64,000 bases of DNA, taken from assembly GCA_900315885.1 (NCBI GenBank), contig ONAT01000004.1, positions 32,580 through 96,579 on the forward strand. Reading direction: 5' to 3'. Both the position numbers and the translations under genes were made by a program. Of the stretch, positions 1 to 64,000 are shown in pieces (positions within the stretch are counted from its first letter, which is position 1; every line of letters starts with the position of its first letter). This stretch comes from an uncultured Erysipelotrichaceae bacterium. Its GTDB lineage: Bacteria > Bacillota_I > Bacilli_A > RFN20 > CAG-826. The notes below the pieces were generated by a model. It was not told the DNA's origin and did no database searches. It saw only the letters and a list, made by a program, of their open reading frames with translations.

Positions 1-444
1 GTTCCAAACACTTATTCGCATTTAGAAAGATGCTTATATGCGACATATCTTACTTATGTTCCAGTGGAAGACTTATGTTATTCTTTAGTTACACATAAAG
101 ATGACAGAGGAGCGTTTGTTGAATTGTTAAAATCAAAATATCATGGACAAGTGTCAATTAACATTGCACATCCTGGCATTACAAAAGGAAATCACTGGCA
201 TAACACTAAAAATGAAAAATTTATTGTTTTAAAAGGGCATTGCCTAATTAAATTAAGAAAAATAGATGGTAATGAGATTATTACTTATGATGTTAAAGAT
301 AGTGATTTAAAAGTTGTGGATATCGCTCCTGGATACACTCACTCTATTCAAAACATAGGCAAAGAAGATTCGATAACATTAATGTGGTCAAGTGAAGTAT
401 TTGACCCTAATAATCTAGACACTATTTACTTGGAGGTGGAATAA
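1..444 (+). CDS. CapF/FnlB-like protein, C-terminal cupin domain; 5' end outside window
   Basis: The frame of ORF 64..444 is open back to base 1. Cupin-type motifs GNHWHNTKNEKF and GYTHSIQN are present. The stop abuts the start of a Cap5G/FnlC-type epimerase gene, the usual order in UDP-L-FucNAc clusters. Confidence 0.6.
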   Translation, partial: VPNTYSHLERCLYATYLTYVPVEDLCYSLVTHKDDRGAFVELLKSKYHGQVSINIAHPGITKGNHWHNTKNEKFIVLKGHCLIKLRKIDGNEIITYDVKDSDLKVVDIAPGYTHSIQNIGKEDSITLMWSSEVFDPNNLDTIYLEVE

Positions 445-1590
445 ATGAAGAAACTAAAAGTTATGACTATTGTGGGAACAAGACCAGAAATCATTAGATT
501 ATCGGAAGTTATTAAACTTGCAGATCAATATTTTAATCATATCTTAGTTCACACTGGTCAAAATTATGATTACAACTTAAATGAAGTATTCTTCCAAGAT
601 TTAAATTTAAGAAAACCAGATTACTGCTTAAATACAGTGGGAAATTCATTAGGTGAAACAATAGGAAATGTTATCGCTAAAACTTATGACTTAATGGTTC
701 AAGAAAAGCCAGATGCAGTTTTAATTTTAGGAGATACAAATTCATGTTTAGCAGCAATATCTGCAAAAAGATTGCATATTCCATTATTCCATATGGAAGC
801 GGGAAATCGTTCTTTTGATGAAAGACTTCCAGAAGAAACTAATCGCCGCATTGTTGACCATATTTCCGATGTTAATATGTGTTATTCCGAGAATGCTCGT
901 AAGTATTTATATTTAGAAGGTGCCCCAAAAGAAAGAACATTCGTAGTTGGATCACCAATGACTGAAGTATTAAACGCACATATCAAGGAAATAGAAAAAA
1001 GTGATGTTCTCGAACGTTTAAATTTAAAGAAAAAGGGCTATATTCTTTTATCCGCTCATCGCGAAGAAAATATTGATGACGAAAAAAGTTTTAATCGCTT
1101 GATGAAAACAGTTAATGTTTTAGCAGAAAAATATGATATGCCAATTTTATATTCTTGTCATCCACGTTCTGAAAAATTTATCAACAAACGTAACTTCATT
1201 TTTGATAAACGCGTTATTAAACATAAACCACTAGGATTTATTGATTATAACAAATTACAAATGGAAGCTTTCTGTGTAGTTTCGGATTCTGGCACATTAC
1301 CGGAGGAAGCAAGTTATTATTTATCAATCAAAAAACCTGTTCCTGCTGTTTGTATTCGAACATCAACAGAACGCCCAGAGGCTATGGATGCGGGGGATTT
1401 CATTTTAGCGGGAATAGGACAAAAAGAAGTGCTTCAAGCTATTGATTTAGCTATAAAGATGAATGAAGAAAGAAATCTTGGAGAACCATGCCGTTTTTAT
1501 ACTAGAAAACACGTATCAACTAAAGTGATTCGCATAATTCAATCTTACACAAACATTGTTAATGAGAATGTTTGGAAGAAAAGAAAATAG
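445..1590 (+). CDS. fnlC: UDP-N-acetylglucosamine 2-epimerase (non-hydrolysing), Cap5G/FnlC type
   Basis: N-terminus MTIVGTRPEIIRLS...HTGQNYDYNLNEVFFQDLNLRKPD is typical of the non-hydrolysing 2-epimerase family. Full length, 381 aa. Confidence 0.85.
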   Translation: MKKLKVMTIVGTRPEIIRLSEVIKLADQYFNHILVHTGQNYDYNLNEVFFQDLNLRKPDYCLNTVGNSLGETIGNVIAKTYDLMVQEKPDAVLILGDTNSCLAAISAKRLHIPLFHMEAGNRSFDERLPEETNRRIVDHISDVNMCYSENARKYLYLEGAPKERTFVVGSPMTEVLNAHIKEIEKSDVLERLNLKKKGYILLSAHREENIDDEKSFNRLMKTVNVLAEKYDMPILYSCHPRSEKFINKRNFIFDKRVIKHKPLGFIDYNKLQMEAFCVVSDSGTLPEEASYYLSIKKPVPAVCIRTSTERPEAMDAGDFILAGIGQKEVLQAIDLAIKMNEERNLGEPCRFYTRKHVSTKVIRIIQSYTNIVNENVWKKRK

Positions 1591-1600
1591 GTGCACGGTT

Positions 1601-2776
1601 ATGAAGATAGCAGTTGTAGGAATTGGCTATGTTGGTTGTGCATTGTCGCTTGCCTTAGCTAAAAACAATGAAGTTGTAGCTTTGGATATTAATATAGATA
1701 AAATTAACTATATTAACGAAGAAGAATATGATAGGATTGCTAATTTTTATGGTTTATCAAGCGATAATTTAAATATTAAGGCAACTAATAACGAAAAAGA
1801 AGCATATGAAAATGCGAAATATATTTTTGTTTGCGTTCCAACAAATTACGATGAAACTAAAGGGACTTTTAATGTCTCTATTGTCGAATCAGTTGTGGAA
1901 AGTATAGCAAAAATCAATCCTTTTGCAGTTATTGTTATTAAGTCCACAATACCACTAGGATTTACTAAAAAATTAGGTAAAAAGCATAAAGATTTAAAAA
2001 TTATGTTCTCACCTGAATTTTTAAGAGAAACTAAATGCTTATATGATATCTTAAATCCTTCAAGAGTGGTTGTGGGTATTAATTCAAAAAAAGACAAACA
2101 AATTGCTAATGAATTAATAAATATCTTAAAAAAATCAAGTGTTAATGACGCTAAATCTTTAATTGTGGATTCTCAAGAAGCAGAGGCAATTAAATTATTT
2201 TCTAACACATATTTAGCAATGCGTGTGGCATTTTTTAACGAGCTTGATACTTTTGCGGAAACACATAATTTATCCACAAAAAACATTATTGATGGTGTGT
2301 GTCTTGATTCGCGTATTGGTCATTTTTATAATAACCCTTCATTTGGTTATGGAGGATATTGTTTACCAAAAGACACAAAACAATTGAAAAACAATTTTGA
2401 AAATGTACCAGAAAAATTAATTACTGCGACAATTGAAAGCAATGATATACGAATTAGTCACATTGCTAAAAGTATTGAAAACAAAGTCAATAAGTCTGAC
2501 ATGATTGGAGTTTTCCGATTAGTAATGAAAAAAGGCTCGGATAATTTCCGTTCTTCCTCAATTCTAAAAGTGATTAAAATCCTTGTTGAAGATGGATATA
2601 AAGTTGAAATATATGAGCCTATTATCAACTCAAATGCTTTAGAAGGTGTTGCTATTAATAACGATTTAACTGATTTCTTTAATAAGTCAAAAATAATTGT
2701 TACTAATCGTTATTCACAAGAATTAGAACCAGTTAAAGAAAAAGTATATACTCGAGATTTATTTAATTATGAATAA
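1601..2776 (+). CDS. ugd: UDP-glucose 6-dehydrogenase family protein
   Basis: Rossmann start MKIAVVGIGYVG at ATG 1601 (the ORF-track start 1556 overlaps the upstream gene). Catalytic GGYCLPKD motif present. Confidence 0.85.
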   Translation: MKIAVVGIGYVGCALSLALAKNNEVVALDINIDKINYINEEEYDRIANFYGLSSDNLNIKATNNEKEAYENAKYIFVCVPTNYDETKGTFNVSIVESVVESIAKINPFAVIVIKSTIPLGFTKKLGKKHKDLKIMFSPEFLRETKCLYDILNPSRVVVGINSKKDKQIANELINILKKSSVNDAKSLIVDSQEAEAIKLFSNTYLAMRVAFFNELDTFAETHNLSTKNIIDGVCLDSRIGHFYNNPSFGYGGYCLPKDTKQLKNNFENVPEKLITATIESNDIRISHIAKSIENKVNKSDMIGVFRLVMKKGSDNFRSSSILKVIKILVEDGYKVEIYEPIINSNALEGVAINNDLTDFFNKSKIIVTNRYSQELEPVKEKVYTRDLFNYE

Positions 2777-2808
2777 AACACTTCACGACGGAAGTGTTTT
2801 ACTTTTTG
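2776..2808. terminator. Rho-independent terminator (hairpin AAACACTTC / GAAGTGTTT then T-run)
   Basis: Perfect 9-bp stem directly after the ugd stop, followed by TTTTACTTTTT. Confidence 0.7.
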
Positions 2809-2969
2809 ATATCTAAGTGTATTTCTTTAAAACAAGGCTCTTCTTGAGGACCTGTTTGCGATTCTTCATATATTATGTCATCACTTGCCATTTCATTGAG
2901 AATCTTTTCTTTGTCTTTTATAATATCAATTCTTTCATATTTTTTATTTTTCTTCCTTTTCTTTTTCAT
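2799..2969 (-). CDS. Small lysine-rich hypothetical protein (56 aa, MKKKRKKNKKYERIDIIKDKEK...)
   Basis: Below the ORF-track cutoff. ATG at 2969 is preceded by AGGTGAAAATATG (SD-like), and the stop lies inside the ugd terminator hairpin. No family recognised. Confidence 0.2.
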   Translation of the reverse strand: MKKKRKKNKKYERIDIIKDKEKILNEMASDDIIYEESQTGPQEEPCFKEIHLDIKK

Positions 2970-3051
2970 ATTTTCACCTCATAGTTATTTTCTTTCATTA
3001 ATTTGTATATAATACTGGTTAAAAATGCTATATTATTTTTAGGTGATTATT

Positions 3052-3579
3052 ATGCATATTTTTAAGCATTTGCACACGATTAACAAGCATCGTCGACTTG
3101 TGCGTAAATATTGTTTTAAACTTGGCATTCCTTGGCAAGGGATGATTCATGATTTGTCCAAATACTCTTTTGTAGAATTTTTTAACGGGGCTAAATATTA
3201 CCAAGGGACTAGAAGTCCAAATGATCGAGAAAGAGAAGTTAAAGGATATTCGGAAGCTTGGATGCACCATAAAGGGAGAAACAAACATCATTATGAATAT
3301 TGGATAGATGTAAATAATGAAACACGTGAATATGAAGCAAAAGAAATACCTATCAAATATCTTAAAGAGATGTTAGCTGATCGTATAGCGGCGTCGCGTG
3401 TTTATAAAGGCAAAGACTATACAGATGCCGCACCATATGACTATTTTGTTACACATATGGCAATTCGTAATATGAATCCTAAAAGCATTGAAATTATGAA
3501 AGATTGGCTTTTATATTTGAAATTACATGGGGAAAAAGAAACAATTAAATACATCAAAAAGAATTATCCTCACAAGTAA
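3052..3579 (+). CDS. Hypothetical protein, DUF5662-like (recollection only)
   Basis: AGGTGA then ATG 3052. The HDLSKYS..EFF...YYQG.RSP...GY..AW.HHKGRNKHHYEYW pattern matches what I recall of DUF5662 proteins. Followed by a terminator. Confidence 0.6.
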   Translation: MHIFKHLHTINKHRRLVRKYCFKLGIPWQGMIHDLSKYSFVEFFNGAKYYQGTRSPNDREREVKGYSEAWMHHKGRNKHHYEYWIDVNNETREYEAKEIPIKYLKEMLADRIAASRVYKGKDYTDAAPYDYFVTHMAIRNMNPKSIEIMKDWLLYLKLHGEKETIKYIKKNYPHK

Positions 3580-3600
3580 TACTTTTATTGAGTATCAATA

Positions 3601-3630
3601 AACACCTTGTTTTTCAAGGTGTTTTTTCTT
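3601..3630 (+). terminator. Rho-independent terminator (AACACCTTG / CAAGGTGTT + T-run)
   Basis: 9-bp perfect stem, loop TTTTT, followed by TTTTTTCTT. Confidence 0.7.
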
Positions 3631-3659
3631 AAAATAATAGCAAGAAGTTGGTGAAGTAC

Positions 3660-5390
3660 ATGTTAAAAAGGTTTGTCTATTATTATAAAGATCATCGTCT
3701 AATGTTCGCATTAGATATGACTGCTTCATTTTTTATTGCTTTAATTGGTTTAGGCTATCCTATTTTAACGAGATTACTTTTACATACCTTTATTCCTAAT
3801 GGGAATGTATCTAAGATTGTTTGGTCTGGTTTAGGACTACTCGGTATTTATGCAGTACGCATGTTGCTTCGTTATTTTATTCAATATTATGGACACGTGA
3901 TTGGTGTTGAAATGCAAGCTCAAATGCGAAGAGATTTATTCAATAAATTACAGAAACTGCCTTATTCTTTTTATGATGAACATGAGTCGGGCAAAATTAT
4001 GTCGCGTATGAGTGTTGATTTAATGGATATAAGTGAATTAGCACATCATGGACCAGAAAACTTCTTTATTTGCGGTATCTCAATTATCGGCTCATTTGTT
4101 TATTTGGCAATTTTCGTTAATCTAACACTTACATTAATTATCTTTGCTTGTGTACCAATTTTAGTAACTATTTCAATTATTTTGAGAAAGCGCATGCTAG
4201 GTGCTTTTAAAAAGTCTCGTGAAGCAATTGCGCTTATTAATGCTTCAGTGGAAAGCAGTATTACAGGTATTAGAGTTACGAAAGCTTTTAATAACACGGA
4301 GAAAGAAACAGAAAAATTCGAACACAGTAATGAAGAATTTGTAAAAGCAAGAACAGGTGTCTTTAAAAATATGGCACAATTTATGTCCACGACTGAATTT
4401 GTCACAGATGCTTTCAATGTTATTGTTATTGTGGCAGGTGGTTTATTCTTAATTCAAGGAAAAATTGATGCGGTAGATTACACGACATTTATTACTTCAT
4501 TAAGCTTGTTCTTATCACCAATCAACACTTTGACAAGATTTATTGAACAACTACAAGATGGAATTACAGGCTTCCAACGTTTCTTAGAAATTATGGATCA
4601 AAAAGAAGAAGACCTTAATTTATCCGGAATTAATTTAAATGATGTTAAGGGCGATATTGAATTAAGGGATGTATCATTTAATTATGAAACATCCGGAGAA
4701 ATCTTACATGATGTCAATTTAAAAATCAAACACGGAACAATGCTTGCTTTAGTGGGAGAATCCGGAGGAGGGAAAACCACGATTTGTCACATTATTCCAA
4801 GATTTTATAAAATAAATTCTGGCCACATATTAATTGATGGACATGATATTGATGACCTTAACATTGTTTCTTTAAGAGACAATATTGGAATAGTTCAACA
4901 AGATGTGTTCTTATTTAATGGCACAATAAGAGATAACATATTATATGGAAAACTTAATGCAACAGAGGAAGAATTAATTGAAGCAAGTAAAAATGCTGGA
5001 ATTTATGATTATGTTATGAGTTTACCTAAAGGTTTTGAGACTGTTGTAGGTGAACGTGGTGTTAAGTTATCGGGTGGACAAAAACAAAGAATATCAATTG
5101 CGAGAGTATTTTTAAAGAATCCAGCAATTCTTATTCTTGATGAAGCGACTTCAGCCTTAGATAACGCGACTGAAATGGCAATTCAAAAAGCTTTAGATAA
5201 TTTAACTAAGGGAAGAACCACGATTGTGGTAGCGCACCGTTTATCCACAATTAAAAACGCTGATGAAATTGCGGTTATTTCTGGTGGAATGGTAAAAGAA
5301 ATAGGTTCACATGAAGAATTATTAAAAAATAGGAAGGAATATTATGCTTTATATCAAGCACAATTTAAAGTAAACGAGAATGAAGACTAA
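3660..5390 (+). CDS. ABC transporter ATP-binding/permease fusion (type I exporter, MsbA-like)
   Basis: N-terminal 6-TM domain. Walker A GESGGGKTT, signature LSGGQKQRISIAR, Walker B ILILDEATSALD. Confidence 0.9.
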   Translation: MLKRFVYYYKDHRLMFALDMTASFFIALIGLGYPILTRLLLHTFIPNGNVSKIVWSGLGLLGIYAVRMLLRYFIQYYGHVIGVEMQAQMRRDLFNKLQKLPYSFYDEHESGKIMSRMSVDLMDISELAHHGPENFFICGISIIGSFVYLAIFVNLTLTLIIFACVPILVTISIILRKRMLGAFKKSREAIALINASVESSITGIRVTKAFNNTEKETEKFEHSNEEFVKARTGVFKNMAQFMSTTEFVTDAFNVIVIVAGGLFLIQGKIDAVDYTTFITSLSLFLSPINTLTRFIEQLQDGITGFQRFLEIMDQKEEDLNLSGINLNDVKGDIELRDVSFNYETSGEILHDVNLKIKHGTMLALVGESGGGKTTICHIIPRFYKINSGHILIDGHDIDDLNIVSLRDNIGIVQQDVFLFNGTIRDNILYGKLNATEEELIEASKNAGIYDYVMSLPKGFETVVGERGVKLSGGQKQRISIARVFLKNPAILILDEATSALDNATEMAIQKALDNLTKGRTTIVVAHRLSTIKNADEIAVISGGMVKEIGSHEELLKNRKEYYALYQAQFKVNENED

Positions 5391-5796
5391 AGAAATATGG
5401 CGTTTTATTAAATTTACATTATTTTCAATTTCAGCAGGAGTTATTCAATTTGGTTCTTTTGCACTTTTTAATGAAGTAATTTTCCATGATGGCGAGTTTG
5501 GTTTATCATACTTTTTATCTTTGGTGTTATCAATCTTATGGAATTTTACTTTTAATTTTAAATTCACCTTTAAGGCCGCGACAAATGTGCCAAAGGCTAT
5601 GGCTCTAGCATTCTTGTTCTATGTGTTCTTCACCCCTATTAGTGTCTTTGGTGGCAATTGTTTAACGAAAGAATGTGGATGGAATAATTATCTTGTGGAA
5701 GCAATTATGATGGTATCTAATTTTATTTTAGAATTCTTTTGGTCTAAATATGTCACATATCGAAATAAAATTGATACTAAGCCAACTACAGAATAA
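5380..5796 (+). CDS. GtrA family membrane protein
   Basis: 138 aa, 4 hydrophobic segments. FIKF.LFS..AGVIQ and WNFTFNFKFTFK resemble GtrA-like proteins. An 11-nt overlap with the exporter stop suggests translational coupling. Confidence 0.7.
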   Translation: MKTKEIWRFIKFTLFSISAGVIQFGSFALFNEVIFHDGEFGLSYFLSLVLSILWNFTFNFKFTFKAATNVPKAMALAFLFYVFFTPISVFGGNCLTKECGWNNYLVEAIMMVSNFILEFFWSKYVTYRNKIDTKPTTE

Positions 5797-5839
5797 TTAA
5801 TAAGGATAGTAATAAAGCATTTATTAATTATTAAATAAA

Positions 5840-5848
5840 TGATATAAT
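5840..5848 (+). promoter_or_regulatory. Extended -10 element TGATATAAT
   Basis: TGnTATAAT lies 28 nt upstream of ATG 5876. It sits where the ORF-track start 5849 would be, which supports ATG 5876 as the true start. Confidence 0.4.
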
Positions 5849-5875
5849 TTGAATAGCAAAGGAGATTATATAAAT

Positions 5876-6544
5876 ATGTATACATTAATTGATAGAATTA
5901 TTTCCGTTTTTGGAACATTTGAATTAACAGAGGATAAAATCAAAGCTATTGGTACTCACTTCCCAGAATTAAAAGTTGGTATTGGCAAAGATCCACATGG
6001 AAATGTTGCAGGTAGAATCCAAGATCCTAATGGAAAATCACCACTTGCTTTAGGTTTTAGCCGTAATAGAGTTGATTGCTTCTTAGGGGCTGCAACTAGC
6101 AAAGATAGCCGTACTGAATTATTAAAAATGATTGATGCACTTGTCGTAGCATTAGATGAAATCAAAGACTATGGCATTAACCGTCTTGCATATAATGGTC
6201 GTGCTTTCTTAGAAGACAGTATGGGTGTAAAACGTGTTCTTTTAGGTAGTAAAGTTCCTCTATTAAACACAGATTCACCAATGATTGAAACATCTATTAG
6301 ACTCAATTATCGTGAAGAATATTTAAATGAAGAAATTAACAATATTATTTCTATCCAAGATGGAAATGTAACATCAAAGGAAACAAATGCATCAACAAAA
6401 GCTTTAATTATGGGCGCTGATGTTAACACAATTGGACAAAAACAAGAAGCTAGATTTACAAAGGATGATTTTGAACCAATGTTTATTCATTTCTTAGAAT
6501 TAGCTACTAAATCATTTGAAGATCTTGATGAATTATTAAAGTAA
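5876..6544 (+). CDS. Hypothetical protein
   Basis: AAGGAG lies 11 nt upstream of ATG 5876. 222 aa soluble protein, no family recognised. Confidence 0.6.
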   Translation: MYTLIDRIISVFGTFELTEDKIKAIGTHFPELKVGIGKDPHGNVAGRIQDPNGKSPLALGFSRNRVDCFLGAATSKDSRTELLKMIDALVVALDEIKDYGINRLAYNGRAFLEDSMGVKRVLLGSKVPLLNTDSPMIETSIRLNYREEYLNEEINNIISIQDGNVTSKETNASTKALIMGADVNTIGQKQEARFTKDDFEPMFIHFLELATKSFEDLDELLK

Positions 6545-6549
6545 AAAAA

Positions 6550-6585
6550 GAAGCGATATGTTATTAGCATGTCGCTTTTCTTTTG
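6550..6585. terminator. Bidirectional terminator between convergent genes
   Basis: Hairpin GAAGCGATATG / CATGTCGCTTT with an A-run upstream and a T-run downstream. Confidence 0.65.
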
Positions 6586-6591
6586 CCTTTA

Positions 6592-7239
6592 TTAAATATG
6601 TTTTAATAGTTCTTTAGGACTATCGATAATTATTTGTGCTTGATGAGATTTAAGAAATTCTTTACTTCTAAATCCCCATGAAACAGAAATACAAGGTAAG
6701 CCTGCATTTTTAGCAGTGGCTATATCAACATCTGAATCACCAACAAAGACACATTCATTGTTTGTATAATTAAAATGATGCATAGCTTCTAAAGTTGATT
6801 CAGGATTTGGCTTAGTTTTATTAAAGTCACGAGTGCCAATTGTTATGTCAATTAAATCGTTAAAATACAAATTGACAAGTGCTTTAGCGGCAACATCGTT
6901 TTTATTGGATATTACAGCAGTGTGATATCCTTTTTCTTTTAGTGTTTTAAGTAATTCGATTATCTCATCATAAGGTTTGGTAAAAACTTTATCATGTGAT
7001 AAATAGTAATTAATGAAATCGTTATATGCCTCAGCGTATGTTTCTTCATCAACATTAGATGGCAAAGCACGTTTCATTAAAACTTTTGTTCCATTTCCAA
7101 CGAATTCTCTAACTTCTTCAAGTGTCCTTTTTGGGAACCCTTGCGAAATTAAAGCGTAATTGACTGCGTTTTTTAAATCAGTTAGAGTGTCGAGCAATGT
7201 GCCATCAAGATCAAAAATAATTAACTTATATTTTTGCAT
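6592..7239 (-). CDS. HAD-superfamily hydrolase (phosphoglycolate phosphatase-like)
   Basis: Motif I FDLDGTLLDT, motif II ISNK, motif IV GDSDVD. Confidence 0.8.
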   Translation of the reverse strand: MQKYKLIIFDLDGTLLDTLTDLKNAVNYALISQGFPKRTLEEVREFVGNGTKVLMKRALPSNVDEETYAEAYNDFINYYLSHDKVFTKPYDEIIELLKTLKEKGYHTAVISNKNDVAAKALVNLYFNDLIDITIGTRDFNKTKPNPESTLEAMHHFNYTNNECVFVGDSDVDIATAKNAGLPCISVSWGFRSKEFLKSHQAQIIIDSPKELLKHI

Positions 7240-7243
7240 AAAA

Positions 7244-8086
7244 CTATTCTCCTTTGATAATTGCGTTATAAATTACGTTTTTACTTACATTATATTTTTC
7301 ACTTGCAAGTTTTGCGGCAAGTTTAGTGTTAACACCATTTTTAATTAATTCTTTAGCGTAAGATAAAACAACATCTAAATTTATTTGTTTATCTTCTTTT
7401 TCGCCATCCACAACAATAACCATTTCGCCTTTTAATGTATTAGCATCTAAGGAAGCAAGAGTATTTAAATCTTCACGGATAAATTCTTCAAATCTTTTAG
7501 TTAGTTCACGAGCTATACATGCTTTTCGATTGCCTAAAACATCTTTTAAATCCAAAAGCGTATCAGTTATACGATGTGGAGATTCATAAAAAACCATTGT
7601 TTCTTTCTTGTGTTTTAAATCTTCAAGTTCTTTTAATCTTGCAGATTGTTTGCTAGCTAAGAAGCCATGGAAGTAAAAGTGTGAAGTATCTAAACCAGAA
7701 CCCACTAAAGCGTTAAGCATTGCGTTTGGTCCAGAAATAACACTTACTTTAAATCCGTTTTCTAATGCTTTTACCACCAAGCGATGACCTGGGTCAGAAA
7801 TACCAGGATAACCAGCATCAGAGACATAAGCAATATTTCCAGTTTCTAAATATTTTAATAATTCTTCACTTGCCATCTCTTCGTTATGTTCATGACAAGA
7901 GATTAGTTTGTTGCTAATGCCAAAATTTGCTAGTAATTGTTTACTAACACGGGTATCTTCACATCCAATTGCTAAAACGGATTTTAAGATGTTAATTGCT
8001 CGAGGATTCATTTCTTCTAAGTTACCAATTGGCGTTGGAATTAGATATAAAATATGCAAATTTTCATCAAAATTCCTATTTCTCAT
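7244..8086 (-). CDS. rsmI: 16S rRNA (cytidine1402-2'-O)-methyltransferase
   Basis: LYLIPTPIGNLEEM...EDTR and SDAGYPGISDPG motifs. Conserved position after yaaT. Confidence 0.9.
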   Translation of the reverse strand: MRNRNFDENLHILYLIPTPIGNLEEMNPRAINILKSVLAIGCEDTRVSKQLLANFGISNKLISCHEHNEEMASEELLKYLETGNIAYVSDAGYPGISDPGHRLVVKALENGFKVSVISGPNAMLNALVGSGLDTSHFYFHGFLASKQSARLKELEDLKHKKETMVFYESPHRITDTLLDLKDVLGNRKACIARELTKRFEEFIREDLNTLASLDANTLKGEMVIVVDGEKEDKQINLDVVLSYAKELIKNGVNTKLAAKLASEKYNVSKNVIYNAIIKGE

Positions 8087-8966
8087 TGTATTTATTGTCC
8101 TTCATACATTTTTTAACCACGTCTAAATCAACAAAAACAACATTTTCACTATTTTCAAGCTTGATTTGGCGAGTTAAAACGTTCATTGATGTAATCTTGA
8201 ATTGTTCATTGTTATAAATAATACGAGTACCCAATCTTGGATAGCCTTCTTTAAGCTCAGTATAGGCATCATCTTCGTATTTTAAGCAACAAATGAGTTT
8301 ACCACAATGTCCCGATAATTTAGGAATATTAAGAGATAACATTTGATTTTTAGCACGATTTATAGAAATACCATCAAATTCATTTAAGAAAGTAGAGCAA
8401 CATAATGGCAAGCCACATATACCAATTCCTCCGACAATTTTAGCTTTATCACGGGTACCAATTTGACGTAATTCAATTCTACAATGTAGTTGAGCAGCTA
8501 AAACTTTTAATAATTCACGGAAATCAACACGATTATCCGCTAAATAAGAAAAGATAACTTTACTGCGGTCAAGTGTATATTCACATGTAATAAGACGCAT
8601 ATCTAAGTTTAAATTTTTGACTTCGCGTGTACAAATTTCTAACGCGTTTTGTGCAAGAGTAAGGTTTTCTTTTGCATTTGCAATATCTTCTTCACTAGCT
8701 CTACGAATTATTGGTTTAAGTTCAAGAGTTAATTTGTATTTTTCCATTGGCAATACTTCAGTGTCTACTTTTCCAAGTTCTAAACCGCGGACAGTTTCAA
8801 TGACAACATATTCACCAATTTTTAAATCACTTATATTTGTAGAAAAGAAGTACGCTTTCGCTGATGCGTTCATTTTTATTGCCACATAATAGTCATATTT
8901 TATTTGTTCTTGTGGTGTGTCTTCTTTAATTTCTTCGTTAGTGTTGTTGACTAATTCTTCCATCAC
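8076..8966 (-). CDS. ricT: PSP1 domain protein YaaT/RicT
   Basis: PSP1 C-terminal region with cysteine cluster GICGLPLCC...GHCGKLICCL. Synteny holB-yaaT. Confidence 0.85.
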   Translation of the reverse strand: MMEELVNNTNEEIKEDTPQEQIKYDYYVAIKMNASAKAYFFSTNISDLKIGEYVVIETVRGLELGKVDTEVLPMEKYKLTLELKPIIRRASEEDIANAKENLTLAQNALEICTREVKNLNLDMRLITCEYTLDRSKVIFSYLADNRVDFRELLKVLAAQLHCRIELRQIGTRDKAKIVGGIGICGLPLCCSTFLNEFDGISINRAKNQMLSLNIPKLSGHCGKLICCLKYEDDAYTELKEGYPRLGTRIIYNNEQFKITSMNVLTRQIKLENSENVVFVDLDVVKKCMKDNKYNEK

Positions 8967-9949
8967 TATTCATCTCCTTTTAGTATATATTGGATAACAT
9001 GGTCTATTAATAAACCAATATTGATATTCATATCAATTTGTCCTCTTGAGGCCATAATAGTAAGCAAAGAGGCTTGAATGTGTTTTAATTTGCTAGTAAT
9101 TATTTTAAATTCTTCTATGTGTGTCTTTAAAAACACATCACTATTTATTGTTATATTAAGTAAATCTTGAAATACGATAGTTAGCATATCAAGATAATAT
9201 CTTGCAGATTCTTTTGTTTTAATATTTGGTGTAACTTCCTGATGGATTTGGACAAAAGCAAGATTGTTGTTTTTTTGTAATGCATCGATTGTAGATAACA
9301 AACAATTCTTAGCATTTATAAAATCAGCATCAGTTTCTTTTTCTTTTATTAATTCGGCATTGTTAAAGAAATTACACAAGAGTTCAGCATCTTCTTCGTT
9401 AACGCCAAGTTTAATAGCTTCAGTTTTGATAATGCTTTTATCAATACTTTTAAGATGCATTGTTTGGCTACGAGATACGATGGTAGGAAGAACACGAGAT
9501 TCATTTTCACATGTTAAAAAGGCAAAAATGTTATCACTTGGTTCTTCTAGAAATTTAAGTAAGGCATTGATAGCTTCTTGAGTCATATTCTCAACGTGAT
9601 TAATGATATAAATCATTTTTCCTTTTGATTCCACTGCGCTTGTTTCAAATCTTTCTTCAATAACTTGAACATCCTCTTTTTTGATAGTTCTTAATGCTCC
9701 ATCAATAATAATTAAGTCAGCGTAGTTACCATCATCGATTCTTAAACAAGTTAAACAGTGTTCACAAGCTAAAGGGTTTGGAGAATCACAGACAAGACTT
9801 TTAGCTAAATAAGTTGCGACCTCTAATAAAGGTGTGCCTTGTTCACCGACAAGTAAGTAAGCATGCGAAAGGTGTGCAGTATTCAAAGCATTGAAAAATG
9901 TTTGATATACTACATTTTGTTTTTCCTTTAAGTACTTACCTACTAACAT
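8966..9949 (-). CDS. holB: DNA polymerase III subunit delta'
   Basis: LSHAYLLVGEQGT, zinc module CDSPNPLACEHCLTC, and SRSQ sensor motif (PTIVSRSQ). Synteny with tmk. Confidence 0.85.
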   Translation of the reverse strand: MLVGKYLKEKQNVVYQTFFNALNTAHLSHAYLLVGEQGTPLLEVATYLAKSLVCDSPNPLACEHCLTCLRIDDGNYADLIIIDGALRTIKKEDVQVIEERFETSAVESKGKMIYIINHVENMTQEAINALLKFLEEPSDNIFAFLTCENESRVLPTIVSRSQTMHLKSIDKSIIKTEAIKLGVNEEDAELLCNFFNNAELIKEKETDADFINAKNCLLSTIDALQKNNNLAFVQIHQEVTPNIKTKESARYYLDMLTIVFQDLLNITINSDVFLKTHIEEFKIITSKLKHIQASLLTIMASRGQIDMNINIGLLIDHVIQYILKGDE

Positions 9950-9952
9950 ATT

Positions 9953-10573
9953 TTATATACCTAGTTTCTTTTTAATTTGCTCCCAAGCTTGCTCGACAAC
10001 ATTTTCAAGTGGCTTTGAAGCATCAATAATAATGTATCTATCTTTATATTTGTCCGCTAATTCAAGGAATGTTTGACGAACTTTGTGGTGAAAGTCAATT
10101 TTCTCTAAATCTAGACGATTTACTTCTCTATTTGCATTCGCAGCAATGCGTTTTAGTCCTTCTTCAGGTGTGATATCAAAAAGAAGTGTAACATCAGGGA
10201 AGGTACCTTCAGTAGCAAACATATTAATATTTAAAATGTTATCAACACCTAATCCTCTTGCTCCACCTTGATAAGCTAAAGAAGAATCAAGATAACGATC
10301 ACAAATAACAATTTTTCCTTCTTTTAAAGCCGGCCAAACTTTTTCGACTAGATGTTGTCTACGGCTTGCAGCGTATAATAAAGCTTCAGCACGAGCATCT
10401 AAGTTTGTGTTGTTTTTGTCTAAGATAACATTACGAATTGATTCAGCAATAGGAGTGCCACCTGGTTCTCTAGTGTGGACAACATCATAACCGAGTTGTT
10501 CGAGTCTTCTTACGATAATATTTGCGACAGTGGATTTGCCACTGCCTTCTGGTCCTTCAATTGTAATAAACAT
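9953..10573 (-). CDS. tmk: dTMP (thymidylate) kinase
   Basis: MFITIEGPEGSGKST P-loop, DRY motif (CDRYLDSSLAYQG). Confidence 0.95.
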   Translation of the reverse strand: MFITIEGPEGSGKSTVANIIVRRLEQLGYDVVHTREPGGTPIAESIRNVILDKNNTNLDARAEALLYAASRRQHLVEKVWPALKEGKIVICDRYLDSSLAYQGGARGLGVDNILNINMFATEGTFPDVTLLFDITPEEGLKRIAANANREVNRLDLEKIDFHHKVRQTFLELADKYKDRYIIIDASKPLENVVEQAWEQIKKKLGI

Positions 10574-10584
10574 AATTTTACTCC

Positions 10585-11184
10585 TTATTTGATTTTTGTA
10601 CGTCCTTCAAATGATTTTGATAAAGTTAACGAATCAGCATAATCTAAATGACCCCCCATTGGTAACCCATATCCAAGGCGCGAGATTGAAACATCATATT
10701 TTTCTAATAAACGCGCAATAAATTGTGCAGTTGTTTCACCATCTAAAGTTGGTTCGGTAGCAAGTATGACTTCTTTAATATCTTCGTTTTGAACACGGTG
10801 CAATAAAGAATCAATGCCTAAATCTTCATATGAGACACCATTTTGAATTGATAAAACACCACCTAAAACGTGATATAAGCCATTAAAACTATCAGAATTT
10901 TCAAAAGCGATGGCGTCTTTTTGATAGCAGACGACCATTAATTTTGTCGTGTCACGATTTGGTGAAGCACAAACCTCACATAATTCGTTTTCGGTTAACA
11001 TTCCACATTTAGGACATTTGTGAATCTTTTTCTTAACTTGCGTGAGAGCATCACAAAGATTTTTGATCTCTTCTGCATCCCAGTCGAGTAAAGAATACGC
11101 CATTCTTTCCGCTGATTTGGTTCCAACACTAGGAAGTTTCTTTAATTCATTTGTAAGATTTTCTAGTGATTTTAGTTTTTCCAT
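10585..11184 (-). CDS. recR: Recombination protein RecR
   Basis: LPSVGTKSAERMAY helix-hairpin-helix, C4 zinc finger CPKCG...CEVC, Toprim domain. Confidence 0.95.
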   Translation of the reverse strand: MEKLKSLENLTNELKKLPSVGTKSAERMAYSLLDWDAEEIKNLCDALTQVKKKIHKCPKCGMLTENELCEVCASPNRDTTKLMVVCYQKDAIAFENSDSFNGLYHVLGGVLSIQNGVSYEDLGIDSLLHRVQNEDIKEVILATEPTLDGETTAQFIARLLEKYDVSISRLGYGLPMGGHLDYADSLTLSKSFEGRTKIK

Positions 11185-11187
11185 ATT

Positions 11188-11490
11188 CTAGAAACCTGGC
11201 ATTCCCATTCCACGTGTTACTTTTGATTGAATTGCTTCATTAGCTTCTTCAATTTGTGCGATACAGTCGTTGATAGCATCTTTGATTGCCATCTCTAAGA
11301 ACTCTTTATCATCTTTATCCATTCCTGATTCTGAAATTTGGATACTTGTGATTACTTTATTACCAAGCATTGTGACGGTAACAATACCATTTTTGCTAAC
11401 TTGGAATTCTTTTTTTGCAAGTTCATCTTGTGCTTTTTGCATTTCTCTTTGCATTTTTTGTGCTTGAATAAGCATTTGTTGCATGTTCAT
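11188..11490 (-). CDS. ybaB: YbaB/EbfC family nucleoid-associated protein
   Basis: 100 aa, MNMQQMLIQAQKMQREMQKAQ..., located between dnaX and recR. Confidence 0.9.
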   Translation of the reverse strand: MNMQQMLIQAQKMQREMQKAQDELAKKEFQVSKNGIVTVTMLGNKVITSIQISESGMDKDDKEFLEMAIKDAINDCIAQIEEANEAIQSKVTRGMGMPGF

Positions 11491-11494
11491 AATT

Positions 11495-13171
11495 TTATTC
11501 TCCTTTAATATCTATTATTAATTCCTCACAAGTTAAATGAGGTAATTTAGAAACTTGTCTTCTTTCCATGAAACTTCTTGATGATTCATAGCTTTCGTTA
11601 CGACTTAAGGCATATAGTTTAGTTTCGACACCTGTAACCATCTTTATAATATCCGTTAATGGTTTTTGGTTAGCGATAATATTTACTTTATCGGCTTCGT
11701 GTTGGAATTGATATTCCAAAACTAATATTTTGTCATTCATAACAAATGGACGACCATTTGCTAATAAAGAAGCAAACTTTCCTAAGGTTGGGTGAAGTTT
11801 ATATTTGTTAAAGCCTTCCCATTTAGCAATCAAATTAAGTTTCATTTCTTTGTTGCCAGTGACCATTATTTCAATAAGTTTTTCTTCATCTAATTTATTT
11901 TTCTCTCCATCACTTGCTAAATCAGAAAAAACAGATTTGTTAATTGGGACATCATCCATAATTTCTTCTTCGACTTTTGACTCTTCTTTAGTTATAGAAG
12001 GAGCAGGAGTGTTAATAGGAGTGGAAACCACATTGTCCTTTTGCTCAATTTTTGGTTCAGTTTCTTTTTCAACAATGACTGGTTTAGGCTTTTCACCTTT
12101 AATGTTTAGTAATTTCAATAAAGTGATTTGGAATAATGTGTTAATGTTACTAACATATTTGTATTCTTTTTGTGCATCTAATAAAATATTGATCATTTCA
12201 AGTGCGGAACTATTATCAATGACTTTTGTTAAGTTTTCAGCTTGCTCACTAGTTAGTTTAACAAGTAACTTATCATCACCAGTTTCATTCATGATAATTG
12301 TATCTTTTAGAATGTCTAATAAATCAATGGTGAGACGTTTAATATCTATACCTGAATCCACAAATTGATGCATCTTATCTAAAACATATTTGGTATCTTG
12401 TTCACAAATTTTTTGAATAAAGTTTATTTTTTCTTCAATACTTGCTAAGCCAAACAAATCTTCTACATCTTTTTCTTTAATATTTGAACCACTATAGGCA
12501 ATGACTTGATCAGCGATTGATAAAGCATCACGAACACCACCATCAGCAAGAGCGGCAACGCTTTCTAATGCTTTATCTTCATAAGTGATATTTTCTTTTG
12601 CAAAAATAGTTTTTAAACGAACAATTATATCCGCATCATCAACTTTTGTGAAATCATAACGTTGACATCTTGAAACTATAGTAGGTAAAACTTTATGAGC
12701 TTCCGTTGTAGCCAAAATAAATATGACGTGTGCAGGAGGTTCTTCAAGAGTTTTAAGCAAAGCGTTAAAAGCGCCAGATGTCATCATATGAACTTCATCG
12801 ATAATGTAAACTTTATAACGTCCTTTAATTGGTGAGTATTTAACTTTCTCAATTAAATCACGAACCTCATCAACGCCATTGTTACTTGCGGCATCTATCT
12901 CAATAACATCTGGATGACTACCATCGGTTACTGCTAAACAATTTGAGCAGTGATTGCATTGATGACCAATGCCCTCTTCACAATTTAAAGCTTTTGCTAA
13001 TAACTTTGCCATACTTGTTTTTCCTGTTCCTCTTGGACCACAGAAAAGGTAAGCATGAGCAATTTTGTTTGTTGCTAATGCATTTTGTAAAGTTTGGACA
13101 ATATGTTTTTGCCCTGCAACCTCTTCAAACGTTGAAGGTCGATAAGTTCTGTATAATGCTTTGTATGCCAT
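11495..13171 (-). CDS. dnaX: DNA polymerase III subunit gamma/tau
   Basis: MAYKALYRTYRP start, GPRGTGKTS Walker A, zinc module CEEGIGHQCNHCSNC, SRCQ. Confidence 0.95.
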   Translation of the reverse strand: MAYKALYRTYRPSTFEEVAGQKHIVQTLQNALATNKIAHAYLFCGPRGTGKTSMAKLLAKALNCEEGIGHQCNHCSNCLAVTDGSHPDVIEIDAASNNGVDEVRDLIEKVKYSPIKGRYKVYIIDEVHMMTSGAFNALLKTLEEPPAHVIFILATTEAHKVLPTIVSRCQRYDFTKVDDADIIVRLKTIFAKENITYEDKALESVAALADGGVRDALSIADQVIAYSGSNIKEKDVEDLFGLASIEEKINFIQKICEQDTKYVLDKMHQFVDSGIDIKRLTIDLLDILKDTIIMNETGDDKLLVKLTSEQAENLTKVIDNSSALEMINILLDAQKEYKYVSNINTLFQITLLKLLNIKGEKPKPVIVEKETEPKIEQKDNVVSTPINTPAPSITKEESKVEEEIMDDVPINKSVFSDLASDGEKNKLDEEKLIEIMVTGNKEMKLNLIAKWEGFNKYKLHPTLGKFASLLANGRPFVMNDKILVLEYQFQHEADKVNIIANQKPLTDIIKMVTGVETKLYALSRNESYESSRSFMERRQVSKLPHLTCEELIIDIKGE

Positions 13172-13432
13172 AATAATCACCAAGTGTATTATATCACTTT
13201 TCTTGTTTCTATTTAAACATTAAATAGAAAATATCATATAACATAAAATATTTAAAAAATTAGTGAGAGAATATTTCACATCTAAAGTTTTATAAATTAG
13301 AAGCAAAGAAAAAAATATGTACAATTTGCGTTTCTTTTTTAAGCAGTGCATAAAAATTGCAAATATTGTAATATAGTTAATGAATTGTTATAAAAAAAAT
13401 GATAAACTATACATTTGAAAGTAGGGATACTT

Positions 13433-14509
13433 ATGGAAGAAAAATTACATTCAAGATTAGAGGCGACAGAAAAGCGTCTTGCAGAAATTGATAAACTTCT
13501 TATGGATGAATCAACAATGAAAGATATGAAATTGTTCCGTGATTTATCAAAAGAAAGAGCAAATATCGCTCCTGTTGTCGAAAAATATGAAGTATATAAG
13601 AAAGCAACTCAAGATAAAGAAGATGCGAAAGTAATGGCTAATGAAGCTGATGAAGAATTATCTTTATTAGGAAAAGAAGAACTTAAAAGATTAGCTGAAT
13701 TAGAAGAAAAAACAGTTGAAGAAATTAGACTTTTACTTTTACCAAAAGATCCTAATGACGATAAGAATATTATCGTTGAAATTAGAGGCGCTGTCGGTGG
13801 AGATGAAGCTAATATCTTTGCTGGTGATTTGTTTAGAATGTATACAAGATATGCAGAAAAACAAGGTTGGAAAATTCAAATGATTGATGAAGCACCTTCA
13901 GAAATGGGTGGCTTCGCTATGGTTTCATTTATGATTAAAGGCGAGGGTGTTTATTCAAAGTTAAAATTTGAATCAGGTGCTCACCGCGTCCAACGTGTTC
14001 CAAAGACTGAGGCACAAGGAAGAATCCATACATCTGTAGCAACAGTTCTTGTTATGCCTGAAGCAGAAGAAGTTGAAATTGAAATTAGAAACGAAGACTT
14101 ACAAGTTGATACATATCGTTCACAAGGCGCTGGCGGACAAAACGTTAACAAGACTGAATCAGCTGTACGTATTACTCACATACCAACAGGTATTGTTGTA
14201 GCGTGCCAAGTTGAAAAATCACAAATTCAAAACCGTGAAATTGCGATGAATATGTTAAGAGCAAAGTTATTTGCGGCTAAACAAGCAGAGCAAGATGAAA
14301 AAATATCTTCTGAACGTCGTTTGAAAATTGGTACAGGTGAACGTTCAGAAAAAATTAGAACATACAATTATCCACAAAACCGTGTTACTGATCACCGCAT
14401 TGGATTTACAGTTCAAAAACTTGACCGTGTCATGGAAGGCGATTTAGATGAAATTCTTAATGCTTTAATTGATGCAGATCAACAAGACAAATTAGCAGGA
14501 GCACAATAA
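13433..14509 (+). CDS. prfA: Peptide chain release factor 1
   Basis: PKTEAQGR (PxT-type) recognition region and GGQ motif SQGAGGQNVNKTESAVRITH. Followed by prmC. Confidence 0.95.
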   Translation: MEEKLHSRLEATEKRLAEIDKLLMDESTMKDMKLFRDLSKERANIAPVVEKYEVYKKATQDKEDAKVMANEADEELSLLGKEELKRLAELEEKTVEEIRLLLLPKDPNDDKNIIVEIRGAVGGDEANIFAGDLFRMYTRYAEKQGWKIQMIDEAPSEMGGFAMVSFMIKGEGVYSKLKFESGAHRVQRVPKTEAQGRIHTSVATVLVMPEAEEVEIEIRNEDLQVDTYRSQGAGGQNVNKTESAVRITHIPTGIVVACQVEKSQIQNREIAMNMLRAKLFAAKQAEQDEKISSERRLKIGTGERSEKIRTYNYPQNRVTDHRIGFTVQKLDRVMEGDLDEILNALIDADQQDKLAGAQ

Positions 14510-14512
14510 TAG

Positions 14513-15367
14513 ATGAAATTCCGTGAATTTTATAGACAAAACAAAGACAAATATCTTGCATTTAATAACATAAATGACTATGTTTTTCGTGTTTTAATTA
14601 TGAAAGAAGCGGAAATTGATGGAAATATGAGCCAATTTTTTATCGCTGAAGATAAAGAATTGCAAAATGAAAAAAATTTATTAAAAAATTTAGAACGTGT
14701 AATAAATGGCGAACCCTATCAATATGTTGTGCAAGACGCAGCATTTTTGGGTCGCCATTTTTATGTTGATAAAAGAGTATTGATTCCCCGTTTAGAAACG
14801 GAAGAATTAGTAAGTGAATTAATCAAAACAATTAATGAAAAATATGAAAAAGAAAAAATAATGGTCGCGGATATTGGAACTGGTTCAGGCGCTATTGCTA
14901 TAACCATTGCAAAAGAAGTGCAAAATGCCGTTGTTTTTGGCTCGGATATATCAAATGATGCACTTGATGTGGCAAAAATGAATGCTAAATCAAATTCCAC
15001 AAATGTACAATTTGTTCATAGTGATATGCTAGATTATTTTATCAAAAATAATATTAAATTAGATGTTTTAGTATCTAATCCTCCATATATAAATAATATT
15101 GAAGAAGTAGATAAATCGGTTTTAAATTATGAGCCACATTTAGCCTTGTTTGCTAAAAACGGAATTGATTATTACGATATAATTTTAAAAAATTCACATA
15201 CTGTTATGAACAAAGATTCCATTATTGCTTTTGAATTTAATTATGATCAAAAAGATAAAATTAAAGATTTAATTAAATTATATATTCCTAATTCAACTTT
15301 TAAATTTTATAAAGACTTTGATGATAAATGGCGATATGTAATTATAAATTATTGCGCAAATGAGTAA
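14513..15367 (+). CDS. prmC: Release-factor glutamine N5-methyltransferase
   Basis: SAM motif DIGTGSGAI and catalytic NPPY (VSNPPYI). Confidence 0.9.
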   Translation: MKFREFYRQNKDKYLAFNNINDYVFRVLIMKEAEIDGNMSQFFIAEDKELQNEKNLLKNLERVINGEPYQYVVQDAAFLGRHFYVDKRVLIPRLETEELVSELIKTINEKYEKEKIMVADIGTGSGAIAITIAKEVQNAVVFGSDISNDALDVAKMNAKSNSTNVQFVHSDMLDYFIKNNIKLDVLVSNPPYINNIEEVDKSVLNYEPHLALFAKNGIDYYDIILKNSHTVMNKDSIIAFEFNYDQKDKIKDLIKLYIPNSTFKFYKDFDDKWRYVIINYCANE

Positions 15368-15463
15368 TATTTTGTGTTATCAAATTGATTTTTGGTAACA
15401 CTTTTCTTTTTGCTTGTATATTTCTTTAATATTTACCAACCTTTATTAGTGAGGTGATAAAAT

Positions 15464-15859
15464 ATGAAATTATTTTCAATAGGTATTAGTTTGATTTCTT
15501 TATCAGTAGTGGGTGTTTCTAAATTGTCTTCTGAACCATTTAAATATAAATATGAAATAACTGGTAATAGTAAATCCGCGAATGACATTTATAATTTATA
15601 TGAATATAAGGAAAAACTTATTGATATATATGATGAACATTTTTTAGCTTTGAACGAAACCGAGCGCGAAAAGAAACTAATAAATAATAATCAATTATTT
15701 AAAATTGATGAAAATTGTCGCGCTTATTATGCTTCTGGAACAATTGTGGTTTTAGTGGGCGATGGCAAAGGGTTAACAATAACTGGTGACTTACGTTATG
15801 ACACATGTGATGAGACAGTAATTAGAACTAAAATTTATATATTTGATATTTTTAATTAG
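15464..15859 (+). CDS. Hypothetical secreted protein
   Basis: N-terminal hydrophobic signal-like segment MKLFSIGISLISLSVVGV. GAGGTGA lies upstream of the ATG. Confidence 0.55.
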   Translation: MKLFSIGISLISLSVVGVSKLSSEPFKYKYEITGNSKSANDIYNLYEYKEKLIDIYDEHFLALNETEREKKLINNNQLFKIDENCRAYYASGTIVVLVGDGKGLTITGDLRYDTCDETVIRTKIYIFDIFN

Positions 15860-15882
15860 AACTATGCTACAATTATTGTAGT

Positions 15883-16506
15883 GTGGTGATTTATGTGAAA
15901 ACTTTGCTTATAGATGTTGATGACATTAAGAAAGCATCACAAATTTTATTAGATGGAGAAATTTTAGCTTTTCCTACTGAAACAGTATTTGGACTTGGTG
16001 TTGTATATGATAACGAACAAGCATTTCATAAACTTGTAGAAGCTAAAAAAAGGCCAGCAGATAAGCCTTTTACTTTAATGTGTAGCAACGTGAAACAAAT
16101 TGAAGATGTTGCTATCATTGATGGGCGAGCGCGAAAAATTATTAATAAATTTATGCCAGGAGAGATAACTCTCTTATTAAAACCAAAAGAAGGTATTCCA
16201 AAATGGGTGAATTTAGGAACAAGTAAAATAGGTGTGAGAATACCAGACCATGAATTAGCCTTAAAACTAATTGAAACAGTTGGAAAGCCACTACTAGTTC
16301 CAAGCGCAAATCCATCAAGTGAGAAACCTGCTTTAAATTATAAAGAAGCTTTAGATTACTTTGATGGCGTAATAGCAGGAGTTATAAAAGCAGAATCAAA
16401 ACACCATCTTCCATCAACAATTGTTGACTTAACGGAAGAAAAAGTTAAACTAATTAGAGAAGGCGATATCTCTTTAGAAGAAATATTAGCTGTAGAGGAG
16501 GAATAA
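15883..16506 (+). CDS. tsaC: L-threonylcarbamoyladenylate synthase (YrdC/TsaC/YwlC family)
   Basis: FPTETVFGLG and KRPADKPFTLM motifs of the Sua5/YrdC fold. An alternative GTG start a few codons in is possible. Confidence 0.85.
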   Translation: MVIYVKTLLIDVDDIKKASQILLDGEILAFPTETVFGLGVVYDNEQAFHKLVEAKKRPADKPFTLMCSNVKQIEDVAIIDGRARKIINKFMPGEITLLLKPKEGIPKWVNLGTSKIGVRIPDHELALKLIETVGKPLLVPSANPSSEKPALNYKEALDYFDGVIAGVIKAESKHHLPSTIVDLTEEKVKLIREGDISLEEILAVEEE

Positions 16507-16507
16507 T

Positions 16508-16948
16508 ATGAAGTTTTCAATCGGATGTGACCATGGTGGTTACGAATACAAAGAACAAGTTATTAAATATTTAAAAGACAAAGGACATGAAGTTGTTGAT
16601 TGTGGAACATATTCATTAGATTCTTGCCATTATCCAGTATTTGCTATTAAGACAGCAGAAAAAGTAAAAAATGGTGAAGTCGACCGAGGAATTGTTATTT
16701 GCCGTTCAGGTGAAGGTGTGTCTATTGCCGCTAACAAAGTAAAAGGTATTAGATGTGGCATTGGCTATAACACAACAGTTGCTCGTTTAATGCGTGAACA
16801 CAATGATGCTAATATGATTGCATTTGGTGCTGATTATTTCACAATTCAAGAAGTAGAAGCAATGCTTGATGAATTCATTAAGGCAGAATTTGCCAAAGGT
16901 AAACACGAAATCCGCGTTAATATGATTAAAGATTACGAAAATAAATAG
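16508..16948 (+). CDS. rpiB: Ribose-5-phosphate isomerase B
   Basis: IGCDHGG start and ICRSGEGVSIAANK motif. Confidence 0.9.
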   Translation: MKFSIGCDHGGYEYKEQVIKYLKDKGHEVVDCGTYSLDSCHYPVFAIKTAEKVKNGEVDRGIVICRSGEGVSIAANKVKGIRCGIGYNTTVARLMREHNDANMIAFGADYFTIQEVEAMLDEFIKAEFAKGKHEIRVNMIKDYENK

Positions 16949-17022
16949 TGAGGAATCACTATTTTTATTTTTTTTGAATAACTACCTCAATTATGGACAA
17001 AATGTAATTGAGGTGAATAACG

Positions 17023-17712
17023 ATGGACGAAAATATTAAACCAAAAGACCCAAAAAAGAGAAAAATGAAAGATGATACAAAAATTGGAATAGCAATTGCA
17101 GCTTCTGCAGTGTTGTTCTTTGGATGTATCTTTGCTATTGAATCTGGAATTAATAATGATGAACCTGTTGGAGGATTAGTTTCTAATGTCTCTGTGCCGA
17201 ATAGTAATGTCTCAACATCAACGAAAGGACCGGATAGTGCATCAGTCTACGATCCAATGAAGGAATATGTTAATAAACCTATTATTGATGCAAAATTAGA
17301 AAGACAATTCTATGATGCTTCAGCAAAGCCAGAAGAAAGATTGAATGCTGTTATTACCTTACCAGGAGAAGATACTTATGCAAAAAGTGAGGGCGAAGAT
17401 TATGCATCTTCAACATCTTTCACGGTTTATGCTTCATTCTCGGGTAAAGTAATTAAAACTGAAAACAATACTCTTTATGGTAATGTTGTATGGGTTGAAC
17501 ACGATTCAAAAGTAGTGGCAATTTATGCTTCTTTGGGTGAAGTTAGAGTTAATCAAGGTCAACGTATTAAACAAGGCGATGTAATTGGAACATCTGGTAA
17601 GTCAACATTTACTTCCGAATTAGGAAGCGAAACAGCGCATTTTGAATTATCGCGTGATGATAAACCAATTAACCCTAAAGATGCGTATGGCGAATATGTT
17701 AAAAATCTATAA
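17023..17712 (+). CDS. M23 family (LytM-type) peptidase-like protein with N-terminal TM anchor
   Basis: C-terminal GQRIKQGDVIGTSGKS...HFELSRDDKPINP resembles the M23 beta-barrel. TM segment IGIAIAASAVLFFGCIFAI. Confidence 0.7.
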   Translation: MDENIKPKDPKKRKMKDDTKIGIAIAASAVLFFGCIFAIESGINNDEPVGGLVSNVSVPNSNVSTSTKGPDSASVYDPMKEYVNKPIIDAKLERQFYDASAKPEERLNAVITLPGEDTYAKSEGEDYASSTSFTVYASFSGKVIKTENNTLYGNVVWVEHDSKVVAIYASLGEVRVNQGQRIKQGDVIGTSGKSTFTSELGSETAHFELSRDDKPINPKDAYGEYVKNL

Positions 17713-17784
17713 TTTTATAATAATTAAATATTAAAGTTCAGATTATTCTGAGCTTTTTTATTTTTGCCTAACTATATTATATAT

Positions 17785-18927
17785 GTGAAGAAATTATTTT
17801 GCTGCGAAAGATGCGGAAATACTGATCCAAAATATATTGGAAATATAAACGGAAAGTTATATTGCCGGAAATGCATAACATTTAAAGGCGAAGAAGCAAT
17901 CTATAAAAAAAGTAGCGAAAAGGATGTGAAATTTTATCTTAATTTTACTTTGAGTGATGAGCAAAAAGAGATATCTTCACGTGTTAAAGATAATTTTATC
18001 AATAAAAAGAATTCTTTGATATACGCTGTGACAGGAGCGGGAAAAACTGAAATAGTTTATGAGGTTATTAGTTACGCTTTATCAAAAGGAGGAAAAGTCG
18101 GATTTGCAATTCCTCGAAAAGATGTAGTTATAGAACTTGAACCACGTCTTAGAAAAGCTTTTAAAAATGAAAAAGTAGTCGCTGTTTATGGCGGGCATAA
18201 TAAAGACTTATATGGAGATATAACTTTATTAACTACGCACCAGTTATATCGATATAAAAATTATTTTGACTTATTAATCGTTGATGAAATAGATGCATTT
18301 CCATATCAAAACAACGATATTTTGCATATTTTTTTCTTAAAATCATATCGTACAAATTTTGTTTTAATGAGCGCAACTCCAAGTGATGAAATAATTGATT
18401 ATTTTAATAAAAATGGTTGTGTTTTACGCTTGTTTAAAAGATTTCACAATAATCCTTTGATTGTGCCGAGTGTAAAAAAATGTTCAGCAAGTCAGCAATT
18501 TATTCTTCTTTTTAAAATCTTAAAAAGATTTAAAAGCGAAAACAAGCCAGTGCTGGTATTTGTGCCTACGATTGATTTGTGCAAAAAAGTATATAAAATT
18601 TTGCATCTTTTCTTTAAAAACATTGAATTTGTGCATTCGAAAAAAGAAAACAAAGAAATTATTATGAATCAATTTCGCTTGAAAAAATTCTTTTGTTTGG
18701 TAACTACTACAATTTTAGAAAGAGGAATCACGATAGATAACTTACAAGTTGTTGTTTTGTTTGCAAATCATAAAGTTTTTAATTATCAAACCCTAATTCA
18801 AATTGCAGGGCGGGTAGGAAGAAATACTAAGCATCCTAAGGGAGAAGTTATTTTTTTAACAAATGAATTTAATGAAGACATTAAGATCTCTATTAGAAAA
18901 ATACAAGAGTTCAACAAGTTTTTGTAA
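17785..18927 (+). CDS. comFA: ComFA-like DEAD/DEAH-box helicase (competence protein)
   Basis: N-terminal 4-Cys CERCG...CRKC, Walker A TGAGKTE, DEID box, helicase C motif QIAGRVGR. The start is uncertain (TTG 17764 or GTG 17785). Confidence 0.8.
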   Translation: MKKLFCCERCGNTDPKYIGNINGKLYCRKCITFKGEEAIYKKSSEKDVKFYLNFTLSDEQKEISSRVKDNFINKKNSLIYAVTGAGKTEIVYEVISYALSKGGKVGFAIPRKDVVIELEPRLRKAFKNEKVVAVYGGHNKDLYGDITLLTTHQLYRYKNYFDLLIVDEIDAFPYQNNDILHIFFLKSYRTNFVLMSATPSDEIIDYFNKNGCVLRLFKRFHNNPLIVPSVKKCSASQQFILLFKILKRFKSENKPVLVFVPTIDLCKKVYKILHLFFKNIEFVHSKKENKEIIMNQFRLKKFFCLVTTTILERGITIDNLQVVVLFANHKVFNYQTLIQIAGRVGRNTKHPKGEVIFLTNEFNEDIKISIRKIQEFNKFL

Positions 18928-19507
18928 AGTGTGTTTTAAAGAGCTGCCTATAAATAATAAAAATGTATCTATATGTGGCAATTGCTTTTCAAAATTTGAG
19001 TCAATTTATAAAAAAGAAAGCATAAATCGTGTAAATTATTTTTATATTTATAGATACAACGAATTTATACGTAGCTTGATTTATCAGTTTAAAGGGTGTT
19101 ATGACATAGAACTGAGCAAATGCTTTTTAGAAAGACAAAGAATTATGTTAAAAATCTTATATCATGATTATTTAGTTATTCCCATTCCCTCATGGAAAGA
19201 TGATGATAATAAACGTGGCTTTAATCATGTTTTTGAGATATTTTCATCACTAAATCTTAAAATGTGTCCATGCCTTCATAAAAAAGAAAATATAAAACAA
19301 AGCTCACTAAATAAAGAGCAAAGGTTAAAAACAAAAAATCTATCTATTGATAAAGTTAATTTAACAAATAAAAAGATTTTAATTGTTGATGATGTTATGA
19401 CTACAGGTTCGACAGTTAAGCACGCAATTGAAATTATTAAAAAGAAGAAACCAAAAATTATAAAAGTATTAATTTTAGCAAAGAATTGTCGAACAAATAA
19501 AAAATAA
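18863..19507 (+). CDS. comFC: ComF family phosphoribosyltransferase-like protein
   Basis: N-terminal CKVC...CGNC zinc motif and C-terminal PRPP-binding loop ILIVDDVMTTGST. Confidence 0.85.
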   Translation: MNLMKTLRSLLEKYKSSTSFCKVCFKELPINNKNVSICGNCFSKFESIYKKESINRVNYFYIYRYNEFIRSLIYQFKGCYDIELSKCFLERQRIMLKILYHDYLVIPIPSWKDDDNKRGFNHVFEIFSSLNLKMCPCLHKKENIKQSSLNKEQRLKTKNLSIDKVNLTNKKILIVDDVMTTGSTVKHAIEIIKKKKPKIIKVLILAKNCRTNKK

Positions 19508-19580
19508 GTCGAACCATTTTTCTTCAATCCTTGATAGAAAATTTTATAATTAAGTTATAAGCAGGAAAGGTGGTAAAGTA

Positions 19581-19781
19581 ATGGTAGGAAAAGTTAAATG
19601 GTTCAACGCTGAAAAAGGCTTTGGATTTATTAACCGTGGTGAGGGCGCTGATATCTTCGTTCACTATTCTCAAATTATGGAAGATGGATATCGTACCTTA
19701 GATGAAGGACAAGAAGTCGAGTTTGAATTATTAGAAACAAACCGCGGGCTTCAAGCTAAAAACGTTGTTAAAATATCCTAA
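19581..19781 (+). CDS. Cold-shock protein (CspA family)
   Basis: [15 protein letters not shown] (RNP1) and VFVHYS (RNP2), 66 aa. Confidence 0.95.
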
Positions 19782-19791
19782 CAAAATCAAA

Positions 19792-19826
19792 ATACAGGCT
19801 TATTTCTTATGAGTCTGTATTTTCTT
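19792..19826 (+). terminator. Rho-independent terminator after the csp gene
   Basis: ATACAGGCT / AGTCTGTAT hairpin followed by TTTTCTTT. Confidence 0.65.
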
Positions 19827-19937
19827 TACTATGATTAATAAAAGTTACAATTAAATATTTTTAATATTTATTATTTGGAATGTGACATGTTTTTTGATAC
19901 AATAAGAGGCGTATAGTGGAAGGAGTGTTCTAATAAT

Positions 19938-22331
19938 ATGAGTTTTATTGAAAAATTATTTCGTTTTGATCAAAGAGCACTGAAAAAAATTAAAAAAGAA
20001 AGTGATCAAGTTATTGCTTATGAAAGCCAAATGGCAGCATTAACTGATGATGAATTAAAAGCAAAAACACCTTACTTCAAGGAAAAATTAGCAAATGGCG
20101 CAACACTTGACGATATTAAGTACGAAGCTTTTGCTGTTGCACGTGAAGCTGCAAAAAGAGTATTGGGCCAATTCCCATTCCCTGTTCAAATTCAAGGTGC
20201 ATTAGTTCTTAACCAAGGTGACGTCGCAGAAATGCGTACTGGTGAAGGTAAAACTTTAACAGCGACCATGGCTGTATACTTAAATGCTTTGGAAGGAAAA
20301 GGCGTACATGTTGTTACCGTTAATGAGTACTTAGCGGCACGTGACGCAGACTGGATGGGACAAATATATCGCTGGTTAGGATTAACAGTTGGTATTAACT
20401 TAAGAGAAAAAACAACTTCAGAAAAGCGTGAAGCCTATAATTGTGATATTACATATACCACAAACTCAGAATTGGGTTTTGACTACTTACGTGATAATAT
20501 GGCACAAAGCGTTGATGGCCGTGTATTACGTGGTTTGAATTTCTGTGTAGTTGATGAAGCTGACTCAATTTTGATTGATGAATCTCGTACACCTTTAATT
20601 ATTTCTGGAGGCTCGAAGACGCAATCAAGTGCTTATAAATCTGCTGACTGGTTCGTTAAGATGTTAAAAAGAGACCGTGACTTCGTCGTTGATATTAAAG
20701 ACAAAACTATCAACTTAACAGATCATGGTAACGAATTAGCACAAAGACAATTCGGTATTCCAAATCTTTATGATCCACAATATCAAGAATTAGTTCATAG
20801 AATTTATCAGGCATTAAAAGCTAACTATATTTTTACAAAAAATGTTGAATACATGGTTGATCAAGATGGAGAAATCCAATTAATTGACCAATTCACAGGA
20901 CGTATTTTAAAAGGCCGTGAATATTCTGATGGCTTACAACAAGCTATTCAAGCTAAAGAAAATGTAAAGATTAAAGAAGAAACAGTTACAATGGCAACTA
21001 TTACATATCAAAATTTCTTCCGTCTTTACAAAAAATGTGCAGGTATGACTGGTACTGCTAAAACTGAAGAAGAAGAATTTAGAAAGATTTACAACATGCG
21101 TGTTGTGGTTATTCCAACAAATAAACCAATTCAACGTGTTGATGCAGTTGATATGATTTTCGGAACTAAAGACGCTAAATTTAAAGCTTTAGTGGAAGAA
21201 GTTAAAAAAAGACACGAAAAAGGTCAACCAATCTTAATTGGTACAGTATCTGTTGAAATGTCTGAATATATTTCAGGATTATTAGATAAAGCTAATTTAC
21301 CTCACGAAGTATTAAATGCTAAAAACCACGCTCGTGAAGCTGCTATTATTGAACATGCTGGCGAAAAAGGTGCAATTACAATTGCTACTAACATGGCTGG
21401 TCGTGGTACCGATATTAAGATTAATGACGAAGTTAAAGCATTAGGTGGTCTTTGTGTTTTTGGAACTGAAAGACACGAATCAAGACGTATTGATAACCAA
21501 TTAAGAGGTCGTTCTGGACGTCAAGGTGACCCAGGTTACTCATGCTTCTATGTTTCATTTGAAGATGATTTAATGATGCGTTTCGTTCCAGAAAACTTCC
21601 GTAAATATTTCTTAAAATTAGGCGATGAAGCTATTCAAATGCCAATGGCAAGTAAGATGATTACTGATGCTCAAACACGTATTGAAGGGCAAAACTTTGA
21701 TACTCGTAAGAGTTTGTTAGATTACGATGATGTCATGAGACAACAACGTGAAATTATGTATAAAAAACGTGATAAAGTCTTATTTACCGATGAAATTCAC
21801 GAAATGATTCAAGAATTCTTTATGACAGCAGGTAAAGCAATTGCTAAAAAAGCTGTTCCAGAAGGCGCTAAAGACGATTTAATTGATGGTGATAAATTAT
21901 ACAAAATGGTTGTGCCTCAATTATTACCTGAAGATGCTTTCAAAGCTTCAGCATTTAATGAATCACCTGCTGATGAAGCCGGTGAAGATATTGCTTACCT
22001 CTTAATGAAACGTTATAAGTTGCGCCGTGATGAATGGGGAGAAGATTTAGCTAACCACATTGAAAAACAAGTAGCATTACATTGTATTGACCGTTCATGG
22101 ACAACACATATTGATGCGTTAGCGAGATTACGTGATGGAATTCATTTAAGAAGTTACGCAAACGTAAACCCACTTCAAGATTATGTTAACGAAGGATTTG
22201 CTATGTTTAATGAGATGTTAGATACTATTGCATTAGATGTAGTTACTAATTTATTAAATCTTCGCGTACAAACTAAACCTGTAGAAGAACCTAATACTTC
22301 TACAACAAGCGAAGATAATAAAGGGGAATAA
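19938..22331 (+). CDS. secA: Preprotein translocase ATPase SecA
   Basis: MRTGEGKTL Walker A, VDEADSILIDE DEAD box, TNMAGRGTDI, 797 aa. Confidence 0.95.
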   Translation: MSFIEKLFRFDQRALKKIKKESDQVIAYESQMAALTDDELKAKTPYFKEKLANGATLDDIKYEAFAVAREAAKRVLGQFPFPVQIQGALVLNQGDVAEMRTGEGKTLTATMAVYLNALEGKGVHVVTVNEYLAARDADWMGQIYRWLGLTVGINLREKTTSEKREAYNCDITYTTNSELGFDYLRDNMAQSVDGRVLRGLNFCVVDEADSILIDESRTPLIISGGSKTQSSAYKSADWFVKMLKRDRDFVVDIKDKTINLTDHGNELAQRQFGIPNLYDPQYQELVHRIYQALKANYIFTKNVEYMVDQDGEIQLIDQFTGRILKGREYSDGLQQAIQAKENVKIKEETVTMATITYQNFFRLYKKCAGMTGTAKTEEEEFRKIYNMRVVVIPTNKPIQRVDAVDMIFGTKDAKFKALVEEVKKRHEKGQPILIGTVSVEMSEYISGLLDKANLPHEVLNAKNHAREAAIIEHAGEKGAITIATNMAGRGTDIKINDEVKALGGLCVFGTERHESRRIDNQLRGRSGRQGDPGYSCFYVSFEDDLMMRFVPENFRKYFLKLGDEAIQMPMASKMITDAQTRIEGQNFDTRKSLLDYDDVMRQQREIMYKKRDKVLFTDEIHEMIQEFFMTAGKAIAKKAVPEGAKDDLIDGDKLYKMVVPQLLPEDAFKASAFNESPADEAGEDIAYLLMKRYKLRRDEWGEDLANHIEKQVALHCIDRSWTTHIDALARLRDGIHLRSYANVNPLQDYVNEGFAMFNEMLDTIALDVVTNLLNLRVQTKPVEEPNTSTTSEDNKGE

Positions 22332-22335
22332 ATCA

Positions 22336-23446
22336 ATGCGTGATTTAGTCACGATACAATCTAGTTTGTTAGAAGTCACTAAGCAATTCAATAAGCTTAG
22401 TGACTCTCTTTGACGTTGATAAAATAAAAAGTAGCATTAAAGAAATCGAACAAAAAATGGCGTCCGATTCCTTTTGGAATGACCAAAAAGAATCTAAAAA
22501 AGTTATGGATACTCTCTCAGACTTAAAAGAAAAATATAACGCCTATGAAGAGATAGATGCGATGATTAAAAATATATCTGAATTAGTGGATATGACAACT
22601 GATTCTGATACAAATATGATTGAAGAAATAGATAGTGAATTAGATAAATTGATTGCAAAAGAACATGATTTTAATATCATGATACTTTTTGCTGGTGAAT
22701 TTGATAATTGTAACGCTATTTTGGAATTTCATCCAGGCGCAGGCGGTACAGAGAGTCAAGATTGGGCTGAAATGCTTTACCGTATGTATATTCGTTGGGC
22801 AGAAGATAAACATTTTAAAATGCAAATATTAGATTTCCAACAAGGCGAAGAAGCGGGACTTAAATCAGCTTCAATCCTTATTAAAGGAAAAAATGTTTAT
22901 GGTTTACTTAAAGGAGAATCAGGAGTGCATCGACTTGTAAGAATATCGCCATTTGATGCTTCAGGAAGAAGACACACATCTTTTGCTTCCGTTAATGTTA
23001 TGCCAGAAATAAACGATAATAATGACATTGAAATATTAGATAAAGATTTAAAAATTGATACTTATCGCTCCCAAGGTGCGGGAGGTCAAAATGTTAATAA
23101 GACTGAATCGGCAGTACGTATTACCCATATTCCAACAGGTATTGTAGTTTCGTGTCAAATAGATCGCTCGCAATTACAAAACCGTGAATTAGCGATGAAT
23201 ATGTTACGTTCAAGACTCTTCCAAATTAAGATGCAAGAAAAGCAAGAAGAGTTAAACAAATTACGTGGAGAAGTAAAAAATATAGAATGGGGTTCACAAA
23301 TAAGATCATATGTATTTTGTCCTTATACGATGGTAAAAGACTTACGAACTGAGTATCAAGAAGGTAATGTTACCAAAGTTATGGATGGTCAGATAGATGG
23401 ATTTATTGAAGCTTATTTAGAAATGGAGGCAAAGAAAAATGAATAA
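22336..23446 (+). CDS. prfB: Peptide chain release factor 2 (needs a programmed +1 frameshift)
   Basis: ATG 22336 opens a 25-codon frame (MRDLVTIQSSLLEVTKQFNKLSDSL) that ends at in-frame TGA 22411. The +1 frame continues DVDKIKSS... to 23446 and carries the SPF tripeptide (RISPFDA) and GGQ. Confidence 0.9.
22408..22414 (+). promoter_or_regulatory. prfB autoregulatory +1 frameshift site CTT TGA C
   Basis: Exact CTTTGAC heptamer at the junction of the two prfB frames. Confidence 0.9.
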
Positions 23447-24431
23447 ATATCAAGCAATGACAAAAAAAGAAAAAAAGAATTTCATTTTCCGAAGCCTTGA
23501 AGTAATATTAGGAACTTTAATACTTGCTTTCGGTCAAGTTATTTTTATTGAAAGATGTGTATTGGTTACTGGTGGCTTGGCTTCAATTGGGAATATCATT
23601 AATGAATTTATTCCATCTCCTAATACTGTAAGAATAACAGTTGTAGTCTTAAACATTGTGTGTTTCTTATTAGGATTAATATGTCTTGGCAAAAGTTTCT
23701 CAGCTAAAACATTGTTATCAACGATTGTCTACACTTTGTTTTATCCAATAGTATCTAAAATAATTCAAAGCGGTAGTGTTCCTTTCTTGGTTGTACCAGT
23801 AGATGTAGCTACTGGAACATTCTCCGAAACAACATTGTTTTTAGCAGCGGTATTTGGTGGAGTATTGTCAGGCATAGGAATAGCCTTAACACTTATCGGT
23901 GGAGGCTCAACTGGTGGAGTTGATGTCTTTGCAATACTTATTTCAAAAATCACACACACTAAAGTTTCAATATGGATATTTATTGTTGATGCAGTAGTAG
24001 TGGTGTTAGGCGCTATATTTGTAGGAGAAAATAACTCATTAATATATTTCTTAATATGTGTTTCTTCTTGCTTATGTTGTTCACTAGCTACAGAGTTTAT
24101 TCTTTCAAAAAGAAATAATTCATATGTAGTCTATATAGTGTCTGACAAATGGCAGGAAATTAATGATTTTATAATAAAAGATTTAGACCGTGGGTCAACA
24201 CTTATAAATATTGAAGGCGGATATAAAAATGAAAAGCATAAGATGATTCAGGCTGTTATTTCTCGAGATCAATATTCAGTATTACTAAGTAAGATTTCAG
24301 AAATAGATAAAGATGCGTTCGTAACAATTAATAGTGCGCATGAAGTTAATGGCGAAGGGTTTAAAGCATTACCTAAAGTTAATAATAAGAAAGATGGTGG
24401 AGAAAATGAGCGAAAAGAAGAGCAATGCTAA
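23439..24431 (+). CDS. YitT family membrane protein (DUF2179 C-terminal domain)
   Basis: Five to six hydrophobic segments and a soluble C-terminal domain ending ...FVTINSAHEVNGEGF. Confidence 0.75.
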   Translation: MNKYQAMTKKEKKNFIFRSLEVILGTLILAFGQVIFIERCVLVTGGLASIGNIINEFIPSPNTVRITVVVLNIVCFLLGLICLGKSFSAKTLLSTIVYTLFYPIVSKIIQSGSVPFLVVPVDVATGTFSETTLFLAAVFGGVLSGIGIALTLIGGGSTGGVDVFAILISKITHTKVSIWIFIVDAVVVVLGAIFVGENNSLIYFLICVSSCLCCSLATEFILSKRNNSYVVYIVSDKWQEINDFIIKDLDRGSTLINIEGGYKNEKHKMIQAVISRDQYSVLLSKISEIDKDAFVTINSAHEVNGEGFKALPKVNNKKDGGENERKEEQC

Positions 24432-25830
24432 GAAAAATATTATATTTACTGTAATTTCCTTTGGAGCCTTATTATTTGGCACGGTTTTTGGTAGCTTACT
24501 TACAAAAATGAATTATGCTAAATATGACAATGTTAATTTCCGTAAAATTACAGAAATTTATGATTTAATTAAAAACGATTGGCTATACAACAATATTTAT
24601 GGAAATATTGATGATTTTTTAACAGATTTGGCGATAAAAGGTATGACTAATGGAAATGCAGATCCGTATACTTTTTATACTGCAACTTACGCAGAACAAA
24701 ACTTAGATACAAACCAAAAAGGTATGGGAATAAGCCATGCTTATTATGGTGGAAATCGTATTATTGTCCACGTATTTGAAGATTCTCCTGCCGCAAAAGC
24801 AGGTCTTAAAGCGGGAGATGTAATTTTAGGAATGTATGAATCTTCTACAAGTTCGGATTTCATTAATTTCCAAGATTTAAGTAAAGATGAAGTAACCGAT
24901 ACAATGCAAGCTTATGATGAAGATATTATTAAACTTAGAATACAAAAAGCTTCAGATTTATCTACGACCGATTTAACAATTGAAAAAGATCAATTTGTAC
25001 AAAAAGCAGTAAGTGGTTCAATTAATACAGAAGATGGTAAGACAGAAGTTTATATTAAAATTCAAAATTTCATAGATTCTTTTTTACCAAAAGATTTTTT
25101 AACATTAATGAATACTGCACTTGAAAATAATTCAGTAATTGATAATTTAATTATTGATTTAAGAGATAATGGTGGAGGAAGAACAGACTATGCTTCTTAT
25201 TTAGCATCATTATTCGTACCTAAAGATAGTGTAATTGTACAATATAAATATAATGACAATTCAATTGAAAAAGAAACAAATGACTATAGTCCAAGATTTA
25301 TGAAATCAGTTAAGAACATCAAATTCTTACAAAATAATGGCACAGCTTCCGCTTCGGAAATGTTCATTCTTGCTTTAAAGGATAACTTAACAAAAGAAAA
25401 TATGCCAAAAGTAGATGTAATCGGTACTTATTCGTATGGAAAAGGTATCCGTCAAATGGTAAGACCATTCTCAGATGGCTCTTATATTCGTTACACAGAT
25501 GCATATGTTTTATCACCAAGCGGTTATTGTATTAATGGCATTGGTATTAAACCAACAACAGAAGTAGAATTTGATTATGAAATGTTAAATTATTATGGCG
25601 AAGTTGGCTTTGTTACTAAGAGTTTAAAAGAAAAGATTTTAAAACAAATTAACTTCGTTTTAGAGACAAATTACACTTCATATGATGAAGCGTTAGCAAA
25701 ATATTGTGAAGTTAAGTCACTTACTTTACAAGGCTTTAATTATGTTATAGGACGTTCTTTACAAAAAGATGCTTATAATAAATATTTAGTGATAATGAAT
25801 AAGATTTTAGAAATTGCTGAAGGAAATTAA
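24406..25830 (+). CDS. S41 family C-terminal processing peptidase with PDZ domain
   Basis: GGTGGAG precedes ATG 24406. N-terminal TM anchor, PDZ-like [16 protein letters not shown], catalytic region DLRDNGGG...TASASEMF...SYGKG. Confidence 0.85.
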
Positions 25831-25831
25831 A

Positions 25832-27805
25832 ATGGAATATCGTAAATTTGAATTAGTATCAAAATATAAACCTACGGGAGATCAACCTGAGGCCATAAAG
25901 GAATTATGTGAAGGAATTGCAAATGGCAAAAAATTGCAAGTCCTTTTAGGTGCGACCGGAACAGGTAAAACATTTACTATTTCAAATGTAATTGCGAGAG
26001 TAAATAAACCGACTTTAGTTTTAGTACATAATAAAACTTTAGCAGGTCAATTATATGCAGAATTTAAAGAATTATTTCCACATAACCGAGTTGAATACTT
26101 TGTTTCAAACTTTGATTTTTATCAACCAGAGGCTTACATTCCTAAGTCCGATACTTACATTGATAAAAACGCAGTAATGAATGAAGAAATTGAAATGTTA
26201 AGAACATCGGCGATTAATTCTGTATTAGAAAGAAGCGACACGATAGTAGTGGCCTCAGTTGCCTCAATTTATGGCTTAACTGATCCAGATGAATATCGAA
26301 ATCTATCTTTTAATTTAAGAGTGGGAGAAACTATCAATCGCAAAAAACTTTTTAAATCACTAATTGAAGGACAATATAAACGTAATGATTACGATTTAAC
26401 TTCAGGTTCATTCCAAGTTAAAGGTGACATTATAAATATTGTTCCAGCCTCAAGTAACACATTTTATATTAAATTAGATATGTTTGATGATGAAATTGAG
26501 CGCATTTGTGCAGTTGATTTTGTAACAGGAGAAGTATTGCACACTTATAATACTTATCCTATTTTTCCTGCATATGCACACGCATCAAGCCGCAAAAAAA
26601 TTAATGAAGCAATAAAATCAATTTCTGATGAAATGATAGAAAGAATTAAGTATTTCCAAGATAACAACAAATTAATTGAAGCGCAAAGAATTGAAATGCG
26701 TACAAGACAAGATATGGAATCTTTAATGGAATTTGGTATATGTCCAGGAATCGAAAACTATTCTCGTCATATTGATGGAAGAAAAAAAGGTGAAAGACCA
26801 TTTACACTTTTTGATTATTTTCCAAAAGATTTCTTGCTCGTTGTGGATGAATCACATGTTACTTTGCCACAAATACGTGGAATGTATAATGGTGATAGAT
26901 CAAGAAAACAAACACTTGTGGATTACGGATTCCGTCTTGAGTCAGCATTAGATAATAGACCTTTAAAATTTGAAGAATTTGAGGCTTTAATGCCATATAC
27001 AATTTGTGATTCTGCAACTCCTGGTGATTATGAATTAGAAAAAGTGAATCACCAAGTAGTAGAGCAAGTTATTAGACCAACTGGTCTTCTTGATCCACGC
27101 ATTGAAGTTCGTCCAACAAGAGGACAAATTGATGATTTGGTTTCGGAAATTAAGAATAGAATCGCAAACAAAGAAAAAGTCATGATTGTGACACTTACTA
27201 TTAAAATGGCGGAGGATTTGACCGCTTATTTAAAAAACTGTGACCTTAAGGTAGCGTATTTACATAACCAAACTAAAACTTTAGAAAGAACACAAATTAT
27301 TTACGAATTAAGAAAAGGTAAATATGATGTTTTAGTAGGTATAAACCTTTTAAGAGAAGGTTTAGATATTCCAGAAGTTTCATTAGTAGCTATCTTAGAT
27401 GCGGATAAAGAAGGATTTTTACGTTCTTCACGCTCTCTTATTCAAGTTATTGGACGTGCCGCTAGAAACGCCAATGGACTTGTCATAATGTATGCAGATA
27501 ATATTACTGATTCAATGAAATTTGCAATTGATGAAACTAATAGAAGAAGAAAAATTCAAAATGATTACAATGAGAAAAATGGTATTATTCCGACGACAAT
27601 TATTAAGGATATTCGTATGCCAATAAGAAACCAAGACTCAGATGGCTTTAATGCTTTGTTGAGCAAAGGCAAAAAATCACGTAAACAACTTGAATTAGAA
27701 ATTAAAGATTTAGAGAAACAAATGCGTGAAGCCGCTAAAGACTTAGACTTTGAAAAGGCTGCGGAATTGCGCGATATAATTTTAGAATTAAAAGCAGAAA
27801 TGTAA
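25832..27805 (+). CDS. uvrB: Excinuclease ABC subunit B
   Basis: [24 protein letters not shown] box, C-terminal UVR motif FEKAAELRD. Confidence 0.95.
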
Positions 27806-27821
27806 CTTTTGAGGTATATCA

Positions 27822-29003
27822 ATGATTAAATTTTTAGTGAGAAAATGTATAAAAGACTATAACAATATAGAAAATCCTAAAGTACGTGAAAAATATGGCA
27901 TTTTAGGTGGCATTTTAGGCATCATTTGTAACATTGTTTTGTTCTTTATAAAATTTATTATAGGGTTATTTATTAAATCAAGTTCTATCGTTTCTGATGC
28001 ATTTAATAACTTATCAGATATGGGCTCCAGTTTAGTAGCGGTTATAAGTGCAAAATTATCAAGTAAAAAGCCTGATAAAGATCATCCTTTTGGACATGGT
28101 CGACTCGAATATATTGCGGCCTTAATTGTCTCGTTCTTAATTATTTTTATGGGACTTCAAATTGTAATTACCGCAGTTACGAGTTTAATTGATGTTATTA
28201 AAGGAGTAAAAACTGTTGAATATAATTTGAACCTTGTTTTAATAGGAATTTTAACAGCATCAGTTTTAATCAAAGTGTGGATGTTCTTTTATTATCGTTA
28301 TTTAGGTAACAAAATTAATTCAAGTGTTCTTAAAGCATCATCCTTAGATAGTATTTCGGATGTTATTGTCTCAAGTGTCATTATCGTTTCAACTGTAGTA
28401 GGAGCGTTATTACTTCCTAATTTTCCACTTGATGATATTTTGTCAATTATCGTTGGTTTATTAATTGCTTTTAATGGTCTAAAAATGGCAATTGAAACAA
28501 TTAGTGATTTGTTAGGAAAACCAGCAGACCCAGAACTTGTTAAAAAAATAGATGATTTAATTTGTTCAGGGGAGGGAGTTTATGGCACACACGATTTATT
28601 AGTTCACGATTATGGCCCAGGACGTGTTATGGCTTCTGCACATGTTGAAGTGTCAGATAAAGCCGATATTGTTCAAACGCATGAAATGATTGATCAACTT
28701 GAAATGCGCGCAATGAAAGAACTAAATATTCCACTCGTTTTACATATGGATCCAATTAGTATTGATTGTCCTATTACTAATGAATTGCGCCAATTAGTGC
28801 ATAATACAATAGAGCAAATAAATCCAAAATTAAGCTTTCATGATTTGCGTATAACTAATGGCGAAAATAGAATAAATGTTATTTTTGATTTAGTTGTTCC
28901 ATATGAATTTTCTTCTCATGAAAAAGAATATATTGCCCAAATTAAGAAGGCTATTTATGATGATGATAATCGATTTATTGCCGTAATTAAGATTGATCAT
29001 TGA
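27822..29003 (+). CDS. Cation diffusion facilitator (CDF) family transporter
   Basis: Six TM segments, SDAFNNLSDMGSS and HPFGHGRLEY motifs, cytoplasmic C-terminal domain. Confidence 0.85.
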   Translation: MIKFLVRKCIKDYNNIENPKVREKYGILGGILGIICNIVLFFIKFIIGLFIKSSSIVSDAFNNLSDMGSSLVAVISAKLSSKKPDKDHPFGHGRLEYIAALIVSFLIIFMGLQIVITAVTSLIDVIKGVKTVEYNLNLVLIGILTASVLIKVWMFFYYRYLGNKINSSVLKASSLDSISDVIVSSVIIVSTVVGALLLPNFPLDDILSIIVGLLIAFNGLKMAIETISDLLGKPADPELVKKIDDLICSGEGVYGTHDLLVHDYGPGRVMASAHVEVSDKADIVQTHEMIDQLEMRAMKELNIPLVLHMDPISIDCPITNELRQLVHNTIEQINPKLSFHDLRITNGENRINVIFDLVVPYEFSSHEKEYIAQIKKAIYDDDNRFIAVIKIDH

Positions 29004-29086
29004 TAAAATAATAAAAAAAGTATTTTTTTAAAGGTTAAAATGTAGTATGATAATAAGGCAAACTGATTTGTACAGGAGGTATAGTT

Positions 29087-29350
29087 ATGTTTTTAGCAGA
29101 TTCTACAAGCACTAGTATGCATTTCTTAGATATATTATTTTTGATTGTTGCAGTTATTCTTATTATTCTTTCCTTACTCCAAGGTGGTAAGTCAGATGGT
29201 GCATCTGGCGCAATCACTGGTGGTGGATTAAATATCTTTGCTAAGCAAAAAGAAAGAGGCTCTGAAAAAGTAGTTTCAATCTTAACATTTGTATTTGCTA
29301 CAGTATTCTTTTTCTTAGCGGTACTTGTTCAAGTATTATATTATATTTAG
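29087..29350 (+). CDS. secG: Preprotein translocase subunit SecG
   Basis: 87 aa, two TM segments flanking LLQGGKSDGASGAITGG. AGGAGG RBS. Upstream of rnr as in other Bacillota. Confidence 0.85.
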   Translation: MFLADSTSTSMHFLDILFLIVAVILIILSLLQGGKSDGASGAITGGGLNIFAKQKERGSEKVVSILTFVFATVFFFLAVLVQVLYYI

Positions 29351-29424
29351 TCTATATGAATTGATAGAAAATGAGGTAGTTGCTACCTCTTTTTTGTTAG
29401 TTTGTTAGAAAGGAGATGTTAATT

Positions 29425-31512
29425 ATGAAAGAAAAAATAATCCGATATATTCAAGATAATCCATATTGCACATTTGGCAATTTGTGTGCGAATTTTGATA
29501 TAAGAAAAAATGAATTATTAAATATAGTTAACCACTTAGTTAATGATGGTGATTTGATTCAAGAAGATAACACTTATCTTACACCATATAATTTAGGGTT
29601 AATTAAGGCTCGTATTGTGACTGTAAAACATCACTTTGCTTTTGCATCTATTGATGAAAATGAAGATGATGTAATGATTGAAGAAGAACATCTTAATAAC
29701 GCTTTATTAAATGATATCGTATATTTACGATATGATTTATTTTTTGAAGTTGTAAAAATTGTTAAACGTGAACGTCAATTTGTGGTTGGTGAAGTATCAA
29801 AACAATTTGGAGTTTGTTATTTACTTGTTAATGGCATTGCTACAGATAACACAAAATTTATTGTTGAAGATTATGAAGGATATAATGAAGCAATATTAAA
29901 ATGTAAAATTATAAAAGAAACCAAAGGTACAATTTATGTTAGTGTGCAAGAAAAACTTGGTGATAAGAATGCGCCAGGTGTAGATATTACACGTATTTTA
30001 TTAGAACATGATTGTCCACTTGAATTTAATGAAGAAGTAAATAGTCAAGTTGCTAATTTACCAATAAATGTTGAAGAAGACGAAATTAAAGGACGTCTTG
30101 ATTTACGTGACGAATTAATTGTGACAATTGATGGTGAAGATGCAAAAGATTTAGATGACGCAGTAAGTGTTAAAAAAGAAGACTATGGTTATTTAGTAGG
30201 AGTCCATATCGCAGATGTATCACATTATGTAACCGAGTACTCTCCATTAGATAAAGAAGCATTAAATAGAGGTACATCAATTTATGTTGCAGACCGTGTT
30301 GTCCCAATGCTTCCATTTATCTTATCAAATGGCATATGTTCTCTTAATCCTAATGTGGATAGATTAACTATTTCTTGTTTAATTAAGTTAAATAACAATT
30401 TCGAGGTTATTAGTTCACAAATAACACCGAGTGTTATAAAATCTAAATATCGTTTAACTTATACTTTTGTAAATGAAGTATTAAAGGAACATAAAGAAGA
30501 AACTGAACTTGAAAAAATGCTGCAATTGCTAAATGTTATTGCCACAAATTTACGAGAACAAAAAAACAAACGTGGAGAATTAGATTTAGCAATTCCTGAA
30601 TTAAAAGTGGTTGTTAATCAAAAAGGAGAAGCTGTTGATGTAAAGAAAAAGATTCAACAAGATGGAGAAAAACTTATTGAAGATTTGATGATCCTTGCAA
30701 ACGAACAAGTCGCGGAAACAATCTATAAAAAGAATTTGCCTTTTATTTATCGAATACATGAGAATCCACCTGCTAAACGCATGGATACTCTTATTGCCTT
30801 TGCTTCACGGTTAGGATTTAAGCCTCACTTTAATTCTATAAGCGTTAAGCCAAAAGATTTACAAAGATTATTAGATGATGCAAAATACTCACCTAAATAT
30901 CAAATTGTAGCCCAAGTGCTTCTAAGAAGTTTAGCTAAAGCAAGATATTCCACATTTAATAAAGGACATTTTGGATTAGCAAGTGAGTGTTATACACACT
31001 TTACTTCACCAATAAGACGATATCCAGATTTGATTGTACATCGTTATCTACGCAAATATATTTTTAATAAAGATATCGATGACGCTTTTGAAAGAAAAGA
31101 AGAATTAAATTTTATTGCCGAGAATACTTCTATGAAGGAAAGACGTGCAATCGCGGTGGAGCGTGAATCTAACGATATGAAATGCGCTGAATACATGTCA
31201 AACTTTATAGGCTCTGAGTTTATGGGCTATATTACAGGTATGAGTAATTCTGGTATGTTCGTAGAATTAGATAATGGCGTTTCAGGAAAAATAGGATTTG
31301 AATCAATGGATGATTATTATTCTCTTGATGATAACTATTTCCACGCTTACGGAAAAAGAAAAGGTAAACGATATTCTCTTGGCGATAGAGTAACTGTTAT
31401 TGTTAATAATACAAATAAAGATACTGGCGATATTTCCTTAATAATTAAAGGAGAAAAGCCAAAACATATATCACGATTTAAAAGAAGAAATGGACATAAT
31501 AGGAGAAAATAA
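29425..31512 (+). CDS. rnr: Ribonuclease R
   Basis: RNB catalytic motif TIDGEDAKDLDDAVS, HFGLA...YTHFTSPIRRYPDL, C-terminal S1 domain and basic tail. Confidence 0.95.
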   Translation: MKEKIIRYIQDNPYCTFGNLCANFDIRKNELLNIVNHLVNDGDLIQEDNTYLTPYNLGLIKARIVTVKHHFAFASIDENEDDVMIEEEHLNNALLNDIVYLRYDLFFEVVKIVKRERQFVVGEVSKQFGVCYLLVNGIATDNTKFIVEDYEGYNEAILKCKIIKETKGTIYVSVQEKLGDKNAPGVDITRILLEHDCPLEFNEEVNSQVANLPINVEEDEIKGRLDLRDELIVTIDGEDAKDLDDAVSVKKEDYGYLVGVHIADVSHYVTEYSPLDKEALNRGTSIYVADRVVPMLPFILSNGICSLNPNVDRLTISCLIKLNNNFEVISSQITPSVIKSKYRLTYTFVNEVLKEHKEETELEKMLQLLNVIATNLREQKNKRGELDLAIPELKVVVNQKGEAVDVKKKIQQDGEKLIEDLMILANEQVAETIYKKNLPFIYRIHENPPAKRMDTLIAFASRLGFKPHFNSISVKPKDLQRLLDDAKYSPKYQIVAQVLLRSLAKARYSTFNKGHFGLASECYTHFTSPIRRYPDLIVHRYLRKYIFNKDIDDAFERKEELNFIAENTSMKERRAIAVERESNDMKCAEYMSNFIGSEFMGYITGMSNSGMFVELDNGVSGKIGFESMDDYYSLDDNYFHAYGKRKGKRYSLGDRVTVIVNNTNKDTGDISLIIKGEKPKHISRFKRRNGHNRRK

Positions 31513-31514
31513 AA

Positions 31515-32741
31515 ATGAAAAAGACTAGATTAAAAAAATATGCAGAATTAATAGTTAAAATGGGCATTAATGTTCAAAAAGGACAAGATGTTATTATTAA
31601 CTGTGGTTTAGACCAACCAGAATTTGTAAAAATGGTCGTAGATTATTGCTATAAGTTTGGAGCAAGAAAAGTAACTGTTGATTGGTATTATCAACCACTT
31701 GATAAATTACACAACCGCTATTGCTCTATTAAGACTTTAGCTTCAGTAGAAAAATGGCAATTAGAAAAATGGCAACATCGTGTTGATACTTTGCCTGCTA
31801 TTCTTTTTATTGACAGTGATAATCCAGATGGTTTAAAGGGAATTAATGAAGAAAAATCTGCGAAAGCACGTATGAAGTCATATCCATTAATTAAACCATT
31901 CCGTGATGCAATGGAAAACAAATATCAATGGTGTATAGCAGCAGTTCCTGGCAAAGAATGGGCTAAAAAAATATTTCCGAATTTATCAACTGCTAAAGCA
32001 ATGGAAAAACTATGGGAAGCAATTTTATATACCGCTCGTGTAGATGAAGATCCAATTAAGGCTTGGGAATTACATAATAAGGATTTAGCGGATAGATGTG
32101 CTTATTTAAATAGTTTGCATTTAAAGAATTTATATTATAAATCCAATAATGGAACAAACTTTAGAGTAGGACTATTGCCTAATGCTCTATTTATGGGAGG
32201 AGAAGAAGTCACTCTTGACCGCAATATTCACTTCAACCCAAATATTCCATCAGAAGAATGTTTTACTTCTCCAAGAAAAGGTGATATTGAGGGTGTAGTT
32301 TATGCCTCAAAACCTCTTTCTTATAATGGACAATTAATTGAAAACTTCTGGTTCAAATTTGAAAATGGTAGAGTTACGGAAGTACATGCTGAAAAAGGTG
32401 AAGAAGTATTACGTCATATGGTGAAAATGGATGATGGTGCTTCAATGTTAGGAGAGGTTGCCTTAATCCCATATAAGTCACCAATTTCAGATTTAAATAT
32501 TTTATTTTACAATACATTATTTGATGAAAATGCTTCATGTCACTTAGCTTTAGGAACAGGCTTCACTAATGCGATTAAAGATTTTGAAAAATACACTAAT
32601 GAAGAATTACATGAAATGGGCATTAATGAATCAATGATTCACGTCGACTTTATGATTGGTAACAAAGATTTATCAATTGTCGGTGAGACAATGTCTGGCG
32701 AGAAAATACAAATCTTTAAAGATGGCAACTGGGCTTTCTAA
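31515..32741 (+). CDS. M29 family aminopeptidase (AmpS/PepS type)
   Basis: LKKYAELIVKMGINVQKGQDV N-terminus and C-terminal HLALG...IHVDFMIG metal-site region. Confidence 0.85.
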   Translation: MKKTRLKKYAELIVKMGINVQKGQDVIINCGLDQPEFVKMVVDYCYKFGARKVTVDWYYQPLDKLHNRYCSIKTLASVEKWQLEKWQHRVDTLPAILFIDSDNPDGLKGINEEKSAKARMKSYPLIKPFRDAMENKYQWCIAAVPGKEWAKKIFPNLSTAKAMEKLWEAILYTARVDEDPIKAWELHNKDLADRCAYLNSLHLKNLYYKSNNGTNFRVGLLPNALFMGGEEVTLDRNIHFNPNIPSEECFTSPRKGDIEGVVYASKPLSYNGQLIENFWFKFENGRVTEVHAEKGEEVLRHMVKMDDGASMLGEVALIPYKSPISDLNILFYNTLFDENASCHLALGTGFTNAIKDFEKYTNEELHEMGINESMIHVDFMIGNKDLSIVGETMSGEKIQIFKDGNWAF

Positions 32742-32752
32742 TATCAACAATT

Positions 32753-32779
32753 AAGCATCTCAATTGAGGTGCTTTTTTA
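32753..32779 (+). terminator. Rho-independent terminator ending the core block
   Basis: AGCATCTC / GAGGTGCT hairpin (one G-T pair) followed by TTTTTT. Confidence 0.65.
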
Positions 32780-32797
32780 TTGCTCCTTTTGAAAAAA

Positions 32798-32816
32798 TGT
32801 CTTTTCTTAAAAGACA
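32798..32816 (+). repeat. 19-bp palindrome copy 1: TGTCTTTT-CTT-AAAAGACA
   Basis: Perfect 8-3-8 inverted repeat. The right half overlaps a -35-like AAGACA. Confidence 0.9.
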
Positions 32817-32838
32817 AATAGGTTAAACCAGTTATAAT
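32811..32838 (+). promoter_or_regulatory. Candidate promoter AAGACA-16 nt-TATAAT for the HTH gene
   Basis: Perfect -10 TATAAT at 32833-32838. The -35-like hexamer is embedded in palindrome copy 1. Confidence 0.35.
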
Positions 32839-32877
32839 TTAATTACTTATATATGAGGGTAAAGTATTATAAGAAAG

Positions 32878-33135
32878 GTGCTTTTTATTTTAAAGGGACA
32901 ATATAAAGCCAAAATTGTATTGGGAAGTGAAGATGTGCTAGAAAGAGTTTACCAATATTACATAATGCACGATATTGATAAGAGTGATACAAAAGCAATC
33001 GTCTTTGAAAAAGTTTATCTTGTAAAAGAAAGATATTCTATGGACGAAATTGCTATTTTAGCAAACACTTCTGAAAGTACAATAAGGCGTACAATTAGGT
33101 CATTTAGTAGCCTAATAAAGAAGCTAATTAACTAA
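32878..33135 (+). CDS. Small sigma-70 region-4-like helix-turn-helix protein
   Basis: C-terminal ...VYLVKERYSMDEIAILANTSESTIRRTIRSFSSLIKKL fits the region 4.2 HTH pattern. The start is uncertain (GTG 32878 or GTG 32935). Confidence 0.55.
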   Translation: MLFILKGQYKAKIVLGSEDVLERVYQYYIMHDIDKSDTKAIVFEKVYLVKERYSMDEIAILANTSESTIRRTIRSFSSLIKKLIN

Positions 33136-33164
33136 AATGCTTACGCCCTTATATCATAAGTATT

Positions 33165-33198
33165 AAAGAGAGATTTTATCATGAATCTCTCTTTTTTT
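33165..33198 (+). terminator. Rho-independent terminator after the HTH gene
   Basis: AAAGAGAGATT / AATCTCTCTTT hairpin followed by a T-run. Confidence 0.7.
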
Positions 33199-33269
33199 AC
33201 CTAGCAAATGTTGCAAGGAACTTGTCAAAATATGTCGAATTATAATGAAAACAAAGGAGGGTGAAATAA

Positions 33270-33737
33270 GTGAATTTTGATAATTTAAAACCATATGAAT
33301 TCTTTTTTAGTGTTGGTTATGTAACTTTAATAGCGAGTGTATTGACACTTGTAATTACGCAGTTAATAAAAAAGATCTTAACTAAAAAAGGAATTCTATA
33401 TGAAGGTATGGAACAAAGCAAAAGAGATATGTTTTTGTCACGCATTGGACGCATTGTTGCATTATTAAGCTATGTTGCAATTTATCTAATTAACGCATTC
33501 TTAACTAAGCATACTTTGGTGTTAGACAAATCTCTTCTTGCAGGTTTACTGAGTGGAGCATCATTAACTCTTGTTATTGCAAAATCAATTTATACTTCGC
33601 TACATCAATATTTTAAAAAGAAAAATGTTTTTGAGCGACTTGAGTGTTTAGAAAAAGTAATTGATGTTTTAGAAAATGAAGTAAATCAAGATGAAAAAGA
33701 GAAAGTAAATAAATGGCTATTAACTAATAATAAATAG
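33270..33737 (+). CDS. Small 3-TM membrane protein with charged C-terminal tail (holin-like topology)
   Basis: AAGGAGG then GTG 33270. Three hydrophobic segments: FFFSVGYVTLIASVLTLVITQLI, IGRIVALLSYVAIYLINAFL, LLAGLLSGASLTLVIAKSIY. The tail is ...ENEVNQDEKEKVNKW. It ends 9 nt before the Rhs gene. Confidence 0.6.
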   Translation: MNFDNLKPYEFFFSVGYVTLIASVLTLVITQLIKKILTKKGILYEGMEQSKRDMFLSRIGRIVALLSYVAIYLINAFLTKHTLVLDKSLLAGLLSGASLTLVIAKSIYTSLHQYFKKKNVFERLECLEKVIDVLENEVNQDEKEKVNKWLLTNNK

Positions 33738-33746
33738 GAGGACAAC

Positions 33747-36700
33747 ATGAAAAAGATAATAGTAAAAGAAAGTACAAATGAAGTTATAGATTCTTCTATA
33801 AAAGAAGAAAACAAAATCAAAAAAGATGAAAAACAAAAATTTTTTGATATAAAATTTGAAAACAATTTAAAGAATAAAAAAGTTTTTAGTTTAACAAAGG
33901 ACAAACACCAAGTAGATTTATCATTTCTTGGTAGAAAAGGAAAAGAATTAAGTAATGCACAAGGTGTAGAAATTGGTAATCATGTAAAATACACAAATTT
34001 TGAAAAAGGGTTAGATTTATCGTATGACTATCAAGATAATCTTGTTAAGGAAAGTGTAATTATTAATGAAAGAAAAGATAATTATGATTTTAGTTTCTCT
34101 TTAAACATTGGAGAGTTAAAACCAATATATAATTCTGAAACAAGGACATTAGAATTAAAAAATAATGGTAACACAATTTATCGCATTCTTAGCCCATTTA
34201 TGGTCGATAAAAACAATGTAAGAAGTGATGATTGTTCTTATGAAATTGAACAACAAGATAGTAATTTGATGATTAATTTACATTGTGATTCCGATTGGAT
34301 TAATGATGAGAGTCGAGTGTTTCCAGTAGTGGTAGATCCTACAATTGAAGTTGTAGGAGATGTTATACATGTTAAACAATATGTTGATGATAGTATTGAA
34401 GAATCTAGAGGGCTTAAAATTGGGTTAGATAGGTATGGAGTTTATGATTTAGAATTTGTCGTTAACTGCAGTTTGCTTAAAAAGAATATAAATGACTTTA
34501 GTAGAGTTGTTATATCATTGCAGGTTATGTCACATTTAAATGACATGATGTCATCAAATCAAGAGTATCAACTAACTTTTGGTAATAACAAAATATATGC
34601 AATAAGGCATAGCGATATAAAAGATGTCGTTAGATTTGATATTACTGATTTGGTCCTTGAAACATCTACAAACCTTAACTTAAAATTCGGCCCTGTAACA
34701 AGAGATTCTACTATTCAAAAAATAAATGGTAAAGTAATTTATAGATCATTTAAAACCTACTTTTATCCTTTTAGTTATAGTAAAGATGAAAGTAAAAAAT
34801 CAGAACTCATTATTGAATATGATAAGAAAAAGTGTTTTAACAATATAAAAGATTATAATGTTGGTAAATTAAATAGTTTGCTAATCGATATAAGAAATGG
34901 TGATTATAAAATTATTAATGATTTAGACTTTAAGCTTAAGTCGAACACTATTGATTTCGATGTGAAAGCTGTTTATGACAATCAAAATTCAAATAATTAT
35001 TACATGAGTGACTATTGGAAAACCAATTTACATCAAATTTTAGAGAAACCATCTTCTTATCAAAGTGTTTTAGGCGCAACACGAATTACTTATGTTGATG
35101 GCCTAAACAAAAAACATATTCTTATGACAAAATGGTATTATGTAAAAAATAACCAAAAGAACTATGTTCAAAAAAAAGATATATATTTAGATAGCGATGG
35201 AAAGCTCAAATATAATAAAGATGGTCAAGTTTATGAAATTAAAAGCGAAACCACTAATGAAGAAGGTATTACATATGCATCAGGAAATGACATTTCTAAT
35301 TTCAATCAATTAAAGGATTCAACAAAATATCATTACGAGATTAAATGTGGAGTTGGGACAATAAGTGATATCCAAATAATTAATTATACTAGAATTAAAA
35401 TACCAAAATATGTGGAACAAATTGATAGCAATGGAACAGAAGAAGACATTAGATTTGAAAACATAGATATTATAAATGGAAAGTCATTAATTTCCGGAAA
35501 CAATGTCATATTAAAAGGAACACAAGAAGTTGCATTAAAAGCAGACGGAGATGGTCTCTACTTTAAATATCAAGTATATATTGATGATGAAGTTTGCATA
35601 GAAGAACAACGAGTGGATATTAAACCAGATTTAGATAATTATGACGCAAACGATGATATCTATTTAAATGAAGATATCTTAAATATTAATTCACAAATTA
35701 AAAGTATAGAGAACTCTAAAAGACAAGCATATCTATCACTAAATTCTGCGATTACATCAATTCGTAATTTAGATGAACAAATTACATATCAATGGCGACT
35801 TATTGCTAGAACTGGCACTAAAGAATATGATGCTGAATTTAAACGTTTATATGAAGATAATAGTATAGGAATGAAAACTTTAAAAAGTTTTATTACAAAA
35901 TGCAACGATAGTGAAGATTTAAATGGTGCATTTAAATTGGATAGTAATGGCAAATTACAAGTTGTATTAGCGGATAAGGTTAGTGAAACGAAAAATGCAG
36001 GAACTGTATTAAGTGTCATTTCAAATTATTTAACATTATTAGGTAACAAGATTACTTTGCTAAATAAAACTATTGAAAAAGATTACTCCGGTGACTATGA
36101 AAGTTTTCAATTAAAATTATTGAATCGTCAATATAACGATGCAAAAGAACAAATGGAATTAATGATAAATAGTTGCTTTGAATATGATAAACAACTAGAT
36201 TATTTAAAAGGGCAAAAGAATCAATTAGTAAATAGTCAAAAGAAAGAAATAAATGACTTTATTATTGATAAAGATGGCAACACTCTTGGATTTGATGGTT
36301 ACGGACATTTAATTCTTATTCAGGACAGATATGAAAATAAAATAAATATTGAATATGATTATGATGATATTGAGACGGGTAGATTAAGTAGAGTCATAAG
36401 TGATATGAATACTTTAGAATATCATTACAATAAAGTTACTAAATTGTTAGATTATATTGGCGATTCAAGAGGAGTAAATACTAAATTTGTATATATCGGT
36501 GATGAAGAATTGCAATTAAGTTCAATCGCTGGGGCAAAAGAAACCACTACATTTAGTTATGGTAATACTTTCATAATAAAAACGTTATTAAATAGTCTTA
36601 AGTTAATTCATAATGACGATGATACAGTTAGTGTTAAAGAGTATTATTTAAACACAAAAATTGGTGAGAATATAACTTTTGATAGTTCTGTAGACGAAAT

Positions 36701-39700
36701 TAATACAACTGATGATTTATATATTTTTGATACAACAAGTTATTTAAAAACAATTATTAGAGATAAGAAAACAAATAATAGTAATGATTTAAATGAAACG
36801 AAAGAAGATGAAGTATATTACTTTTCATCATCTGGAAAATGTGTTAAGAATGTAACTGATGAATTTGTAAACGTATCTTATTACAATCTTGACTTACTTA
36901 AACAAGAGGCAACTTATAGAAATAACGATGAAGTGATTATAAAGCCATTAACAATATATGGAGAAAGTCATGAATATAGTTTCGATTTGACTAGTAACAA
37001 TAATGAGTTATTAAACAAGATAAAGCAAGCAGACCTTATTGGACTTAAATTAGTTTTAAACACAGGAAATGTTGATAACATAGGTATTCTTGATTTGGCT
37101 TTAAGAGTTGATGTTACTACGAGCACTAATAAAGTTGAAACCTTCAGCGAGTCATTCCAAGAGCTTAAACTCCAAGAAGTTGTGTTACCTATTTTTGTTA
37201 ATACAAGTAATATCAAAAAGTTAGTCATAAATGTTACGAGTAAGTCTAGTGACTTCAATGATAGTTATATAGATGTTCTTGACCTTATTGCCTTAGAAAA
37301 TGGTGCCACTTATAAATACGATAATAAAGATAGGTTGATATATAAACAAGATAAAGAAGCAAAGATAACTTATAGCGATTTCGATGCTCATGACAACCCT
37401 TTACAATCAGTTAGTGTTGATAAGTATGACGCAACAGTGACTACTAAATATGCATACGATGTTGAAAATAGATTGACATACGTTGAAGATTCTTTAGGCA
37501 ATGTTAACGAATATTATTACGATGATAATGGACAATGCATTAAAAAGAGATCGTATAATAAAGAAGATGCTTCTTTAGTGCGTCAAGAAACATATGAATA
37601 TGATGATAAAGGACGTATTAAAGATAAAAAAGGACCAATTAAAAATAAAAATAAGGACTATCCTTTAGAACATATTGAATACTTACCTCATAGTGAAGTA
37701 ACCTCAAAGGTTATAGGATATAATAAACTAGCTACAAATTATACCTATGACTATTTAACTAATGACTTATTGTCAATAAGTGCAAGTGCAGATGGTATTA
37801 GTAATTCAAATTCATTTGGCTATACAAAGGGTTTCTTGACATCTGTTTCAAGTCGTGGAGTTAAGGTTAAGTATGTGTATGATGGAAGAGGCAGAATTGA
37901 GTCTATATATCTTAATGATGATAGTGAAGACAATATTGATGGTGATATTGAAGATGATAAAAAGGCTTTTATAAGTAATGCTTATGTCGACAATTATAAT
38001 AGTAATCCAAGTAGTCTAGAAAACGACTTAAATATTAAATATGGCACATATCAAAAATCCACATATAAAAATGGATTAGAGGAAGGCATCTTTACTAACT
38101 CAAAAGGCCAAGTTTTAAGAGTGGAAACTGAAGAAACGGATAGAACTATTAGAATTGATAATACATATGATTCAAATGGTAATATTACAAATACACAAAG
38201 CACAATAACTGAAGGCGATGTTGTAACAACAGAAGATGTTACTTACACATATGATAGTCATAAAAAATTAACTAAAATGGTTAAAAAGATTGATGATGAA
38301 AGTGTATATGAAATAGAGTATGAATATAACGATAGAGATTTAATGGATGGCGAAACTATAAAACTAGATGGTGAAGACATTGAGACTGGATATGATTATG
38401 ATTTAAAAAGAAGGATAACACATGCTCTTCAAGATAATTACAATTGTGATATTACATATGATGCCCTAGATCGTATTACTCATAAAGAAGTCGGAGAAGG
38501 TAACGTTACGATTTGTCATACGTACTCTTATCTTAAAGAAGAAGATAATAGTTTAGATTTAATCGCTAGTGATATCGTTAAAGTCAAAGTGGTAAATGGT
38601 GATAATACAACTTATCAAATTGAAACTAATAGATATAGTTACGACGAAATGGGAAATATCATAGAAATAGATTGTGATGAAAGTAAAACAAGATATAAAT
38701 ATGATGCCTTAAGTAGATTAGAAAGAGAAGATAATCCATCTTTAAATAAAACTATAGTTTATAAGTATGATGAAAAAGGAAATGTCATTTTGAAAAAGAC
38801 CTATTCATATACATTAGATGATAAACTAGAAGAAACTCCTGTCATAGATGAGTATGTGTATTCATGTTCTAATTGGGGAGATCAATTGATTGATTATAAT
38901 GGTAAAACCTTTAAATATGACAATATGGGAAGACCATTAGTGTATAAAGGCGATACATGTACATGGAGTCAACGAGGTGAATTAAAGAGTGTAAAGAAAG
39001 ACAATCAAGAAGCATTTAAATACTATTATGACGCGAATGGTATACGAAACAAGAAAATAGTGAATGGCGTAGAAACAAAATTCGTAGTAGTGGGAACAAA
39101 GATACTAAAAAGCATCATAAAGGTAGGAAATGAAGAAAGAACAATAAAATACAAATACGTTCTAGATAAATTAGAAGGATTTGTATATACTAAAGATGGA
39201 ATATCAAAAGAGTATAGATACGAACGAAATATATTTGGAGATATTACAAGGCTATATAATAGTGAGGGAAGCATAGAAGCAACATATGTATATGATGCAT
39301 ATGGAAGGGTAAAAGTAATAAACTCAATAGGCGAAGAAGACACTAATATAGAATTCATAGGTAATATAAATCCATTTAGATATCGTGGATATTATTTTGA
39401 TATTGAAACAGGATTGTATTACTTAAATAGTAGATATTATGATCCAGAGTTAGGAAGATTTATAAGTCCAGATACAATGGAATATTTAAGCCCTAACAAT
39501 ATTAATGGATTGAATTTATATTGCTATTGTAATAATAATCCGATTAATAAATACGACTCTACAGGACACTTTGGAATTTGGGCAATTATAGGAATTGTAT
39601 GGGCTGCGATTCTTTTAGGAGGAGGGGCTCAATTGGCATCCAATGCACTTGCTGGTGAAACAGGTAGTGATTTATGGCGAGGAGTTGCTGGTTCAGCATT

Positions 39701-40130
39701 GGGTTCTGGTGTAAATGCATTGGCATTAATTTTGGCTCCATTTACTGGGGGAGCCTCATTAGCATTTGCCGCTGGGTTAGGGGCTGTGGTTCAAACTGGC
39801 GTTGATACACTCGAAACAGTTATTAGAGGCGAAAATGTGAATGGTTTGCAAACAGTTGCTGACCTAGGTATTAATTTTGTTACTACATTTGCTGGTAACT
39901 GGTTGGGGGCAAAATTGGTTCCTACGAACAGTGGTTGGTTTCAAACGAAAAATTTCTTGAGTGTATTTATAAAACCTTATGGACAAAAAATTTTATTACA
40001 AACTGCAATTGGTGCTGGACTATCAGGAACTGTCAATTTTGCAAGAAAATTTGACTGGAGTAGTATTGATTGGAGAAAGTTTGTACCAGCAATACCTGTT
40101 CCAATGATTCCAATTTATCCGTATTTTTAG
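33747..40130 (+). CDS. RHS/YD-repeat polymorphic toxin, 2127 aa, no N-terminal signal peptide
   Basis: AGGAGG RBS. Many YD repeats from about residue 845 onward (YEYDDKGRIKDK, YTYDSHKKL, YKYDALSRLERED, YVYDAYGRV). RHS core end RYYDPELGRFISPD...NLYCYCNNNPINKYDSTGH. Confidence 0.95.
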   Translation: MKKIIVKESTNEVIDSSIKEENKIKKDEKQKFFDIKFENNLKNKKVFSLTKDKHQVDLSFLGRKGKELSNAQGVEIGNHVKYTNFEKGLDLSYDYQDNLVKESVIINERKDNYDFSFSLNIGELKPIYNSETRTLELKNNGNTIYRILSPFMVDKNNVRSDDCSYEIEQQDSNLMINLHCDSDWINDESRVFPVVVDPTIEVVGDVIHVKQYVDDSIEESRGLKIGLDRYGVYDLEFVVNCSLLKKNINDFSRVVISLQVMSHLNDMMSSNQEYQLTFGNNKIYAIRHSDIKDVVRFDITDLVLETSTNLNLKFGPVTRDSTIQKINGKVIYRSFKTYFYPFSYSKDESKKSELIIEYDKKKCFNNIKDYNVGKLNSLLIDIRNGDYKIINDLDFKLKSNTIDFDVKAVYDNQNSNNYYMSDYWKTNLHQILEKPSSYQSVLGATRITYVDGLNKKHILMTKWYYVKNNQKNYVQKKDIYLDSDGKLKYNKDGQVYEIKSETTNEEGITYASGNDISNFNQLKDSTKYHYEIKCGVGTISDIQIINYTRIKIPKYVEQIDSNGTEEDIRFENIDIINGKSLISGNNVILKGTQEVALKADGDGLYFKYQVYIDDEVCIEEQRVDIKPDLDNYDANDDIYLNEDILNINSQIKSIENSKRQAYLSLNSAITSIRNLDEQITYQWRLIARTGTKEYDAEFKRLYEDNSIGMKTLKSFITKCNDSEDLNGAFKLDSNGKLQVVLADKVSETKNAGTVLSVISNYLTLLGNKITLLNKTIEKDYSGDYESFQLKLLNRQYNDAKEQMELMINSCFEYDKQLDYLKGQKNQLVNSQKKEINDFIIDKDGNTLGFDGYGHLILIQDRYENKINIEYDYDDIETGRLSRVISDMNTLEYHYNKVTKLLDYIGDSRGVNTKFVYIGDEELQLSSIAGAKETTTFSYGNTFIIKTLLNSLKLIHNDDDTVSVKEYYLNTKIGENITFDSSVDEINTTDDLYIFDTTSYLKTIIRDKKTNNSNDLNETKEDEVYYFSSSGKCVKNVTDEFVNVSYYNLDLLKQEATYRNNDEVIIKPLTIYGESHEYSFDLTSNNNELLNKIKQADLIGLKLVLNTGNVDNIGILDLALRVDVTTSTNKVETFSESFQELKLQEVVLPIFVNTSNIKKLVINVTSKSSDFNDSYIDVLDLIALENGATYKYDNKDRLIYKQDKEAKITYSDFDAHDNPLQSVSVDKYDATVTTKYAYDVENRLTYVEDSLGNVNEYYYDDNGQCIKKRSYNKEDASLVRQETYEYDDKGRIKDKKGPIKNKNKDYPLEHIEYLPHSEVTSKVIGYNKLATNYTYDYLTNDLLSISASADGISNSNSFGYTKGFLTSVSSRGVKVKYVYDGRGRIESIYLNDDSEDNIDGDIEDDKKAFISNAYVDNYNSNPSSLENDLNIKYGTYQKSTYKNGLEEGIFTNSKGQVLRVETEETDRTIRIDNTYDSNGNITNTQSTITEGDVVTTEDVTYTYDSHKKLTKMVKKIDDESVYEIEYEYNDRDLMDGETIKLDGEDIETGYDYDLKRRITHALQDNYNCDITYDALDRITHKEVGEGNVTICHTYSYLKEEDNSLDLIASDIVKVKVVNGDNTTYQIETNRYSYDEMGNIIEIDCDESKTRYKYDALSRLEREDNPSLNKTIVYKYDEKGNVILKKTYSYTLDDKLEETPVIDEYVYSCSNWGDQLIDYNGKTFKYDNMGRPLVYKGDTCTWSQRGELKSVKKDNQEAFKYYYDANGIRNKKIVNGVETKFVVVGTKILKSIIKVGNEERTIKYKYVLDKLEGFVYTKDGISKEYRYERNIFGDITRLYNSEGSIEATYVYDAYGRVKVINSIGEEDTNIEFIGNINPFRYRGYYFDIETGLYYLNSRYYDPELGRFISPDTMEYLSPNNINGLNLYCYCNNNPINKYDSTGHFGIWAIIGIVWAAILLGGGAQLASNALAGETGSDLWRGVAGSALGSGVNALALILAPFTGGASLAFAAGLGAVVQTGVDTLETVIRGENVNGLQTVADLGINFVTTFAGNWLGAKLVPTNSGWFQTKNFLSVFIKPYGQKILLQTAIGAGLSGTVNFARKFDWSSIDWRKFVPAIPVPMIPIYPYF
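39570..40127 (+). other. Rhs C-terminal toxin domain (186 aa, glycine/alanine-rich, hydrophobic)
   Basis: Starts right after the core-terminating NNPINKYDSTGH motif. Small-xxx-small glycine-zipper-like runs: LLGGGAQLASNALAG, GVAGSALGSGVNALALILAPFTGGASLAFAAGLGAVV, AIGAGLSG. Confidence 0.7.
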
Positions 40131-40140
40131 AGGTGAAAAT

Positions 40141-40528
40141 TATGATTATTAAAGATAAATTAATAAAAGAGTATCCGCTAACTAAAAAAATAGATTGTTC
40201 TTTTGAATGCTTTGAAGTTATGAAAAGAAGGTATGTTATTTTTTATGATGAAAAAATCAATAAAGAAAATATGGAATCTTTATTGGATGTATTTAATGAT
40301 AATTCGAAAAATAGCTTTACAGAAAAAAGAACATTAATTATAGTTGGGCATACGGATGAAAAGTTTAATAAAAAAGATTTATTGTTTTTTAACGGAGTTG
40401 ATACATTTGTTGTTTATTATTTAATAAATGATAACAACAAAGAAATTTACTTTAATGATCAAAGAGTGTTCTGGTTCAGTGTTGATTGGAAAAAAATAAT
40501 TAAAAAATTTAATGAAATATTAAAATAA
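40141..40528 (+). CDS. Candidate cognate immunity protein (129 aa, soluble)
   Basis: GAGGTGA RBS overlaps the Rhs stop, and the ATG is 10 nt after it. This is the canonical immunity position. No family recognised. Confidence 0.6.
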
Positions 40529-40555
40529 ATAGTGAATTTCTTTCACAAGCAAAAC

Positions 40556-40598
40556 TAGGTAAGTTTACTCAATGGGTAAGCTTACCTTTATTTTTTAT
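40556..40598 (+). terminator. Rho-independent terminator after the toxin-immunity pair
   Basis: AGGTAAGTTTAC / GTAAGCTTACCT hairpin followed by TTATTTTTT. Confidence 0.65.
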
Positions 40599-40620
40599 GG
40601 TATGGATTCAAAAATAGTCA

Positions 40621-40818
40621 AATTCACGATTTCTATTTACAAAAATCTTTTAAATATTTCATCTGAATGTTAAAATTAAAATAAAGATAGGGGTGAAATA
40701 ATACACGGGTTAATAATGTAATAACAATATAATGTAAAAAAATTAAAAAAATTCATATAATTATTTTCAAAATATTTATATACAATATTTTAGAAAATAT
40801 ATTAGTTAGCTAATTAGA
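40621..40818 (+). repeat. Direct repeat copy 1 (198 nt), upstream region of the 40844 cassette
   Basis: Aligns with 43444..43631. I count 4 substitutions, one 9-nt tandem duplication (AAAAAAATT) and a 1-nt indel. Confidence 0.9.
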
Positions 40819-40843
40819 CACATCAAAGGTTGGAAATTTAAGA

Positions 40844-41053
40844 ATGAAAAAAAAGACGTTTTATCAAACTAATATTTTTTGGCAGTTATTTTGTTTTGTG
40901 TTTCTTGCAATTTTTATATTGATTTTTATAGTCACTGTGCAATGTATTATTGCAATTATAAAAAATGGATTTGGTAAAACAATTTCCGATATAATGGCCT
41001 CTGTGTTTATATTAGCAGTACTTGTTATTGGTTGTTCATTGGCGTTAATCTAA
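40844..41053 (+). CDS. 2-TM N-terminal half of an interrupted 2TM+PH-like gene
   Basis: 69 aa with two hydrophobic helices. Its TAA at 41051 is in frame with ORF 41105..41449, and no other stop lies between them. Confidence 0.5.
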   Translation: MKKKTFYQTNIFWQLFCFVFLAIFILIFIVTVQCIIAIIKNGFGKTISDIMASVFILAVLVIGCSLALI

Positions 41054-41104
41054 TTCATTATTTTAGAACACAACAATGTTCATTTAACAAAAGACAAAAT
41101 ATAT

Positions 41105-41449
41105 ATGAACAATGATTGGAATCCAAAGAAAGATAAAATACAATATTATACTGAAGCATATTTTGCTGATATTGAATCTATTGATATTATTTGGACAAAA
41201 ATGGATTCTAGAGGTAAATTGATTAGACCTAAGCTTATCTCTGCTTCAGTAGAAAAGCCATATTTATCTATAAAAACTAAAGATGGTAAAATATCTAATT
41301 TCTTTGTCATGTATATTCCGAAGAAAAATGTAATAAAAATAATAAATGAAATTAGTTATCGAATGAAAAGTGTAGGGAACAATATTAAGATTATTAATTC
41401 CGATGAAGCATATTTAAAAATTAAGAAAAAAATTTATATCGATATCTAG
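41105..41449 (+). CDS. Soluble C-terminal half of the interrupted 2TM+PH-like gene
   Basis: Same frame as 40844..41053. No SD precedes ATG 41105. The layout matches the soluble halves of 44667..45080 and 45979..46467. Confidence 0.45.
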   Translation: MNNDWNPKKDKIQYYTEAYFADIESIDIIWTKMDSRGKLIRPKLISASVEKPYLSIKTKDGKISNFFVMYIPKKNVIKIINEISYRMKSVGNNIKIINSDEAYLKIKKKIYIDI

Positions 41450-41503
41450 ATATTAAATTATTAAATAGTCACATGAACTAGCAAGAGTATAACTGTTTCA
41501 AGA

Positions 41504-41522
41504 TGTCTTTTTTTAAAAGACA
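41504..41522 (+). repeat. 19-bp palindrome copy 2: TGTCTTTT-TTT-AAAAGACA
   Basis: Perfect 8-3-8 inverted repeat. Confidence 0.9.
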
Positions 41523-41577
41523 AATTTTTCTAAAATTAAAATAGTAAATTGCGATAACACAATTTATCAATTGAATA

Positions 41578-41862
41578 TTGCTAGATTCAATCAAACAATT
41601 AATCAATTGGCATGGCGGAATTGCCTTACTGATTGCTTTCGGAATAAGTACTGTTTTAGGTGGTGTATATGGAAGCGTATCAGTTGCTGAAAGTATACTT
41701 TATGATATTAATAATCCTTATGGGTTTAGAGACTGTGATTGGGGAGAATTTAAACTACATCCAGATCTAGACTTAGAAGAAAAAATTAATCAATTTGAAA
41801 TATTAGGAGATTATAAAGAAGACTTAAGAAAAAGAAGAGAAAAATGGTATAAAGAAGTATGA
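41578..41862 (+). CDS. Small single-TM protein (94 aa) coupled to the cyclase gene
   Basis: TTG start with no obvious SD. Glycine-rich TM GGIALLIAFGISTVLGGVYGSV. The stop TGA overlaps the GAGGTG RBS of the cyclase, whose ATG is 8 nt downstream. Confidence 0.35.
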   Translation: MLDSIKQLINWHGGIALLIAFGISTVLGGVYGSVSVAESILYDINNPYGFRDCDWGEFKLHPDLDLEEKINQFEILGDYKEDLRKRREKWYKEV

Positions 41863-41870
41863 GGTGATAA

Positions 41871-42620
41871 ATGATGTATGAATATGATTATATAAACGGA
41901 AAAAGAAGAGTAAACGAGATACTAAATGATTCCAATGAAATTGAGGCAAAAGAGAAAGTACCAAAAGAAAATGATTTTACTTTTCATAATGGTTATTTTG
42001 CTTGGGTTACTGCTGTATTTGTTGACATAAGGGATTCAACATCAATTTTCACAGAAAATAAGAAGACTTCAACTTCAAAAATTATAAGAGCATTTACTTC
42101 CGAAGTAATTGGAATTTTAAAGGACGACGATAATTTGCGCGAAATTGGTATTAGAGGAGATTGTGTATATGCTATCTATACTACATCCCAAAAATACGAA
42201 GATTATGAAATTGCGAATAAAGTGTTTTATGTAAATACTTTTATGAAAATGTTAAATAAATTATTGCAAAACAAAAACATGAAAACTATTAAAGTTGGGA
42301 TTGGCGTTTCTACAGCACAAGAACTAGTTGTTAAAGCCGGAAGAGAAAAAACTGGCATTAATAACTTAGTATGGATTGGAAAAGCGGTAACTTATGCTTC
42401 TAAATTTTCTTCTTTAGCAAATTCTAATGATTATAATAACATTATTTTTTCCGACAACTTTTATAATAGTTTTATTGGGGATTTAAAAAATAACAATAAA
42501 AATAAAAATGTTGAATCTTGGTTTAAGCAACATAGAGATAGCAAATTGGGTTATTTTTACGACTGTGACATAATCAAATCAGAATTCAATGATTGGATTG
42601 AAAATGGTATGAAAGGATAA
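41871..42620 (+). CDS. Stand-alone class III nucleotidyl cyclase (Pycsar PycC-like)
   Basis: Cyclase homology-domain motifs in order: AVFVDIRDSTSIF (metal Asp 1), IRGDCVYAIY (metal Asp 2), IKVGIGVSTAQELVVKAG, VWIGKAVTYASKFSSLA. 249 aa with no other domain. Confidence 0.7.
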   Translation: MMYEYDYINGKRRVNEILNDSNEIEAKEKVPKENDFTFHNGYFAWVTAVFVDIRDSTSIFTENKKTSTSKIIRAFTSEVIGILKDDDNLREIGIRGDCVYAIYTTSQKYEDYEIANKVFYVNTFMKMLNKLLQNKNMKTIKVGIGVSTAQELVVKAGREKTGINNLVWIGKAVTYASKFSSLANSNDYNNIIFSDNFYNSFIGDLKNNNKNKNVESWFKQHRDSKLGYFYDCDIIKSEFNDWIENGMKG

Positions 42621-42635
42621 CAAAGGAGAGTTTAG

Positions 42636-43142
42636 ATGAACAAAAATGAAGAAAAATATGAAATTTTATCTGGGATAAGTAATCAAATATCATCTTTTGA
42701 TAATAAAGCGAGCATTTTAATTTCAGCTATAGGAATTGTTTTCGCATTATCTTTATCTTTCTTAGATGTGTTTTGTGAAGATGATTTTTTATCAAAATGT
42801 CAAATTTTTAAAATAATTTACTATGCATTATTTATATTATTTATTATCAATACAATTGTTGTAATAGGTTCATATATATTAGTTATTATTCCTAGGAAGA
42901 AAATTGGAAATAATAAATATGCAAATTATTATAACGACATTGCTGATTTAGATATTTATGGTCATAAGGAATATGATGATTTGTTAGAAGATTATACAAA
43001 AAACGATAATTTACTTACAGAACAAATTATTATTAATTCAAAGATATGTAAAACCAAACATTTATTTTTGAAAGTTGGTATAATATCATTAATACCATTT
43101 TCAATATTGTTATTGGTTCTTATTGTACTGACAATAATTTAA
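42636..43142 (+). CDS. Multi-TM effector (Pycsar PycTM-like)
   Basis: AAGGAG RBS 15 nt after the cyclase stop. N-terminal helix with the SFDNKASILISAIGIV motif as I recall it for Pycsar effector domains. 3-4 hydrophobic segments, 168 aa. Confidence 0.65.
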   Translation: MNKNEEKYEILSGISNQISSFDNKASILISAIGIVFALSLSFLDVFCEDDFLSKCQIFKIIYYALFILFIINTIVVIGSYILVIIPRKKIGNNKYANYYNDIADLDIYGHKEYDDLLEDYTKNDNLLTEQIIINSKICKTKHLFLKVGIISLIPFSILLLVLIVLTII

Positions 43143-43351
43143 TTAACAAATATTAAATACGAGATTCCTGCTTTTTTAATATGTAAACTATGTTTTCTGG
43201 TTTCATCAAGGTGTGATGGCACAAGATGCTGTGGCAGATTGTAATCAGTCTTATCTACTTTACGAAACATGATTGATTTTATAGAAAAAGTTTTAAAAAC
43301 TGAGTTTTTAATACCTTCTTTAGCCTATTAGGTGTAAGGAGGTATTTTTAT

Positions 43352-43465
43352 ATGATGCAAATTGTTTTAAATAAGAATACATATTTTATTAACGAATCAT
43401 TTAATGGGGCAACAAGAACATTAATCAATATTCTTAAGAATAGAATTCACTATTTCTATTTATAA
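43352..43465 (+). CDS. Small ORF (37 aa), possibly a truncated gene remnant
   Basis: Strong AAGGAGG RBS. Its 3' end (KNRIHYFYL*) lies inside direct repeat copy 2. Copy 1 has CAA where this copy has the TAA stop. Confidence 0.3.
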   Translation: MMQIVLNKNTYFINESFNGATRTLINILKNRIHYFYL

Positions 43466-43631
43466 AAATCTTTTAAATATTTCATCTGAATGTTAAAATT
43501 AAAATAAAGATAGGGGTGAAATAATATACGGGTTAATAACGTAATAACAATATAATGTAAAAAAATTCATATAATTATTTTCAAAATATTTATATACAAT
43601 ATTTTAGAAAATATATTAGTTAGTAATTAGA
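43444..43631 (+). repeat. Direct repeat copy 2 (188 nt), upstream region of the 43644 cassette
   Basis: See copy 1. The similarity ends just before the RBS of the downstream gene in both copies. Confidence 0.9.
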
Positions 43632-43643
43632 GGGAGACTATCT

Positions 43644-44246
43644 GTGATTATATTTAAAAGAGAAAAAAATGCATTGTTGAAATTTAAGCAATATATAGAA
43701 GGGGAAATGGATTTTGATACTTTCTGGCAAGAATATATTGCTTGTGGCGATTTAATGAAATATTTATGCAAGTTTGATCAAAGAAGGCGTGAAGAATTTT
43801 TGATTAATAATGATTTCATAAATTATTTTTATAACGGAAAACCTGCTTTTCAGTTAAAAGTTGGCTTACAGGCATCAATAATGGCATATTTGAAGAAAAG
43901 AAAAATTAAATTTGAAAACAAAACAAAAGAATATGTTCTATGGGAAAAATGGAATAGTTATATACCAGATTTTGTTCCTTGTAATGAATCAATGTATTAT
44001 TTTATGGAAAACTTAGACAATGGCGTTAGACACTCAAAAAAATATTATCGTGACTATTTTTCAAAGATTTATCAATACGTAAAATATTATCCGCGATGGT
44101 TGCAAATGTGCGAATGGCCTATGGATGATGATGGAACCCCAACTAAATTCTTGTATCAAACTGGTTTTCCTAATAAACATGATTTTATTGAGTATTGGTT
44201 TCTAAAAAAAGATGGTACAAAAATTAAAATAGAACAATACGATTAA
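43644..44246 (+). CDS. Hypothetical soluble protein (200 aa), immunity-protein-like
   Basis: AGGGAG then GTG 43644. Trp/Tyr-rich. No catalytic motif recognised. Confidence 0.55.
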   Translation: MIIFKREKNALLKFKQYIEGEMDFDTFWQEYIACGDLMKYLCKFDQRRREEFLINNDFINYFYNGKPAFQLKVGLQASIMAYLKKRKIKFENKTKEYVLWEKWNSYIPDFVPCNESMYYFMENLDNGVRHSKKYYRDYFSKIYQYVKYYPRWLQMCEWPMDDDGTPTKFLYQTGFPNKHDFIEYWFLKKDGTKIKIEQYD

Positions 44247-44313
44247 TGAGTGCTCAATGTCGGGGACTACAATTAGTGACTTGGTTTTTTTGAAAATTAA
44301 ATGGCTATTAGTA

Positions 44314-44486
44314 GTGTTTAGATGTGTTACTAAAAACGGATTAAAGGTTGCTGAAGTTGTCAGTAAAGACCAGACTTATGTTAGTCAAGTTGCTAAAGTT
44401 GAAGAATGATTGGACAATATTCTCATATATCTAATGGACTAACTCTAGATGCTTTACTATTTATTACAAAATGGTTTGTATTCTAA
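44314..44486 (+). pseudogene. Decayed XRE-type HTH gene remnant (two frames)
   Basis: 44314..44409 reads ...GLKVAEVVSKDQTYVSQVAKVEE*. Shifted frame 44412..44486 reads GQYSHISNGLTLDALLFITKWFVF*. Together they resemble an HTH_3 fold broken by a frameshift. Confidence 0.3.
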
Positions 44487-44534
44487 AAATATCTATTTTT
44501 TTGATTAATGATTAATTGTTTGGAGGTGCATTAT

Positions 44535-44645
44535 GTGAATTCTAAATTTACTTTAAGATTCTTGGCAGCACTAATTGCTGGTGGAACAGAAACTGCCTAT
44601 GATTTAACATCATATTTAATTGGGAAATTAATTTCAGCTTTTTAG
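44535..44645 (+). CDS. Small ORF (36 aa, VNSKFTLRFLAALIAGGTETAYDLTSYLIGKLISAF)
   Basis: GGAGGTG precedes GTG 44535. It ends 12 nt before the RBS of the next gene. It may be a peptide or an orphan toxin-tail fragment. Confidence 0.25.
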   Translation: MNSKFTLRFLAALIAGGTETAYDLTSYLIGKLISAF

Positions 44646-44666
44646 TCATTAGGAGGATTGATTATT

Positions 44667-45080
44667 TTGAAACAAAAATTTTATAAAAATTTATTTCAAA
44701 CGATGTCATATTTTGCTGTAATAATAATTTTCGAGGTGTTTTTACTTATTGGTTTTTTTGCTAGTTTAAGTTATGGTCAAAATTTTGGTTGGATACTATT
44801 GATAATATCTTTATCTTTAATTGCATTATTCTATCTAATAGGGTTTTATTGGATTTTCCAAATAGTATCTATTGATGAACATGGAATTAAAATATTATTC
44901 AAAAGTAAAATTGTTAAGCAACTTAAATGGGAAGAAATAGATACAATAGAAGAAGCAAATATAATGAGAAATCCAGCACTAAGAATTAAAGCATTTGATG
45001 GAAGTGAAATTCATTTAGATAAAAGAAAACAAATTGTTAAAGCGATAGAAATATATTCGCAAAATAAAATAATAAAATAA
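44667..45080 (+). CDS. 2-TM + PH-like small membrane protein (paralog B)
   Basis: AGGAGG at 44651-44656. TTG 44667 has better spacing than TTG 44658. Two TM helices, then a soluble IVSIDEHGIKILFKSKIVKQLKWEEIDTIE... domain. Confidence 0.6.
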   Translation: MKQKFYKNLFQTMSYFAVIIIFEVFLLIGFFASLSYGQNFGWILLIISLSLIALFYLIGFYWIFQIVSIDEHGIKILFKSKIVKQLKWEEIDTIEEANIMRNPALRIKAFDGSEIHLDKRKQIVKAIEIYSQNKIIK

Positions 45081-45172
45081 TTTTATTTAACGCACTGTAA
45101 AAACAGATATTATTAGATTAGTAGGAGACATTGCAAGTTCAATATTCAATAATTTTTAGGAGGACATAAACT

Positions 45173-45358
45173 ATGTGGGAATTTATTAAATATTGTCTAT
45201 ATTGTTTATTAATGTCAATCTCTGCTGCTTTTGGAAACAATCCTGAGGGAATGACATTCAAACACGCAATAGTTGGAAGTATTACAATGTTTGTATTATT
45301 AGGATTAGCTTTGGGCATTCTTTGGTTAATTGCAAGGGTTGTTAATAAATCTAGATAA
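45173..45358 (+). CDS. Small 2-TM membrane protein (61 aa)
   Basis: TAGGAGGA RBS 7 nt upstream. Two hydrophobic segments. Confidence 0.5.
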   Translation: MWEFIKYCLYCLLMSISAAFGNNPEGMTFKHAIVGSITMFVLLGLALGILWLIARVVNKSR

Positions 45359-45396
45359 AATGTAACTTACAAGGTTTATATAGGAGATTAGTTTTA

Positions 45397-45702
45397 ATGG
45401 AAAAACAAAAAAAGAAAAAAACATTAAAATATACAAAATGTTTTAAAGTATATGAAAAAGAATTAACATGGGATTTATTTATTAAATATTTAAATGATAA
45501 TATGGAATTTTGCTTTTATTTGAATGATATAACAATTGATATTGCTTTTCATTATAAGGACAAAATAAAAGTATATGAATTAAATATTTCTTCAGGTGAA
45601 AATAGAACTAATTTAAATTTTAATTCAATAGATGAACTTATTTCTTTTAAAGCTTTTAACAATAAATCACTTTATGATATTTGGGACGAATTAGAGAATT
45701 AA
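45397..45702 (+). CDS. Hypothetical small soluble protein (101 aa)
   Basis: TAGGAGA RBS. Followed by a terminator. No family recognised. Confidence 0.5.
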   Translation: MEKQKKKKTLKYTKCFKVYEKELTWDLFIKYLNDNMEFCFYLNDITIDIAFHYKDKIKVYELNISSGENRTNLNFNSIDELISFKAFNNKSLYDIWDELEN

Positions 45703-45727
45703 TTAATAAATTAACATCTCATTAGTT

Positions 45728-45769
45728 AGATGCATTTGCTACATTAAAGTAGTAGATGCATCTTTTTTT
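45728..45769 (+). terminator. Rho-independent terminator
   Basis: AGATGCAT...ATGCATCT outer stem plus CTAC/GTAG inner stem, followed by TTTTTTT. Confidence 0.6.
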
Positions 45770-45865
45770 GTGTGTAAAGAAATTTTAATAATATTTTTAA
45801 AATTGACCCTCACATTTGTTATTTTAAATGCCCAGTACTATTGAAGGGGGACTCAATTGTTTAAA

Positions 45866-45884
45866 TGTCTTTTCAGAAAAGACA
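45866..45884 (+). repeat. 19-bp palindrome copy 3: TGTCTTTT-CAG-AAAAGACA
   Basis: Perfect 8-3-8 inverted repeat. Confidence 0.9.
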
Positions 45885-45978
45885 AATTAAATCTGTTTTT
45901 TTGATAGATTTCAAATGTTGATTAGCAAAAAATAAAAGCAACTTTTTATAATTGTGATATGATTAAGAAAAAGGAGCT

Positions 45979-46467
45979 ATGGTTTTTGTGAAAAAGATTT
46001 ATTCAAATAAGTCCGTTATTTACTTTTCAATCTTTGGGATTGTTTTTATATCAATAATAATGATTTTGAGTATTATTTCCTTAATGTCTAATGTGGAAGA
46101 AACTACAAATAATATTCTTATGATTATTGTGTTGATATTAATATATTTATTCTTTTTAGTGTTGTTTGTTTTTTCGTTAAATAAATTTGGATATAAAGTA
46201 ATATATGATAGTAATAAAAAAGTTATTTCTAAAAAAGGATTTATCTTTGGACACGAATACCAAATAAAGCTAGAAGATATAAAAGAAGTGGCGGTGTTAT
46301 CACTACCAAAAGAAACAGCTTATTATGTTTTAACTGATTCAAAAGATGATAAACAAGAATCATTTATTAAAATTAAGAAAACAAAAAAGAATGAGGCTTT
46401 TGTAAAACAATTTTGGGATAAAGCAATTAAGGAATACGAAGATTACGAAGAATTGTTTAATAAATAA
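45979..46467 (+). CDS. 2-TM + PH-like small membrane protein (paralog C)
   Basis: AAGGAG RBS. Two TM helices, then YKVIYDSNKKVISKKGFIFGHEYQIKLEDIKEVAV... and a C-terminal helix. Confidence 0.6.
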   Translation: MVFVKKIYSNKSVIYFSIFGIVFISIIMILSIISLMSNVEETTNNILMIIVLILIYLFFLVLFVFSLNKFGYKVIYDSNKKVISKKGFIFGHEYQIKLEDIKEVAVLSLPKETAYYVLTDSKDDKQESFIKIKKTKKNEAFVKQFWDKAIKEYEDYEELFNK

Positions 46468-46509
46468 TTTTAGATATAGTTTTAAATATTGGAAGATTAT
46501 TTATGTTTT

Positions 46510-46537
46510 TTAAGTATATTTAATACTCTGTTATAAT
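46510..46537 (+). promoter_or_regulatory. Candidate promoter TTAAGT-16 nt-TGTTATAAT (extended -10)
   Basis: TGnTATAAT at 46529-46537. Palindrome copy 4 starts 8 nt downstream, so it would cover the transcription start. Confidence 0.4.
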
Positions 46538-46544
46538 CACTAAT

Positions 46545-46563
46545 TGTCATTTTAGAAAAGACA
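46545..46563 (+). repeat. 19-bp palindrome copy 4: TGTCATTT-TAG-AAAAGACA (one mismatch)
   Basis: 8-3-8 inverted repeat with one mismatch. Confidence 0.85.
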
Positions 46564-46589
46564 AAACTAGTTTGCTTTAGAGTGCAAAA

Positions 46590-46608
46590 TGTCTTTTTGG
46601 AAAAGACA
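46590..46608 (+). repeat. 19-bp palindrome copy 5: TGTCTTTT-TGG-AAAAGACA, extendable to 12-3-12 and followed by a T-run
   Basis: AAAATGTCTTTT-TGG-AAAAGACATTTT then TTTGTTTTT. It has intrinsic-terminator geometry. Confidence 0.9.
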
Positions 46609-46643
46609 TTTTTTTGTTTTTGACATGTGTGCAAGTTGAGAAT

Positions 46644-46662
46644 TGTCTTTTGATAAAAGACA
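46644..46662 (+). repeat. 19-bp palindrome copy 6: TGTCTTTT-GAT-AAAAGACA
   Basis: Perfect 8-3-8 inverted repeat. Confidence 0.9.
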
Positions 46663-46746
46663 AAAGTAAATAGTCTGTAGCCATTACTTCATAATTAATC
46701 GTATAAATAGTATGCATATTACGTATAAATTATTAGAGGAACGAGT

Positions 46747-49314
46747 ATGCACTATAACGAAAGCGTAGAAAAGGTACTGAATGACACTGGTAGTGGATTT
46801 ATAGGATTAAAAGAAGAAGAGGCAAAAAGACGTTTTGATAAGAGTAAACCTAATGAAATTAGGCATACTGAAAAAACGACACTGTTTAAAATTATTCTTA
46901 ATCAAATCAAAGATGCAATGGTTATTATTCTTTTAATCGCAAGTATCTTATCTTTTTTATTACATGATTATTTGGAAGGTATCGTAATTATTATTATTGT
47001 TTTTATAGATACGATTATTGGCGTATTACAAGAATATAAAGCTGAAACAGCTATTGAATCCTTAAAACAATTAGCGCCGAATTATTCTTATGTAATACGT
47101 GATAATAAAATAAGAAAAATATTAAGTAGAGAAGTTGTAGTGGGTGATATTGTAGTTTTAGATGAAGGTAATTTAGTACCTGCAGATTTAAGACTAATAT
47201 CTTCAACTGGTTTAAGAGTCACAGAATCATCACTTACAGGTGAGGCTTTAGCGGTTAATAAGACTAGTGAAGTCGTTTTAAAAGATGGAACTCCATTAGG
47301 AGATCGAGTTAACATGGCTTTTTCTTCTTCGCTTGTAACATATGGGCATGGTTTAGGTGTAGTTGTAGCTATAGGTATGGATACAGAGGTTGGTAAAATC
47401 GCTCACATCCTTTCACATCAAAACAAATTTAAAACGCCTCTTAAAACTAAATTAGAGGATATAGGAAAAAAATTATCTTTAATTGGTATCTTTATTTGTT
47501 TCTTTATTTTTACAATCGGTATTATTAATGGTTTATCATGGGAACCATTAATGATGACATCTATTGCTTTAGCAATCTCAATAATTCCTGAAGGATTACC
47601 AGCAACTGCGACAATTGTTTTAGCGATTGGTGTGGAGCGGATGGCGAAAAAGCAAGTTTTAGTACGTAAATTACCATCCGTAGAAACATTAGGCTCAACT
47701 TCTATTATATGTTCAGATAAAACAGGAACTTTGACACAAAACAAGATGAATGTAATTGATGTTGTTTCAGGAAATAAAGAAGAACTATATAATTGTATTG
47801 CTTTAGCTAATAACGCTAAATACCAAGATGATAAATATATTGGTGATCCAACAGAAGTTGCTTTAGCTTCTTTTATTAAAGATAATTATCTTAAAATAAA
47901 TGAAAAATATTCACGCATAAAAGAAATTCCCTTTGATTCCAAAAGAAAAAAAATGACAGTAATTATAAAAAAACAAGGCGGATATGATGCATATTCTAAA
48001 GGGGCAATTGAAGAATTGTTAAATCACGCGAACAAAGAATATGTTAATAATAGGGCTATTCCTTTAACAAGTGCTAGAAAAAAAGAATTAATCGCACAAA
48101 GTGAAAAATATTCTCTTAAAGCGTGTCGTGTTATGACGTTTACCAAAAAAGAGAATGTTAATCCTTTAGATAATAATATTGAAGATGATGTGATATTTAT
48201 TGGTATGGTTTCAATGTTTGATCCACCGAAAGAAGACGTGAAAAAAGTTTTAGAAAGAACAAAAAAATCAGGAATTAAGACAGTTATTATGACAGGAGAC
48301 CATCCTTTGACCGCGGAAAGTATCGCACGTCAAATTGGTATATATGAAAGTCCAGCTTTAACAGGCTATGATTTAACAAATATTGATGATAGTCAATTAG
48401 CCTCGTTAGTAAAAAAACACAACATTTTTGCACGTGTTTCTCCCTATGATAAGTTACGTATTATCAAAGCCTATAAACAAAACAATGAAGTTGTGGCAAT
48501 GATTGGTGATGGTGTTAATGACGCACCAGCGCTTAAGACATCTGATTTAGGCATTGCTATGGGGAAAAACGGCACAGATGTTGCTAAAGAAGCTTCGGAT
48601 ATGATTTTGCTTGATGATAATTTTTCTTCTTTGGTGGATGCGATATTTGAAGGACGTAAAGTGTTTAAAAACATTCAAAAGGTAATTCAATTTCTTCTTG
48701 CGGGAAATGTGGGAGAAATTCTTACTCTTTTAATTGCCATAACATTAGGATTTAGATTTATGCCTCTTAGCGCTGTACAAATTTTATGGATTAATCTTGC
48801 TACAGATACTTTACCTGCTTTAGCCTTAGGAGTAGACCCAATTAACTCAGAAATTCTTAATGAAAAACCTAAAAAACGAGATAGTTTTATGGACAAAGCA
48901 CTAATAAAAAGAGTTATTTGTAATGGATTAGTTATGGCACTTTTAACAATTACTGCTTATTTAATTGGCTATAAAAGAAGTTTGTATTTAGGAAAAACTT
49001 TTGATGTTTCTAATGCAATAGGACAGACAATGGCACTTTGTGTTTTAGCTTTTTCACAATTAATTCACGCTTTTAACCAGCGCTCAAATAAAGATTCTAT
49101 TTTCTCCGCTAAAATGGTTATGAATAAATATCTAGTCTTAGCATTAGTAATTTCATTTGGACTTATCTTTGCTATTTTATTTATTCCTTTTTTTCAAAAT
49201 ATCTTTAATTTCACGAATTTAGACTTAAGTGAGTGGCTAATTGTTATTTCATTTTCCTTTTTTATAATGTTTATCAATGAATTATTTAAACTTTTTAGGT
49301 ATCATAAGCGATAA
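46747..49314 (+). CDS. P-type cation-transporting ATPase (P2/Ca2+-ATPase-like)
   Basis: TGE-type actuator motif (SLTGEA), IIPEGLPA, phosphorylation site CSDKTGTLTQN, TGDHPLTA, GDGVNDAPALK. 855 aa. Confidence 0.9.
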   Translation: MHYNESVEKVLNDTGSGFIGLKEEEAKRRFDKSKPNEIRHTEKTTLFKIILNQIKDAMVIILLIASILSFLLHDYLEGIVIIIIVFIDTIIGVLQEYKAETAIESLKQLAPNYSYVIRDNKIRKILSREVVVGDIVVLDEGNLVPADLRLISSTGLRVTESSLTGEALAVNKTSEVVLKDGTPLGDRVNMAFSSSLVTYGHGLGVVVAIGMDTEVGKIAHILSHQNKFKTPLKTKLEDIGKKLSLIGIFICFFIFTIGIINGLSWEPLMMTSIALAISIIPEGLPATATIVLAIGVERMAKKQVLVRKLPSVETLGSTSIICSDKTGTLTQNKMNVIDVVSGNKEELYNCIALANNAKYQDDKYIGDPTEVALASFIKDNYLKINEKYSRIKEIPFDSKRKKMTVIIKKQGGYDAYSKGAIEELLNHANKEYVNNRAIPLTSARKKELIAQSEKYSLKACRVMTFTKKENVNPLDNNIEDDVIFIGMVSMFDPPKEDVKKVLERTKKSGIKTVIMTGDHPLTAESIARQIGIYESPALTGYDLTNIDDSQLASLVKKHNIFARVSPYDKLRIIKAYKQNNEVVAMIGDGVNDAPALKTSDLGIAMGKNGTDVAKEASDMILLDDNFSSLVDAIFEGRKVFKNIQKVIQFLLAGNVGEILTLLIAITLGFRFMPLSAVQILWINLATDTLPALALGVDPINSEILNEKPKKRDSFMDKALIKRVICNGLVMALLTITAYLIGYKRSLYLGKTFDVSNAIGQTMALCVLAFSQLIHAFNQRSNKDSIFSAKMVMNKYLVLALVISFGLIFAILFIPFFQNIFNFTNLDLSEWLIVISFSFFIMFINELFKLFRYHKR

Positions 49315-49365
49315 AAAGTATTATACTTTCTTATTGGTAAATACTAGTAAAGAAAGGGTTATACT

Positions 49366-50754
49366 ATGACAAGTGATAAATACGACGTGATGGTTAATAG
49401 TAAAATTAAACCATTAATTCTAAAACTATCAATTCCAACGATTATTTCCATGCTTATAACGGCGATTTATAATTTCGCGGATACTTTCTTTGTAAGTGGT
49501 GTAGAACACTCTAAAGAAGCTATAAGCGCCGTAGGAGTAGTTTTCTCTTTTATGGCAATAATTCAAGCGATTGGTTACTTTTTTGGTCATGGTACAGGTC
49601 ATTATATTGCCCGTTTAATAGGTGAAAGAAATTATGATAAAGCAAAAACTATTGTCACGGATGGAGTAGTGCTTTCTTTTGCTTTTGGTGTTATTTTAAT
49701 GATTTTAGGCTTAATATTTATTACACCTTTAACCAAATTCTTAACTGCGAACAAAAATGAGTATGTTTTTCTTTATTCTAAAGATTATTTGTTTTGGATA
49801 TTGCTTGGTGCACCTTTTATGTGTACTTCAAATACTTTAAATAATCAAATGCGTTATCAAGGCAATGCTTTCTTTGCAATGATAGGAATAAGTGTAGGAG
49901 CGGTCTTAAATATTTTCCTTGATCCTTTATTTATTAAACAATTCGGAGTTTATGGAGCAGGTTTATCAACATTTATTAGTCAAGTTATTAGTTTTGCTTT
50001 GCTAGTAGGTGGCACGATGACAAAATATAACATTAGCATTGATTTTAAATCGTTTAAAATTGATAAAAAAATCATTGGTATTATTTTTAATGGAGGTGTT
50101 CCATCTTTAGCAAGACAAGGATTAAACGCTGTATCAATTACTATTTTGAATTTAGTTTCAATTCATTATTCAATAGATGCTTTATCAGCGATGACCGTGG
50201 TAAATCGTATCATGTCATTTGCTATATCAGTTACATTAGGTATTGGTCAAGGATTTCAACCTGTGTGTGGTGTTAATTACGGCGCTAAAAGATATGATAG
50301 AGTTAAAGAAGGTTATTATTTTACAATTTTCTTATGTGTCATAACTCTTATCGTATTTGCGTTAATTAGTATTTTTGCTGGTGAACAATTAATTAAATTA
50401 TTCGCAAACGGAAATGAAAATCTTGAAAATTATGATGATTTTATTGCAATTGGTAAAGAACTGCTATTATTTCAATCAATTGCTATTCCATTATTTGGAT
50501 TTAATACTGCTACAAATATGTTGCTTCAAACAACAGGTAAATCATTTAGGGCAACAATTCTTGCAATTGGAAGACAAGCCTTATTCTTTATACCAGTACT
50601 TTTGTTATTTGACAAACTTTGGGGTTTTAAAGGCGTAGAATTATCGCAAATGGTCGCAGATATCATTTGCTTTATAGTTGCAATTCCTTTGGCAATATCT
50701 TTCTTTAAAGAGATTTATAAAGAGACAACAAAAAACAGCGTAGCTACTAACTGA
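49366..50754 (+). CDS. MATE family efflux transporter
   Basis: 462 aa, 12 hydrophobic segments, N-terminal PTIISMLITAIYNFADTFFVS pattern. Confidence 0.85.
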   Translation: MTSDKYDVMVNSKIKPLILKLSIPTIISMLITAIYNFADTFFVSGVEHSKEAISAVGVVFSFMAIIQAIGYFFGHGTGHYIARLIGERNYDKAKTIVTDGVVLSFAFGVILMILGLIFITPLTKFLTANKNEYVFLYSKDYLFWILLGAPFMCTSNTLNNQMRYQGNAFFAMIGISVGAVLNIFLDPLFIKQFGVYGAGLSTFISQVISFALLVGGTMTKYNISIDFKSFKIDKKIIGIIFNGGVPSLARQGLNAVSITILNLVSIHYSIDALSAMTVVNRIMSFAISVTLGIGQGFQPVCGVNYGAKRYDRVKEGYYFTIFLCVITLIVFALISIFAGEQLIKLFANGNENLENYDDFIAIGKELLLFQSIAIPLFGFNTATNMLLQTTGKSFRATILAIGRQALFFIPVLLLFDKLWGFKGVELSQMVADIICFIVAIPLAISFFKEIYKETTKNSVATN

Positions 50755-50772
50755 GTTACGCTGTTTAATTTT
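50733..50772. terminator. Bidirectional terminator between convergent genes
   Basis: AACAGCGTA / TACGCTGTT hairpin enclosing the MATE stop codon, followed by TAATTTTT. Confidence 0.65.
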
Positions 50773-50779
50773 TAATTAT

Positions 50780-51895
50780 TTATTTCTTTGCGATAGCTAG
50801 TGAACCATCAACAAGTCGATTAGATGTTTCTTTATCAAAGAGAATAATTCCGTTTCCTTTGAAGTCGAAGTGTACTTTTTCATCGACTGCGTAGTCAATA
50901 ATACCGAATACAACTGATGTTAAGATATCATCATTAACATTGATTTTTACAGTTGTTTCCATACCAGCAGGCAATGTTGAATAAACTTTTGCTTTAATAC
51001 CTTTTTTAGCGATTTCAATGTATTCTGGTCTGACACCTAATACGACATTTTCACTTGGCAACTCAAAGTCTTCGTTTGGTGTAAATATTGTTTCAACACC
51101 AGCAAAGATAACTGAATATGTTCCATCTTCACGTTTTGTGGCTTTAGCGTCAATAAAGTTCATAGCAGGATTTCCAACGAAATCAGCAACAAACAAATTA
51201 TTAGGCTTAGCATAAACGGTTAGAGGTGGATCGTATTGTTGTAAGATACCATTTTTCATTAAGCAAACTTCAGTTGCAAGAGTCATAGCTTCTAGTTGAT
51301 CGTGAGTGACGTATACAAATGTTGAATTGGTTTCATTATGTAGACGTTTTAATTCAGTTCTCATTTCTAGACGTAACTTTGCATCAAGGTTACTTAATGG
51401 TTCATCCATGAATAATACTTTTGGATTTGGTGCTAAAGTTCTTGCGATTGCAACACGTTGTTGTTGACCACCAGATAATTCACTTGGATAACGAGCAACG
51501 AATTCTTCAATTTTTAACATTTTTAATAATTCGTCTACTCTTTTTTTGATGTCTTCTTTTTTCCATTTTAAGTTTTCTAGACCGAAAGCAATGTTTTGAT
51601 AAACTGTCATATGTGGCCATAGAGCGTAGTTTTGGAATAAGAATCCGACATTTCTTTTAGCTGGAGAGATATTGATTCCTTTTTCTGAATCAAATACGGT
51701 AACTCCATCAATAATAATTCGTCCTGATGTAGGTGTTTCAAGACCTGCAATCATACGTAAAGTTGTTGTTTTACCACAACCAGATGGGCCTAATAATGTG
51801 ACGAATCCACGATCTTTAATAACCATGTTTAGATTATCAACACCGACGAATTTACCCCATCTTTTTGTAACATTTTCTAAAATAATTTCAGGCAT
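50780..51895 (-). CDS. ABC importer ATP-binding protein (MalK/PotA/FbpC-like with C-terminal regulatory domain)
   Basis: GPSGCGKTT, LSGGQQQRVAIAR, LFMDEPLSNLD. Confidence 0.9.
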   Translation of the reverse strand: MPEIILENVTKRWGKFVGVDNLNMVIKDRGFVTLLGPSGCGKTTTLRMIAGLETPTSGRIIIDGVTVFDSEKGINISPAKRNVGFLFQNYALWPHMTVYQNIAFGLENLKWKKEDIKKRVDELLKMLKIEEFVARYPSELSGGQQQRVAIARTLAPNPKVLFMDEPLSNLDAKLRLEMRTELKRLHNETNSTFVYVTHDQLEAMTLATEVCLMKNGILQQYDPPLTVYAKPNNLFVADFVGNPAMNFIDAKATKREDGTYSVIFAGVETIFTPNEDFELPSENVVLGVRPEYIEIAKKGIKAKVYSTLPAGMETTVKINVNDDILTSVVFGIIDYAVDEKVHFDFKGNGIILFDKETSNRLVDGSLAIAKK

Positions 51896-51899
51896 ATTT

Positions 51900-53780
51900 C
51901 TAACCTCCTACACCTTTATCAATAGAAGCACCAGTTAGTTTATTAACAAGCAAGTTAATAGCTAAGACTGATACAATAATAATCAAGTTAATACCATTAC
52001 TAATTTGTGTACAATCGTATTTCTCGTAGTTTTCAAGAACTGCAGTAAGGATTGTACCTGATCCTGTTAACAAGACGAATAATGTTAATTCACGCATACA
52101 TGATACGAATGGTAACAAGTATCCAGAAATAAAGCTTGATTTTTGAATCGGGAATAATACACGTGTCATACGTTTCCACCATGGGACACCAACGATAACA
52201 GCAGCTTCTTCAATTTCATTTGATAGTTGTAACATTGCGTTTGTTCCTGATCTTGACGCGAATGGTAAGAACTTAACAGAACCAACGATGATGAGAAGTA
52301 GCAATGAACCGTTTAAGAATCCAAATGTTGGAGTGTATGAAATAATGAGATATATCGTAGCAAATGACATTGCTGGGATAAGGTAAGGTAAGAAAGCAAC
52401 GTTACTTACAAAGTTTGCTAACTTACTACCACGTCTTTTTGCAGTACCATAACCGATTAAAATACCACATGTTCCAGCAATTAATGCACATGCTCCAGAA
52501 AGAAGTAATGAATTGAGGAACGCAGACCATATTTCTTTGTTATGTAAGATACCAACGGAGTTTTGAATATAAGTATTAGTAACTTCAGTTGTTGTCCAAT
52601 AGTATGTTGTAAATGTTGAATAGTTTCCAGAAACTTCTAAGAATGATTCGAGTGCAAATGATATAAGTGGAACAATTGCAAAGAAAGCAGCATAGAAAAT
52701 TACGAGTGCAGTAATAACTGGTTTTCCAACTTTTCCAAGTTTTACAAGCGATACTTGAGAAGATTTACCAGTAACTGTGGTAAAAGATCTTCTACTATTT
52801 GTAACAAATTGGTTAATCATCAAGATAATAATACTAAATAGCATTAAGATTGTTGCTAATACATAGCCTTGACCTTTGTACTGAGGAGAACTAATAAGTT
52901 GTCTCATTTTTAAGGATAAAGTTATTAGTCCACCTTTTGTTCCTAAGAATGCAGGAACAGTATAACTACTTACCGAACTAGCAAATACGAGCAAGACTGT
53001 TGATAATAATGCCGGCATTACAATTGGCAAAGTAATTCGATATAAAATTTTGAATCGAGAAGCTTTTAAGATAGTTGCAGCTTCTTCGAGGTTTGCATCC
53101 ATATTACGTAAAATACCACCGATTAAGATGTACGCAAATGGAGCATAGTGTATTCCTAAACAAATAGCACAAGGCCAGAAGCCATAAACAAGGTTAGCAG
53201 GTGTAATTATGCCAGTCAGTGACTGGAGCATACCCATTTGAGCTTGAATACCTTCGAGACCGGTGTTCTTGAAGAAGTTCTCCCAGAACATAGCAATAGA
53301 CCAAGATGGCATGATATAAGGGAATACGAATACTAATGAAATAAATTTTTTGGCAGGGAAGTCAGATCTAGTAATTAACCATGCGATTCCACCACCGATA
53401 CATACAGAAATAATACAAGCGACAATAGCCATTAAAACAGAGTTTTTGAGAGGCAAATAGAATGCATTAACAGCATAATTGAATTTTTTCTCAGAAAATA
53501 TTTTGGCCCAGTGATCAAGTGTAAGTGCTCCTACGTCGCCTAAACGCTCTTCACCGATATGGATTGTAACTGTATTGTATAATAAGTAAACGAGAGGGAT
53601 AAGAACTGTAATAGCAAGGATAATAGCGAATACCACTAATATGATATTAGATGGTTTAGAAAAATAACTTTTTAGAGAATTTAGTATTTTTCCAAAAGTT
53701 GATAAAGACTTTTTTTCGTTATTCTCGTTATTATTAGAGCTGTTATTTTGATTCTCGTTTAGAGGTAATGTTTCATCCAT
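51900..53780 (-). CDS. ABC importer permease, duplicated (two fused transmembrane domains)
   Basis: 626 aa, about 12 TM segments. The size and duplication resemble Fe(III)/thiamine/AEP-type fused permeases. Confidence 0.8.
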   Translation of the reverse strand: MDETLPLNENQNNSSNNNENNEKKSLSTFGKILNSLKSYFSKPSNIILVVFAIILAITVLIPLVYLLYNTVTIHIGEERLGDVGALTLDHWAKIFSEKKFNYAVNAFYLPLKNSVLMAIVACIISVCIGGGIAWLITRSDFPAKKFISLVFVFPYIMPSWSIAMFWENFFKNTGLEGIQAQMGMLQSLTGIITPANLVYGFWPCAICLGIHYAPFAYILIGGILRNMDANLEEAATILKASRFKILYRITLPIVMPALLSTVLLVFASSVSSYTVPAFLGTKGGLITLSLKMRQLISSPQYKGQGYVLATILMLFSIIILMINQFVTNSRRSFTTVTGKSSQVSLVKLGKVGKPVITALVIFYAAFFAIVPLISFALESFLEVSGNYSTFTTYYWTTTEVTNTYIQNSVGILHNKEIWSAFLNSLLLSGACALIAGTCGILIGYGTAKRRGSKLANFVSNVAFLPYLIPAMSFATIYLIISYTPTFGFLNGSLLLLIIVGSVKFLPFASRSGTNAMLQLSNEIEEAAVIVGVPWWKRMTRVLFPIQKSSFISGYLLPFVSCMRELTLFVLLTGSGTILTAVLENYEKYDCTQISNGINLIIIVSVLAINLLVNKLTGASIDKGVGG

Positions 53781-53803
53781 TTTTTAGCTCCTTATAAATA
53801 AAG

Positions 53804-53835
53804 GGTGTAGTAAACCACGTTTAGCCTACTACACC
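53804..53835 (-). terminator. Intercistronic hairpin between the binding-protein and permease genes
   Basis: GGTGTAGTA / TACTACACC 9-bp stem. On the minus strand it is followed by CTTTATTTA. It may act as an attenuator or mRNA stabiliser. Confidence 0.45.
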
Positions 53836-53850
53836 ACATTAATAAATTAA

Positions 53851-55104
53851 TTATTTATGTTCGTATTGTGAAACAAACATTGAAACGTCTTCGTAGTTAG
53901 CAGCGACTATTTCAGGATTTTCAATAACTAAACGATCTTTCCACCAAGCTAATTCTTTATCGTTTGATGCGATAGATGTTGTTTTATTTGTTGAATAGTA
54001 TCCTGCTTTTGTGCCCCAAGCATTTTCAAATCCTGCTTTAGATGTGATGTAGCTTACTAATGCACAAGCTGCATATGGATATTTAGCATTTGCTGCGACC
54101 ATTGAGTACATCTTGTAGCAGAATCCAGCAAAGCCATTGACTTTTTCATTTGTTGCATCTAATTCGATTGCTGGGAGGCTTAAGTTTTGAACTTTTTCTT
54201 TACCAAAATCGCCTTCGGTTGTATCTTTTAATTCTTTAATCTTGTTGTAGTTAACAAGTGCCATTGAACCTGTTTTACCTTTTGCTGCATCTTTACAAGC
54301 AGTTCCATCAGATGAGTGAGCTTGTGAATTTGTTAAGAATTCTGCAATCCATTTATAACCAATGTTTGGATAATCTTTTTCTGCAGTATATTTCTTACCA
54401 TAGAATGCTTCATAAGCTGTTTCGAGTTTTGCAACCCATTCATCAGATGTTAACATTGCTAAGAAGTTCATATTAACGTTTTCTGTTGAAGGTGTTTTAA
54501 ATGATGGAGTTGCAATGTGGCCTTTGTCTGAAGCCTTACCTGCGACTTGCCATACGTTTGTCATGTATTTCTTTAATGAATGTGAATCTGAAGCATCATT
54601 ATTGTTGTACATGAATACTTTGTTTAGATAGACAGCTGCCATAGGTACTGTATCATCATCAGCGATAGTGTCTGCAGCTTCTTTTGGAATGAAGTTTTGG
54701 AGATATCCAGGTTTTAGCATTGTGCTTTGTAACATATTGCCATCTTGGAGTAAAACCATATCAGCAACATATTGTTTTGCTTGGAATGCGGCGGATAATT
54801 TGCTATATAAAGCAGCGTCTCCACTCTTTTCGTTTTCAACTTTAATTCCAGTTTCTTCTGTGAATTTTGTTAAAGCAGTAACTAATTGTGATGAGTTACC
54901 CATAACTTTGACAGTGTTTGCGCCTACTTCTTCTTTAGCTTTTGCAATGAGTTGTTCGTAAGTCATTTCGTGAGCTAATTCAACTACTGTAGGTTCCTTT
55001 GTTTCTGAAGTCCCACCATTGCTGGTTGATGGTTTTGTTCCACCATTACAACCTGCAAGTAGCATCGCTACTAAGACAAAAGGAAGTGTGTTTTTCTTTT
55101 TCAT
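53851..55104 (-). CDS. ABC importer substrate-binding lipoprotein
   Basis: Lipobox signal MKKKNTLPFVLVAMLLAGC. 417 aa. First gene of the operon, with a GGAGGAA RBS. Confidence 0.85.
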   Translation of the reverse strand: MKKKNTLPFVLVAMLLAGCNGGTKPSTSNGGTSETKEPTVVELAHEMTYEQLIAKAKEEVGANTVKVMGNSSQLVTALTKFTEETGIKVENEKSGDAALYSKLSAAFQAKQYVADMVLLQDGNMLQSTMLKPGYLQNFIPKEAADTIADDDTVPMAAVYLNKVFMYNNNDASDSHSLKKYMTNVWQVAGKASDKGHIATPSFKTPSTENVNMNFLAMLTSDEWVAKLETAYEAFYGKKYTAEKDYPNIGYKWIAEFLTNSQAHSSDGTACKDAAKGKTGSMALVNYNKIKELKDTTEGDFGKEKVQNLSLPAIELDATNEKVNGFAGFCYKMYSMVAANAKYPYAACALVSYITSKAGFENAWGTKAGYYSTNKTTSIASNDKELAWWKDRLVIENPEIVAANYEDVSMFVSQYEHK

Positions 55105-55109
55105 TTTTA

Positions 55110-55916
55110 TTCCTCCTCTATGTTTTTAATGTTTGGAATCTCGAATGGATTTCGGCAGTCTTGGATGAGTGTCAAGAATTACAAACACCTGTAATTTTGG
55201 GTGTTTCGCAAAATGGTGCTAAATATATGGGTGGCTATTATGTAGTTACTCAACTTATTAAGGCGTATATAATAAAGAACAATATTACAATACCAGTTGC
55301 TATTCATCTTGATCACGCCGCAACTTTTGAAACTTGTAAAGAAGCAATTGATGAAGGATTTACTTCGGTTATGATTGATGCATCAAAGATGCCTCTAGAA
55401 GAAAATATTGCTACTACTAAAAAAGTAGTAGATTATGCACACTCAAGAGGCATTAGTGTCGAATCAGAATTAGGCAGAATTGGTGGCAAAGAAGATTTAG
55501 TCGTTGCTGAATCTTGTTATGCAGTCAAAGAAGAGTGTCTTCAAATGGTAAAAGAGACAAATATTGATTGCTTAGCACCTGCTCTTGGCTCACAACATGG
55601 TATCTATAAAGGAAAACCAAAATTAGGATTTAAACAAATGGAAGAAATTCATAATTTGGTTGGTATTCCTTTAGTCCTTCACGGGGGATCTGGTATTCCT
55701 GATGATCAAATAAGAAGAGCAATTTCTTTAGGAACAGCGAAAATTAATGTTAATACTGATTGCCTTTGTGCTTGGGTGAAAATCTTACATGAAGAAATTA
55801 AAAATAATCCGAATGAAATTGATCCACGTAAATTAATTGGACCAGGTAAACAAGGAATTAAAGATGTCATCAAAAACAGATGTGAGGTTTTTGGCTCCAT
55901 TGGAAAGGCTAATTAA
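55110..55916 (+). pseudogene. fba: Class II fructose-1,6-bisphosphate aldolase missing about 20 N-terminal codons
   Basis: Homology starts at FNVWNLEW... (about 55125) and runs to the normal C-terminus, through PVILGVS, HLDH, VMIDAS, LVLHGGSG and GTAKINVNT. No ATG, GTG or TTG start lies between the divergent gene start (55104) and the homologous region. The listed ATG 54999 lies inside the opposite-strand gene. Confidence 0.55.
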
Positions 55917-55920
55917 ATAA

Positions 55921-56661
55921 ATGATTAAGAGATCATTATATGAAAATTTAAGTGATAAGTTCTCGGTTTGGAAAAGGTTTTTGATATTCTTAATTGATGG
56001 AATAACTACGGTAGGAATAACTTTAACGTTGTTTTTAACTATATGTAATTATTCAATTTCTGCTTTAGCAAAAACTCAAATTAACAATATAAATGTAATT
56101 ATGCAAGAGGTGTGTAGCGAGAAATCAGTTCCTTATAAAGAAGGAAGATATGGTTTATACCGTGTAGATACCGATAAATACATACAATTGTTAGAAGAAA
56201 GTGGAATGGCTGGAGATAAAGCCGTTGAAGAAGGCTATAACATAGTTGAGAAAATTGATGATTTAGTTGTGGCTAATAAAAACTACAAAGATAACTATCA
56301 TAAATTCCGTCAAATATATTTAGTAAATTTTATTGCTTGCTTATCTATTAGCACTATCATATTTCAATTAGTGATTCCTTTAACTAATAAAAATCGTCGA
56401 ACTTTAGGAATGATGACTTGCAGAGCATCTTTGGTGGATGCTGAAAATATTATAGTTGATAATAAAATGGCTTTCTTTAGATTTGGAGTTATTCTTATTC
56501 TTGAATTAGTGACAGTGTACCTTATAATTGGATGGCTAGGAATAATCTTTGAAGCATTTATTTCAATCTTTATAATCTCAATAACTAATAGGCGTTTAAC
56601 GATACATGATGCCTTATTGAGAACTAAAATAATAGACTCTAGTAAAGCCTTCACAGAATAA
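55921..56661 (+). CDS. RDD family membrane protein
   Basis: TM segments and NRRTLGMMTCRASLVD, resembling the RDD motif region. Confidence 0.55.
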   Translation: MIKRSLYENLSDKFSVWKRFLIFLIDGITTVGITLTLFLTICNYSISALAKTQINNINVIMQEVCSEKSVPYKEGRYGLYRVDTDKYIQLLEESGMAGDKAVEEGYNIVEKIDDLVVANKNYKDNYHKFRQIYLVNFIACLSISTIIFQLVIPLTNKNRRTLGMMTCRASLVDAENIIVDNKMAFFRFGVILILELVTVYLIIGWLGIIFEAFISIFIISITNRRLTIHDALLRTKIIDSSKAFTE

Positions 56662-56718
56662 TTTCTTTTATATTTTTCCTAAAAATAGTATAATTACAAC
56701 AACTTAAGGAGATTATTT

Positions 56719-57843
56719 ATGATAGAAATTAAAGAAGTCAAAGGGCGTAGAATGTTAAAGCAATTCATTGAGTTCCCTGTAAAACTCTACAAAGATTGCC
56801 CATATTTTACTCCATATTTATATGAGGACGAATTAGCAAACTTAACACCAGGAAAGAATCCTGCTGCAAAGTATTGTGAATTTAAATTATTCTTAGCTTA
56901 TAAAGACAAAAAAATAGTTGGAAGAATATGTGGTATTATTAATCACTTTTCCAATGAAAAATATCATCAAAACCGCGTTAGATTCAATCGTATTGATATG
57001 ATTGATGACATAGAAGTAACAAAGGCTTTAATTAAAGCAGTAGAAGATTTTGGAAAAGAACAGGGACTTACTGAAATTAATGGCCCATTAGGATATTCTG
57101 ATCAAGACAAAGAAGGTATGCTTACCAAAGGATTTGATCAAATGAATATGTTCGTGACATTCTACACACATGAGTATTATGTTGAGCATATGAAACAATT
57201 AGGCTTTAAAGTTGATGCCAAATGGAATGAATACAAAATTATTATTCCAAAAGAAATTGACCCAAGAATTACTAAGATGTCACAATTTGTACAAAAGAAA
57301 TACAAATTCCATTTACAAAAAATCAAATCAAAACGCGAATTAAAACGTGATGTTATTATTGAAGTTCTAAAATTGACAAATGTTTGTTACGCAAATTTAT
57401 ATGGATATGTACCAATTGATGAAAAACAAATGATTCATCTTGCTGATCAATATATTCCATTAGTCAATCTCAATTATTTACAATTAGTTAGAGATGAAAA
57501 TGAGAAATTAGTGGCCTATGGTTTAATGATTCCTACCCCAGTTAATGCTTTAAAAAAGCACAAAGGACATCTATTCCCATTAGGATGGATTGATTTTTTA
57601 AAAGATTTAAAACATTCAAAGGTTCTTGATATGTTATTAGTCGCTGTTGACCCAAAATATCAATCTAGTGGTGTTATGGCAATAATTTTTGAAAAAGCTA
57701 TTTCAAACGCAATTAAAAATGGTATTACTCATGCGGAGACTGGACCAGAACTCGAATATAACGAAAACGTTCAATCTTTATGGAAAAACTTAGAAACTAT
57801 CAACCATAAAGAAAGAGTATGCTGGTTAAAACCAATTGAATAA
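56719..57843 (+). CDS. GNAT-like N-acetyltransferase family protein (tentative)
   Basis: 374 aa. The N-terminal MLKQFIEFPVKLYKDCPYFTPYLYED pattern and the C-terminal LLVAVDPKYQSSGVMAII acetyl-CoA-site-like segment resemble what I recall for this family. Confidence 0.5.
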   Translation: MIEIKEVKGRRMLKQFIEFPVKLYKDCPYFTPYLYEDELANLTPGKNPAAKYCEFKLFLAYKDKKIVGRICGIINHFSNEKYHQNRVRFNRIDMIDDIEVTKALIKAVEDFGKEQGLTEINGPLGYSDQDKEGMLTKGFDQMNMFVTFYTHEYYVEHMKQLGFKVDAKWNEYKIIIPKEIDPRITKMSQFVQKKYKFHLQKIKSKRELKRDVIIEVLKLTNVCYANLYGYVPIDEKQMIHLADQYIPLVNLNYLQLVRDENEKLVAYGLMIPTPVNALKKHKGHLFPLGWIDFLKDLKHSKVLDMLLVAVDPKYQSSGVMAIIFEKAISNAIKNGITHAETGPELEYNENVQSLWKNLETINHKERVCWLKPIE

Positions 57844-57856
57844 TTTAATAACTAAG

Positions 57857-57878
57857 AGGCAAATCGTTGCCTTTTTTT
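57857..57878 (+). terminator. Rho-independent terminator
   Basis: AGGCAA-ATCG-TTGCCT followed by TTTTTTT. Confidence 0.7.
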
Positions 57879-57925
57879 AGCACTTGACAACGAGAGTATA
57901 ATAGTTAAGAAAGTGAGATGATATT

Positions 57926-58810
57926 ATGCTAGAAGTTTTCTTAGATGCTTTAATAGATAGTCTTAAAGTTTTAGCAGTCATTTTCGTTTTTAATTTCATC
58001 TTTACTTTTTTCGAAAAAAGAATTGCAAAAAAGATTAACAATAAAAGTAAATTGAATCCTTTATTAGGAGCGTTGTTTGGACTTGTACCTGAATGTGGTT
58101 TTTCAGTAGTAGCTTCAGATTTGTATCTCAAAAATCATATTACGATGGGTACGTTAGTGGCAGTCTTTATTGCTTGTAGTGACGAAGCATTACCGATATT
58201 CTTATCTAATCCTAGTAAAATAATTATGATTTTGCCATTACTCGCTATTAAATTTGTTGTGGGATTTATTGTTGGATTTTTAGTAGATGTGTTTCTTGCC
58301 AAAGATAAGAAAGCTATAGAAGAGCACTATGAACACTGTGAACATGAAGAAATTGTTCATATAGGATGTTGCCATCATAATATTGAAGAAGAAGAAAACG
58401 AAAGCAAATTTCATGAATATGTTTTACATCCTCTTATTCATTCATTAAAACTATTTGTGTACGTATTAGTCATTAATATTGTCTTTGGAATGGCTGTGTA
58501 TTTTGTAAAAGAAGATAATATTGCAGCATTTTTAAAGCAAAGTAAGTATTTGACTCCTTTATTTTCCACACTTGTTGGACTAATACCTAATTGTGCAAGT
58601 TCTGTTGTTATTTCAAAACTTTATTTGGCTAATCAAATCAATTTTGGATCTTGTATTGCGGGTTTAATATGTAACGCGGGTTTAGGCTTTGTCTTCTTAT
58701 TTAAAGATAAAAAGAATATTAAAAATACAATGAAAATATTGCTTATTGTTATGTTTAGCGCACTTATTGTTGGTTACGCAATTAATCTAATATTTGGCTT
58801 TGGAGTATAA
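57926..58810 (+). CDS. Putative metal-ion permease (ArsP_2 / putative manganese transporter-like) with His/Cys-rich loop
   Basis: The motif pair GLVPECGFSVVASDLY and GLIPNCASSVVISKLY marks two homologous halves. The central loop is EEHYEHCEHEEIVHIGCCHHNIEEEE. Confidence 0.65.
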   Translation: MLEVFLDALIDSLKVLAVIFVFNFIFTFFEKRIAKKINNKSKLNPLLGALFGLVPECGFSVVASDLYLKNHITMGTLVAVFIACSDEALPIFLSNPSKIIMILPLLAIKFVVGFIVGFLVDVFLAKDKKAIEEHYEHCEHEEIVHIGCCHHNIEEEENESKFHEYVLHPLIHSLKLFVYVLVINIVFGMAVYFVKEDNIAAFLKQSKYLTPLFSTLVGLIPNCASSVVISKLYLANQINFGSCIAGLICNAGLGFVFLFKDKKNIKNTMKILLIVMFSALIVGYAINLIFGFGV

Positions 58811-58842
58811 GTTGTTATAGAATAATAAATGAGGTAGACAAA

Positions 58843-59022
58843 ATGAAAAAGTGTTTAGTTTTAATGATGATGTTATTAGTAAGTTGTAATGGAAATAGCA
58901 ATAGTACTAAAAATAGTGCAATAAGCATTAATCCTAATGAAATTACTAATTCCATATCAAAAAGTAATGATGATGAAGTAATTGAGGATAAGACTAGATT
59001 TGAAGCAAGTAAATCAGTGTAG
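58843..59022 (+). CDS. Lipoprotein signal-peptide half of an interrupted gene
   Basis: GAGGTAGA RBS. MKKCLVLMMMLLVSC lipobox. TAG 59020 is in frame with ORF 59032..59760. Confidence 0.5.
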   Translation: MKKCLVLMMMLLVSCNGNSNSTKNSAISINPNEITNSISKSNDDEVIEDKTRFEASKSV

Positions 59023-59031
59023 GGCTTTGAA

Positions 59032-59760
59032 ATGGGCATTGAATTACAAAAAGCAATCGGTGCGGATTTACCAAAGTTATCTAGTTTTCCTAGTGATAAA
59101 TTTAATGTTCAATATGGTTCTATGGACGGGAATACATATTGCCCATATGTTAATGTTTTTTATAAAGGTATTAATGTTGATTATACTAAAGATTATCAAA
59201 ATTTATTGAGCAAATATGGCTTTGTTTATAAAATAGCGGATGTTTATGATGGAGTCACTTGGATTGATTATACCAAGAGGAACTTTAACAATGATTTAAT
59301 TGAGGTACATTTTGCTTACTACGAAAGTGAAGGCTATTATTATTTTGATATTTATACGTATCTTTTAAATAATGGTGGAGGGATGAGAGTACCTGAACAA
59401 GGAGATATTGCGCTTTTGCCAAGTAATTTTACTTCAAGTTATGCTGATGCTGGGTTAATAAACATCGGAGATTATCAATTTAATTCTTATCAAACAATGA
59501 AGCAGGGCGATTATTTGCAAATGAAAAAAGGTGTGAATTCATTTATTGAAAACGTAACACCTATTAATAATCTCTATTCTCTTTATATTGATTATTTACA
59601 AGGTGAATTTGCTGTTTACATTGGAAATGAGAAGAATAATATGAAAGAAATAACTTCAACTCCATATGGCGTTTATCCATTAAATGGCGCAAAGTATTTC
59701 AAAATCACATTAAAGGGTAATACTGTAGCAAAAATATCATACATATACTTAAACTTTTAA
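59032..59760 (+). CDS. Mature-domain half of the interrupted lipoprotein gene
   Basis: Same frame as 58843..59022, separated only by TAG GGC TTT GAA. No SD of its own. Followed by terminator AACAAGC-AATT-GCTTGTT + T-run at 59763-59785. Confidence 0.5.
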   Translation: MGIELQKAIGADLPKLSSFPSDKFNVQYGSMDGNTYCPYVNVFYKGINVDYTKDYQNLLSKYGFVYKIADVYDGVTWIDYTKRNFNNDLIEVHFAYYESEGYYYFDIYTYLLNNGGGMRVPEQGDIALLPSNFTSSYADAGLINIGDYQFNSYQTMKQGDYLQMKKGVNSFIENVTPINNLYSLYIDYLQGEFAVYIGNEKNNMKEITSTPYGVYPLNGAKYFKITLKGNTVAKISYIYLNF

Positions 59761-59824
59761 AGAACAAGCAATTGCTTGTTTTTTATTTGTGTAAAATTAG
59801 TTATAATTTTAATGAAGGTCAAAG

Positions 59825-61018
59825 GTGATACTTGTGAAGATATTAATTGTTGGTGCAGGCGCAAGTGGATTGGTGCTTGCTATAAAACTAAAAATGAATA
59901 GACCTGAGTTAGATGTTTTAGTATTAGACAAAAATAATAAAGTAGGTAAAAAACTATTAATTACTGGAAATGGTAAGTGTAACATGGGAAATAGTGATTT
60001 CTCTAATCCTTTTTTGTATCGCAATAAGACTTTGACTGAATTGGTATTTAAAACTTATGGCTTTAATGCACAACAAGAATTTTTCAATAAATTAGGTGTT
60101 AAAACAAAGATGATGGGTAACTTATCTTACCCATATAGCGAATCTGCACGTACATTTGTTGATTATTTATATTTAGTAGCCTTGAAATATAATGTAAAAT
60201 TTTTATTTGAAGAAGAACTTATAGACTATAGTGGTTCAAATAATATTGTAGTTAAAACAAATAAGAACACTTATTATGTTGATAAATTAGTATTATCAAC
60301 AGGTGGCAAAACATATCAAAAAGTTGGTGGAAGTGAAGTAACGTTTAATCTACTAGCAAAGCACAATTATAAAATGTCTTCGTTACATCCTGGCTTATGT
60401 CCAGTTGTAGTTAAAGAAAAAGTTAAATCACTTGCAGGGGTTAGGGTTAAAGCAAATGTTAAACTATTTATAAATAATGCAGAAGTTTATGAAGAAAATG
60501 GCGAAGTATTATTTAAAGATGATGGCTTATCAGGAATTGTAATATTTAATATAGCTTCACTTATTGCAAGAAATTATCTAAATGAAACAAATATCAAAAT
60601 TGTTTTAGATTTATTTAAAGATCAAAGCAAAGATGAATTATTTAAAGAATTTAAAGCGCATAACACTGATATTAATTTGATGCGAGGATATTTCGTTAAT
60701 AGCGTAAGTGATTATATTTTAAAAAAGATTAATTTATCACTTGATCACAATACTTTTAAAGATTCAGAGATTATGTCTTTAGCAAATATTTGTAAAAACT
60801 TAACTTTTACATTTGATAAATTATATGACTTTGAAAATGCGCAAGTAACTATTGGTGGAGTTCAAAGCAATAATTTTGATGAGCATTTAATGTCTAAATT
60901 AGAAAATAATGTCTATTTTATTGGCGAAATTATTGATAACGATGGCTTATGTGGTGGTTACAATTTAATGTGGGCTTTTGGTAGTGCGCTTTATTTAGGA
61001 GATTTCTTATGCAAATAA
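59825..61018 (+). CDS. HI0933/BaiN-like FAD-dependent oxidoreductase
   Basis: VGAGASGL dinucleotide fold and LLITGNGKCN motif. The start may be GTG 59834. Confidence 0.8.
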   Translation: MILVKILIVGAGASGLVLAIKLKMNRPELDVLVLDKNNKVGKKLLITGNGKCNMGNSDFSNPFLYRNKTLTELVFKTYGFNAQQEFFNKLGVKTKMMGNLSYPYSESARTFVDYLYLVALKYNVKFLFEEELIDYSGSNNIVVKTNKNTYYVDKLVLSTGGKTYQKVGGSEVTFNLLAKHNYKMSSLHPGLCPVVVKEKVKSLAGVRVKANVKLFINNAEVYEENGEVLFKDDGLSGIVIFNIASLIARNYLNETNIKIVLDLFKDQSKDELFKEFKAHNTDINLMRGYFVNSVSDYILKKINLSLDHNTFKDSEIMSLANICKNLTFTFDKLYDFENAQVTIGGVQSNNFDEHLMSKLENNVYFIGEIIDNDGLCGGYNLMWAFGSALYLGDFLCK

Positions 61019-62589
61019 TCGTAAATAATGTGTTTTTATCTCTTAATGAAAAAGAAGATAATTTATATGCAAAAGTTTCAAAAATATTGCACCTTAAAGA
61101 GACAGATATTGCAAATATCCAAATAATAAAAAAAGCAGTCGATGCGCGTAAAAAGAATAATATTCTCTTTGTCTATAGTTTCTTAGTGGAGACAAAAAGA
61201 GATTTTAAAATTTTAAATAATAATGTTAAGATTTCTGATTTCAAAGAAACTATTGATATTTTGCCTATTAAAATGGCACATCGCCCAGTTATTGTTGGCT
61301 TTGGACCTGCGGGAATGTTTTTAGCCTTGTATTTAGCTAGAGCAGGCGCTAAACCAATTGTCTTAGAACGTGGCAAATCTATTGAAGATAGGGCAAAAGA
61401 TATAGAAGAATTTAGAAAAAATGCAACATTTTCAGAACATTCTAATGTATGCTTTGGCGAAGGTGGAGCGGGTGCATTTAGTGATGGAAAACTAAATACA
61501 GGCATTAAAGATTCAAGAATAAGATTTTGTTTAAGAGAATTTATTAAACATGGGGCGCCAGAAAATATTTTTTATGAAGCTCATCCACATATTGGAAGCG
61601 ACTATTTGAAAAAAGTTGTGAAAGCTTTTCGTGAAGAAATCATTTCTTTAGGTGGAGAAATTAGATTTTCTAATAAATTTATAGGTTTTTCCAAGCAAAA
61701 TGATGATATTTTTGTAGAAGTTGAAGATGATTATAATAAAAAATACACTATTACGACTAATGATTTAGTTTTGGCGATTGGCCATAGTGCACGAGATACA
61801 TATAAAATGCTTTATGAAAATAAAGTATCTATGAAACCTAAAGATTTCTCTATGGGTGTAAGAATTGAACATTTGCAAGAAGAAGTAAATAAATCACAAT
61901 ATGGAAAATTTTATAAAAATAAAGATCTACCAGTTGCTGATTATAAATTAGTGGTTCACTTACCAAACAATCGCACACTTTATTCCTTTTGTATGTGCCC
62001 AGGTGGTGAGGTTGTGGCTTCAAATAGTGAAAAAAACTCTATTGTCACAAATGGCATGAGTTATTTTAAAAGAGATTTAGAGAATGCAAATGCAGCATTA
62101 TTAGTTAATGTAAGAGTTGATGATTATTATACGGGGTCACCACTTGATGGAATGTATTTCCAAGAAGCAATTGAAAGAAAAGCGTTTAATGCTCAAAAAG
62201 CATATTACGCCCCTATTCAACGAGTGGATGATTTCTTAAAGCATAAAGTTTCTACGCAAATAGGAAGAGTAAAACCATCATATTTGCCAGGAGTGTATTT
62301 TGCAAATTTAGATGATATCTTACCTAGTTTTGTCTCTGAATCTTTGAGGTTAGGGATTCCGATGCTTGAACAAAAATTCCCGTTTTTTAAGGATGAGGCA
62401 GCGATTCTTACAGGGGTTGAAACTAGATCATCTAGTCCCATTGTTATAGCAAGAAACGAAAAAGGTGTTTGTAATATTGATGGTATTTATCCTTGTGGAG
62501 AAGGCGCCTCATACGCTGGAGGAATTATGTCCGCAGCGATTGATGGTTTAAGAATTGGTGAATTTATAAATAAAAAATATAATAAATAA
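61009..62589 (+). CDS. FAD-dependent protein (uncharacterised NAD(FAD)-utilising dehydrogenase family)
   Basis: VIVGFGPAGMFLALYLARAG dinucleotide fold, FCMCPGGEVV and CGEGASYAGGI motifs. 10-nt overlap with the previous flavoprotein gene. Confidence 0.75.
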   Translation: MQIIVNNVFLSLNEKEDNLYAKVSKILHLKETDIANIQIIKKAVDARKKNNILFVYSFLVETKRDFKILNNNVKISDFKETIDILPIKMAHRPVIVGFGPAGMFLALYLARAGAKPIVLERGKSIEDRAKDIEEFRKNATFSEHSNVCFGEGGAGAFSDGKLNTGIKDSRIRFCLREFIKHGAPENIFYEAHPHIGSDYLKKVVKAFREEIISLGGEIRFSNKFIGFSKQNDDIFVEVEDDYNKKYTITTNDLVLAIGHSARDTYKMLYENKVSMKPKDFSMGVRIEHLQEEVNKSQYGKFYKNKDLPVADYKLVVHLPNNRTLYSFCMCPGGEVVASNSEKNSIVTNGMSYFKRDLENANAALLVNVRVDDYYTGSPLDGMYFQEAIERKAFNAQKAYYAPIQRVDDFLKHKVSTQIGRVKPSYLPGVYFANLDDILPSFVSESLRLGIPMLEQKFPFFKDEAAILTGVETRSSSPIVIARNEKGVCNIDGIYPCGEGASYAGGIMSAAIDGLRIGEFINKKYNK

Positions 62590-62602
62590 AAGGAGAAAAC
62601 AT

Positions 62603-63619
62603 ATGAATCACGAAGTAAAAGAAGGACGCCTATTAGATGAAAATGGTGAGGTAATTGAAGCGGGATTTGCTTATTCTTTAGTAAAGGAATATAATCGCGA
62701 CCACATCAAAGCTAAAAAAAGTAGAATTAAAGAGTGGGACTATTATTACATTGGAAATGACGAATATGGAATAGCCTTAACTATTGATGATAATTCTTAT
62801 ATGGGTTTAGCAAGTGTTTCATTTTTGAACTTTAAAGAAAAATGGGAATGCACAAGAAGTGTTATTAAATGGTTCACAAATGGAAGTGTAAAGTTGCCAT
62901 CATCTTCAAAAATTGGCGATGTATCTTTAAAGGGTAAAGATTTTTCTTTAGAATTCTTTAATGATGGCAAGAAAAGACGTCTTGTCTGCGAAATGAAAAA
63001 TGTTAAAAAAGGCAAAGACTTTAGCTGTGATGTCACTCTTTTAGAAACTAATGAATCAAGTATGGTAATTGTGACACCATTTGATAAGCCAAAATATTTC
63101 TATTACAATCAAAAAATAAATTGTTTGAAAGCACAAGGACACGCTAAATTTGATAATAAAACTTATTCTTTAGATAATTGTTATGGCGTTTTGGATTGGG
63201 GGAGAGGTGTTTGGACATATAAAAACACTTGGTATTGGTCAAGTTTAAGTTCTGTTTCTGATGGTGTTAGAATTGGCTGGAATTTAGGCTATGGCTTTGG
63301 CAATACGAAAGCCGCAAGCGAAAATATGTTCTTCTATAATGATAAGGCATATAAACTTGATGATGTTAGCTTTAATATTCCTACTAAAGATGGTAAAGAT
63401 GACTTTATGAGCCCTTGGACTTTTACATCAAAAGATGGAAAGATTAATATGACATTTAGACCCATTATTGATAGATATTCTGGCACAGATGTCATTATTA
63501 TTAAGTCAATTCAACATCAAGTATTTGGCTTATTCTCCGGATATATTTATGCAGGTGAAGAAAAAATCGAATTTGAAAATCTTTTAGGTTTTGCAGAAAA
63601 AGTAAAAAATCATTGGTAA
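62603..63619 (+). CDS. DUF2804-like protein (recollection only)
   Basis: AAGGAGA RBS, 338 aa. KEWDYYYI and WYWSS patterns match what I recall for DUF2804. Confidence 0.5.
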   Translation: MNHEVKEGRLLDENGEVIEAGFAYSLVKEYNRDHIKAKKSRIKEWDYYYIGNDEYGIALTIDDNSYMGLASVSFLNFKEKWECTRSVIKWFTNGSVKLPSSSKIGDVSLKGKDFSLEFFNDGKKRRLVCEMKNVKKGKDFSCDVTLLETNESSMVIVTPFDKPKYFYYNQKINCLKAQGHAKFDNKTYSLDNCYGVLDWGRGVWTYKNTWYWSSLSSVSDGVRIGWNLGYGFGNTKAASENMFFYNDKAYKLDDVSFNIPTKDGKDDFMSPWTFTSKDGKINMTFRPIIDRYSGTDVIIIKSIQHQVFGLFSGYIYAGEEKIEFENLLGFAEKVKNHW

Positions 63620-63676
63620 TAAATTACTTTTAAAAGTTTTTAATTATATTTATAATTATTGAAAGGAGTGAAGCAA

Positions 63677-64000
63677 ATGAAAGTGTTGACATATTTTGTG
63701 TATTTTTTAAAAAATGCTTGGTTTGTTTTGCTATATAAATTATTTAAAATAAAGAAAAAATGCACACGATTCATGCATAAAAAGAATATTACTATTAATT
63801 ATAGTGATGACACTTTATATGAAATGATAATGTCAAATAAACCTTTTGCGGCGGTTAGATATGGTGCTGTAGAGTTATCTTGTATTAATAATTGGCAAAA
63901 GATTAATTTGGGCTTAAAGCGTAATTACAAAAAAAGTGTTAAATACTCTATGAAAAATAATGCAGGTTTCTTTCCTCCTGAAGATAAGTATTTAAAACAA
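63677..64000 (+). CDS. DUF1792/GT-D-like glycosyltransferase, 5' part (3' end outside window)
   Basis: AAAGGAG RBS, ATG 63677. The frame stays open to the end of the window (108 codons). PFAAVRYGAVELS resembles the R-x-GDGE region of DUF1792 proteins. Confidence 0.5.
   Translation, partial: MKVLTYFVYFLKNAWFVLLYKLFKIKKKCTRFMHKKNITINYSDDTLYEMIMSNKPFAAVRYGAVELSCINNWQKINLGLKRNYKKSVKYSMKNNAGFFPPEDKYLKQ

Follow-up and report, generated by a model that had tools for sequence, protein, structure and literature searches.

What occupies the 14.0 kb between the terminator of an M29 aminopeptidase gene (32753–32779) and a P-type ATPase gene (46747) in an uncultured Erysipelotrichaceae bacterium, and how was this block assembled? 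The window, the whole 64,000-nucleotide stretch analysed here, carries the interval in full, and the island parts given with coordinates below lie on its + strand, except for four palindrome copies without an assigned strand. The interval is very probably an Rhs polymorphic-toxin locus on the chromosome: behind the toxin gene runs a degenerate array of displaced (orphan) toxin tips and immunity genes, and this array has taken up anti-phage cargo. This kind of locus is already known; the interval is a good example of it, not a new kind.

The left border is the intrinsic terminator of the M29 gene (9-bp stem with 4 GC pairs; stem and T-run at 32753–32774). As a sequence-only reading had claimed, the gene content switches behind it, with housekeeping genes flanking the island on the left (CDF transporter, SecG, RNase R, M29 aminopeptidase) and on the right (E1-E2 ATPase, MatE). 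A comparison of composition with the rest of the 1.32-Mb genome set the island apart: its GC content is 26.85% versus a genome mean of 31.1% (sd 1.8), the lowest of 445 14-kb windows, and its tetranucleotide distance falls in the top 5.8%. The long AT-rich spacers reported earlier span 128–501 nt each at 20–25% GC. In agreement with the same reading, the window contains no tRNA, and the whole 100-kb contig gave no integrase or resolvase match (PF00589 or PF00239). The claim that the island lacks a flanking direct repeat holds for att-like duplications, none of which was found at the island, but not for a 19-bp palindrome, TGTCTTTTNNNAAAAGACA, which stands at both borders.

The left part of the island (32.8–39.5 kb), comprising an HTH gene, an Rhs-linked membrane protein gene and the Rhs shell, is present in every conspecific strain examined. 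The small HTH protein (32878–33135, 85 codons as listed, with its own terminator at 33165–33194) differs by at most two residues (≥98% identity) across all conspecific alleles; an in-frame ATG at ~32932, preceded by the sequence GGGAAGTGAAG, which looks by eye like a ribosome-binding site, may be its real start. The next gene (33270–33737) encodes a 155-aa multi-TM protein, which from its genomic context is a candidate export or accessory factor for Rhs. Its family comprises 67 clusters and, in both of the two unrelated contexts examined, lies immediately 5′ of an Rhs gene of 2000–2100 aa; searches for a holin identity gave no Pfam or PHROG holin match. The giant Rhs toxin of the earlier reading was confirmed as an ORF at 33747–40130, whose 2127-aa product matches PF05593, TIGR01643 and TIGR03696, the last at residues 1849–1941 with 80 bits. 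The Rhs core (N-terminal region, YD-repeat shell and Rhs-associated core domain; 33747–39569) ends in NNPINKYDSTGH at residues 1930–1941, with the DSTGH motif of the cleavage site at residue 1937. At the Rhs N-terminus we detected neither a secretion signal nor PAAR, LXG or any other trafficking domain, which counts against our reading.

The remainder of the ORF encodes a strain-specific C-terminal toxin domain, CT-A (39570–40130), of 186 hydrophobic, glycine- and alanine-rich residues. CT-A matched no toxin family and no solved structure, and this likewise weighs against the reading. It is followed by a gene for a 128-aa soluble protein (40142–40528; terminator at 40557–40587), the candidate cognate immunity protein. 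CT-A is also present as a displaced orphan in another allele (E), where it and the 128-aa gene form one travelling unit with 99.8% nucleotide identity. The candidate immunity protein is soluble, yet CT-A looks membrane-active, an observation that we also count against the reading. In the proposed mechanism, the Rhs protein would kill competitors through a membrane-acting C-terminal toxin, and the 128-aa protein, together with 2TM proteins encoded downstream, would provide immunity.

Six island alleles with 97–99.6% identical flanks were compared within the species. The toxin tip of Rhs, the immunity gene, the orphan cassettes and the defence cargo vary among them; the left part is kept in all six, and homology stops at 39545–39578, that is, at the Rhs cleavage motif. 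Toxins among the alleles include CT-A to CT-D, one orphan with a TNT domain, and others. The orphan tips all begin at the identical base, behind a conserved leader of 80 nt. Defence cargo consists of either Pycsar or a PDC-S02 (YhcG) nuclease (PADLOC 1e-141) with a recombinase relic, and one allele has neither; the relic, a DUF4368 serine-recombinase C-terminus, occurs in alleles C, D and F. Between 39154 and 46846, allele E agrees with the window at 99.8%, and upstream it carries one additional CT-D/immunity module; it is the window's allele plus exactly one inserted module. These comparisons show that an incoming module (core tip, CT and immunity gene) recombines via the conserved 393-nt core tip and displaces the previous CT/immunity pair downstream, and that the array afterwards decays through deletions, nonsense mutations and frameshifts while gaining foreign genes by illegitimate joins. 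The region is also variable across the genus, as anticipated: in six congeneric species the M29-to-ATPase gap measures 1.6–4.4 kb, its gene content differs from species to species, and the sole shared item is a broken Rhs relic in one species. Every conspecific contig read carries the same fixed left 6.8 kb, and an Rhs relic persists at this site in a congener, so the Rhs locus is old. The notion of a conflict region built cassette by cassette, and not as a classic mobile island, is thus supported, but the region is one Rhs locus with a fixed left part and not a loose hotspot. Its "cassettes" are displaced Rhs C-terminal-toxin/immunity modules exchanged via a common core tip, with occasional illegitimate capture of mobile-element defence genes.

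The downstream array holds the duplicated intergenic DNA noted before, here called the R-element, in two 93% identical copies (40621–40818 and 43444–43631). The R-element is what remains of a gene start, namely the promoter, RBS and first codons of the leading gene in the genome's second Rhs operon, and its copies are reused as upstream DNA of cassettes. Elsewhere the genome holds another complete Rhs gene, along with at least six orphan tips; these lie mostly at contig ends and adjoin R-element copies. Behind copy 1 lies a gene of immunity-type architecture, encoding 2TM plus a soluble domain (40844–41449), that is split into ORFs 40844–41053 and 41105–41449; allele B has a sense codon (E) at the window's stop position and reads through into the second ORF, bearing out the suspected nonsense mutation. 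A conserved 90-nt cassette leader follows at 41491–41580 with palindrome copy 2 (41504–41522); in alleles B, C and D an orphan Rhs tip comes next, but in the window and allele E the Pycsar block does. Further downstream, a 200-aa orphan gene (43644–44246) was assigned as immunity-type from the context of its homologue, which is 61% identical, lies 7 nt 3′ of a 1410-aa Rhs gene in another organism, and also ends small-gene arrays in other organisms. As suspected, one broken gene (44327–44548) is frameshifted; it proved to be a remnant of the 3′ end of toxin CT-C, matching the end of another strain's Rhs toxin, and is followed by a remnant of a short orphan CT at 44572–44645. A set of three small genes, common to alleles C, D and E, encodes a 140-aa protein with 2TM and a soluble domain (44658–45080), a 61-aa 1TM protein (45173–45358) and a 101-aa soluble protein (45397–45702; terminator at 45728–45763). 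The last gene, for 2TM plus a soluble domain (45979–46467), occurs conserved in every allele, and contig C32 carries a paralogue of it (47.5% identical) behind a further Rhs orphan. Proteins of this architecture are also encoded immediately 3′ of CT domains in alleles B and D; the 2TM proteins are alike in architecture with no detectable sequence similarity, a further point against our reading.

The cyclase/TM pair seen earlier is a Pycsar operon, with PADLOC matches for both genes. PycC (41871–42620), a nucleotide cyclase of 249 aa, matches PDLC02368 (1.3e-86), PF00211 (29.5 bits) and PDB entries 8JSZ and 7R65; PycTM (42636–43142), a transmembrane effector of 168 aa, matches PF18967 (27.3 bits; PADLOC 3.8e-19). 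Both are under purifying selection, with dN/dS of 0.09–0.26 for PycC and 0.11–0.14 for PycTM. The operon resembles known Pycsar systems (structures 7R65 and 8JSZ; PMC11224242) in its strong PADLOC matches and selection and in pairing a minimal class III cyclase with a multi-TM effector; one described offshoot, "Pucsar", makes cGMP (bioRxiv 10.64898/2026.08.12.744502). The block shared with other Pycsar loci is only 41696–43142, with homology ending at the PycTM stop codon. One of the two nearest relatives is carried by an element that also encodes a 502-aa serine recombinase, AbiEii and MobL; the other lies in an R-M defence island, adjoining a DpnII R-M system. Both are preceded by a wHTH gene; here, unlike in either relative, that gene is lost, its 5′ two-thirds gone and the rest fused to a toxin relic. 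In the resulting chimeric ORF (41578–41862), 41581–41695 is the remnant of an Rhs CT transmembrane helix and 41696–41862 the 3′-terminal ~55 codons of the wHTH gene. These features show that the operon is captured foreign cargo, joined illegitimately into the array, where it sits behind a toxin-cassette leader. Upon phage infection PycC would make a cyclic nucleotide that activates PycTM, leading to abortive infection, and the operon may now be transcribed from the palindrome-bearing orphan-cassette leader.

Could the island instead be a decayed integrative mobile element (an IME or prophage remnant), inserted as one unit between the M29 and ATPase genes, that has lost its integrase? The low GC, deviating tetranucleotide usage, border palindromes, DUF4368 relic and the recombinase/MobL carrier of the nearest Pycsar relative point that way, and the low GC and the relic in other alleles do show that mobile elements contributed to the island. 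However, we found no integrase on the contig and no tRNA in the window or direct-repeat duplication; the left part is fixed, with a congeneric relic at the same site; variation sits at the cleavage motif and orphan tips, not at the island ends; and the relic shares just 26% identity with the recombinase on the element that carries Pycsar. Mobile elements account for single cargo pieces, not for the whole island, and we consider this explanation unlikely.

Still less probable is a site-specific cassette system in which the palindromes act as recombination sites in the manner of attC, with a recombinase encoded elsewhere. Six intergenic copies were found versus 0.15 expected, and all six lie at island borders or module boundaries: copy 1 at 32798–32816 (no strand assigned), its right arm overlapping the region's best promoter-like site (AAGACA-16-TATAAT); copy 2 in the leader, a segment that precedes different cargo across alleles; copy 3 at 45866–45884, 5′ of the 45979–46467 gene; and copies 4–6 at 46545–46662 (no strand assigned) in the ATPase upstream region that forms the right border. 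The arms are conserved while loops vary between strains, and the motif is ~4–10 times rarer in congeners. Small, mostly promoterless cassettes with short palindromic elements between them and no nearby integrase also recall integron arrays and CALINs. Unlike in those, the palindromes here are 19 bp and not attC-like, there is no IntI, and breakpoints fall outside them: the join near copy 2 lies ~55 nt downstream of it, and of the two Pycsar joins one falls within an ORF (41696) and the other on a stop codon (43142). Moreover, no recombinase is linked, homology in the Rhs tip explains most exchanges, no conserved motif extends past the 19 bp, and the palindrome motif is absent from other loci with the 155-aa TM protein and Rhs and from other Pycsar loci. 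An operator for the island HTH protein, or a weak hairpin (−4.5 to −9.5 kcal/mol), fits the palindrome at least as well. A mis-assembly or binning artefact is highly improbable: although the genome is a 39-contig MAG with several contigs broken by Rhs repeats, an identical 12.6 kb (36747–49314) occurs in independent assemblies, the left part recurs at 98.6% identity in another assembly, and allele E has the right 7.7 kb as well, at 99.8%.

The Rhs reading places the island beside the Rhs/YD-repeat toxin loci of Salmonella, Serratia, E. coli (rhs) and Bacillus subtilis (WapA) (reviewed in PMC4436062) and their orphan CT-immunity modules (PMC7043789, PMC10539506). Shared features are the YD shell and a core ending in a cleavage motif (DSTGH here versus DPxGL), a hypervariable C-terminal toxin with an immunity gene immediately 3′, displaced orphan modules that keep the core tip usable for homologous recombination, and strong polymorphism between strains. 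Unlike those loci, this one resides in a small-genome, Erysipelotrichales-like gut organism without T6SS context, has no recognisable signal peptide, PAAR or LXG domain, and carries a dedicated multi-TM partner gene upstream in place of VgrG or EagR-type adaptors; its array consists mostly of relics and contains anti-phage genes. The slot differs from defence islands and hotspots in not being bounded by a mobile-element integrase or tRNA, and in that its scaffold is an Rhs orphan array with illegitimate, not site-specific, joins. Like them, it is one slot between core genes with alternative occupants (Pycsar, PDC-S02 or none), and like mixed offence/defence islands it sets antibacterial toxins alongside anti-phage genes.

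Conspecific contigs were found by exact-protein look-ups with an identical M29 aminopeptidase and then walked along, which recovered six alleles of the island lying between the genes for this peptidase and a P-type ATPase. The flanks of these contigs are 97.1-99.6% identical in DNA. The window carries allele A, which is identical in independent assemblies over 36747-49314; its Rhs C-terminal toxin domain (CT), CT-A, is followed by a 128-aa protein and a relic array with Pycsar. Allele B (L098) combines CT-B and a 96-aa protein with two intact orphan modules, that is, displaced core-tip/CT units, and is without a defence gene. Allele C (L099) has CT-C with a 193-aa protein, an orphan with a TNT domain, a 189-aa DUF4368 serine-recombinase relic and a 334-aa YhcG nuclease, and allele D (L101) has CT-D with a 167-aa protein and an orphan CT-C, followed by the same content as C. 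CT-D and the 167-aa protein recur in allele E (L102), ahead of an orphan CT-A with the 128-aa protein and then exactly the window's array, Pycsar included, and in allele F (L104), a further mosaic whose contig begins inside the Rhs 3' end.

All alleles have 32742-39545 in common at 88-98% identity, and the right end (45746-46846) is present in every one of them. Allele homology breaks at 39545-39578, which is the cleavage motif of the Rhs protein, and the main Rhs gene bears at least four different CTs across the alleles. Allele E and the window are 99.8% identical over 39154-46846, with one extra module inserted upstream as the sole difference; here the displacement of an older CT/immunity module is caught directly. 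Intact orphans occur in alleles B-F, and each full orphan begins at the base equivalent to 39154 and is preceded by a conserved leader of 80 nt that includes a terminator-like hairpin. In alleles C, D and F, the region of the slot that holds Pycsar in the window is occupied by a YhcG/DUF1016 PDDEXK protein (L099:11340-12935; PADLOC candidate PDC-S02, 1e-141) and, adjoining it, what is left of a large serine recombinase, a DUF4368 relic of 189 aa. Elsewhere in the Rhs gene, an N-terminal patch of ~440 nt (34363-34801) is non-homologous between allele groups, the remaining core being 88-98% identical, and forms a second polymorphic region alongside the toxin tip.

The site also varies across the genus. 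Six congeneric species keep the order CDF transporter, SecG, RNase R, M29, gap, ATPase and MatE; their gaps span 1.6-4.4 kb and hold different genes in each, including small TM proteins, a 930-aa secreted nuclease-like protein, a 557-aa protease-like protein and a 361-aa protein. The gap of one congener (G006; L084, G006:C3) contains a stop-broken Rhs C-terminal relic whose toxin is 53% identical to CT-A, and Rhs must thus have been present here for a long time. The relic is followed by a gene for a 106-aa TM protein, where the window encodes a soluble one. With six contents in the genus and six alleles in the species, both anchored on the flanks, the proposal of the sequence-only reading that this is a conflict hotspot assembled from cassettes is supported and gains a more specific mechanism.

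The host genome (G000; window, G000:C38:32580-96579) comprises 1.32 Mb in 39 contigs at roughly 31% GC. Among public genomes, gut MAGs of Erysipelotrichales and "Mollicutes" come closest, with M29 peptidases about 75% identical in amino acids. Translation table 11 is the appropriate one, since it keeps a 2127-codon ORF open, and genetic code 4 was rejected on these grounds. To the left of the island lie genes for a CDF transporter, SecG, RNase R and the M29 peptidase, the last ending at 32741 with a terminator at 32753-32774; to the right lies the gene for an E1-E2 P-type ATPase, then those for MatE and an ABC importer. From the end of the M29 gene to the start of the ATPase gene are 14,005 bases, whose GC content of 26.85% (genome mean 31.1%, sd 1.8) is the lowest among 445 overlapping 14-kb genome windows and whose tetranucleotide distance is in the top 5.8%. 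Spacers of 128-501 nt with 20-25% GC account for 17% of the island.

The features first listed for the island (Rhs, cyclase/TM pair, duplication, broken genes and AT-rich spacers) are all real, and the reported lack of an integrase and a tRNA is borne out: no tyrosine-integrase (PF00589) or resolvase (PF00239) domain was found on the entire 100-kb contig C38, and no tRNA in the 64-kb window. Recombinases from related loci, used as queries, had no match in the window, and an Rfam scan of the island returned nothing at E <= 0.1. The further claim that direct repeats do not flank the island stands for att-type repeats and was otherwise understated: a 19-bp palindrome, TGTCTTTTNNNAAAAGACA, lies at both borders. 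This self-complementary 19-mer is the sole element that the borders share, and it is present inside the island too.

The Rhs gene (33747-40130) encodes YD repeats and an Rhs-associated core. YD/RHS repeats were recognized by PF05593 (7e-10) and TIGR01643, a PF25023 TEN_YD-shell is precomputed on a protein identical to the window's, and the core matches TIGR03696 at residues 1849-1941 (80 bits; cut-off 32.5) and terminates in NNPINKYDSTGH, a variant of the PxxxxDPxGL-type cleavage motif. The island thereby shows the YD shell, the core with cleavage motif and the strain-polymorphic CT of Rhs/YD polymorphic toxins; it differs from them in having no recognisable N-terminal trafficking domain or signal, as the protein has no hydrophobic N-terminal segment and no Pfam match over residues 1-1400. 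In place of such a domain there is a conserved membrane-partner gene, TM155 (a 155-aa multi-TM protein, 33270-33737), preceded by a small HTH gene (32878-33135) with its own terminator. The TM155 family is narrow (67 clusters), and since homologues lie immediately 5' of a 2000-2100-aa Rhs gene in both of the two unrelated contexts examined, TM155 is an Rhs partner. A holin assignment was rejected because neither Pfam nor PHROG gave a holin match, and TM155 is kept as an Rhs-linked membrane protein. The small HTH protein was also considered as a truncated form of a sigma factor found beside another Rhs locus, and the similarity was not significant. One further TM-partner/Rhs locus (L114:5298-8884), in an organism of 24% GC, has upstream genes for a resolvase, an ECF-like sigma factor (Sigma70_r2), a 199-aa protein and an S8 peptidase, a set that hints at dedicated regulation and processing for the TM-partner Rhs class.

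CT-A (39570-40130) comprises the 186 residues past the cleavage motif; it is hydrophobic and glycine/alanine-rich, and no toxin family was matched in Pfam or among solved structures in the PDB. Directly after the Rhs gene comes the gene for the soluble 128-aa protein (40142-40528), then a terminator. Its position and its co-inheritance with CT-A in allele E fit a cognate role for this candidate immunity gene.

Orphan toxin tips, intact in alleles B-F, survive in the window's array as relics only (41581-41695 and 44327-44645). Within the latter, 44327-44548 is a frameshifted copy of the final 70 codons of CT-C, and 44572-44645 preserves the end of a short orphan that is intact in allele C. The ORFs at 40844 and 41105 are two halves of a single gene for a 2TM plus soluble-domain protein, split by a TAA in the window where allele B has a sense codon and reads through. 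In alleles B and D, proteins of this architecture come immediately after CT domains; what they share is the architecture alone, with no BLAST similarity, and they were rejected as a sequence family. The 200-aa gene at 43644 is an orphan immunity-type gene, because a 61%-identical homologue follows a 1410-aa Rhs gene at a distance of 7 nt, and homologues also terminate small-gene arrays elsewhere.

Among these relics, the cyclase/TM pair proved to be Pycsar, a PycC-type class III cyclase with an effector of known class according to PADLOC and Pfam. PycC (41871-42620) matches PDLC02368 (1.3e-86) and PF00211 (29.5 bits; cut-off 21.9), and its structure matches, PDB 8JSZ (2.4e-10) and 7R65 (2.9e-9), place a uridylate cyclase and a PycC nearest. 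A cGMP-making offshoot of the PycC family has been reported, and the product nucleotide is not readable from sequence. PycTM (42636-43142) starts 15 nt past PycC and matches PDLC02364 (3.8e-19) and, at threshold, PF18967 (27.3 bits; cut-off 27.2). Both genes are intact and under purifying selection (dN/dS 0.09-0.26 for PycC and 0.11-0.14 for PycTM), values that indicate only that the genes have been maintained. Past PycTM is a 300-nt spacer (43143-43443) with a 43-codon minus-strand ORF; a 64-nt piece (43229-43292) reappears in allele B right before the conserved right end.

Of the close PycC relatives, one (87% identical) is carried by an element that also encodes a large serine recombinase of 502 aa, AbiEii and a MobL relaxase, and another (96% identical) has a DpnII R-M system and a DUF2971 gene as neighbours; DNA homology to both loci is limited to 41696-43142. 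Directly 5' of PycC in both settings, which are unrelated contexts, is a 175-aa wHTH gene (HTH_11/MarR-like; L105:7472-7999 and L109:~5110-5638), which may be a dedicated Pycsar regulator. The window retains only the last ~55 codons of this gene, fused in frame to 115 nt matching the first transmembrane helix of an Rhs CT. Because of this fusion, the 94-codon ORF before PycC is a junction chimera, and its over-reading as a third Pycsar component is corrected. The block joins the leader (41491-41580) at ~41577 on the left and ends with the PycTM stop codon on the right; these joins lie outside any repeat, and the capture was therefore illegitimate.

The palindrome occurs in six intergenic copies in the window (0.15 expected), all inside the island (32798, 41504, 45866, 46545, 46590 and 46644), at both borders and 5' of four transcription units. 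Its arms are conserved and its loops differ between strains, and the region's best promoter-like match extends into the right arm of copy 1. The hairpins are weak (-4.5 to -9.5 kcal/mol), and the allele breakpoints are located outside the palindrome. A putative operator, possibly of the HTH protein encoded in the island, is favoured over a site of recombination. An operator of a conserved regulon was rejected: the motif numbers 11 copies in its own genome versus 0-3 in relatives, two of the former (C9 and C27) being intragenic; it was not found at other TM155-Rhs or Pycsar loci; no sequence past the 19 bp is shared among copies; and in congeners it does not occur in linkage with homologues of island genes. 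Three more intergenic copies lie at C19:33258-34868, between tandem paralogous lipoprotein genes, adjoining an XRE regulator and the operon of an 848-aa UvrD-like helicase, possibly another defence locus.

The locus is of a kind already known, at once an Rhs locus with an orphan array and a defence-gene hotspot. Like Rhs orphan arrays, it has modules of core tip, new CT and immunity gene, intact in alleles B-F and as relics in the window; like variable defence/conflict hotspots, it has conserved flanks and differing content among close relatives. With classic integrative genomic islands it shares the deviating composition but not an integrase, tRNA insertion or att repeats, in agreement with its initial description as no classic mobile island. 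An integron or CALIN does not fit, as IntI is absent and, in a comparison with attC resting on palindrome size, flanks and breakpoint positions, the palindromes are 19 bp, have no shared flanks and lie away from the breakpoints. Particular to this locus are its host lineage, an Rhs protein that lacks a trafficking domain and has a dedicated TM partner, and an array whose defence cargo differs between alleles.

In this locus toxin tips are exchanged through homologous recombination at the Rhs cleavage motif, older modules are displaced downstream and then decay, and anti-phage systems of mobile elements become trapped among the array debris. A broader conjecture, which we consider unlikely, is that Rhs orphan arrays of small-genome gut Firmicutes are landing pads for anti-phage systems, that operons captured there (PDC-S02 in sister strains, Pycsar in this one) are stripped of their own regulators and driven by reusable cassette leaders, and that the species-specific 19-bp palindrome marking these leaders is the operator of the island's small HTH protein. 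If so, toxin, immunity and phage defence would be co-regulated as a single conflict regulon. The locus reveals the construction of a conflict locus at base-pair resolution in a poorly studied, uncultured gut lineage, and its alleles are a natural set for probing toxin/immunity specificity and the function of a Pycsar operon without its regulator.

A second over-reading corrected here concerns the R-element, a repeat of ~190 bp with two 93%-identical copies in the island (40621-40818 and 43444-43631). Six further copies in the genome each adjoin an Rhs orphan tip or a second full Rhs operon (C20). The R-element core aligns to a promoter-like region, a strong RBS (AGGGGTGA) and the opening codons of a 304-aa gene at the head of this second operon; the start codon is mutated in the other copies. 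By this alignment, the repeat is a recycled Rhs-operon head, a promoter relic and not a new element. The second full Rhs gene (1944 aa) lies at C20:1876-8617 (-), and the 304-aa protein has a nucleotidyltransferase-like motif in its C-terminal part. Orphan Rhs tips, at least six in number, begin with MHIMYKGYYYDEE, most of them at contig ends (C13, C14, C26, C32 and C39), and Rhs repeats are therefore the cause of the assembly's fragmentation.

Follow-up and report, generated by a model that had tools for sequence, protein, structure and literature searches.

The 64-kb window analysed here, the whole stretch of DNA under study, contains a strain-variable toxin and anti-phage island of an uncultured gut Erysipelotrichaceae bacterium, and a motif search of the window finds six copies of a 19-base palindrome, TGTCTTTT-N3-AAAAGACA. 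The copies precede a small HTH gene, an orphan-cassette/Pycsar unit, the gene of a 162-aa membrane protein and, three times over, a P-type ATPase gene. The features, in window coordinates, are as follows.

32753..32774, + strand: intrinsic-terminator-like hairpin that ends the pepS unit at the left island edge
32798..32816, no strand assigned: copy 1, TGTCTTTTCTTAAAAGACA, exact
32811..32838, + strand: promoter-like site AAGACA-16-TATAAT, 10/12 matches
32878..33135, + strand: small HTH ORF, 85 aa from GTG, or 66 aa from ATG at 32935
33270..40130, + strand: main toxin unit, a 155-aa membrane protein gene and a 2127-aa Rhs/YD-shell toxin gene
38783..38801, no strand assigned: seventh match, 2 mismatches, within the Rhs ORF
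41078..41096, no strand assigned: degenerate site, right arm alone intact
41491..41580, + strand: 90-bp leader module with copy 2, conserved across strains
41504..41522, no strand assigned: copy 2, TGTCTTTTTTTAAAAGACA, exact
41578..43142, + strand: 94-aa ORF, Pycsar-type cyclase (41871-42620, + strand) and PycTM effector (42636-43142, + strand), downstream of copy 2
45866..45884, no strand assigned: copy 3, TGTCTTTTCAGAAAAGACA, exact
45979..46467, + strand: 162-aa protein gene, two predicted transmembrane segments
46545..46563, no strand assigned: copy 4, TGTCATTTTAGAAAAGACA, one arm mismatch
46590..46608, no strand assigned: copy 5, TGTCTTTTTGGAAAAGACA
46644..46662, no strand assigned: copy 6, TGTCTTTTGATAAAAGACA
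46747..49314, + strand: P-type cation ATPase, Cation_ATPase_N and Cation_ATPase_C domains, a core gene

Exact matches to TGTCTTTTNNNAAAAGACA start at 32798, 41504, 45866, 46590 and 46644 (n = 5), and the copy at 46545 carries one mismatch (TGTCATTT...). All six have the 8-3-8 geometry, with loops CTT, TTT, CAG, TAG, TGG and GAT, so that the count, geometry and loops given in the original prediction are reproduced. When up to two mismatches are allowed the window holds seven matches, against a mean of 0.15 in 100 dinucleotide-preserving shuffles, none of which reached seven, and an unbiased search of the 64 kb for recurrent perfect palindromes returned this motif only. The seventh match, at 38783, is coding sequence that all strains keep; it probably arose by chance and stands outside the set. 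The degenerate copy noticed earlier does have a good right arm, but with three mismatches to the strict consensus it falls short of the motif; it stands 9 nt upstream of a 114-aa ORF and may be a decayed copy. The earlier statement that no further copy exists elsewhere is correct for the palindrome and incorrect for the half-site AAAAGACA, which is found six more times in the window (2089, 2368, 16573, 21207, 35718 and 41089). Non-coding sequence makes up 15% of the island (2,102 of 14,005 bases) and contains all six copies (p about 5e-4 with the sites counted as four independent loci). A common orientation, also claimed for the copies, has little meaning for a perfect palindrome: its only asymmetry is the trailing AA, present in five of six copies, and since about 31% of the other AGACA occurrences in the window are likewise followed by AA, the strand signal is weak (p about 0.013).

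Each site lies 5' of one of four gene units, and two of the sites come after terminators. Copy 1 starts 24 nt past the pepS terminator. The −35-like hexamer of the promoter ahead of the HTH ORF is formed by the right arm of this copy, in line with the overlap that had been proposed; that promoter is the first listed of 108 promoter-like matches in 32000-47500, where it shares the top score of 10/12. The HTH ORF has its own terminator at 33165-33194, and the promoter region of the main Rhs operon (33195-33270), directly upstream of that unit, has no palindrome. A −35/−10-like pair, TTAAAA-18-TAAAAT, overlaps copy 2, whose 90-bp module is followed in the window by the 94-aa ORF and Pycsar unit, and in strains L001, L003 and L250 by orphan Rhs-core fragments with other toxin domains. 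Copy 3 lies about 100 nt after a terminator (45728-45763); 95 nt further on begins the 162-aa gene, which is found in every strain examined at 159 or 162 aa. The name "paralog C" earlier given to this gene is not borne out, the 140-aa and 162-aa proteins aligning with a BLASTP E of only 1.6. Copies 4–6, spaced 45 and 54 bp, occupy the ATPase leader in this species only, among the species compared; copy 4 starts 7 nt past a TATAAT, and copy 6 ends the series 84 nt upstream of the ATPase start codon. A promoter scan of the ATPase and copy-3 regions gave no consensus promoter, and no sigma-70-like one in the ATPase leader. The distance between the sites and −10-like elements varies among copies.

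Every copy has the same arm sequence, which the strains preserve, whereas the 3-nt centre is free to vary. Copy 1, loop included, is identical in the nine strain loci that cover it, and copy 6 is unchanged in 5/5 haplotypes. The loop of copy 2 is CTT in other strains (with a left arm of CGTC in L250) and that of copy 3 is CAT; the loop of copy 4 is TAG, CAA, AAA or CAAA according to strain, its arm mismatch being retained in all haplotypes, and copy 5 has in some strains the loop ACT and the right arm GATA. Over five haplotypes the variable columns number one of 48 in the arms, six of 10 in the loops (p = 3e-5 against the arms) and 12 of 71 among the non-arm positions of the cluster (p = 0.014 against the arms). 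With a divergence between strains of only 0.04-1.7%, the arms are not significantly more conserved than the whole leader (p = 0.48) or third codon positions (p = 0.72). A strain that has lost the Rhs gene still has the HTH gene and every site.

The motif is thus strongly non-random and, in the DNA searched, restricted to the island, and every copy is intergenic with a unit downstream. We consider the palindromes to be putative operators for one sequence-specific, probably dimeric protein that would coordinate units of the Rhs-toxin/Pycsar island and the P-type ATPase, a reading from sequence to which we give a probability of roughly 0.5. The retention of the arms while the loops change fits an operator whose spacer is not contacted by the protein. 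The loop variation nevertheless exceeds what is predicted for an unconstrained spacer, in a leader that is unusually polymorphic around the sites, and this counts against an operator, as do the varying distance to −10-like elements, the lack of a consensus promoter in the ATPase and copy-3 regions, the non-significant comparisons of the arms with the whole leader and with third codon positions, and the site-free promoter region of the main Rhs operon.

Other explanations of the palindromes are less likely. They could act as transcribed hairpins, or as single-stranded DNA stem-loops, in 5' leaders, where the stem-loops would attenuate or terminate read-through between modules, or stabilise or process transcripts. 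All copies fold (−5.9 to −8.9 kcal/mol, z-scores −2.1 to −4.6). In copy 5 the flanking AAAA and T7 run lengthen the stem to 12 bp (−8.9 kcal/mol), T7GT5 follows, and the whole resembles a weak intrinsic terminator that could insulate the ATPase from island transcription; the arm change of this copy from GACA to GATA still allows G-U pairing on the + strand. Copies 4–6, downstream of the TATAAT, could be 5' UTR, loop hypervariability would suit a loop exposed as single-stranded DNA, and the trailing AA provides a weak strand bias. The stems are however AU-rich and weak, a terminator scan calls none of them, an Rfam search gives no family match, and pairing is disrupted both by the A-A mismatch of copy 4 in every strain and by the CGTC arm in L250. 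Copy 1 comes after a strong terminator and before its best promoter, so that transcription through it is unlikely, and this favours action on DNA. The copies also share one arm sequence rather than a mere ability to pair, which indicates sequence-specific recognition, whereas a constraint on structure only predicts differing stems with compensating changes. Taking these points together we regard a hairpin function as improbable.

Less probable still is that the sites are junctions at which toxin, immunity and defence cassettes are swapped, whether through a trans-acting recombinase or through recombination promoted by homology or hairpins. The original prediction allowed for a cassette-boundary element, and at copy 2 alone this stands: the module is 93% identical in strains whether Pycsar or one of two different orphan Rhs toxins follows it, and homology ends 13 bp left of the palindrome in L001 and 58 bp right. 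Both island ends are moreover marked (copy 1 on the left, copies 4–6 on the right), and alleles of the copy 4–copy 5 leader are shuffled relative to the adjacent ATPase gene, haplotypes h2 and h4 differing at 9 positions in 304 bp of leader and at 1 in 2568 bp of the gene. Against exchange at the sites, a natural Rhs deletion in L266 joins 33416 to 40427, within genes and far from the palindromes, the block upstream of copy 3 begins at a terminator about 95 bp ahead of the palindrome and not at the site, and a second repeated leader (40621-40818, 43444-43631) heads other units without any palindrome. A Pfam search of the island ORFs found no integrase, transposase or HUH/Y1 enzyme. A shared promoter would also predict a conserved leader before variable orphan toxins; in Salmonella, main and orphan Rhs toxin/immunity modules have conserved dedicated promoters, which lie inside the rhs ORF and are described as expressed under all conditions tested (Starsta et al. 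2020, PMC7043789). The 90-bp module is similarly a short conserved leader before different cassettes, although the element here is intergenic and palindromic, stands also before HTH, membrane-protein and ATPase genes, and belongs to a Gram-positive-type Erysipelotrichaceae host, not an enterobacterium. An equally poor prospect is a generic dispersed repeat of the REP or MITE kind, locally dense and with no island-specific role. The size is typical of REP-type short palindromes, and contig L264 of one assembly ends exactly at copy 1, as repeats can cause; intergenic hairpin-forming palindromes with one-strand copies at both ends of a segment also recall REP/BIME elements and the subterminal hairpins of IS200/IS605. 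Yet about 60 kb of non-island DNA of the same species (about 50 kb of the window and about 9.6 kb beyond its end) has no copy at ≤2 mismatches, which by a Poisson calculation excludes a density of one or more per 13 kb (p < 0.01), and three related island-less species with pepS-ATPase synteny have none at ≤3 mismatches in about 120 kb. The confinement of the copies to the island and the ATPase leader that it created, in the 5' regions of transcription units, is therefore as proposed. The sites lie within 14 kb and 5' of genes, not 3' or in convergent intergenic regions, their flanks differ apart from a short stretch directly 5' of copies 2 and 3, and the perfect 8-bp arms are without the defining bulges or guide tetranucleotides of those elements, as the island is without a Y1/HUH transposase or RAYT.

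If the palindromes are operators, the small HTH protein is the only DNA-binding candidate encoded in the island. Family members give sub-threshold matches to HTH_23 and Sigma70_r4 (5-6 of 7 members), a PDB search returns a TrpR-like chain (E = 5e-4), and the model has four helices (pLDDT 72) with sigma region 4 and UPF0122 as top folds, none significant; profile, fold and sequence comparisons make it a plausible DNA binder. The family is rare, and Rhs genes adjoin it in three contexts (the window, L260/L261 and L265). In its homologue P0186 the recognition helix is nearly identical (SESTIRRHIREF against SESTIRRTIRSF), and the genes there follow the window's HTH-membrane protein-Rhs order. The loci fetched around P0186 (L260-L262) contain no TGTC-N9-13-GACA palindrome and no recurrent palindrome, and since so similar a helix occurs there without a nearby site the assignment is weak. 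The proposed island-specific operator thus gains from island restriction, 5' placement and kept arms with changing loops, while its attribution to this sigma-region-4/TrpR-like protein, a candidate only, is doubtful; a factor encoded elsewhere in the genome is an equally possible candidate.

Multi-site palindromic operators of dimeric HTH regulators are well known from phage 434 and lambda OR1-OR3 and from SOS boxes. The palindromes resemble these in being (near-)perfect inverted repeats with conserved half-sites about one helical turn apart and an unconserved centre, in forming a small regulon of several sites that includes a cluster of three, and in including a small HTH gene whose promoter is covered by one of the sites, with the look of autoregulation. 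They differ in that the regulator is only a candidate, the distance to −10 elements is not fixed, and the centre-to-centre spacing in the cluster is 45 and 54 bp, as opposed to about 23 bp in 434/lambda OR. The CodY box of low-GC Firmicutes, AATTTTCWGAAAATT, in which the central CWG is conserved, shares the T4-N3-A4 palindromic core, and copy 3 (TCTTTTCAGAAAAGA) agrees with it at 11/15 positions; the other copies agree less well, the outer TGTC/GACA, invariant here, does not belong to the CodY box, and the centre is the most variable part. BrxR/CapW-type WYL regulators are encoded in defence islands and have inverted-repeat operators. Here too a palindrome precedes an anti-phage operon (Pycsar) and the island encodes a small candidate regulator, but this is an 85-aa HTH protein without a WYL or other sensor domain, and toxin cassettes and a housekeeping ATPase also have the site in front of them. 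The palindrome fits no operator consensus known to us.

A protein using these operators would ignore the centre and contact both 8-bp arms, which at 11 bp from centre to centre are one helical turn apart. At copies 1–3, where the site would overlap the −35 region and the −10-like hexamers begin 14-20 nt past the palindrome, binding may repress transcription or replace −35 recognition, and the three ATPase-leader sites may serve as a roadblock or an upstream activating array. If the HTH protein binds, it would regulate its own gene through copy 1. What is new is an operator-like motif and not a new kind of system, one through which the island, having replaced the upstream region of the P-type ATPase, may have brought that gene under the same protein.

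When as many as two mismatches are allowed, TGTCTTTTNNNAAAAGACA has seven matches in the 64-kb window against 0.15 expected from shuffled sequences, namely five exact copies, a one-mismatch copy and a two-mismatch match inside the Rhs ORF that we regard as chance. A blind scan of the window for any perfect palindrome (7-nt arms) that recurs recovered this family only, and the motif search agrees with the original prediction on the 8-3-8 geometry and on the loop sequences. The DNA comes from an uncultured human-gut Erysipelotrichaceae, and the palindromes accompany an island of toxin and anti-phage genes, in the order small HTH ORF, 155-aa membrane protein, 2127-aa Rhs/YD-shell toxin, small ORFs (possibly with immunity genes among them), Pycsar cyclase and PycTM effector, more small ORFs and a 162-aa membrane protein.

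Palindrome copies and neighbouring features (window positions).
31515–32741, pepS (aminopeptidase gene), left neighbour of the island
32798, copy 1, exact
32878–33135, small HTH ORF
38783, two-mismatch match inside the Rhs ORF
41491–41580, 90-bp module with copy 2
41504, copy 2, exact
45866, copy 3, exact
46545, copy 4, one mismatch, TGTCATTT
46590, copy 5, exact
46644, copy 6, exact
46747–49314, P-type cation ATPase gene, right neighbour of the island

The non-coding share of the 14,005-bp island is 2,102 bases and holds all six copies. Copy 1 lies ahead of the HTH ORF, copy 2 ahead of the 94-aa/Pycsar unit and copy 3 ahead of the 162-aa gene, and copies 4–6 all lie before the ATPase gene, which makes four units in all. 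The expected intergenic enrichment is thus borne out, every copy being 5' of a unit, in the island or in the ATPase leader. It had also been stated that the half-site AAAAGACA has no copies elsewhere; six more occurrences of this word were found, and it is the palindrome, not the half-site word, that is unique to the island. The claim that all copies share one orientation holds to the extent that AA trails five of the six, and has no other basis; this signal is weak, as AA follows AGACA in ~31% of the other cases in the window.

The palindrome appears to have come with the island. Three related Erysipelotrichales species with ATPase orthologues of 65–71% identity keep the order rnr-pepS-(1–3 small genes)-ATPase-MatE without the Rhs island, and, in answer to the question that had been posed of related genomes, none carries the palindrome at up to three mismatches in ~22 kb each. 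Upstream of the ATPase gene, the sequence that these relatives have in common with the window is limited to the last ~30 bases before the start codon, which, together with their lack of sites, shows that copies 4–6 arrived with the island. Within the species, no copy was found in the ~50 kb of window outside the island or in ~9.6 kb past the right end, so that by a Poisson calculation a density of at least 1 per 13 kb is excluded at p < 0.01, while a few dozen copies genome-wide are still compatible. Among the matches listed, the bare motif in genome_contigs and viral_contigs and the extended motif in metagenome_contigs gave single chance-like hits in unrelated organisms, which are uninformative for this species because the motif is short enough for chance matches. 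The tandem-site pattern was not found in metagenome_contigs, although the JGI contig L251 has it, and the species therefore seems absent from that collection. Three environmental metagenome contigs with several sites among these chance-like hits (L276, L312 and L334) contain a tandem repeat, each unit of which has TGTCTTTTG(T/A)CAAAAGACA and close variants; we rejected them as relatives, since the repeat is unrelated and of higher G+C, and take the likeness as chance. A 580-bp metagenome contig (L264) starts at the base right after copy 1 and encodes an HTH allele that has diverged to 67% identity over residues 1–60 and is possibly frameshifted; the palindrome seems to break assemblies, as at this contig start.

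To compare strains, 19 loci of the species were fetched from further samples, and all copies are at the same place in every locus covering the respective region. Variable alignment columns were counted among five ATPase-leader haplotypes.

Variable alignment columns among five ATPase-leader haplotypes.
Palindrome arms, 1/48
Loops, 6/10
Rest of leader, 13/246
ATPase third codon positions, 43/855 (5%)

The loops vary far more than all other classes (p ~1e-5). Within the site cluster, the arms vary less than the non-arm positions do (1/48 versus 12/71 variable, p = 0.014); against the whole leader their excess of conservation is not significant in these five haplotypes, the strains being very similar. 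Arm variants are CGTC in copy 2 of strain locus L250, GATA in copy 5 of L267 and L271, and the fixed A of copy 4, whose loop is 4 nt in one strain through an extra A in an A-run. Template-switching loop inversion was considered as a source of the loop changes and rejected, as the variant loops are not mutual reverse complements.

The segment between copies 4 and 5 is a polymorphism hotspot, and two haplotypes differ at 9/304 leader positions versus 1/2568 in the ATPase gene. From copy 4 to copy 6 (46552–46640), three allelic forms occur across L250, L266, L267 and L271 (gagtgcaaaa/TGG/gacatgtg, gagcgtaaaa/ACT/gactcgtg and gagtgcgaaa/ACT+GATA/gacatatg), and their distribution disagrees with the phylogeny of the ATPase gene next to them, a pattern that suggests recombination or diversifying selection. 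The excess of loop changes over third codon positions and of leader changes over gene changes underlies a proposal that we consider improbable, namely that the palindromes are hairpin-forming cis elements whose loops and inter-site leader are actively diversified or exchanged between strains, marking portable expression modules with which the island swaps cassettes and takes over a neighbouring housekeeping gene.

The palindrome is a well-supported cis element and matches no described operator or RNA family. We give a probability of about 0.5 to the reading that the copies are operators for a dimeric DNA-binding protein, as suggested by the identical arm sequence in all copies around a free centre, the strictly 5' intergenic positions, the −35 overlap at copies 1 and 2, the probably untranscribed position of copy 1 and the distribution limited to the island. 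Copy 1 lies 24 nt past the pepS terminator and contributes, with its right arm, the −35-like hexamer of AAGACA-16-TATAAT, first-listed among the promoter-like matches of the region with a joint top score of 10/12. Copy 2 overlaps TTAAAA-18-TAAAAT, and the same scan found no sigma-70-like promoter at the copy 3 region or in the ATPase leader (copies 3–6). Directly 5' of the ATPase start codon, species with an ATPase of only 67–71% identity conserve CGTATAAATTATTAGAGGA (46719–46746), with counterparts just upstream of position 10001 in the loci L253 and L254; this sequence may be the real −10 region and ribosome-binding site of a very short ATPase leader.

Known operators were compared by their consensus sequences, and CodY, TnrA/GlnR, Fur-type and SinR sites were rejected because either the spacing or the pattern of conserved positions disagrees. 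The CodY box (AATTTTCWGAAAATT, compared by eye) agrees with copy 3 at 11/15 positions and with the other copies at fewer, and its central CWG is conserved whereas here the centre is the variable part. Among the papers listed in a literature search with both half-site strings, none describes such an operator. A palindromic operator for a small regulon, the likeliest identity of the element, would be of a familiar kind and not a new type of mechanism. The polymorphic loops and inter-site leader are unexplained by any simple operator model.

The hypervariable loops count in favour of RNA or single-stranded DNA hairpins, as do one arm change that is compatible with a G-U pair and the likeness of copy 5 to a weak terminator (−8.9 kcal/mol, followed by T7). 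Against this, the stems are weak (−5.9 kcal/mol; with two G-C pairs each, they fold at −2.8 to −6.8 kcal/mol), and the sequence is conserved beyond mere pairing; we judge the hairpins unlikely, if the least so of the alternatives to an operator. Intrinsic terminators have a G+C-rich stem with a U-tract after it, and the terminator scan called none of the six copies; the Rfam 15 covariance models gave no match in the window at gathering score, and a tRNA scan found nothing. A dispersed repeat is a poorer candidate still, given the absence of copies from ~60 kb of non-island DNA of the species; moreover, REP/BIME and MITE-like elements have conserved flanks and lie at gene 3' ends, whereas here the flanks differ and the sites are 5' of genes.

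A role as cassette junctions in recombination is as doubtful as a dispersed repeat, some of the weight being left unassigned among these readings, and the strain loci speak on both sides of it. In L001, L003 and L250 the copy 2 module is followed by a 390–460-bp copy of the 3' end of the Rhs core with different toxin domains in place of the Pycsar pair. These fragments are classical orphan cassettes (L001 19617–20009; L250 6166–6626 and 7666–7807; 93–98% identical to window 39154–39611), their alternative toxin domains include one with a weak TNT match, and those of L001 and L250 have no obvious start codon or ribosome-binding site. A shared leader before variable toxins is predicted by a recombination junction and also by a common promoter. 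The suggestion that the palindromes mark cassette boundaries is upheld at the copy 2 module, with which breakpoints coincide, but not at two other places. The conserved block around copy 3 starts at a terminator 95 bp upstream, and the single natural deletion in L266 (GCA_022777715.1, 3691–3701), which joins window 33416 to 40427 with a junction overlap of ~10 bp, ends within genes. Lost with this deletion are the entire Rhs gene, the greater part of the 155-aa gene and a portion of a probable immunity gene; the HTH gene, the Pycsar pair and all palindromes remain. An integron attC or other recombinase site would need an adjacent integrase or recombinase as well as breakpoints at the site, and a Pfam search of the island ORFs turned up no recombinase domain.

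The Pycsar-type pair replaced in these strains (41871–43142; Guanylate_cyc match in the cyclase, Pfam cut-off just reached by the PycTM effector) is embedded in a polymorphic-toxin locus. A direct repeat of ~190 bp (40621–40818 and 43444–43631, 95–100% identical) constitutes another type of common leader, before a 69-aa ORF (40844) and a 200-aa ORF (43644); it also occurs in other strains and contains no palindrome.

About half of the weight that we place on operators goes to the island HTH protein as the candidate binder. Its ORF adjoins a site in all strains. The start of this ORF is uncertain, GTG 32878 (85 aa; a purine-rich AGAAAGG runs into it) competing with an internal ATG at 32935 (66 aa, the NCBI annotation), and homologues align to the longer N-terminus. 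Pfam matches to HTH_23 and Sigma70_r4 are below curated cut-offs and recur in 5–6 of 7 family members; the family profile matches a TrpR-like PDB chain (E = 5e-4), and the AlphaFold model (pLDDT 72) shows four helices, for which Foldseek places sigma-H region 4, UPF0122 and SigA region 4 first, all non-significant (E ≥ 0.3). A word-based homologue search returned the protein's own cluster only, and an exhaustive search of 1.8 billion representative proteins found four remote homologues. Of the three on contigs that extend far enough to reveal neighbours, two adjoin Rhs/YD-shell genes, and at L260 the homologue P0186 is followed by a small membrane protein and Rhs as in the window, which links the HTH family to Rhs loci. 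However, neither a TGTC-N9-13-GACA palindrome nor any recurrent one occurs at the homologue loci L260–L262 despite a near-identical recognition helix, and this weakens the idea that the HTH protein reads the sites. The homologues beside Rhs genes lie in distant AT-rich lineages, as two tandem paralogues in L265 (1380–2032). Just upstream of the HTH gene in L260 (the two genes being in 9389–9850 and 10001–10249) is a 78-aa Sigma70_r2 ORF that continues, past an A-run and in a different frame, into region-4-like sequence; a split two-piece sigma factor was rejected, as reading through the DNA makes one frameshifted ECF-type sigma gene more likely.

To our knowledge, the regulation of Rhs and polymorphic-toxin loci is almost uncharacterised in Gram-positive-type gut bacteria, and that of Rhs and Pycsar loci essentially unstudied in gut Firmicutes. 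Interest is raised by this little-studied regulation, by the polymorphic loops and inter-site leader, and by the island's apparent takeover and rewiring of the region that controls the neighbouring housekeeping ATPase gene. Were the elements actively diversified, they would represent a cassette system that has no recognisable recombinase and belongs to a gut bacterium of Gram-positive type. If they are operators, one motif would join an Rhs toxin locus, orphan cassettes, a Pycsar system and a core cation pump in a useful new regulon of an uncultured human-gut Erysipelotrichaceae, with small sigma-region-4-like HTH proteins recurring beside Rhs genes as the candidate regulator family and the motif itself as a concrete handle for experimental work on the regulation of Rhs loci.

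Follow-up and report, generated by a model that had tools for sequence, protein, structure and literature searches.

A conserved three-helix membrane protein as a candidate export or release partner of signal-less Rhs toxins

A membrane protein with three predicted transmembrane (TM) helices, encoded immediately upstream of a giant Rhs toxin, is best read as a holin-like partner dedicated to the export or release of that toxin and probably derived from a phage, a reading to which I assign a probability of about one half. This 3-TM protein probably moves the Rhs toxin out of the cell. It is encoded within a 64,000-nucleotide stretch of a contig from an uncultured gut Erysipelotrichaceae bacterium (hereafter the window), in which the three genes between positions 33270 and 40528 would constitute one translationally coupled operon for a polymorphic Rhs toxin system that includes a dedicated export or release factor. 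The open reading frames originally predicted for a helix-turn-helix (HTH) protein, the 3-TM protein and the Rhs protein were verified at their coordinates (Table 1). Some bacterial teneurin-like Rhs proteins are reported to lack signals, their route being unknown (PMC13018210). As had been supposed, the literature yielded no prior description of a 3-TM partner system for signal-less Rhs proteins; if true, this would be a new release route for the Rhs cocoon toxins of Gram-positive bacteria.

Table 1. Features of the Rhs locus, in window coordinates.
Feature	Position	Strand	Remarks
Small HTH protein, 85 aa, candidate regulator	32878..33135	+	Sub-threshold HTH matches
Terminator-like hairpin and T-run between HTH gene and operon	33165..33194	+	
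Shine-Dalgarno AAGGAGG of 3-TM gene	33254..33260	+	Read from sequence; upstream of GTG start
3-TM membrane protein, 155 aa; proposed export/release partner of Rhs	33270..33737	+	
Coupling junction 3-TM/Rhs	33735..33749	+	TAG stop inside AGGAGG Shine-Dalgarno, 5 nt before Rhs ATG
Rhs/YD-repeat cocoon toxin, signal peptide absent	33747..40130	+	2127 aa
Rhs N-terminal leader (aa 1-30)	33747..33836	+	MKKIIV start, then hydrophilic Lys/Glu-rich stretch, predicted disordered
N-module, conserved all-beta (aa 31-210)	33837..34376	+	CBM-like/pro-TGF-beta-prodomain-like beta-sandwich; FPVVVDPTIE motif at end
Rhs-associated core domain (aa 1849-1941)	39291..39569	+	TIGR03696, 80 bits; PDB Rhs alignments stop at ~aa 1940
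C-terminal toxin domain (aa 1941-2127)	39567..40127	+	Gly/Ala-rich (14% Gly, 13% Ala), strongly hydrophobic
Candidate cognate immunity protein, 128 aa, soluble	40142..40528	+	Downstream of Rhs
Terminator-like hairpin (14-bp stem) and T-run at operon end	40557..40587	+	

The Rhs protein matches RHS_repeat (E = 7e-10) and exceeds the Rhs_assc_core cutoff of 32.5 bits, its homologues have precomputed TEN_YD-shell matches, and solved Rhs and TcC structures match its shell, with every alignment stopping near the end of the core domain, which closes the shell and is the presumed autoproteolytic boundary. The original prediction that its N-terminus carries neither a signal segment nor an LXG-like start or PAAR motif held throughout. 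The maximum Kyte-Doolittle mean over 19 residues, taken across the first 100 positions of the sliding frame, is -0.04, whereas the helices of the adjacent 3-TM protein reach 1.7-2.25; no RR motif is present in the N-terminus, and domain-family searches returned no PAAR match. The AF2 model is disordered over residues 8-30 and then all-beta over residues 31-210 (pLDDT ~80), hence no LXG/WXG-type helical start. As the toxin shows neither a Sec or Tat signal nor a T7-type element for targeting, it is proposed to rely on the co-translated 3-TM protein.

The leader differs in sequence and length among lineages. Outside the Rhs core, no block is better conserved than the N-module, to which four of six full-length relatives show 44-57% identity. 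Its top Foldseek match is a chondroitin-sulfate-binding carbohydrate-binding module (CBM; PDB 8wab, target-normalised TM-score 0.57, E = 3.6e-4), and the same module occurs in a CBM96/ricin-lectin protein with a Sec signal (locus L034). This resemblance to extracellular carbohydrate-binding modules suggests that the Rhs protein acts outside the cell.

As originally described, the 155-aa 3-TM protein has three hydrophobic helices, at about residues 12-33, 58-78 and 89-107, and a charged C-terminal tail of 48 residues (9 K/R and 9 D/E). Its first loop is rich in K/R (six residues), so that the positive-inside rule predicts an N-out/C-in orientation, with the tail predicted as a long charged cytoplasmic helix; the AF2 model reaches only moderate confidence (pLDDT 65). 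Membership of a known holin family was not supported: searches of Pfam, PHROGs and NCBIfam gave no match, to holins or otherwise, the best Foldseek match among viral structures had an E of only 0.78, and an exhaustive profile search of 1.84 billion representatives found nothing beyond the protein's own, very small family of 46 clusters (50% identity). That family includes a divergent phage branch, whose members match the profile at E = 4e-19 to 9e-7 (for locus L022, tblastn gave E = 3e-15), and the protein is probably phage-derived. The phage relatives are encoded in the late/structural, head-tail modules of Gp23-type myoviruses, among head, neck and tail genes and outside any recognisable lysis cassette. 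Neither an endolysin nor another wall hydrolase accompanies the gene in the bacterial and phage loci examined, although Erysipelotrichaceae possess a cell wall. In the Rhs-linked lineages the 3-TM protein measures 146-197 aa; typical class I holins are shorter, although TcdE has about 166 aa. The label "holin-like" is therefore drawn from topology, from the phage-borne branch of the family and from analogy.

The 3-TM gene ends 9 nt before the Rhs gene, its TAG stop lying within the Rhs Shine-Dalgarno (TAGGAGGA-N5-ATG). In the Rhs branch of the family, whose 3-TM proteins are 34-50% identical to that of the window, the gene adjoins an Rhs gene in all 11 distinct lineages, overlapping it by up to 23 nt or standing up to 24 nt away. 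These lineages sit in unrelated chromosomal and mobile contexts, and the linkage is not due to chance. The linked Rhs proteins (~2000-2160 aa) have no hydrophobic N-terminus in any lineage (19-residue hydropathy mean of at most 0.48 in the first 78 aa). Searching reciprocally from the Rhs N-module, the 3-TM gene was present at 7/8 informative loci. One Rhs relative (L028), next to genes for TadZ-like, FHA and prepilin-peptidase proteins, lacks the 3-TM gene; its assembly may be chimeric. Thus the co-occurrence expected from the original prediction was found, the N-terminus of the Rhs protein shows no cryptic Sec, Tat or T7-type helical signal by hydropathy or AF2, and the 3-TM protein is assigned to no non-holin family; together, these results strongly support a dedicated membrane partner for signal-less Rhs proteins.

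The toxin end of the operon behaves differently. The C-terminal domain, presumed to be a membrane-targeting toxin, matched no known family. At a related locus (L009), this domain is 63% identical while the rest of the Rhs body is only ~10-25% identical, and a 42%-identical homologue of the candidate immunity protein lies downstream of it. Toxin and downstream gene are exchanged as a separate cassette, whereas the 3-TM gene stays together with the N-terminal region of the Rhs protein, which is conserved. This excludes a toxin-specific immunity role for the 3-TM protein.

The upstream regulator had been expected to be part of the system, and here the locus is variable. The HTH protein (annotated by NCBI, in the record from an Erysipelotrichaceae MAG, as 66 aa from a GTG start at 32935) retains its HTH assignment through sub-threshold matches to HTH_23 (E = 1.6e-3) and a Csa3/CasR-type HTH (E~1e-3), but its likeness to sigma region 4 was not upheld, the similarity to the ECF sigma region 4.2 of a related locus being 42% over 24 aa and not significant (E = 0.2). 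Weakly similar small proteins occupy this position at three loci (L011, L012 and L019), an ECF sigma/anti-sigma/S8 protease set replaces it at others (L001/L007/L008), and one (L005) has no regulator gene there. Most related loci have a hairpin and T-run, equivalent to those at 33165-33194, 40-90 nt upstream of the 3-TM start. The HTH gene is a variable accessory, outside the conserved part of the system.

Under the preferred reading, the Rhs protein would fold in the cytoplasm into a ~240-kDa cocoon around its hydrophobic C-terminal toxin, with the soluble immunity protein shielding the producer. The 3-TM protein, of class-I-holin-like topology, would form oligomers in the cytoplasmic membrane and give the folded toxin a way out, either through lysis of a subpopulation or through cargo-specific non-lytic passage, as for TcdE, TpeE and TcsE with the large clostridial toxins. 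Outside the cell, the CBM-like beta-sandwich modules may bind glycans on the target-cell surface, and in some lineages the toxin may be processed by the Sec-secreted S8 protease. Holin-dependent release is documented for signal-less giant toxins (PMC9527704, PMC8878733, PMC12150058), as is release of Tc toxins via the T10SS (PMC10847048). An export partner is favoured by the linkage in both directions, by the lack of a signal in every linked Rhs protein while the distant N-module protein without a 3-TM neighbour (L034) carries a classical Sec signal, by the co-variation of the 3-TM gene with the Rhs N-terminal part rather than with the toxin cassette, and by the extracellular type of the N-module fold. 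Its holin-like character is suggested by the three helices, predicted orientation, charged helical tail and phage branch, and is weakened by the lack of holin similarity or linked endolysin, phage relatives outside lysis cassettes, the modest pLDDT, the length above that of typical class I holins, and the L028 exception.

The lack of holin homology and of an endolysin lends a minor but real chance to the view that the 3-TM protein serves general self-protection, docks or assembles the Rhs protein at the membrane or regulates it, the toxin leaving by an unrelated process, for example autolysis, vesicles or prophage induction. Phage morphogenesis modules could conceivably include a membrane assembly factor, and a hydrophobic toxin domain may require protection of the producer's own membrane. 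However, a separate immunity gene already co-varies with the toxin, the 3-TM gene does not change along with the toxin domains, and the tight coupling and invariable linkage to signal-less Rhs genes fit a direct partner better. It is unlikely that the Rhs protein is the substrate of a machine encoded elsewhere, such as T7SSb or a newer T7SS variant, with the 3-TM protein as targeting adaptor or chaperone instead of conduit. Signal-less Rhs toxins of Bacillota are genetically linked to T7SS variants (PMC10327511, PMC11217815), and the neighbours of the 3-TM-less L028 recall the T7SSg/h clusters reported beside Tad genes (PMC11217815), although that locus is the possible chimera. In T7SS substrates the N-terminal domain is alpha-helical, and the partners are small, soluble and WXG100-like (PMC10327511); here, by contrast, the N-terminus is disordered and then all-beta, with an integral membrane protein as the sole conserved partner. 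No open reading frame in the window reaches the size of EssC (the largest besides Rhs, of 855 aa, encodes a P-type ATPase), and no FtsK or WXG100 Pfam match was recorded in the 10-kb flanks of L001, L005 and L007.

The genomic setting would also accommodate an intracellular abortive-infection or defence module, in which a cytoplasmic Rhs protein frees a membrane toxin upon phage infection with the 3-TM protein as sensor or co-effector: the window locus lies in a low-GC variable island, adjoining a Pycsar system, and the L001-type locus adjoins a type I RM system, an AAA_21 ATPase and a VRR-NUC nuclease. Such a role is highly improbable. PADLOC matches none of the operon's proteins, the N-module is of an extracellular-type fold shared with a Sec-secreted lectin protein, and a Sec-secreted S8 protease is present at some loci. 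The exchange of toxin/immunity cassettes, and the larger 90%-identity cluster of the candidate immunity protein (106 members, against 35 for the 3-TM protein), are hallmarks of interbacterial polymorphic toxins.

Among known systems, Listeria LrhA-LxpABC and the Rhs proteins of T7SSc/d loci are likewise Gram-positive and signal-less, their genes being directly preceded by accessory gene(s) and followed by one for immunity (PMC10327511, PMC11217815). LrhA, however, bundles an alpha-helical N-terminus with three small soluble helical partners beside essC, whereas the window Rhs has a disordered-then-beta-sandwich N-terminus, an integral membrane partner and no essC nearby. The Sec-dependent Gram-positive Rhs/teneurin-like proteins, WapA among them as well as BiTLP of Bacillus inaquosorum, share the YD-shell of ~2100-2200 aa, N-terminal adhesion/binding modules, a polymorphic C-terminal domain (hydrophobic in BiTLP as here, and membrane-disrupting; PMC13018210) and a downstream immunity gene, but have Sec signals and wall or S-layer anchors, both absent from the window Rhs, which has a dedicated 3-TM partner gene instead. 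The S8-PTS/ABP system combines a secreted processing protease (AbpP) with a polymorphic toxin (AbpT) and immunity protein (AbpI) (PMC9424270, PMC13460014), paralleled by the signal-peptide-bearing S8 protease encoded directly upstream of the toxin operon at L001/L007/L008-type loci; the window locus has no S8 gene, and ABP toxins are small, Sec-secreted and carry a BetaH domain, unlike a signal-less Rhs with a 3-TM partner.

YenTc of Yersinia entomophaga (type 10/lysis cassette) also has Rhs-repeat cocoon cargo (TcB/TcC) without a signal peptide, YenC2 and TccC structures aligning with the shell end of the window Rhs, and its release relies on phage-derived membrane-lesion proteins (PMC10847048). 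There, a Gram-negative bacterium uses a full holin/endolysin/spanin cassette and lysis of specialised cells, while in the window a single 3-TM gene, accompanied by neither an endolysin nor a TcA partner, is carried by a monoderm host. The large clostridial toxin systems (TcdE-TcdA/TcdB of C. difficile, TpeE-TpeL, TcsE-TcsL) differ in their glucosyltransferase cargo, where here an Rhs cocoon carries a polymorphic toxin/immunity cassette of antibacterial type; in the translational coupling of the genes at the 3-TM/Rhs locus; in the window's lack of an endolysin or endolysin remnant; in the missing homology of TcdE, TpeE and other holin families to the 3-TM protein; and in the sigma factor, which is of ECF type, unproven in its likeness to TcdR, and missing from the window. 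Both nonetheless pair a Gram-positive signal-less toxin of more than 200 kDa with an adjacent gene for a small, phage-related, multi-TM membrane protein with a charged C-terminus (PMC9527704, PMC8878733), and in some loci (L001/L007, ECF sigma) an alternative sigma factor lies nearby.

Four co-oriented genes were called as ORFs in this region of the window: a small helix-turn-helix (HTH) gene, the gene for a three-helix membrane protein (hereafter the 3-TM protein), the Rhs toxin gene, and a small ORF in the position of an immunity gene. The stop codon of the 3-TM gene is embedded in TAGGAGGA, 5 nt ahead of the Rhs ATG. Since this stop lies inside the Rhs Shine-Dalgarno sequence, and the 128-residue ORF and a terminator-like hairpin follow Rhs, the last three genes constitute a single translationally coupled operon, and the HTH gene is a separate unit upstream of it. 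The 3-TM and Rhs ORFs share one frame with a single TAG between them, and a split or read-through gene was therefore considered; it was rejected because the stop falls within a strong Shine-Dalgarno sequence, each gene has its own start, and in other lineages the two genes are in different frames or overlap. The window is chromosomal, with secA, prfB, uvrB, secG, rnr and an M29 aminopeptidase gene ahead of the island, and in NCBI a nearly identical HTH gene is credited to a MAG of Erysipelotrichaceae.

Coordinates of the features described in the text (locus labels denote related loci elsewhere; L013, L016 and L022 are phage loci)
Feature	Locus	Position	Strand	Details
HTH gene	window	32878-33135	+	85-aa product
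Hairpin and T-run	window	33165-33194	+	12-bp stem; 3' of HTH gene
Coupled operon	window	33270-40528	+	3-TM gene to 128-aa ORF
3-TM gene	window	33270-33737	+	GTG start 33270, preceded by AAGGAGG Shine-Dalgarno; stop TAG 33735-33737; 155 aa
Rhs gene	window	33747-40130	+	ATG 33747; 2127-aa ORF
Poorly conserved Rhs segment	window	35700-36150		Rhs aa ~650-800
Immunity-position ORF	window	40142-40528	+	128 aa
Operon-end hairpin	window	40557-40587	+	strong, terminator-like; 3' of 128-aa ORF
Low-GC stretch	window	40600-46500		~25% GC; ~30% in flanks
TM-bearing ORFs in low-GC stretch (include)	window	40844-41053; 41578-41862; 44658-45080; 45979-46467
PycC cyclase	window	41871-42620		PADLOC PDLC02368, E=1e-86; Pfam Guanylate_cyc
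PycTM effector	window	42636-43142		E=4e-19
Fuller cassette, incl. resolvase, directly 5' of 3-TM and Rhs genes	L001	6298-9884
Fuller cassette, as above	L007	6326-9886
Fuller cassette, as above	L008	782-3026
Rhs gene without 3-TM gene	L028	1293-5788		TM-containing leader
N-module in Sec-signal protein	L034	650-3097		815 aa
3-TM gene between Gp23 capsid and neck/sheath genes, uncultured myovirus	L013	8288-8932
3-TM gene, as above	L016	3976-4572
3-TM gene, as above	L022	6002-6553

For the linkage between the 3-TM and Rhs genes, loci were gathered from gut metagenomes and MAGs with the 3-TM family and, reciprocally, with the N-module of Rhs (residues 31–210). They are labeled as uncultured Mollicutes, Firmicutes, Bacillales, Coprobacillus and Bacilli. 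Counting as distinct those lineages whose 3-TM proteins are less than 90% identical to the others, 11 were obtained, 34–50% identical to the window protein. In all 11, the 3-TM gene is directly followed by an Rhs gene, at distances ranging from an overlap of 23 nt to a gap of 24 nt; the Rhs protein carries the same N-module, lacks a hydrophobic N-terminus (maximal hydropathy mean ≤0.48), and is ∼2,000–2,160 residues long where the contig extends far enough. The reciprocal search recovered the 3-TM gene in seven of the eight loci having enough upstream DNA. The conserved linkage on which the original prediction depended is thus borne out, and it is found in wholly different surroundings: the window, L005 and L009 have housekeeping genes on the flanks, L001 has a resolvase and a type I restriction-modification system, and L007 has LPD genes of a conjugative element.

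Two loci have no 3-TM gene. In L028, the Rhs protein is near-identical to that of L008 from residue 61, with a TM-containing leader in place of the first 60 residues, and immediately 5' of its gene are TadZ-like, DUF6382-FHA and prepilin-peptidase genes; this locus may be real, recombinant, or an assembly chimera. Its copy of the N-module gives a weak match to Pfam DUF7948. The other, L034, encodes a distant N-module protein with a classical Sec signal.

The helices of the 3-TM protein span residues ∼12–33, 58–78 and 89–107. The first loop is rich in lysine and arginine, the second is short, and a charged 48-residue tail prolongs helix 3; by the positive-inside rule, these features predict an N-out/C-in orientation. 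From hydropathy, the positive-inside rule and the helices of the AF2 model, the predicted topology is that of a class I holin with a charged tail, in agreement with the original prediction. The polar faces of the TM helices are unremarkable, except for TM2. The other half of the holin-like assignment, homology in sequence or structure to a described holin family, did not hold. No family was assigned to the single protein by Pfam, NCBIfam, PHROG or PADLOC; 26 diverse members scanned one by one against Pfam and PHROGs gave scattered single matches and no holin family; and when the family profile was run exhaustively with HMMER over 1.84 billion cluster representatives, the 46 clusters returned all belonged to the family itself. 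A Foldseek comparison of the AF2 model (pLDDT 65) to BFVD yielded nothing significant (best E=0.78). Nor was a lysin domain recorded or found beside the 3-TM gene, in bacterial or phage loci. I also considered the 3-TM protein as a toxin-specific immunity protein, and rejected this since it remains constant when toxin domains are exchanged, and an immunity gene distinct from it co-varies with them.

The most divergent relatives of the 3-TM protein are encoded on contigs carrying Gp23-type capsid, gp13-type neck, sheath and tube genes. These members, P0098 (E=4e-19), P0113 (E=9e-7) and the one at IMG/VR locus L022, lie between head and tail genes, within Gp23-type myovirus structural modules; tblastn against 50,697 GenBank phage records returned no match. 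These loci have no Rhs N-module. The 3-TM family is tied to phage late operons, which does not prove a role in lysis.

Absence of a signal peptide in Rhs, part of the original prediction, was judged from hydropathy and a scan for an RR motif. Across the first 100 positions of a 19-residue averaging frame, Kyte-Doolittle means peak at −0.04, versus 1.7–2.25 in the helices of the neighbouring 3-TM protein, and there is no twin arginine in the N-terminus. By hydropathy, neither the window protein nor any linked Rhs relative has a Sec/Tat signal peptide. The expectation that an LXG-like helical start is also lacking was confirmed in the AF2 model, built on a shallow alignment: residues 8–30 are predicted disordered and residues 31–210 all-beta (pLDDT ∼80), with another beta domain, of lower confidence, after them. 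In Foldseek, the closest structures to the N-module are the carbohydrate-binding modules 8wab (TM-score 0.57, target-normalised; E=3.6e-4) and 7vbo, together with the pro-TGF-beta prodomain. Residues 100–200 of this module are the best-conserved block outside the core, with 44–57% identity in four of six full-length relatives. Word-index homologue searches with the Rhs N-terminus gave only 2 and 5 matches, and were dominated by low-complexity candidates; sequence searches of the PDB with the N-terminal 1,200 residues, an N-terminal profile and the toxin domain had no matches. In L034, the N-module (23% identity) is accompanied by CBM96 and ricin-type lectin domains; given its presence in a Sec-signal lectin protein, it is an extracellular module of wider distribution.

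The remainder of the protein has the features of the Rhs family. The shell repeats match PF05593 (RHS_repeat, E=7e-10) and TIGR01643 (YD_repeat), and the Rhs-associated core matches TIGR03696 at residues 1849–1941 (80 bits, versus a cutoff of 32.5). The end of the shell aligns with the solved Rhs and TcC structures RhsP (8h8a), Tse5, RhsA (7q97), TccC and YenC2, all of which stop at residue ∼1940. A segment separating the N-terminal modules from the YD shell is poorly conserved and mostly missing from relatives (21–75% gaps). The last 187 residues are strongly hydrophobic (14% Gly, 13% Ala) and match no family in family searches. Beyond residue ∼1950, the C-terminus is unrelated among relatives, except in L009, whose toxin domain and downstream protein are 63% and 42% identical to those of the window while the Rhs bodies are only ∼10–25% identical. 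Since the N-module is conserved where C-termini diverge, and toxin and immunity proteins recur together in L009, these two form a swappable cassette, and the 3-TM gene moves with the delivery part of Rhs. At 90% identity, the cluster of the immunity candidate has 106 members, that of the 3-TM protein 35 and that of the full Rhs protein 2, which suggests that copies of the immunity gene are more widespread than the toxin.

The regulatory part of the original prediction was not supported. The 85-residue protein, proposed to carry a sigma region 4, has only sub-threshold matches to generic HTH families (HTH_23, E=1.6e-3; Csa3/CasR-type HTH, E∼1e-3), and its similarity to region 4.2 of the L001 ECF sigma factor is 42% over 24 residues (E=0.2); no significant region 2 or 4 match was found. 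The window, L011, L012 and L019 all have a small protein gene 5' of the operon, and the products are weakly similar (E=5e-3 to 6e-4, against a tiny database). Loci of the L001, L007 and L008 type instead possess an ECF sigma factor (169 residues; TIGR02937, 64.9 bits), a 199-residue protein with one TM segment, possibly an anti-sigma factor, and an S8 protease with a signal peptide; L005 has neither set. The regulator is therefore variable among loci. No shared promoter motif was found 5' of the operon across loci, just a hairpin and T-run, which recurs 40–90 nt 5' of the 3-TM start in the window, L001, L007, L008, L009, L011, L012 and L027. Several of these loci have no obvious sigma-70 promoter between hairpin and Shine-Dalgarno sequence. 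The hairpin could be the terminator of the upstream gene, or an attenuator governing read-through into the toxin operon.

Just 3' of the toxin operon lies a complete Pycsar anti-phage pair. It is located in a stretch of low GC content, populated by small and mostly unannotated ORFs, several of which encode TM segments. This stretch may be a variable island of orphan immunity or defence genes.

The reading that best accommodates these observations, to which I assign a probability of about one half, is that the 3-TM protein is a dedicated export or release partner of Rhs. It fits a giant, cytoplasmically folded toxin in which no targeting signal can be recognised and whose N-terminus bears a binding module of extracellular type. 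It also fits the polymorphism of toxin and immunity proteins, which is typical of weapons between bacteria, and the invariable co-translation of Rhs with a single small membrane protein, holin-like in topology and related to phage proteins. The toxin would fold in the cytoplasm, and then be exported or released, with or without lysis, via the co-translated 3-TM protein, whose function, as I infer it, would include membrane lesions and cargo release. A more specific and tentative proposal is that the family represents an unrecognised, cargo-dedicated translocator: a phage-derived, holin-like, single-gene exporter of folded ∼240-kDa Rhs/teneurin-like cocoons in gut Bacillota. It might recognise its co-translated partner through the conserved leader or beta-module at the N-terminus. 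If true, Gram-positive bacteria would possess a new route of protein export for polymorphic toxins.

That an unlinked secretion machine, T7SS or other, exports Rhs with the 3-TM protein as an adaptor seems improbable. The Tad/FHA context of L028 speaks for it, and novel T7SS variants have been reported beside Tad clusters (PMC11217815); but T7SS substrates, including the Listeria Rhs protein LrhA, possess an alpha-helical LXG/WXG-type domain (PMC10327511), and the Rhs N-terminus is not of this kind. Small soluble WXG100-like or Lap partners are likewise absent upstream, where the sole conserved gene is that of the 3-TM protein, and no EssC or core T7SS gene is found in the 64-kb window, with none recorded for the flanks of L001, L005 or L007. 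A role for the 3-TM protein other than export is unlikely too, and an intracellular defence role of the operon, whose proteins have no PADLOC match, is very improbable.

As to how signal-less Rhs/teneurin-like proteins exit Gram-positive cells, a 2026 study of bacterial teneurins notes signal-less members of unknown route, which “may utilize alternative mechanisms” (PMC13018210); a 2012 catalogue of polymorphic-toxin trafficking modes has no holin route (PMC3482391), a holin review does not mention Rhs, and a literature search found no description of a 3-TM-type partner for Gram-positive Rhs proteins. The linkage is robust and appears undescribed. The locus provides a candidate that is simple and can be tested, a single small membrane gene always coupled to that of the toxin in Erysipelotrichaceae of the human gut and in uncultured Bacilli related to them. 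Confirmation would define a holin-like family that is new and has relatives in phages, and a compact three-gene cassette releasing very large folded proteins. It would also add antibacterial Rhs toxins to the cargo of holin-type export, beside the glucosylating toxins of clostridia and the Tc toxins of Gram-negatives. Precedents are TcdE, TpeE and TcsE, for the release of large clostridial toxins (PMC9527704, PMC8878733, PMC12150058), and the T10SS lysis cassette, for that of Rhs-containing Tc toxins (PMC10847048). The fuller cassette of L001, L007 and L008 resembles S8-PTS/ABP in the logic of a secreted processing protease. The proposed system is similar to the known holin-type release of signal-less giant toxins, but with a new protein family, cargo class and host group.
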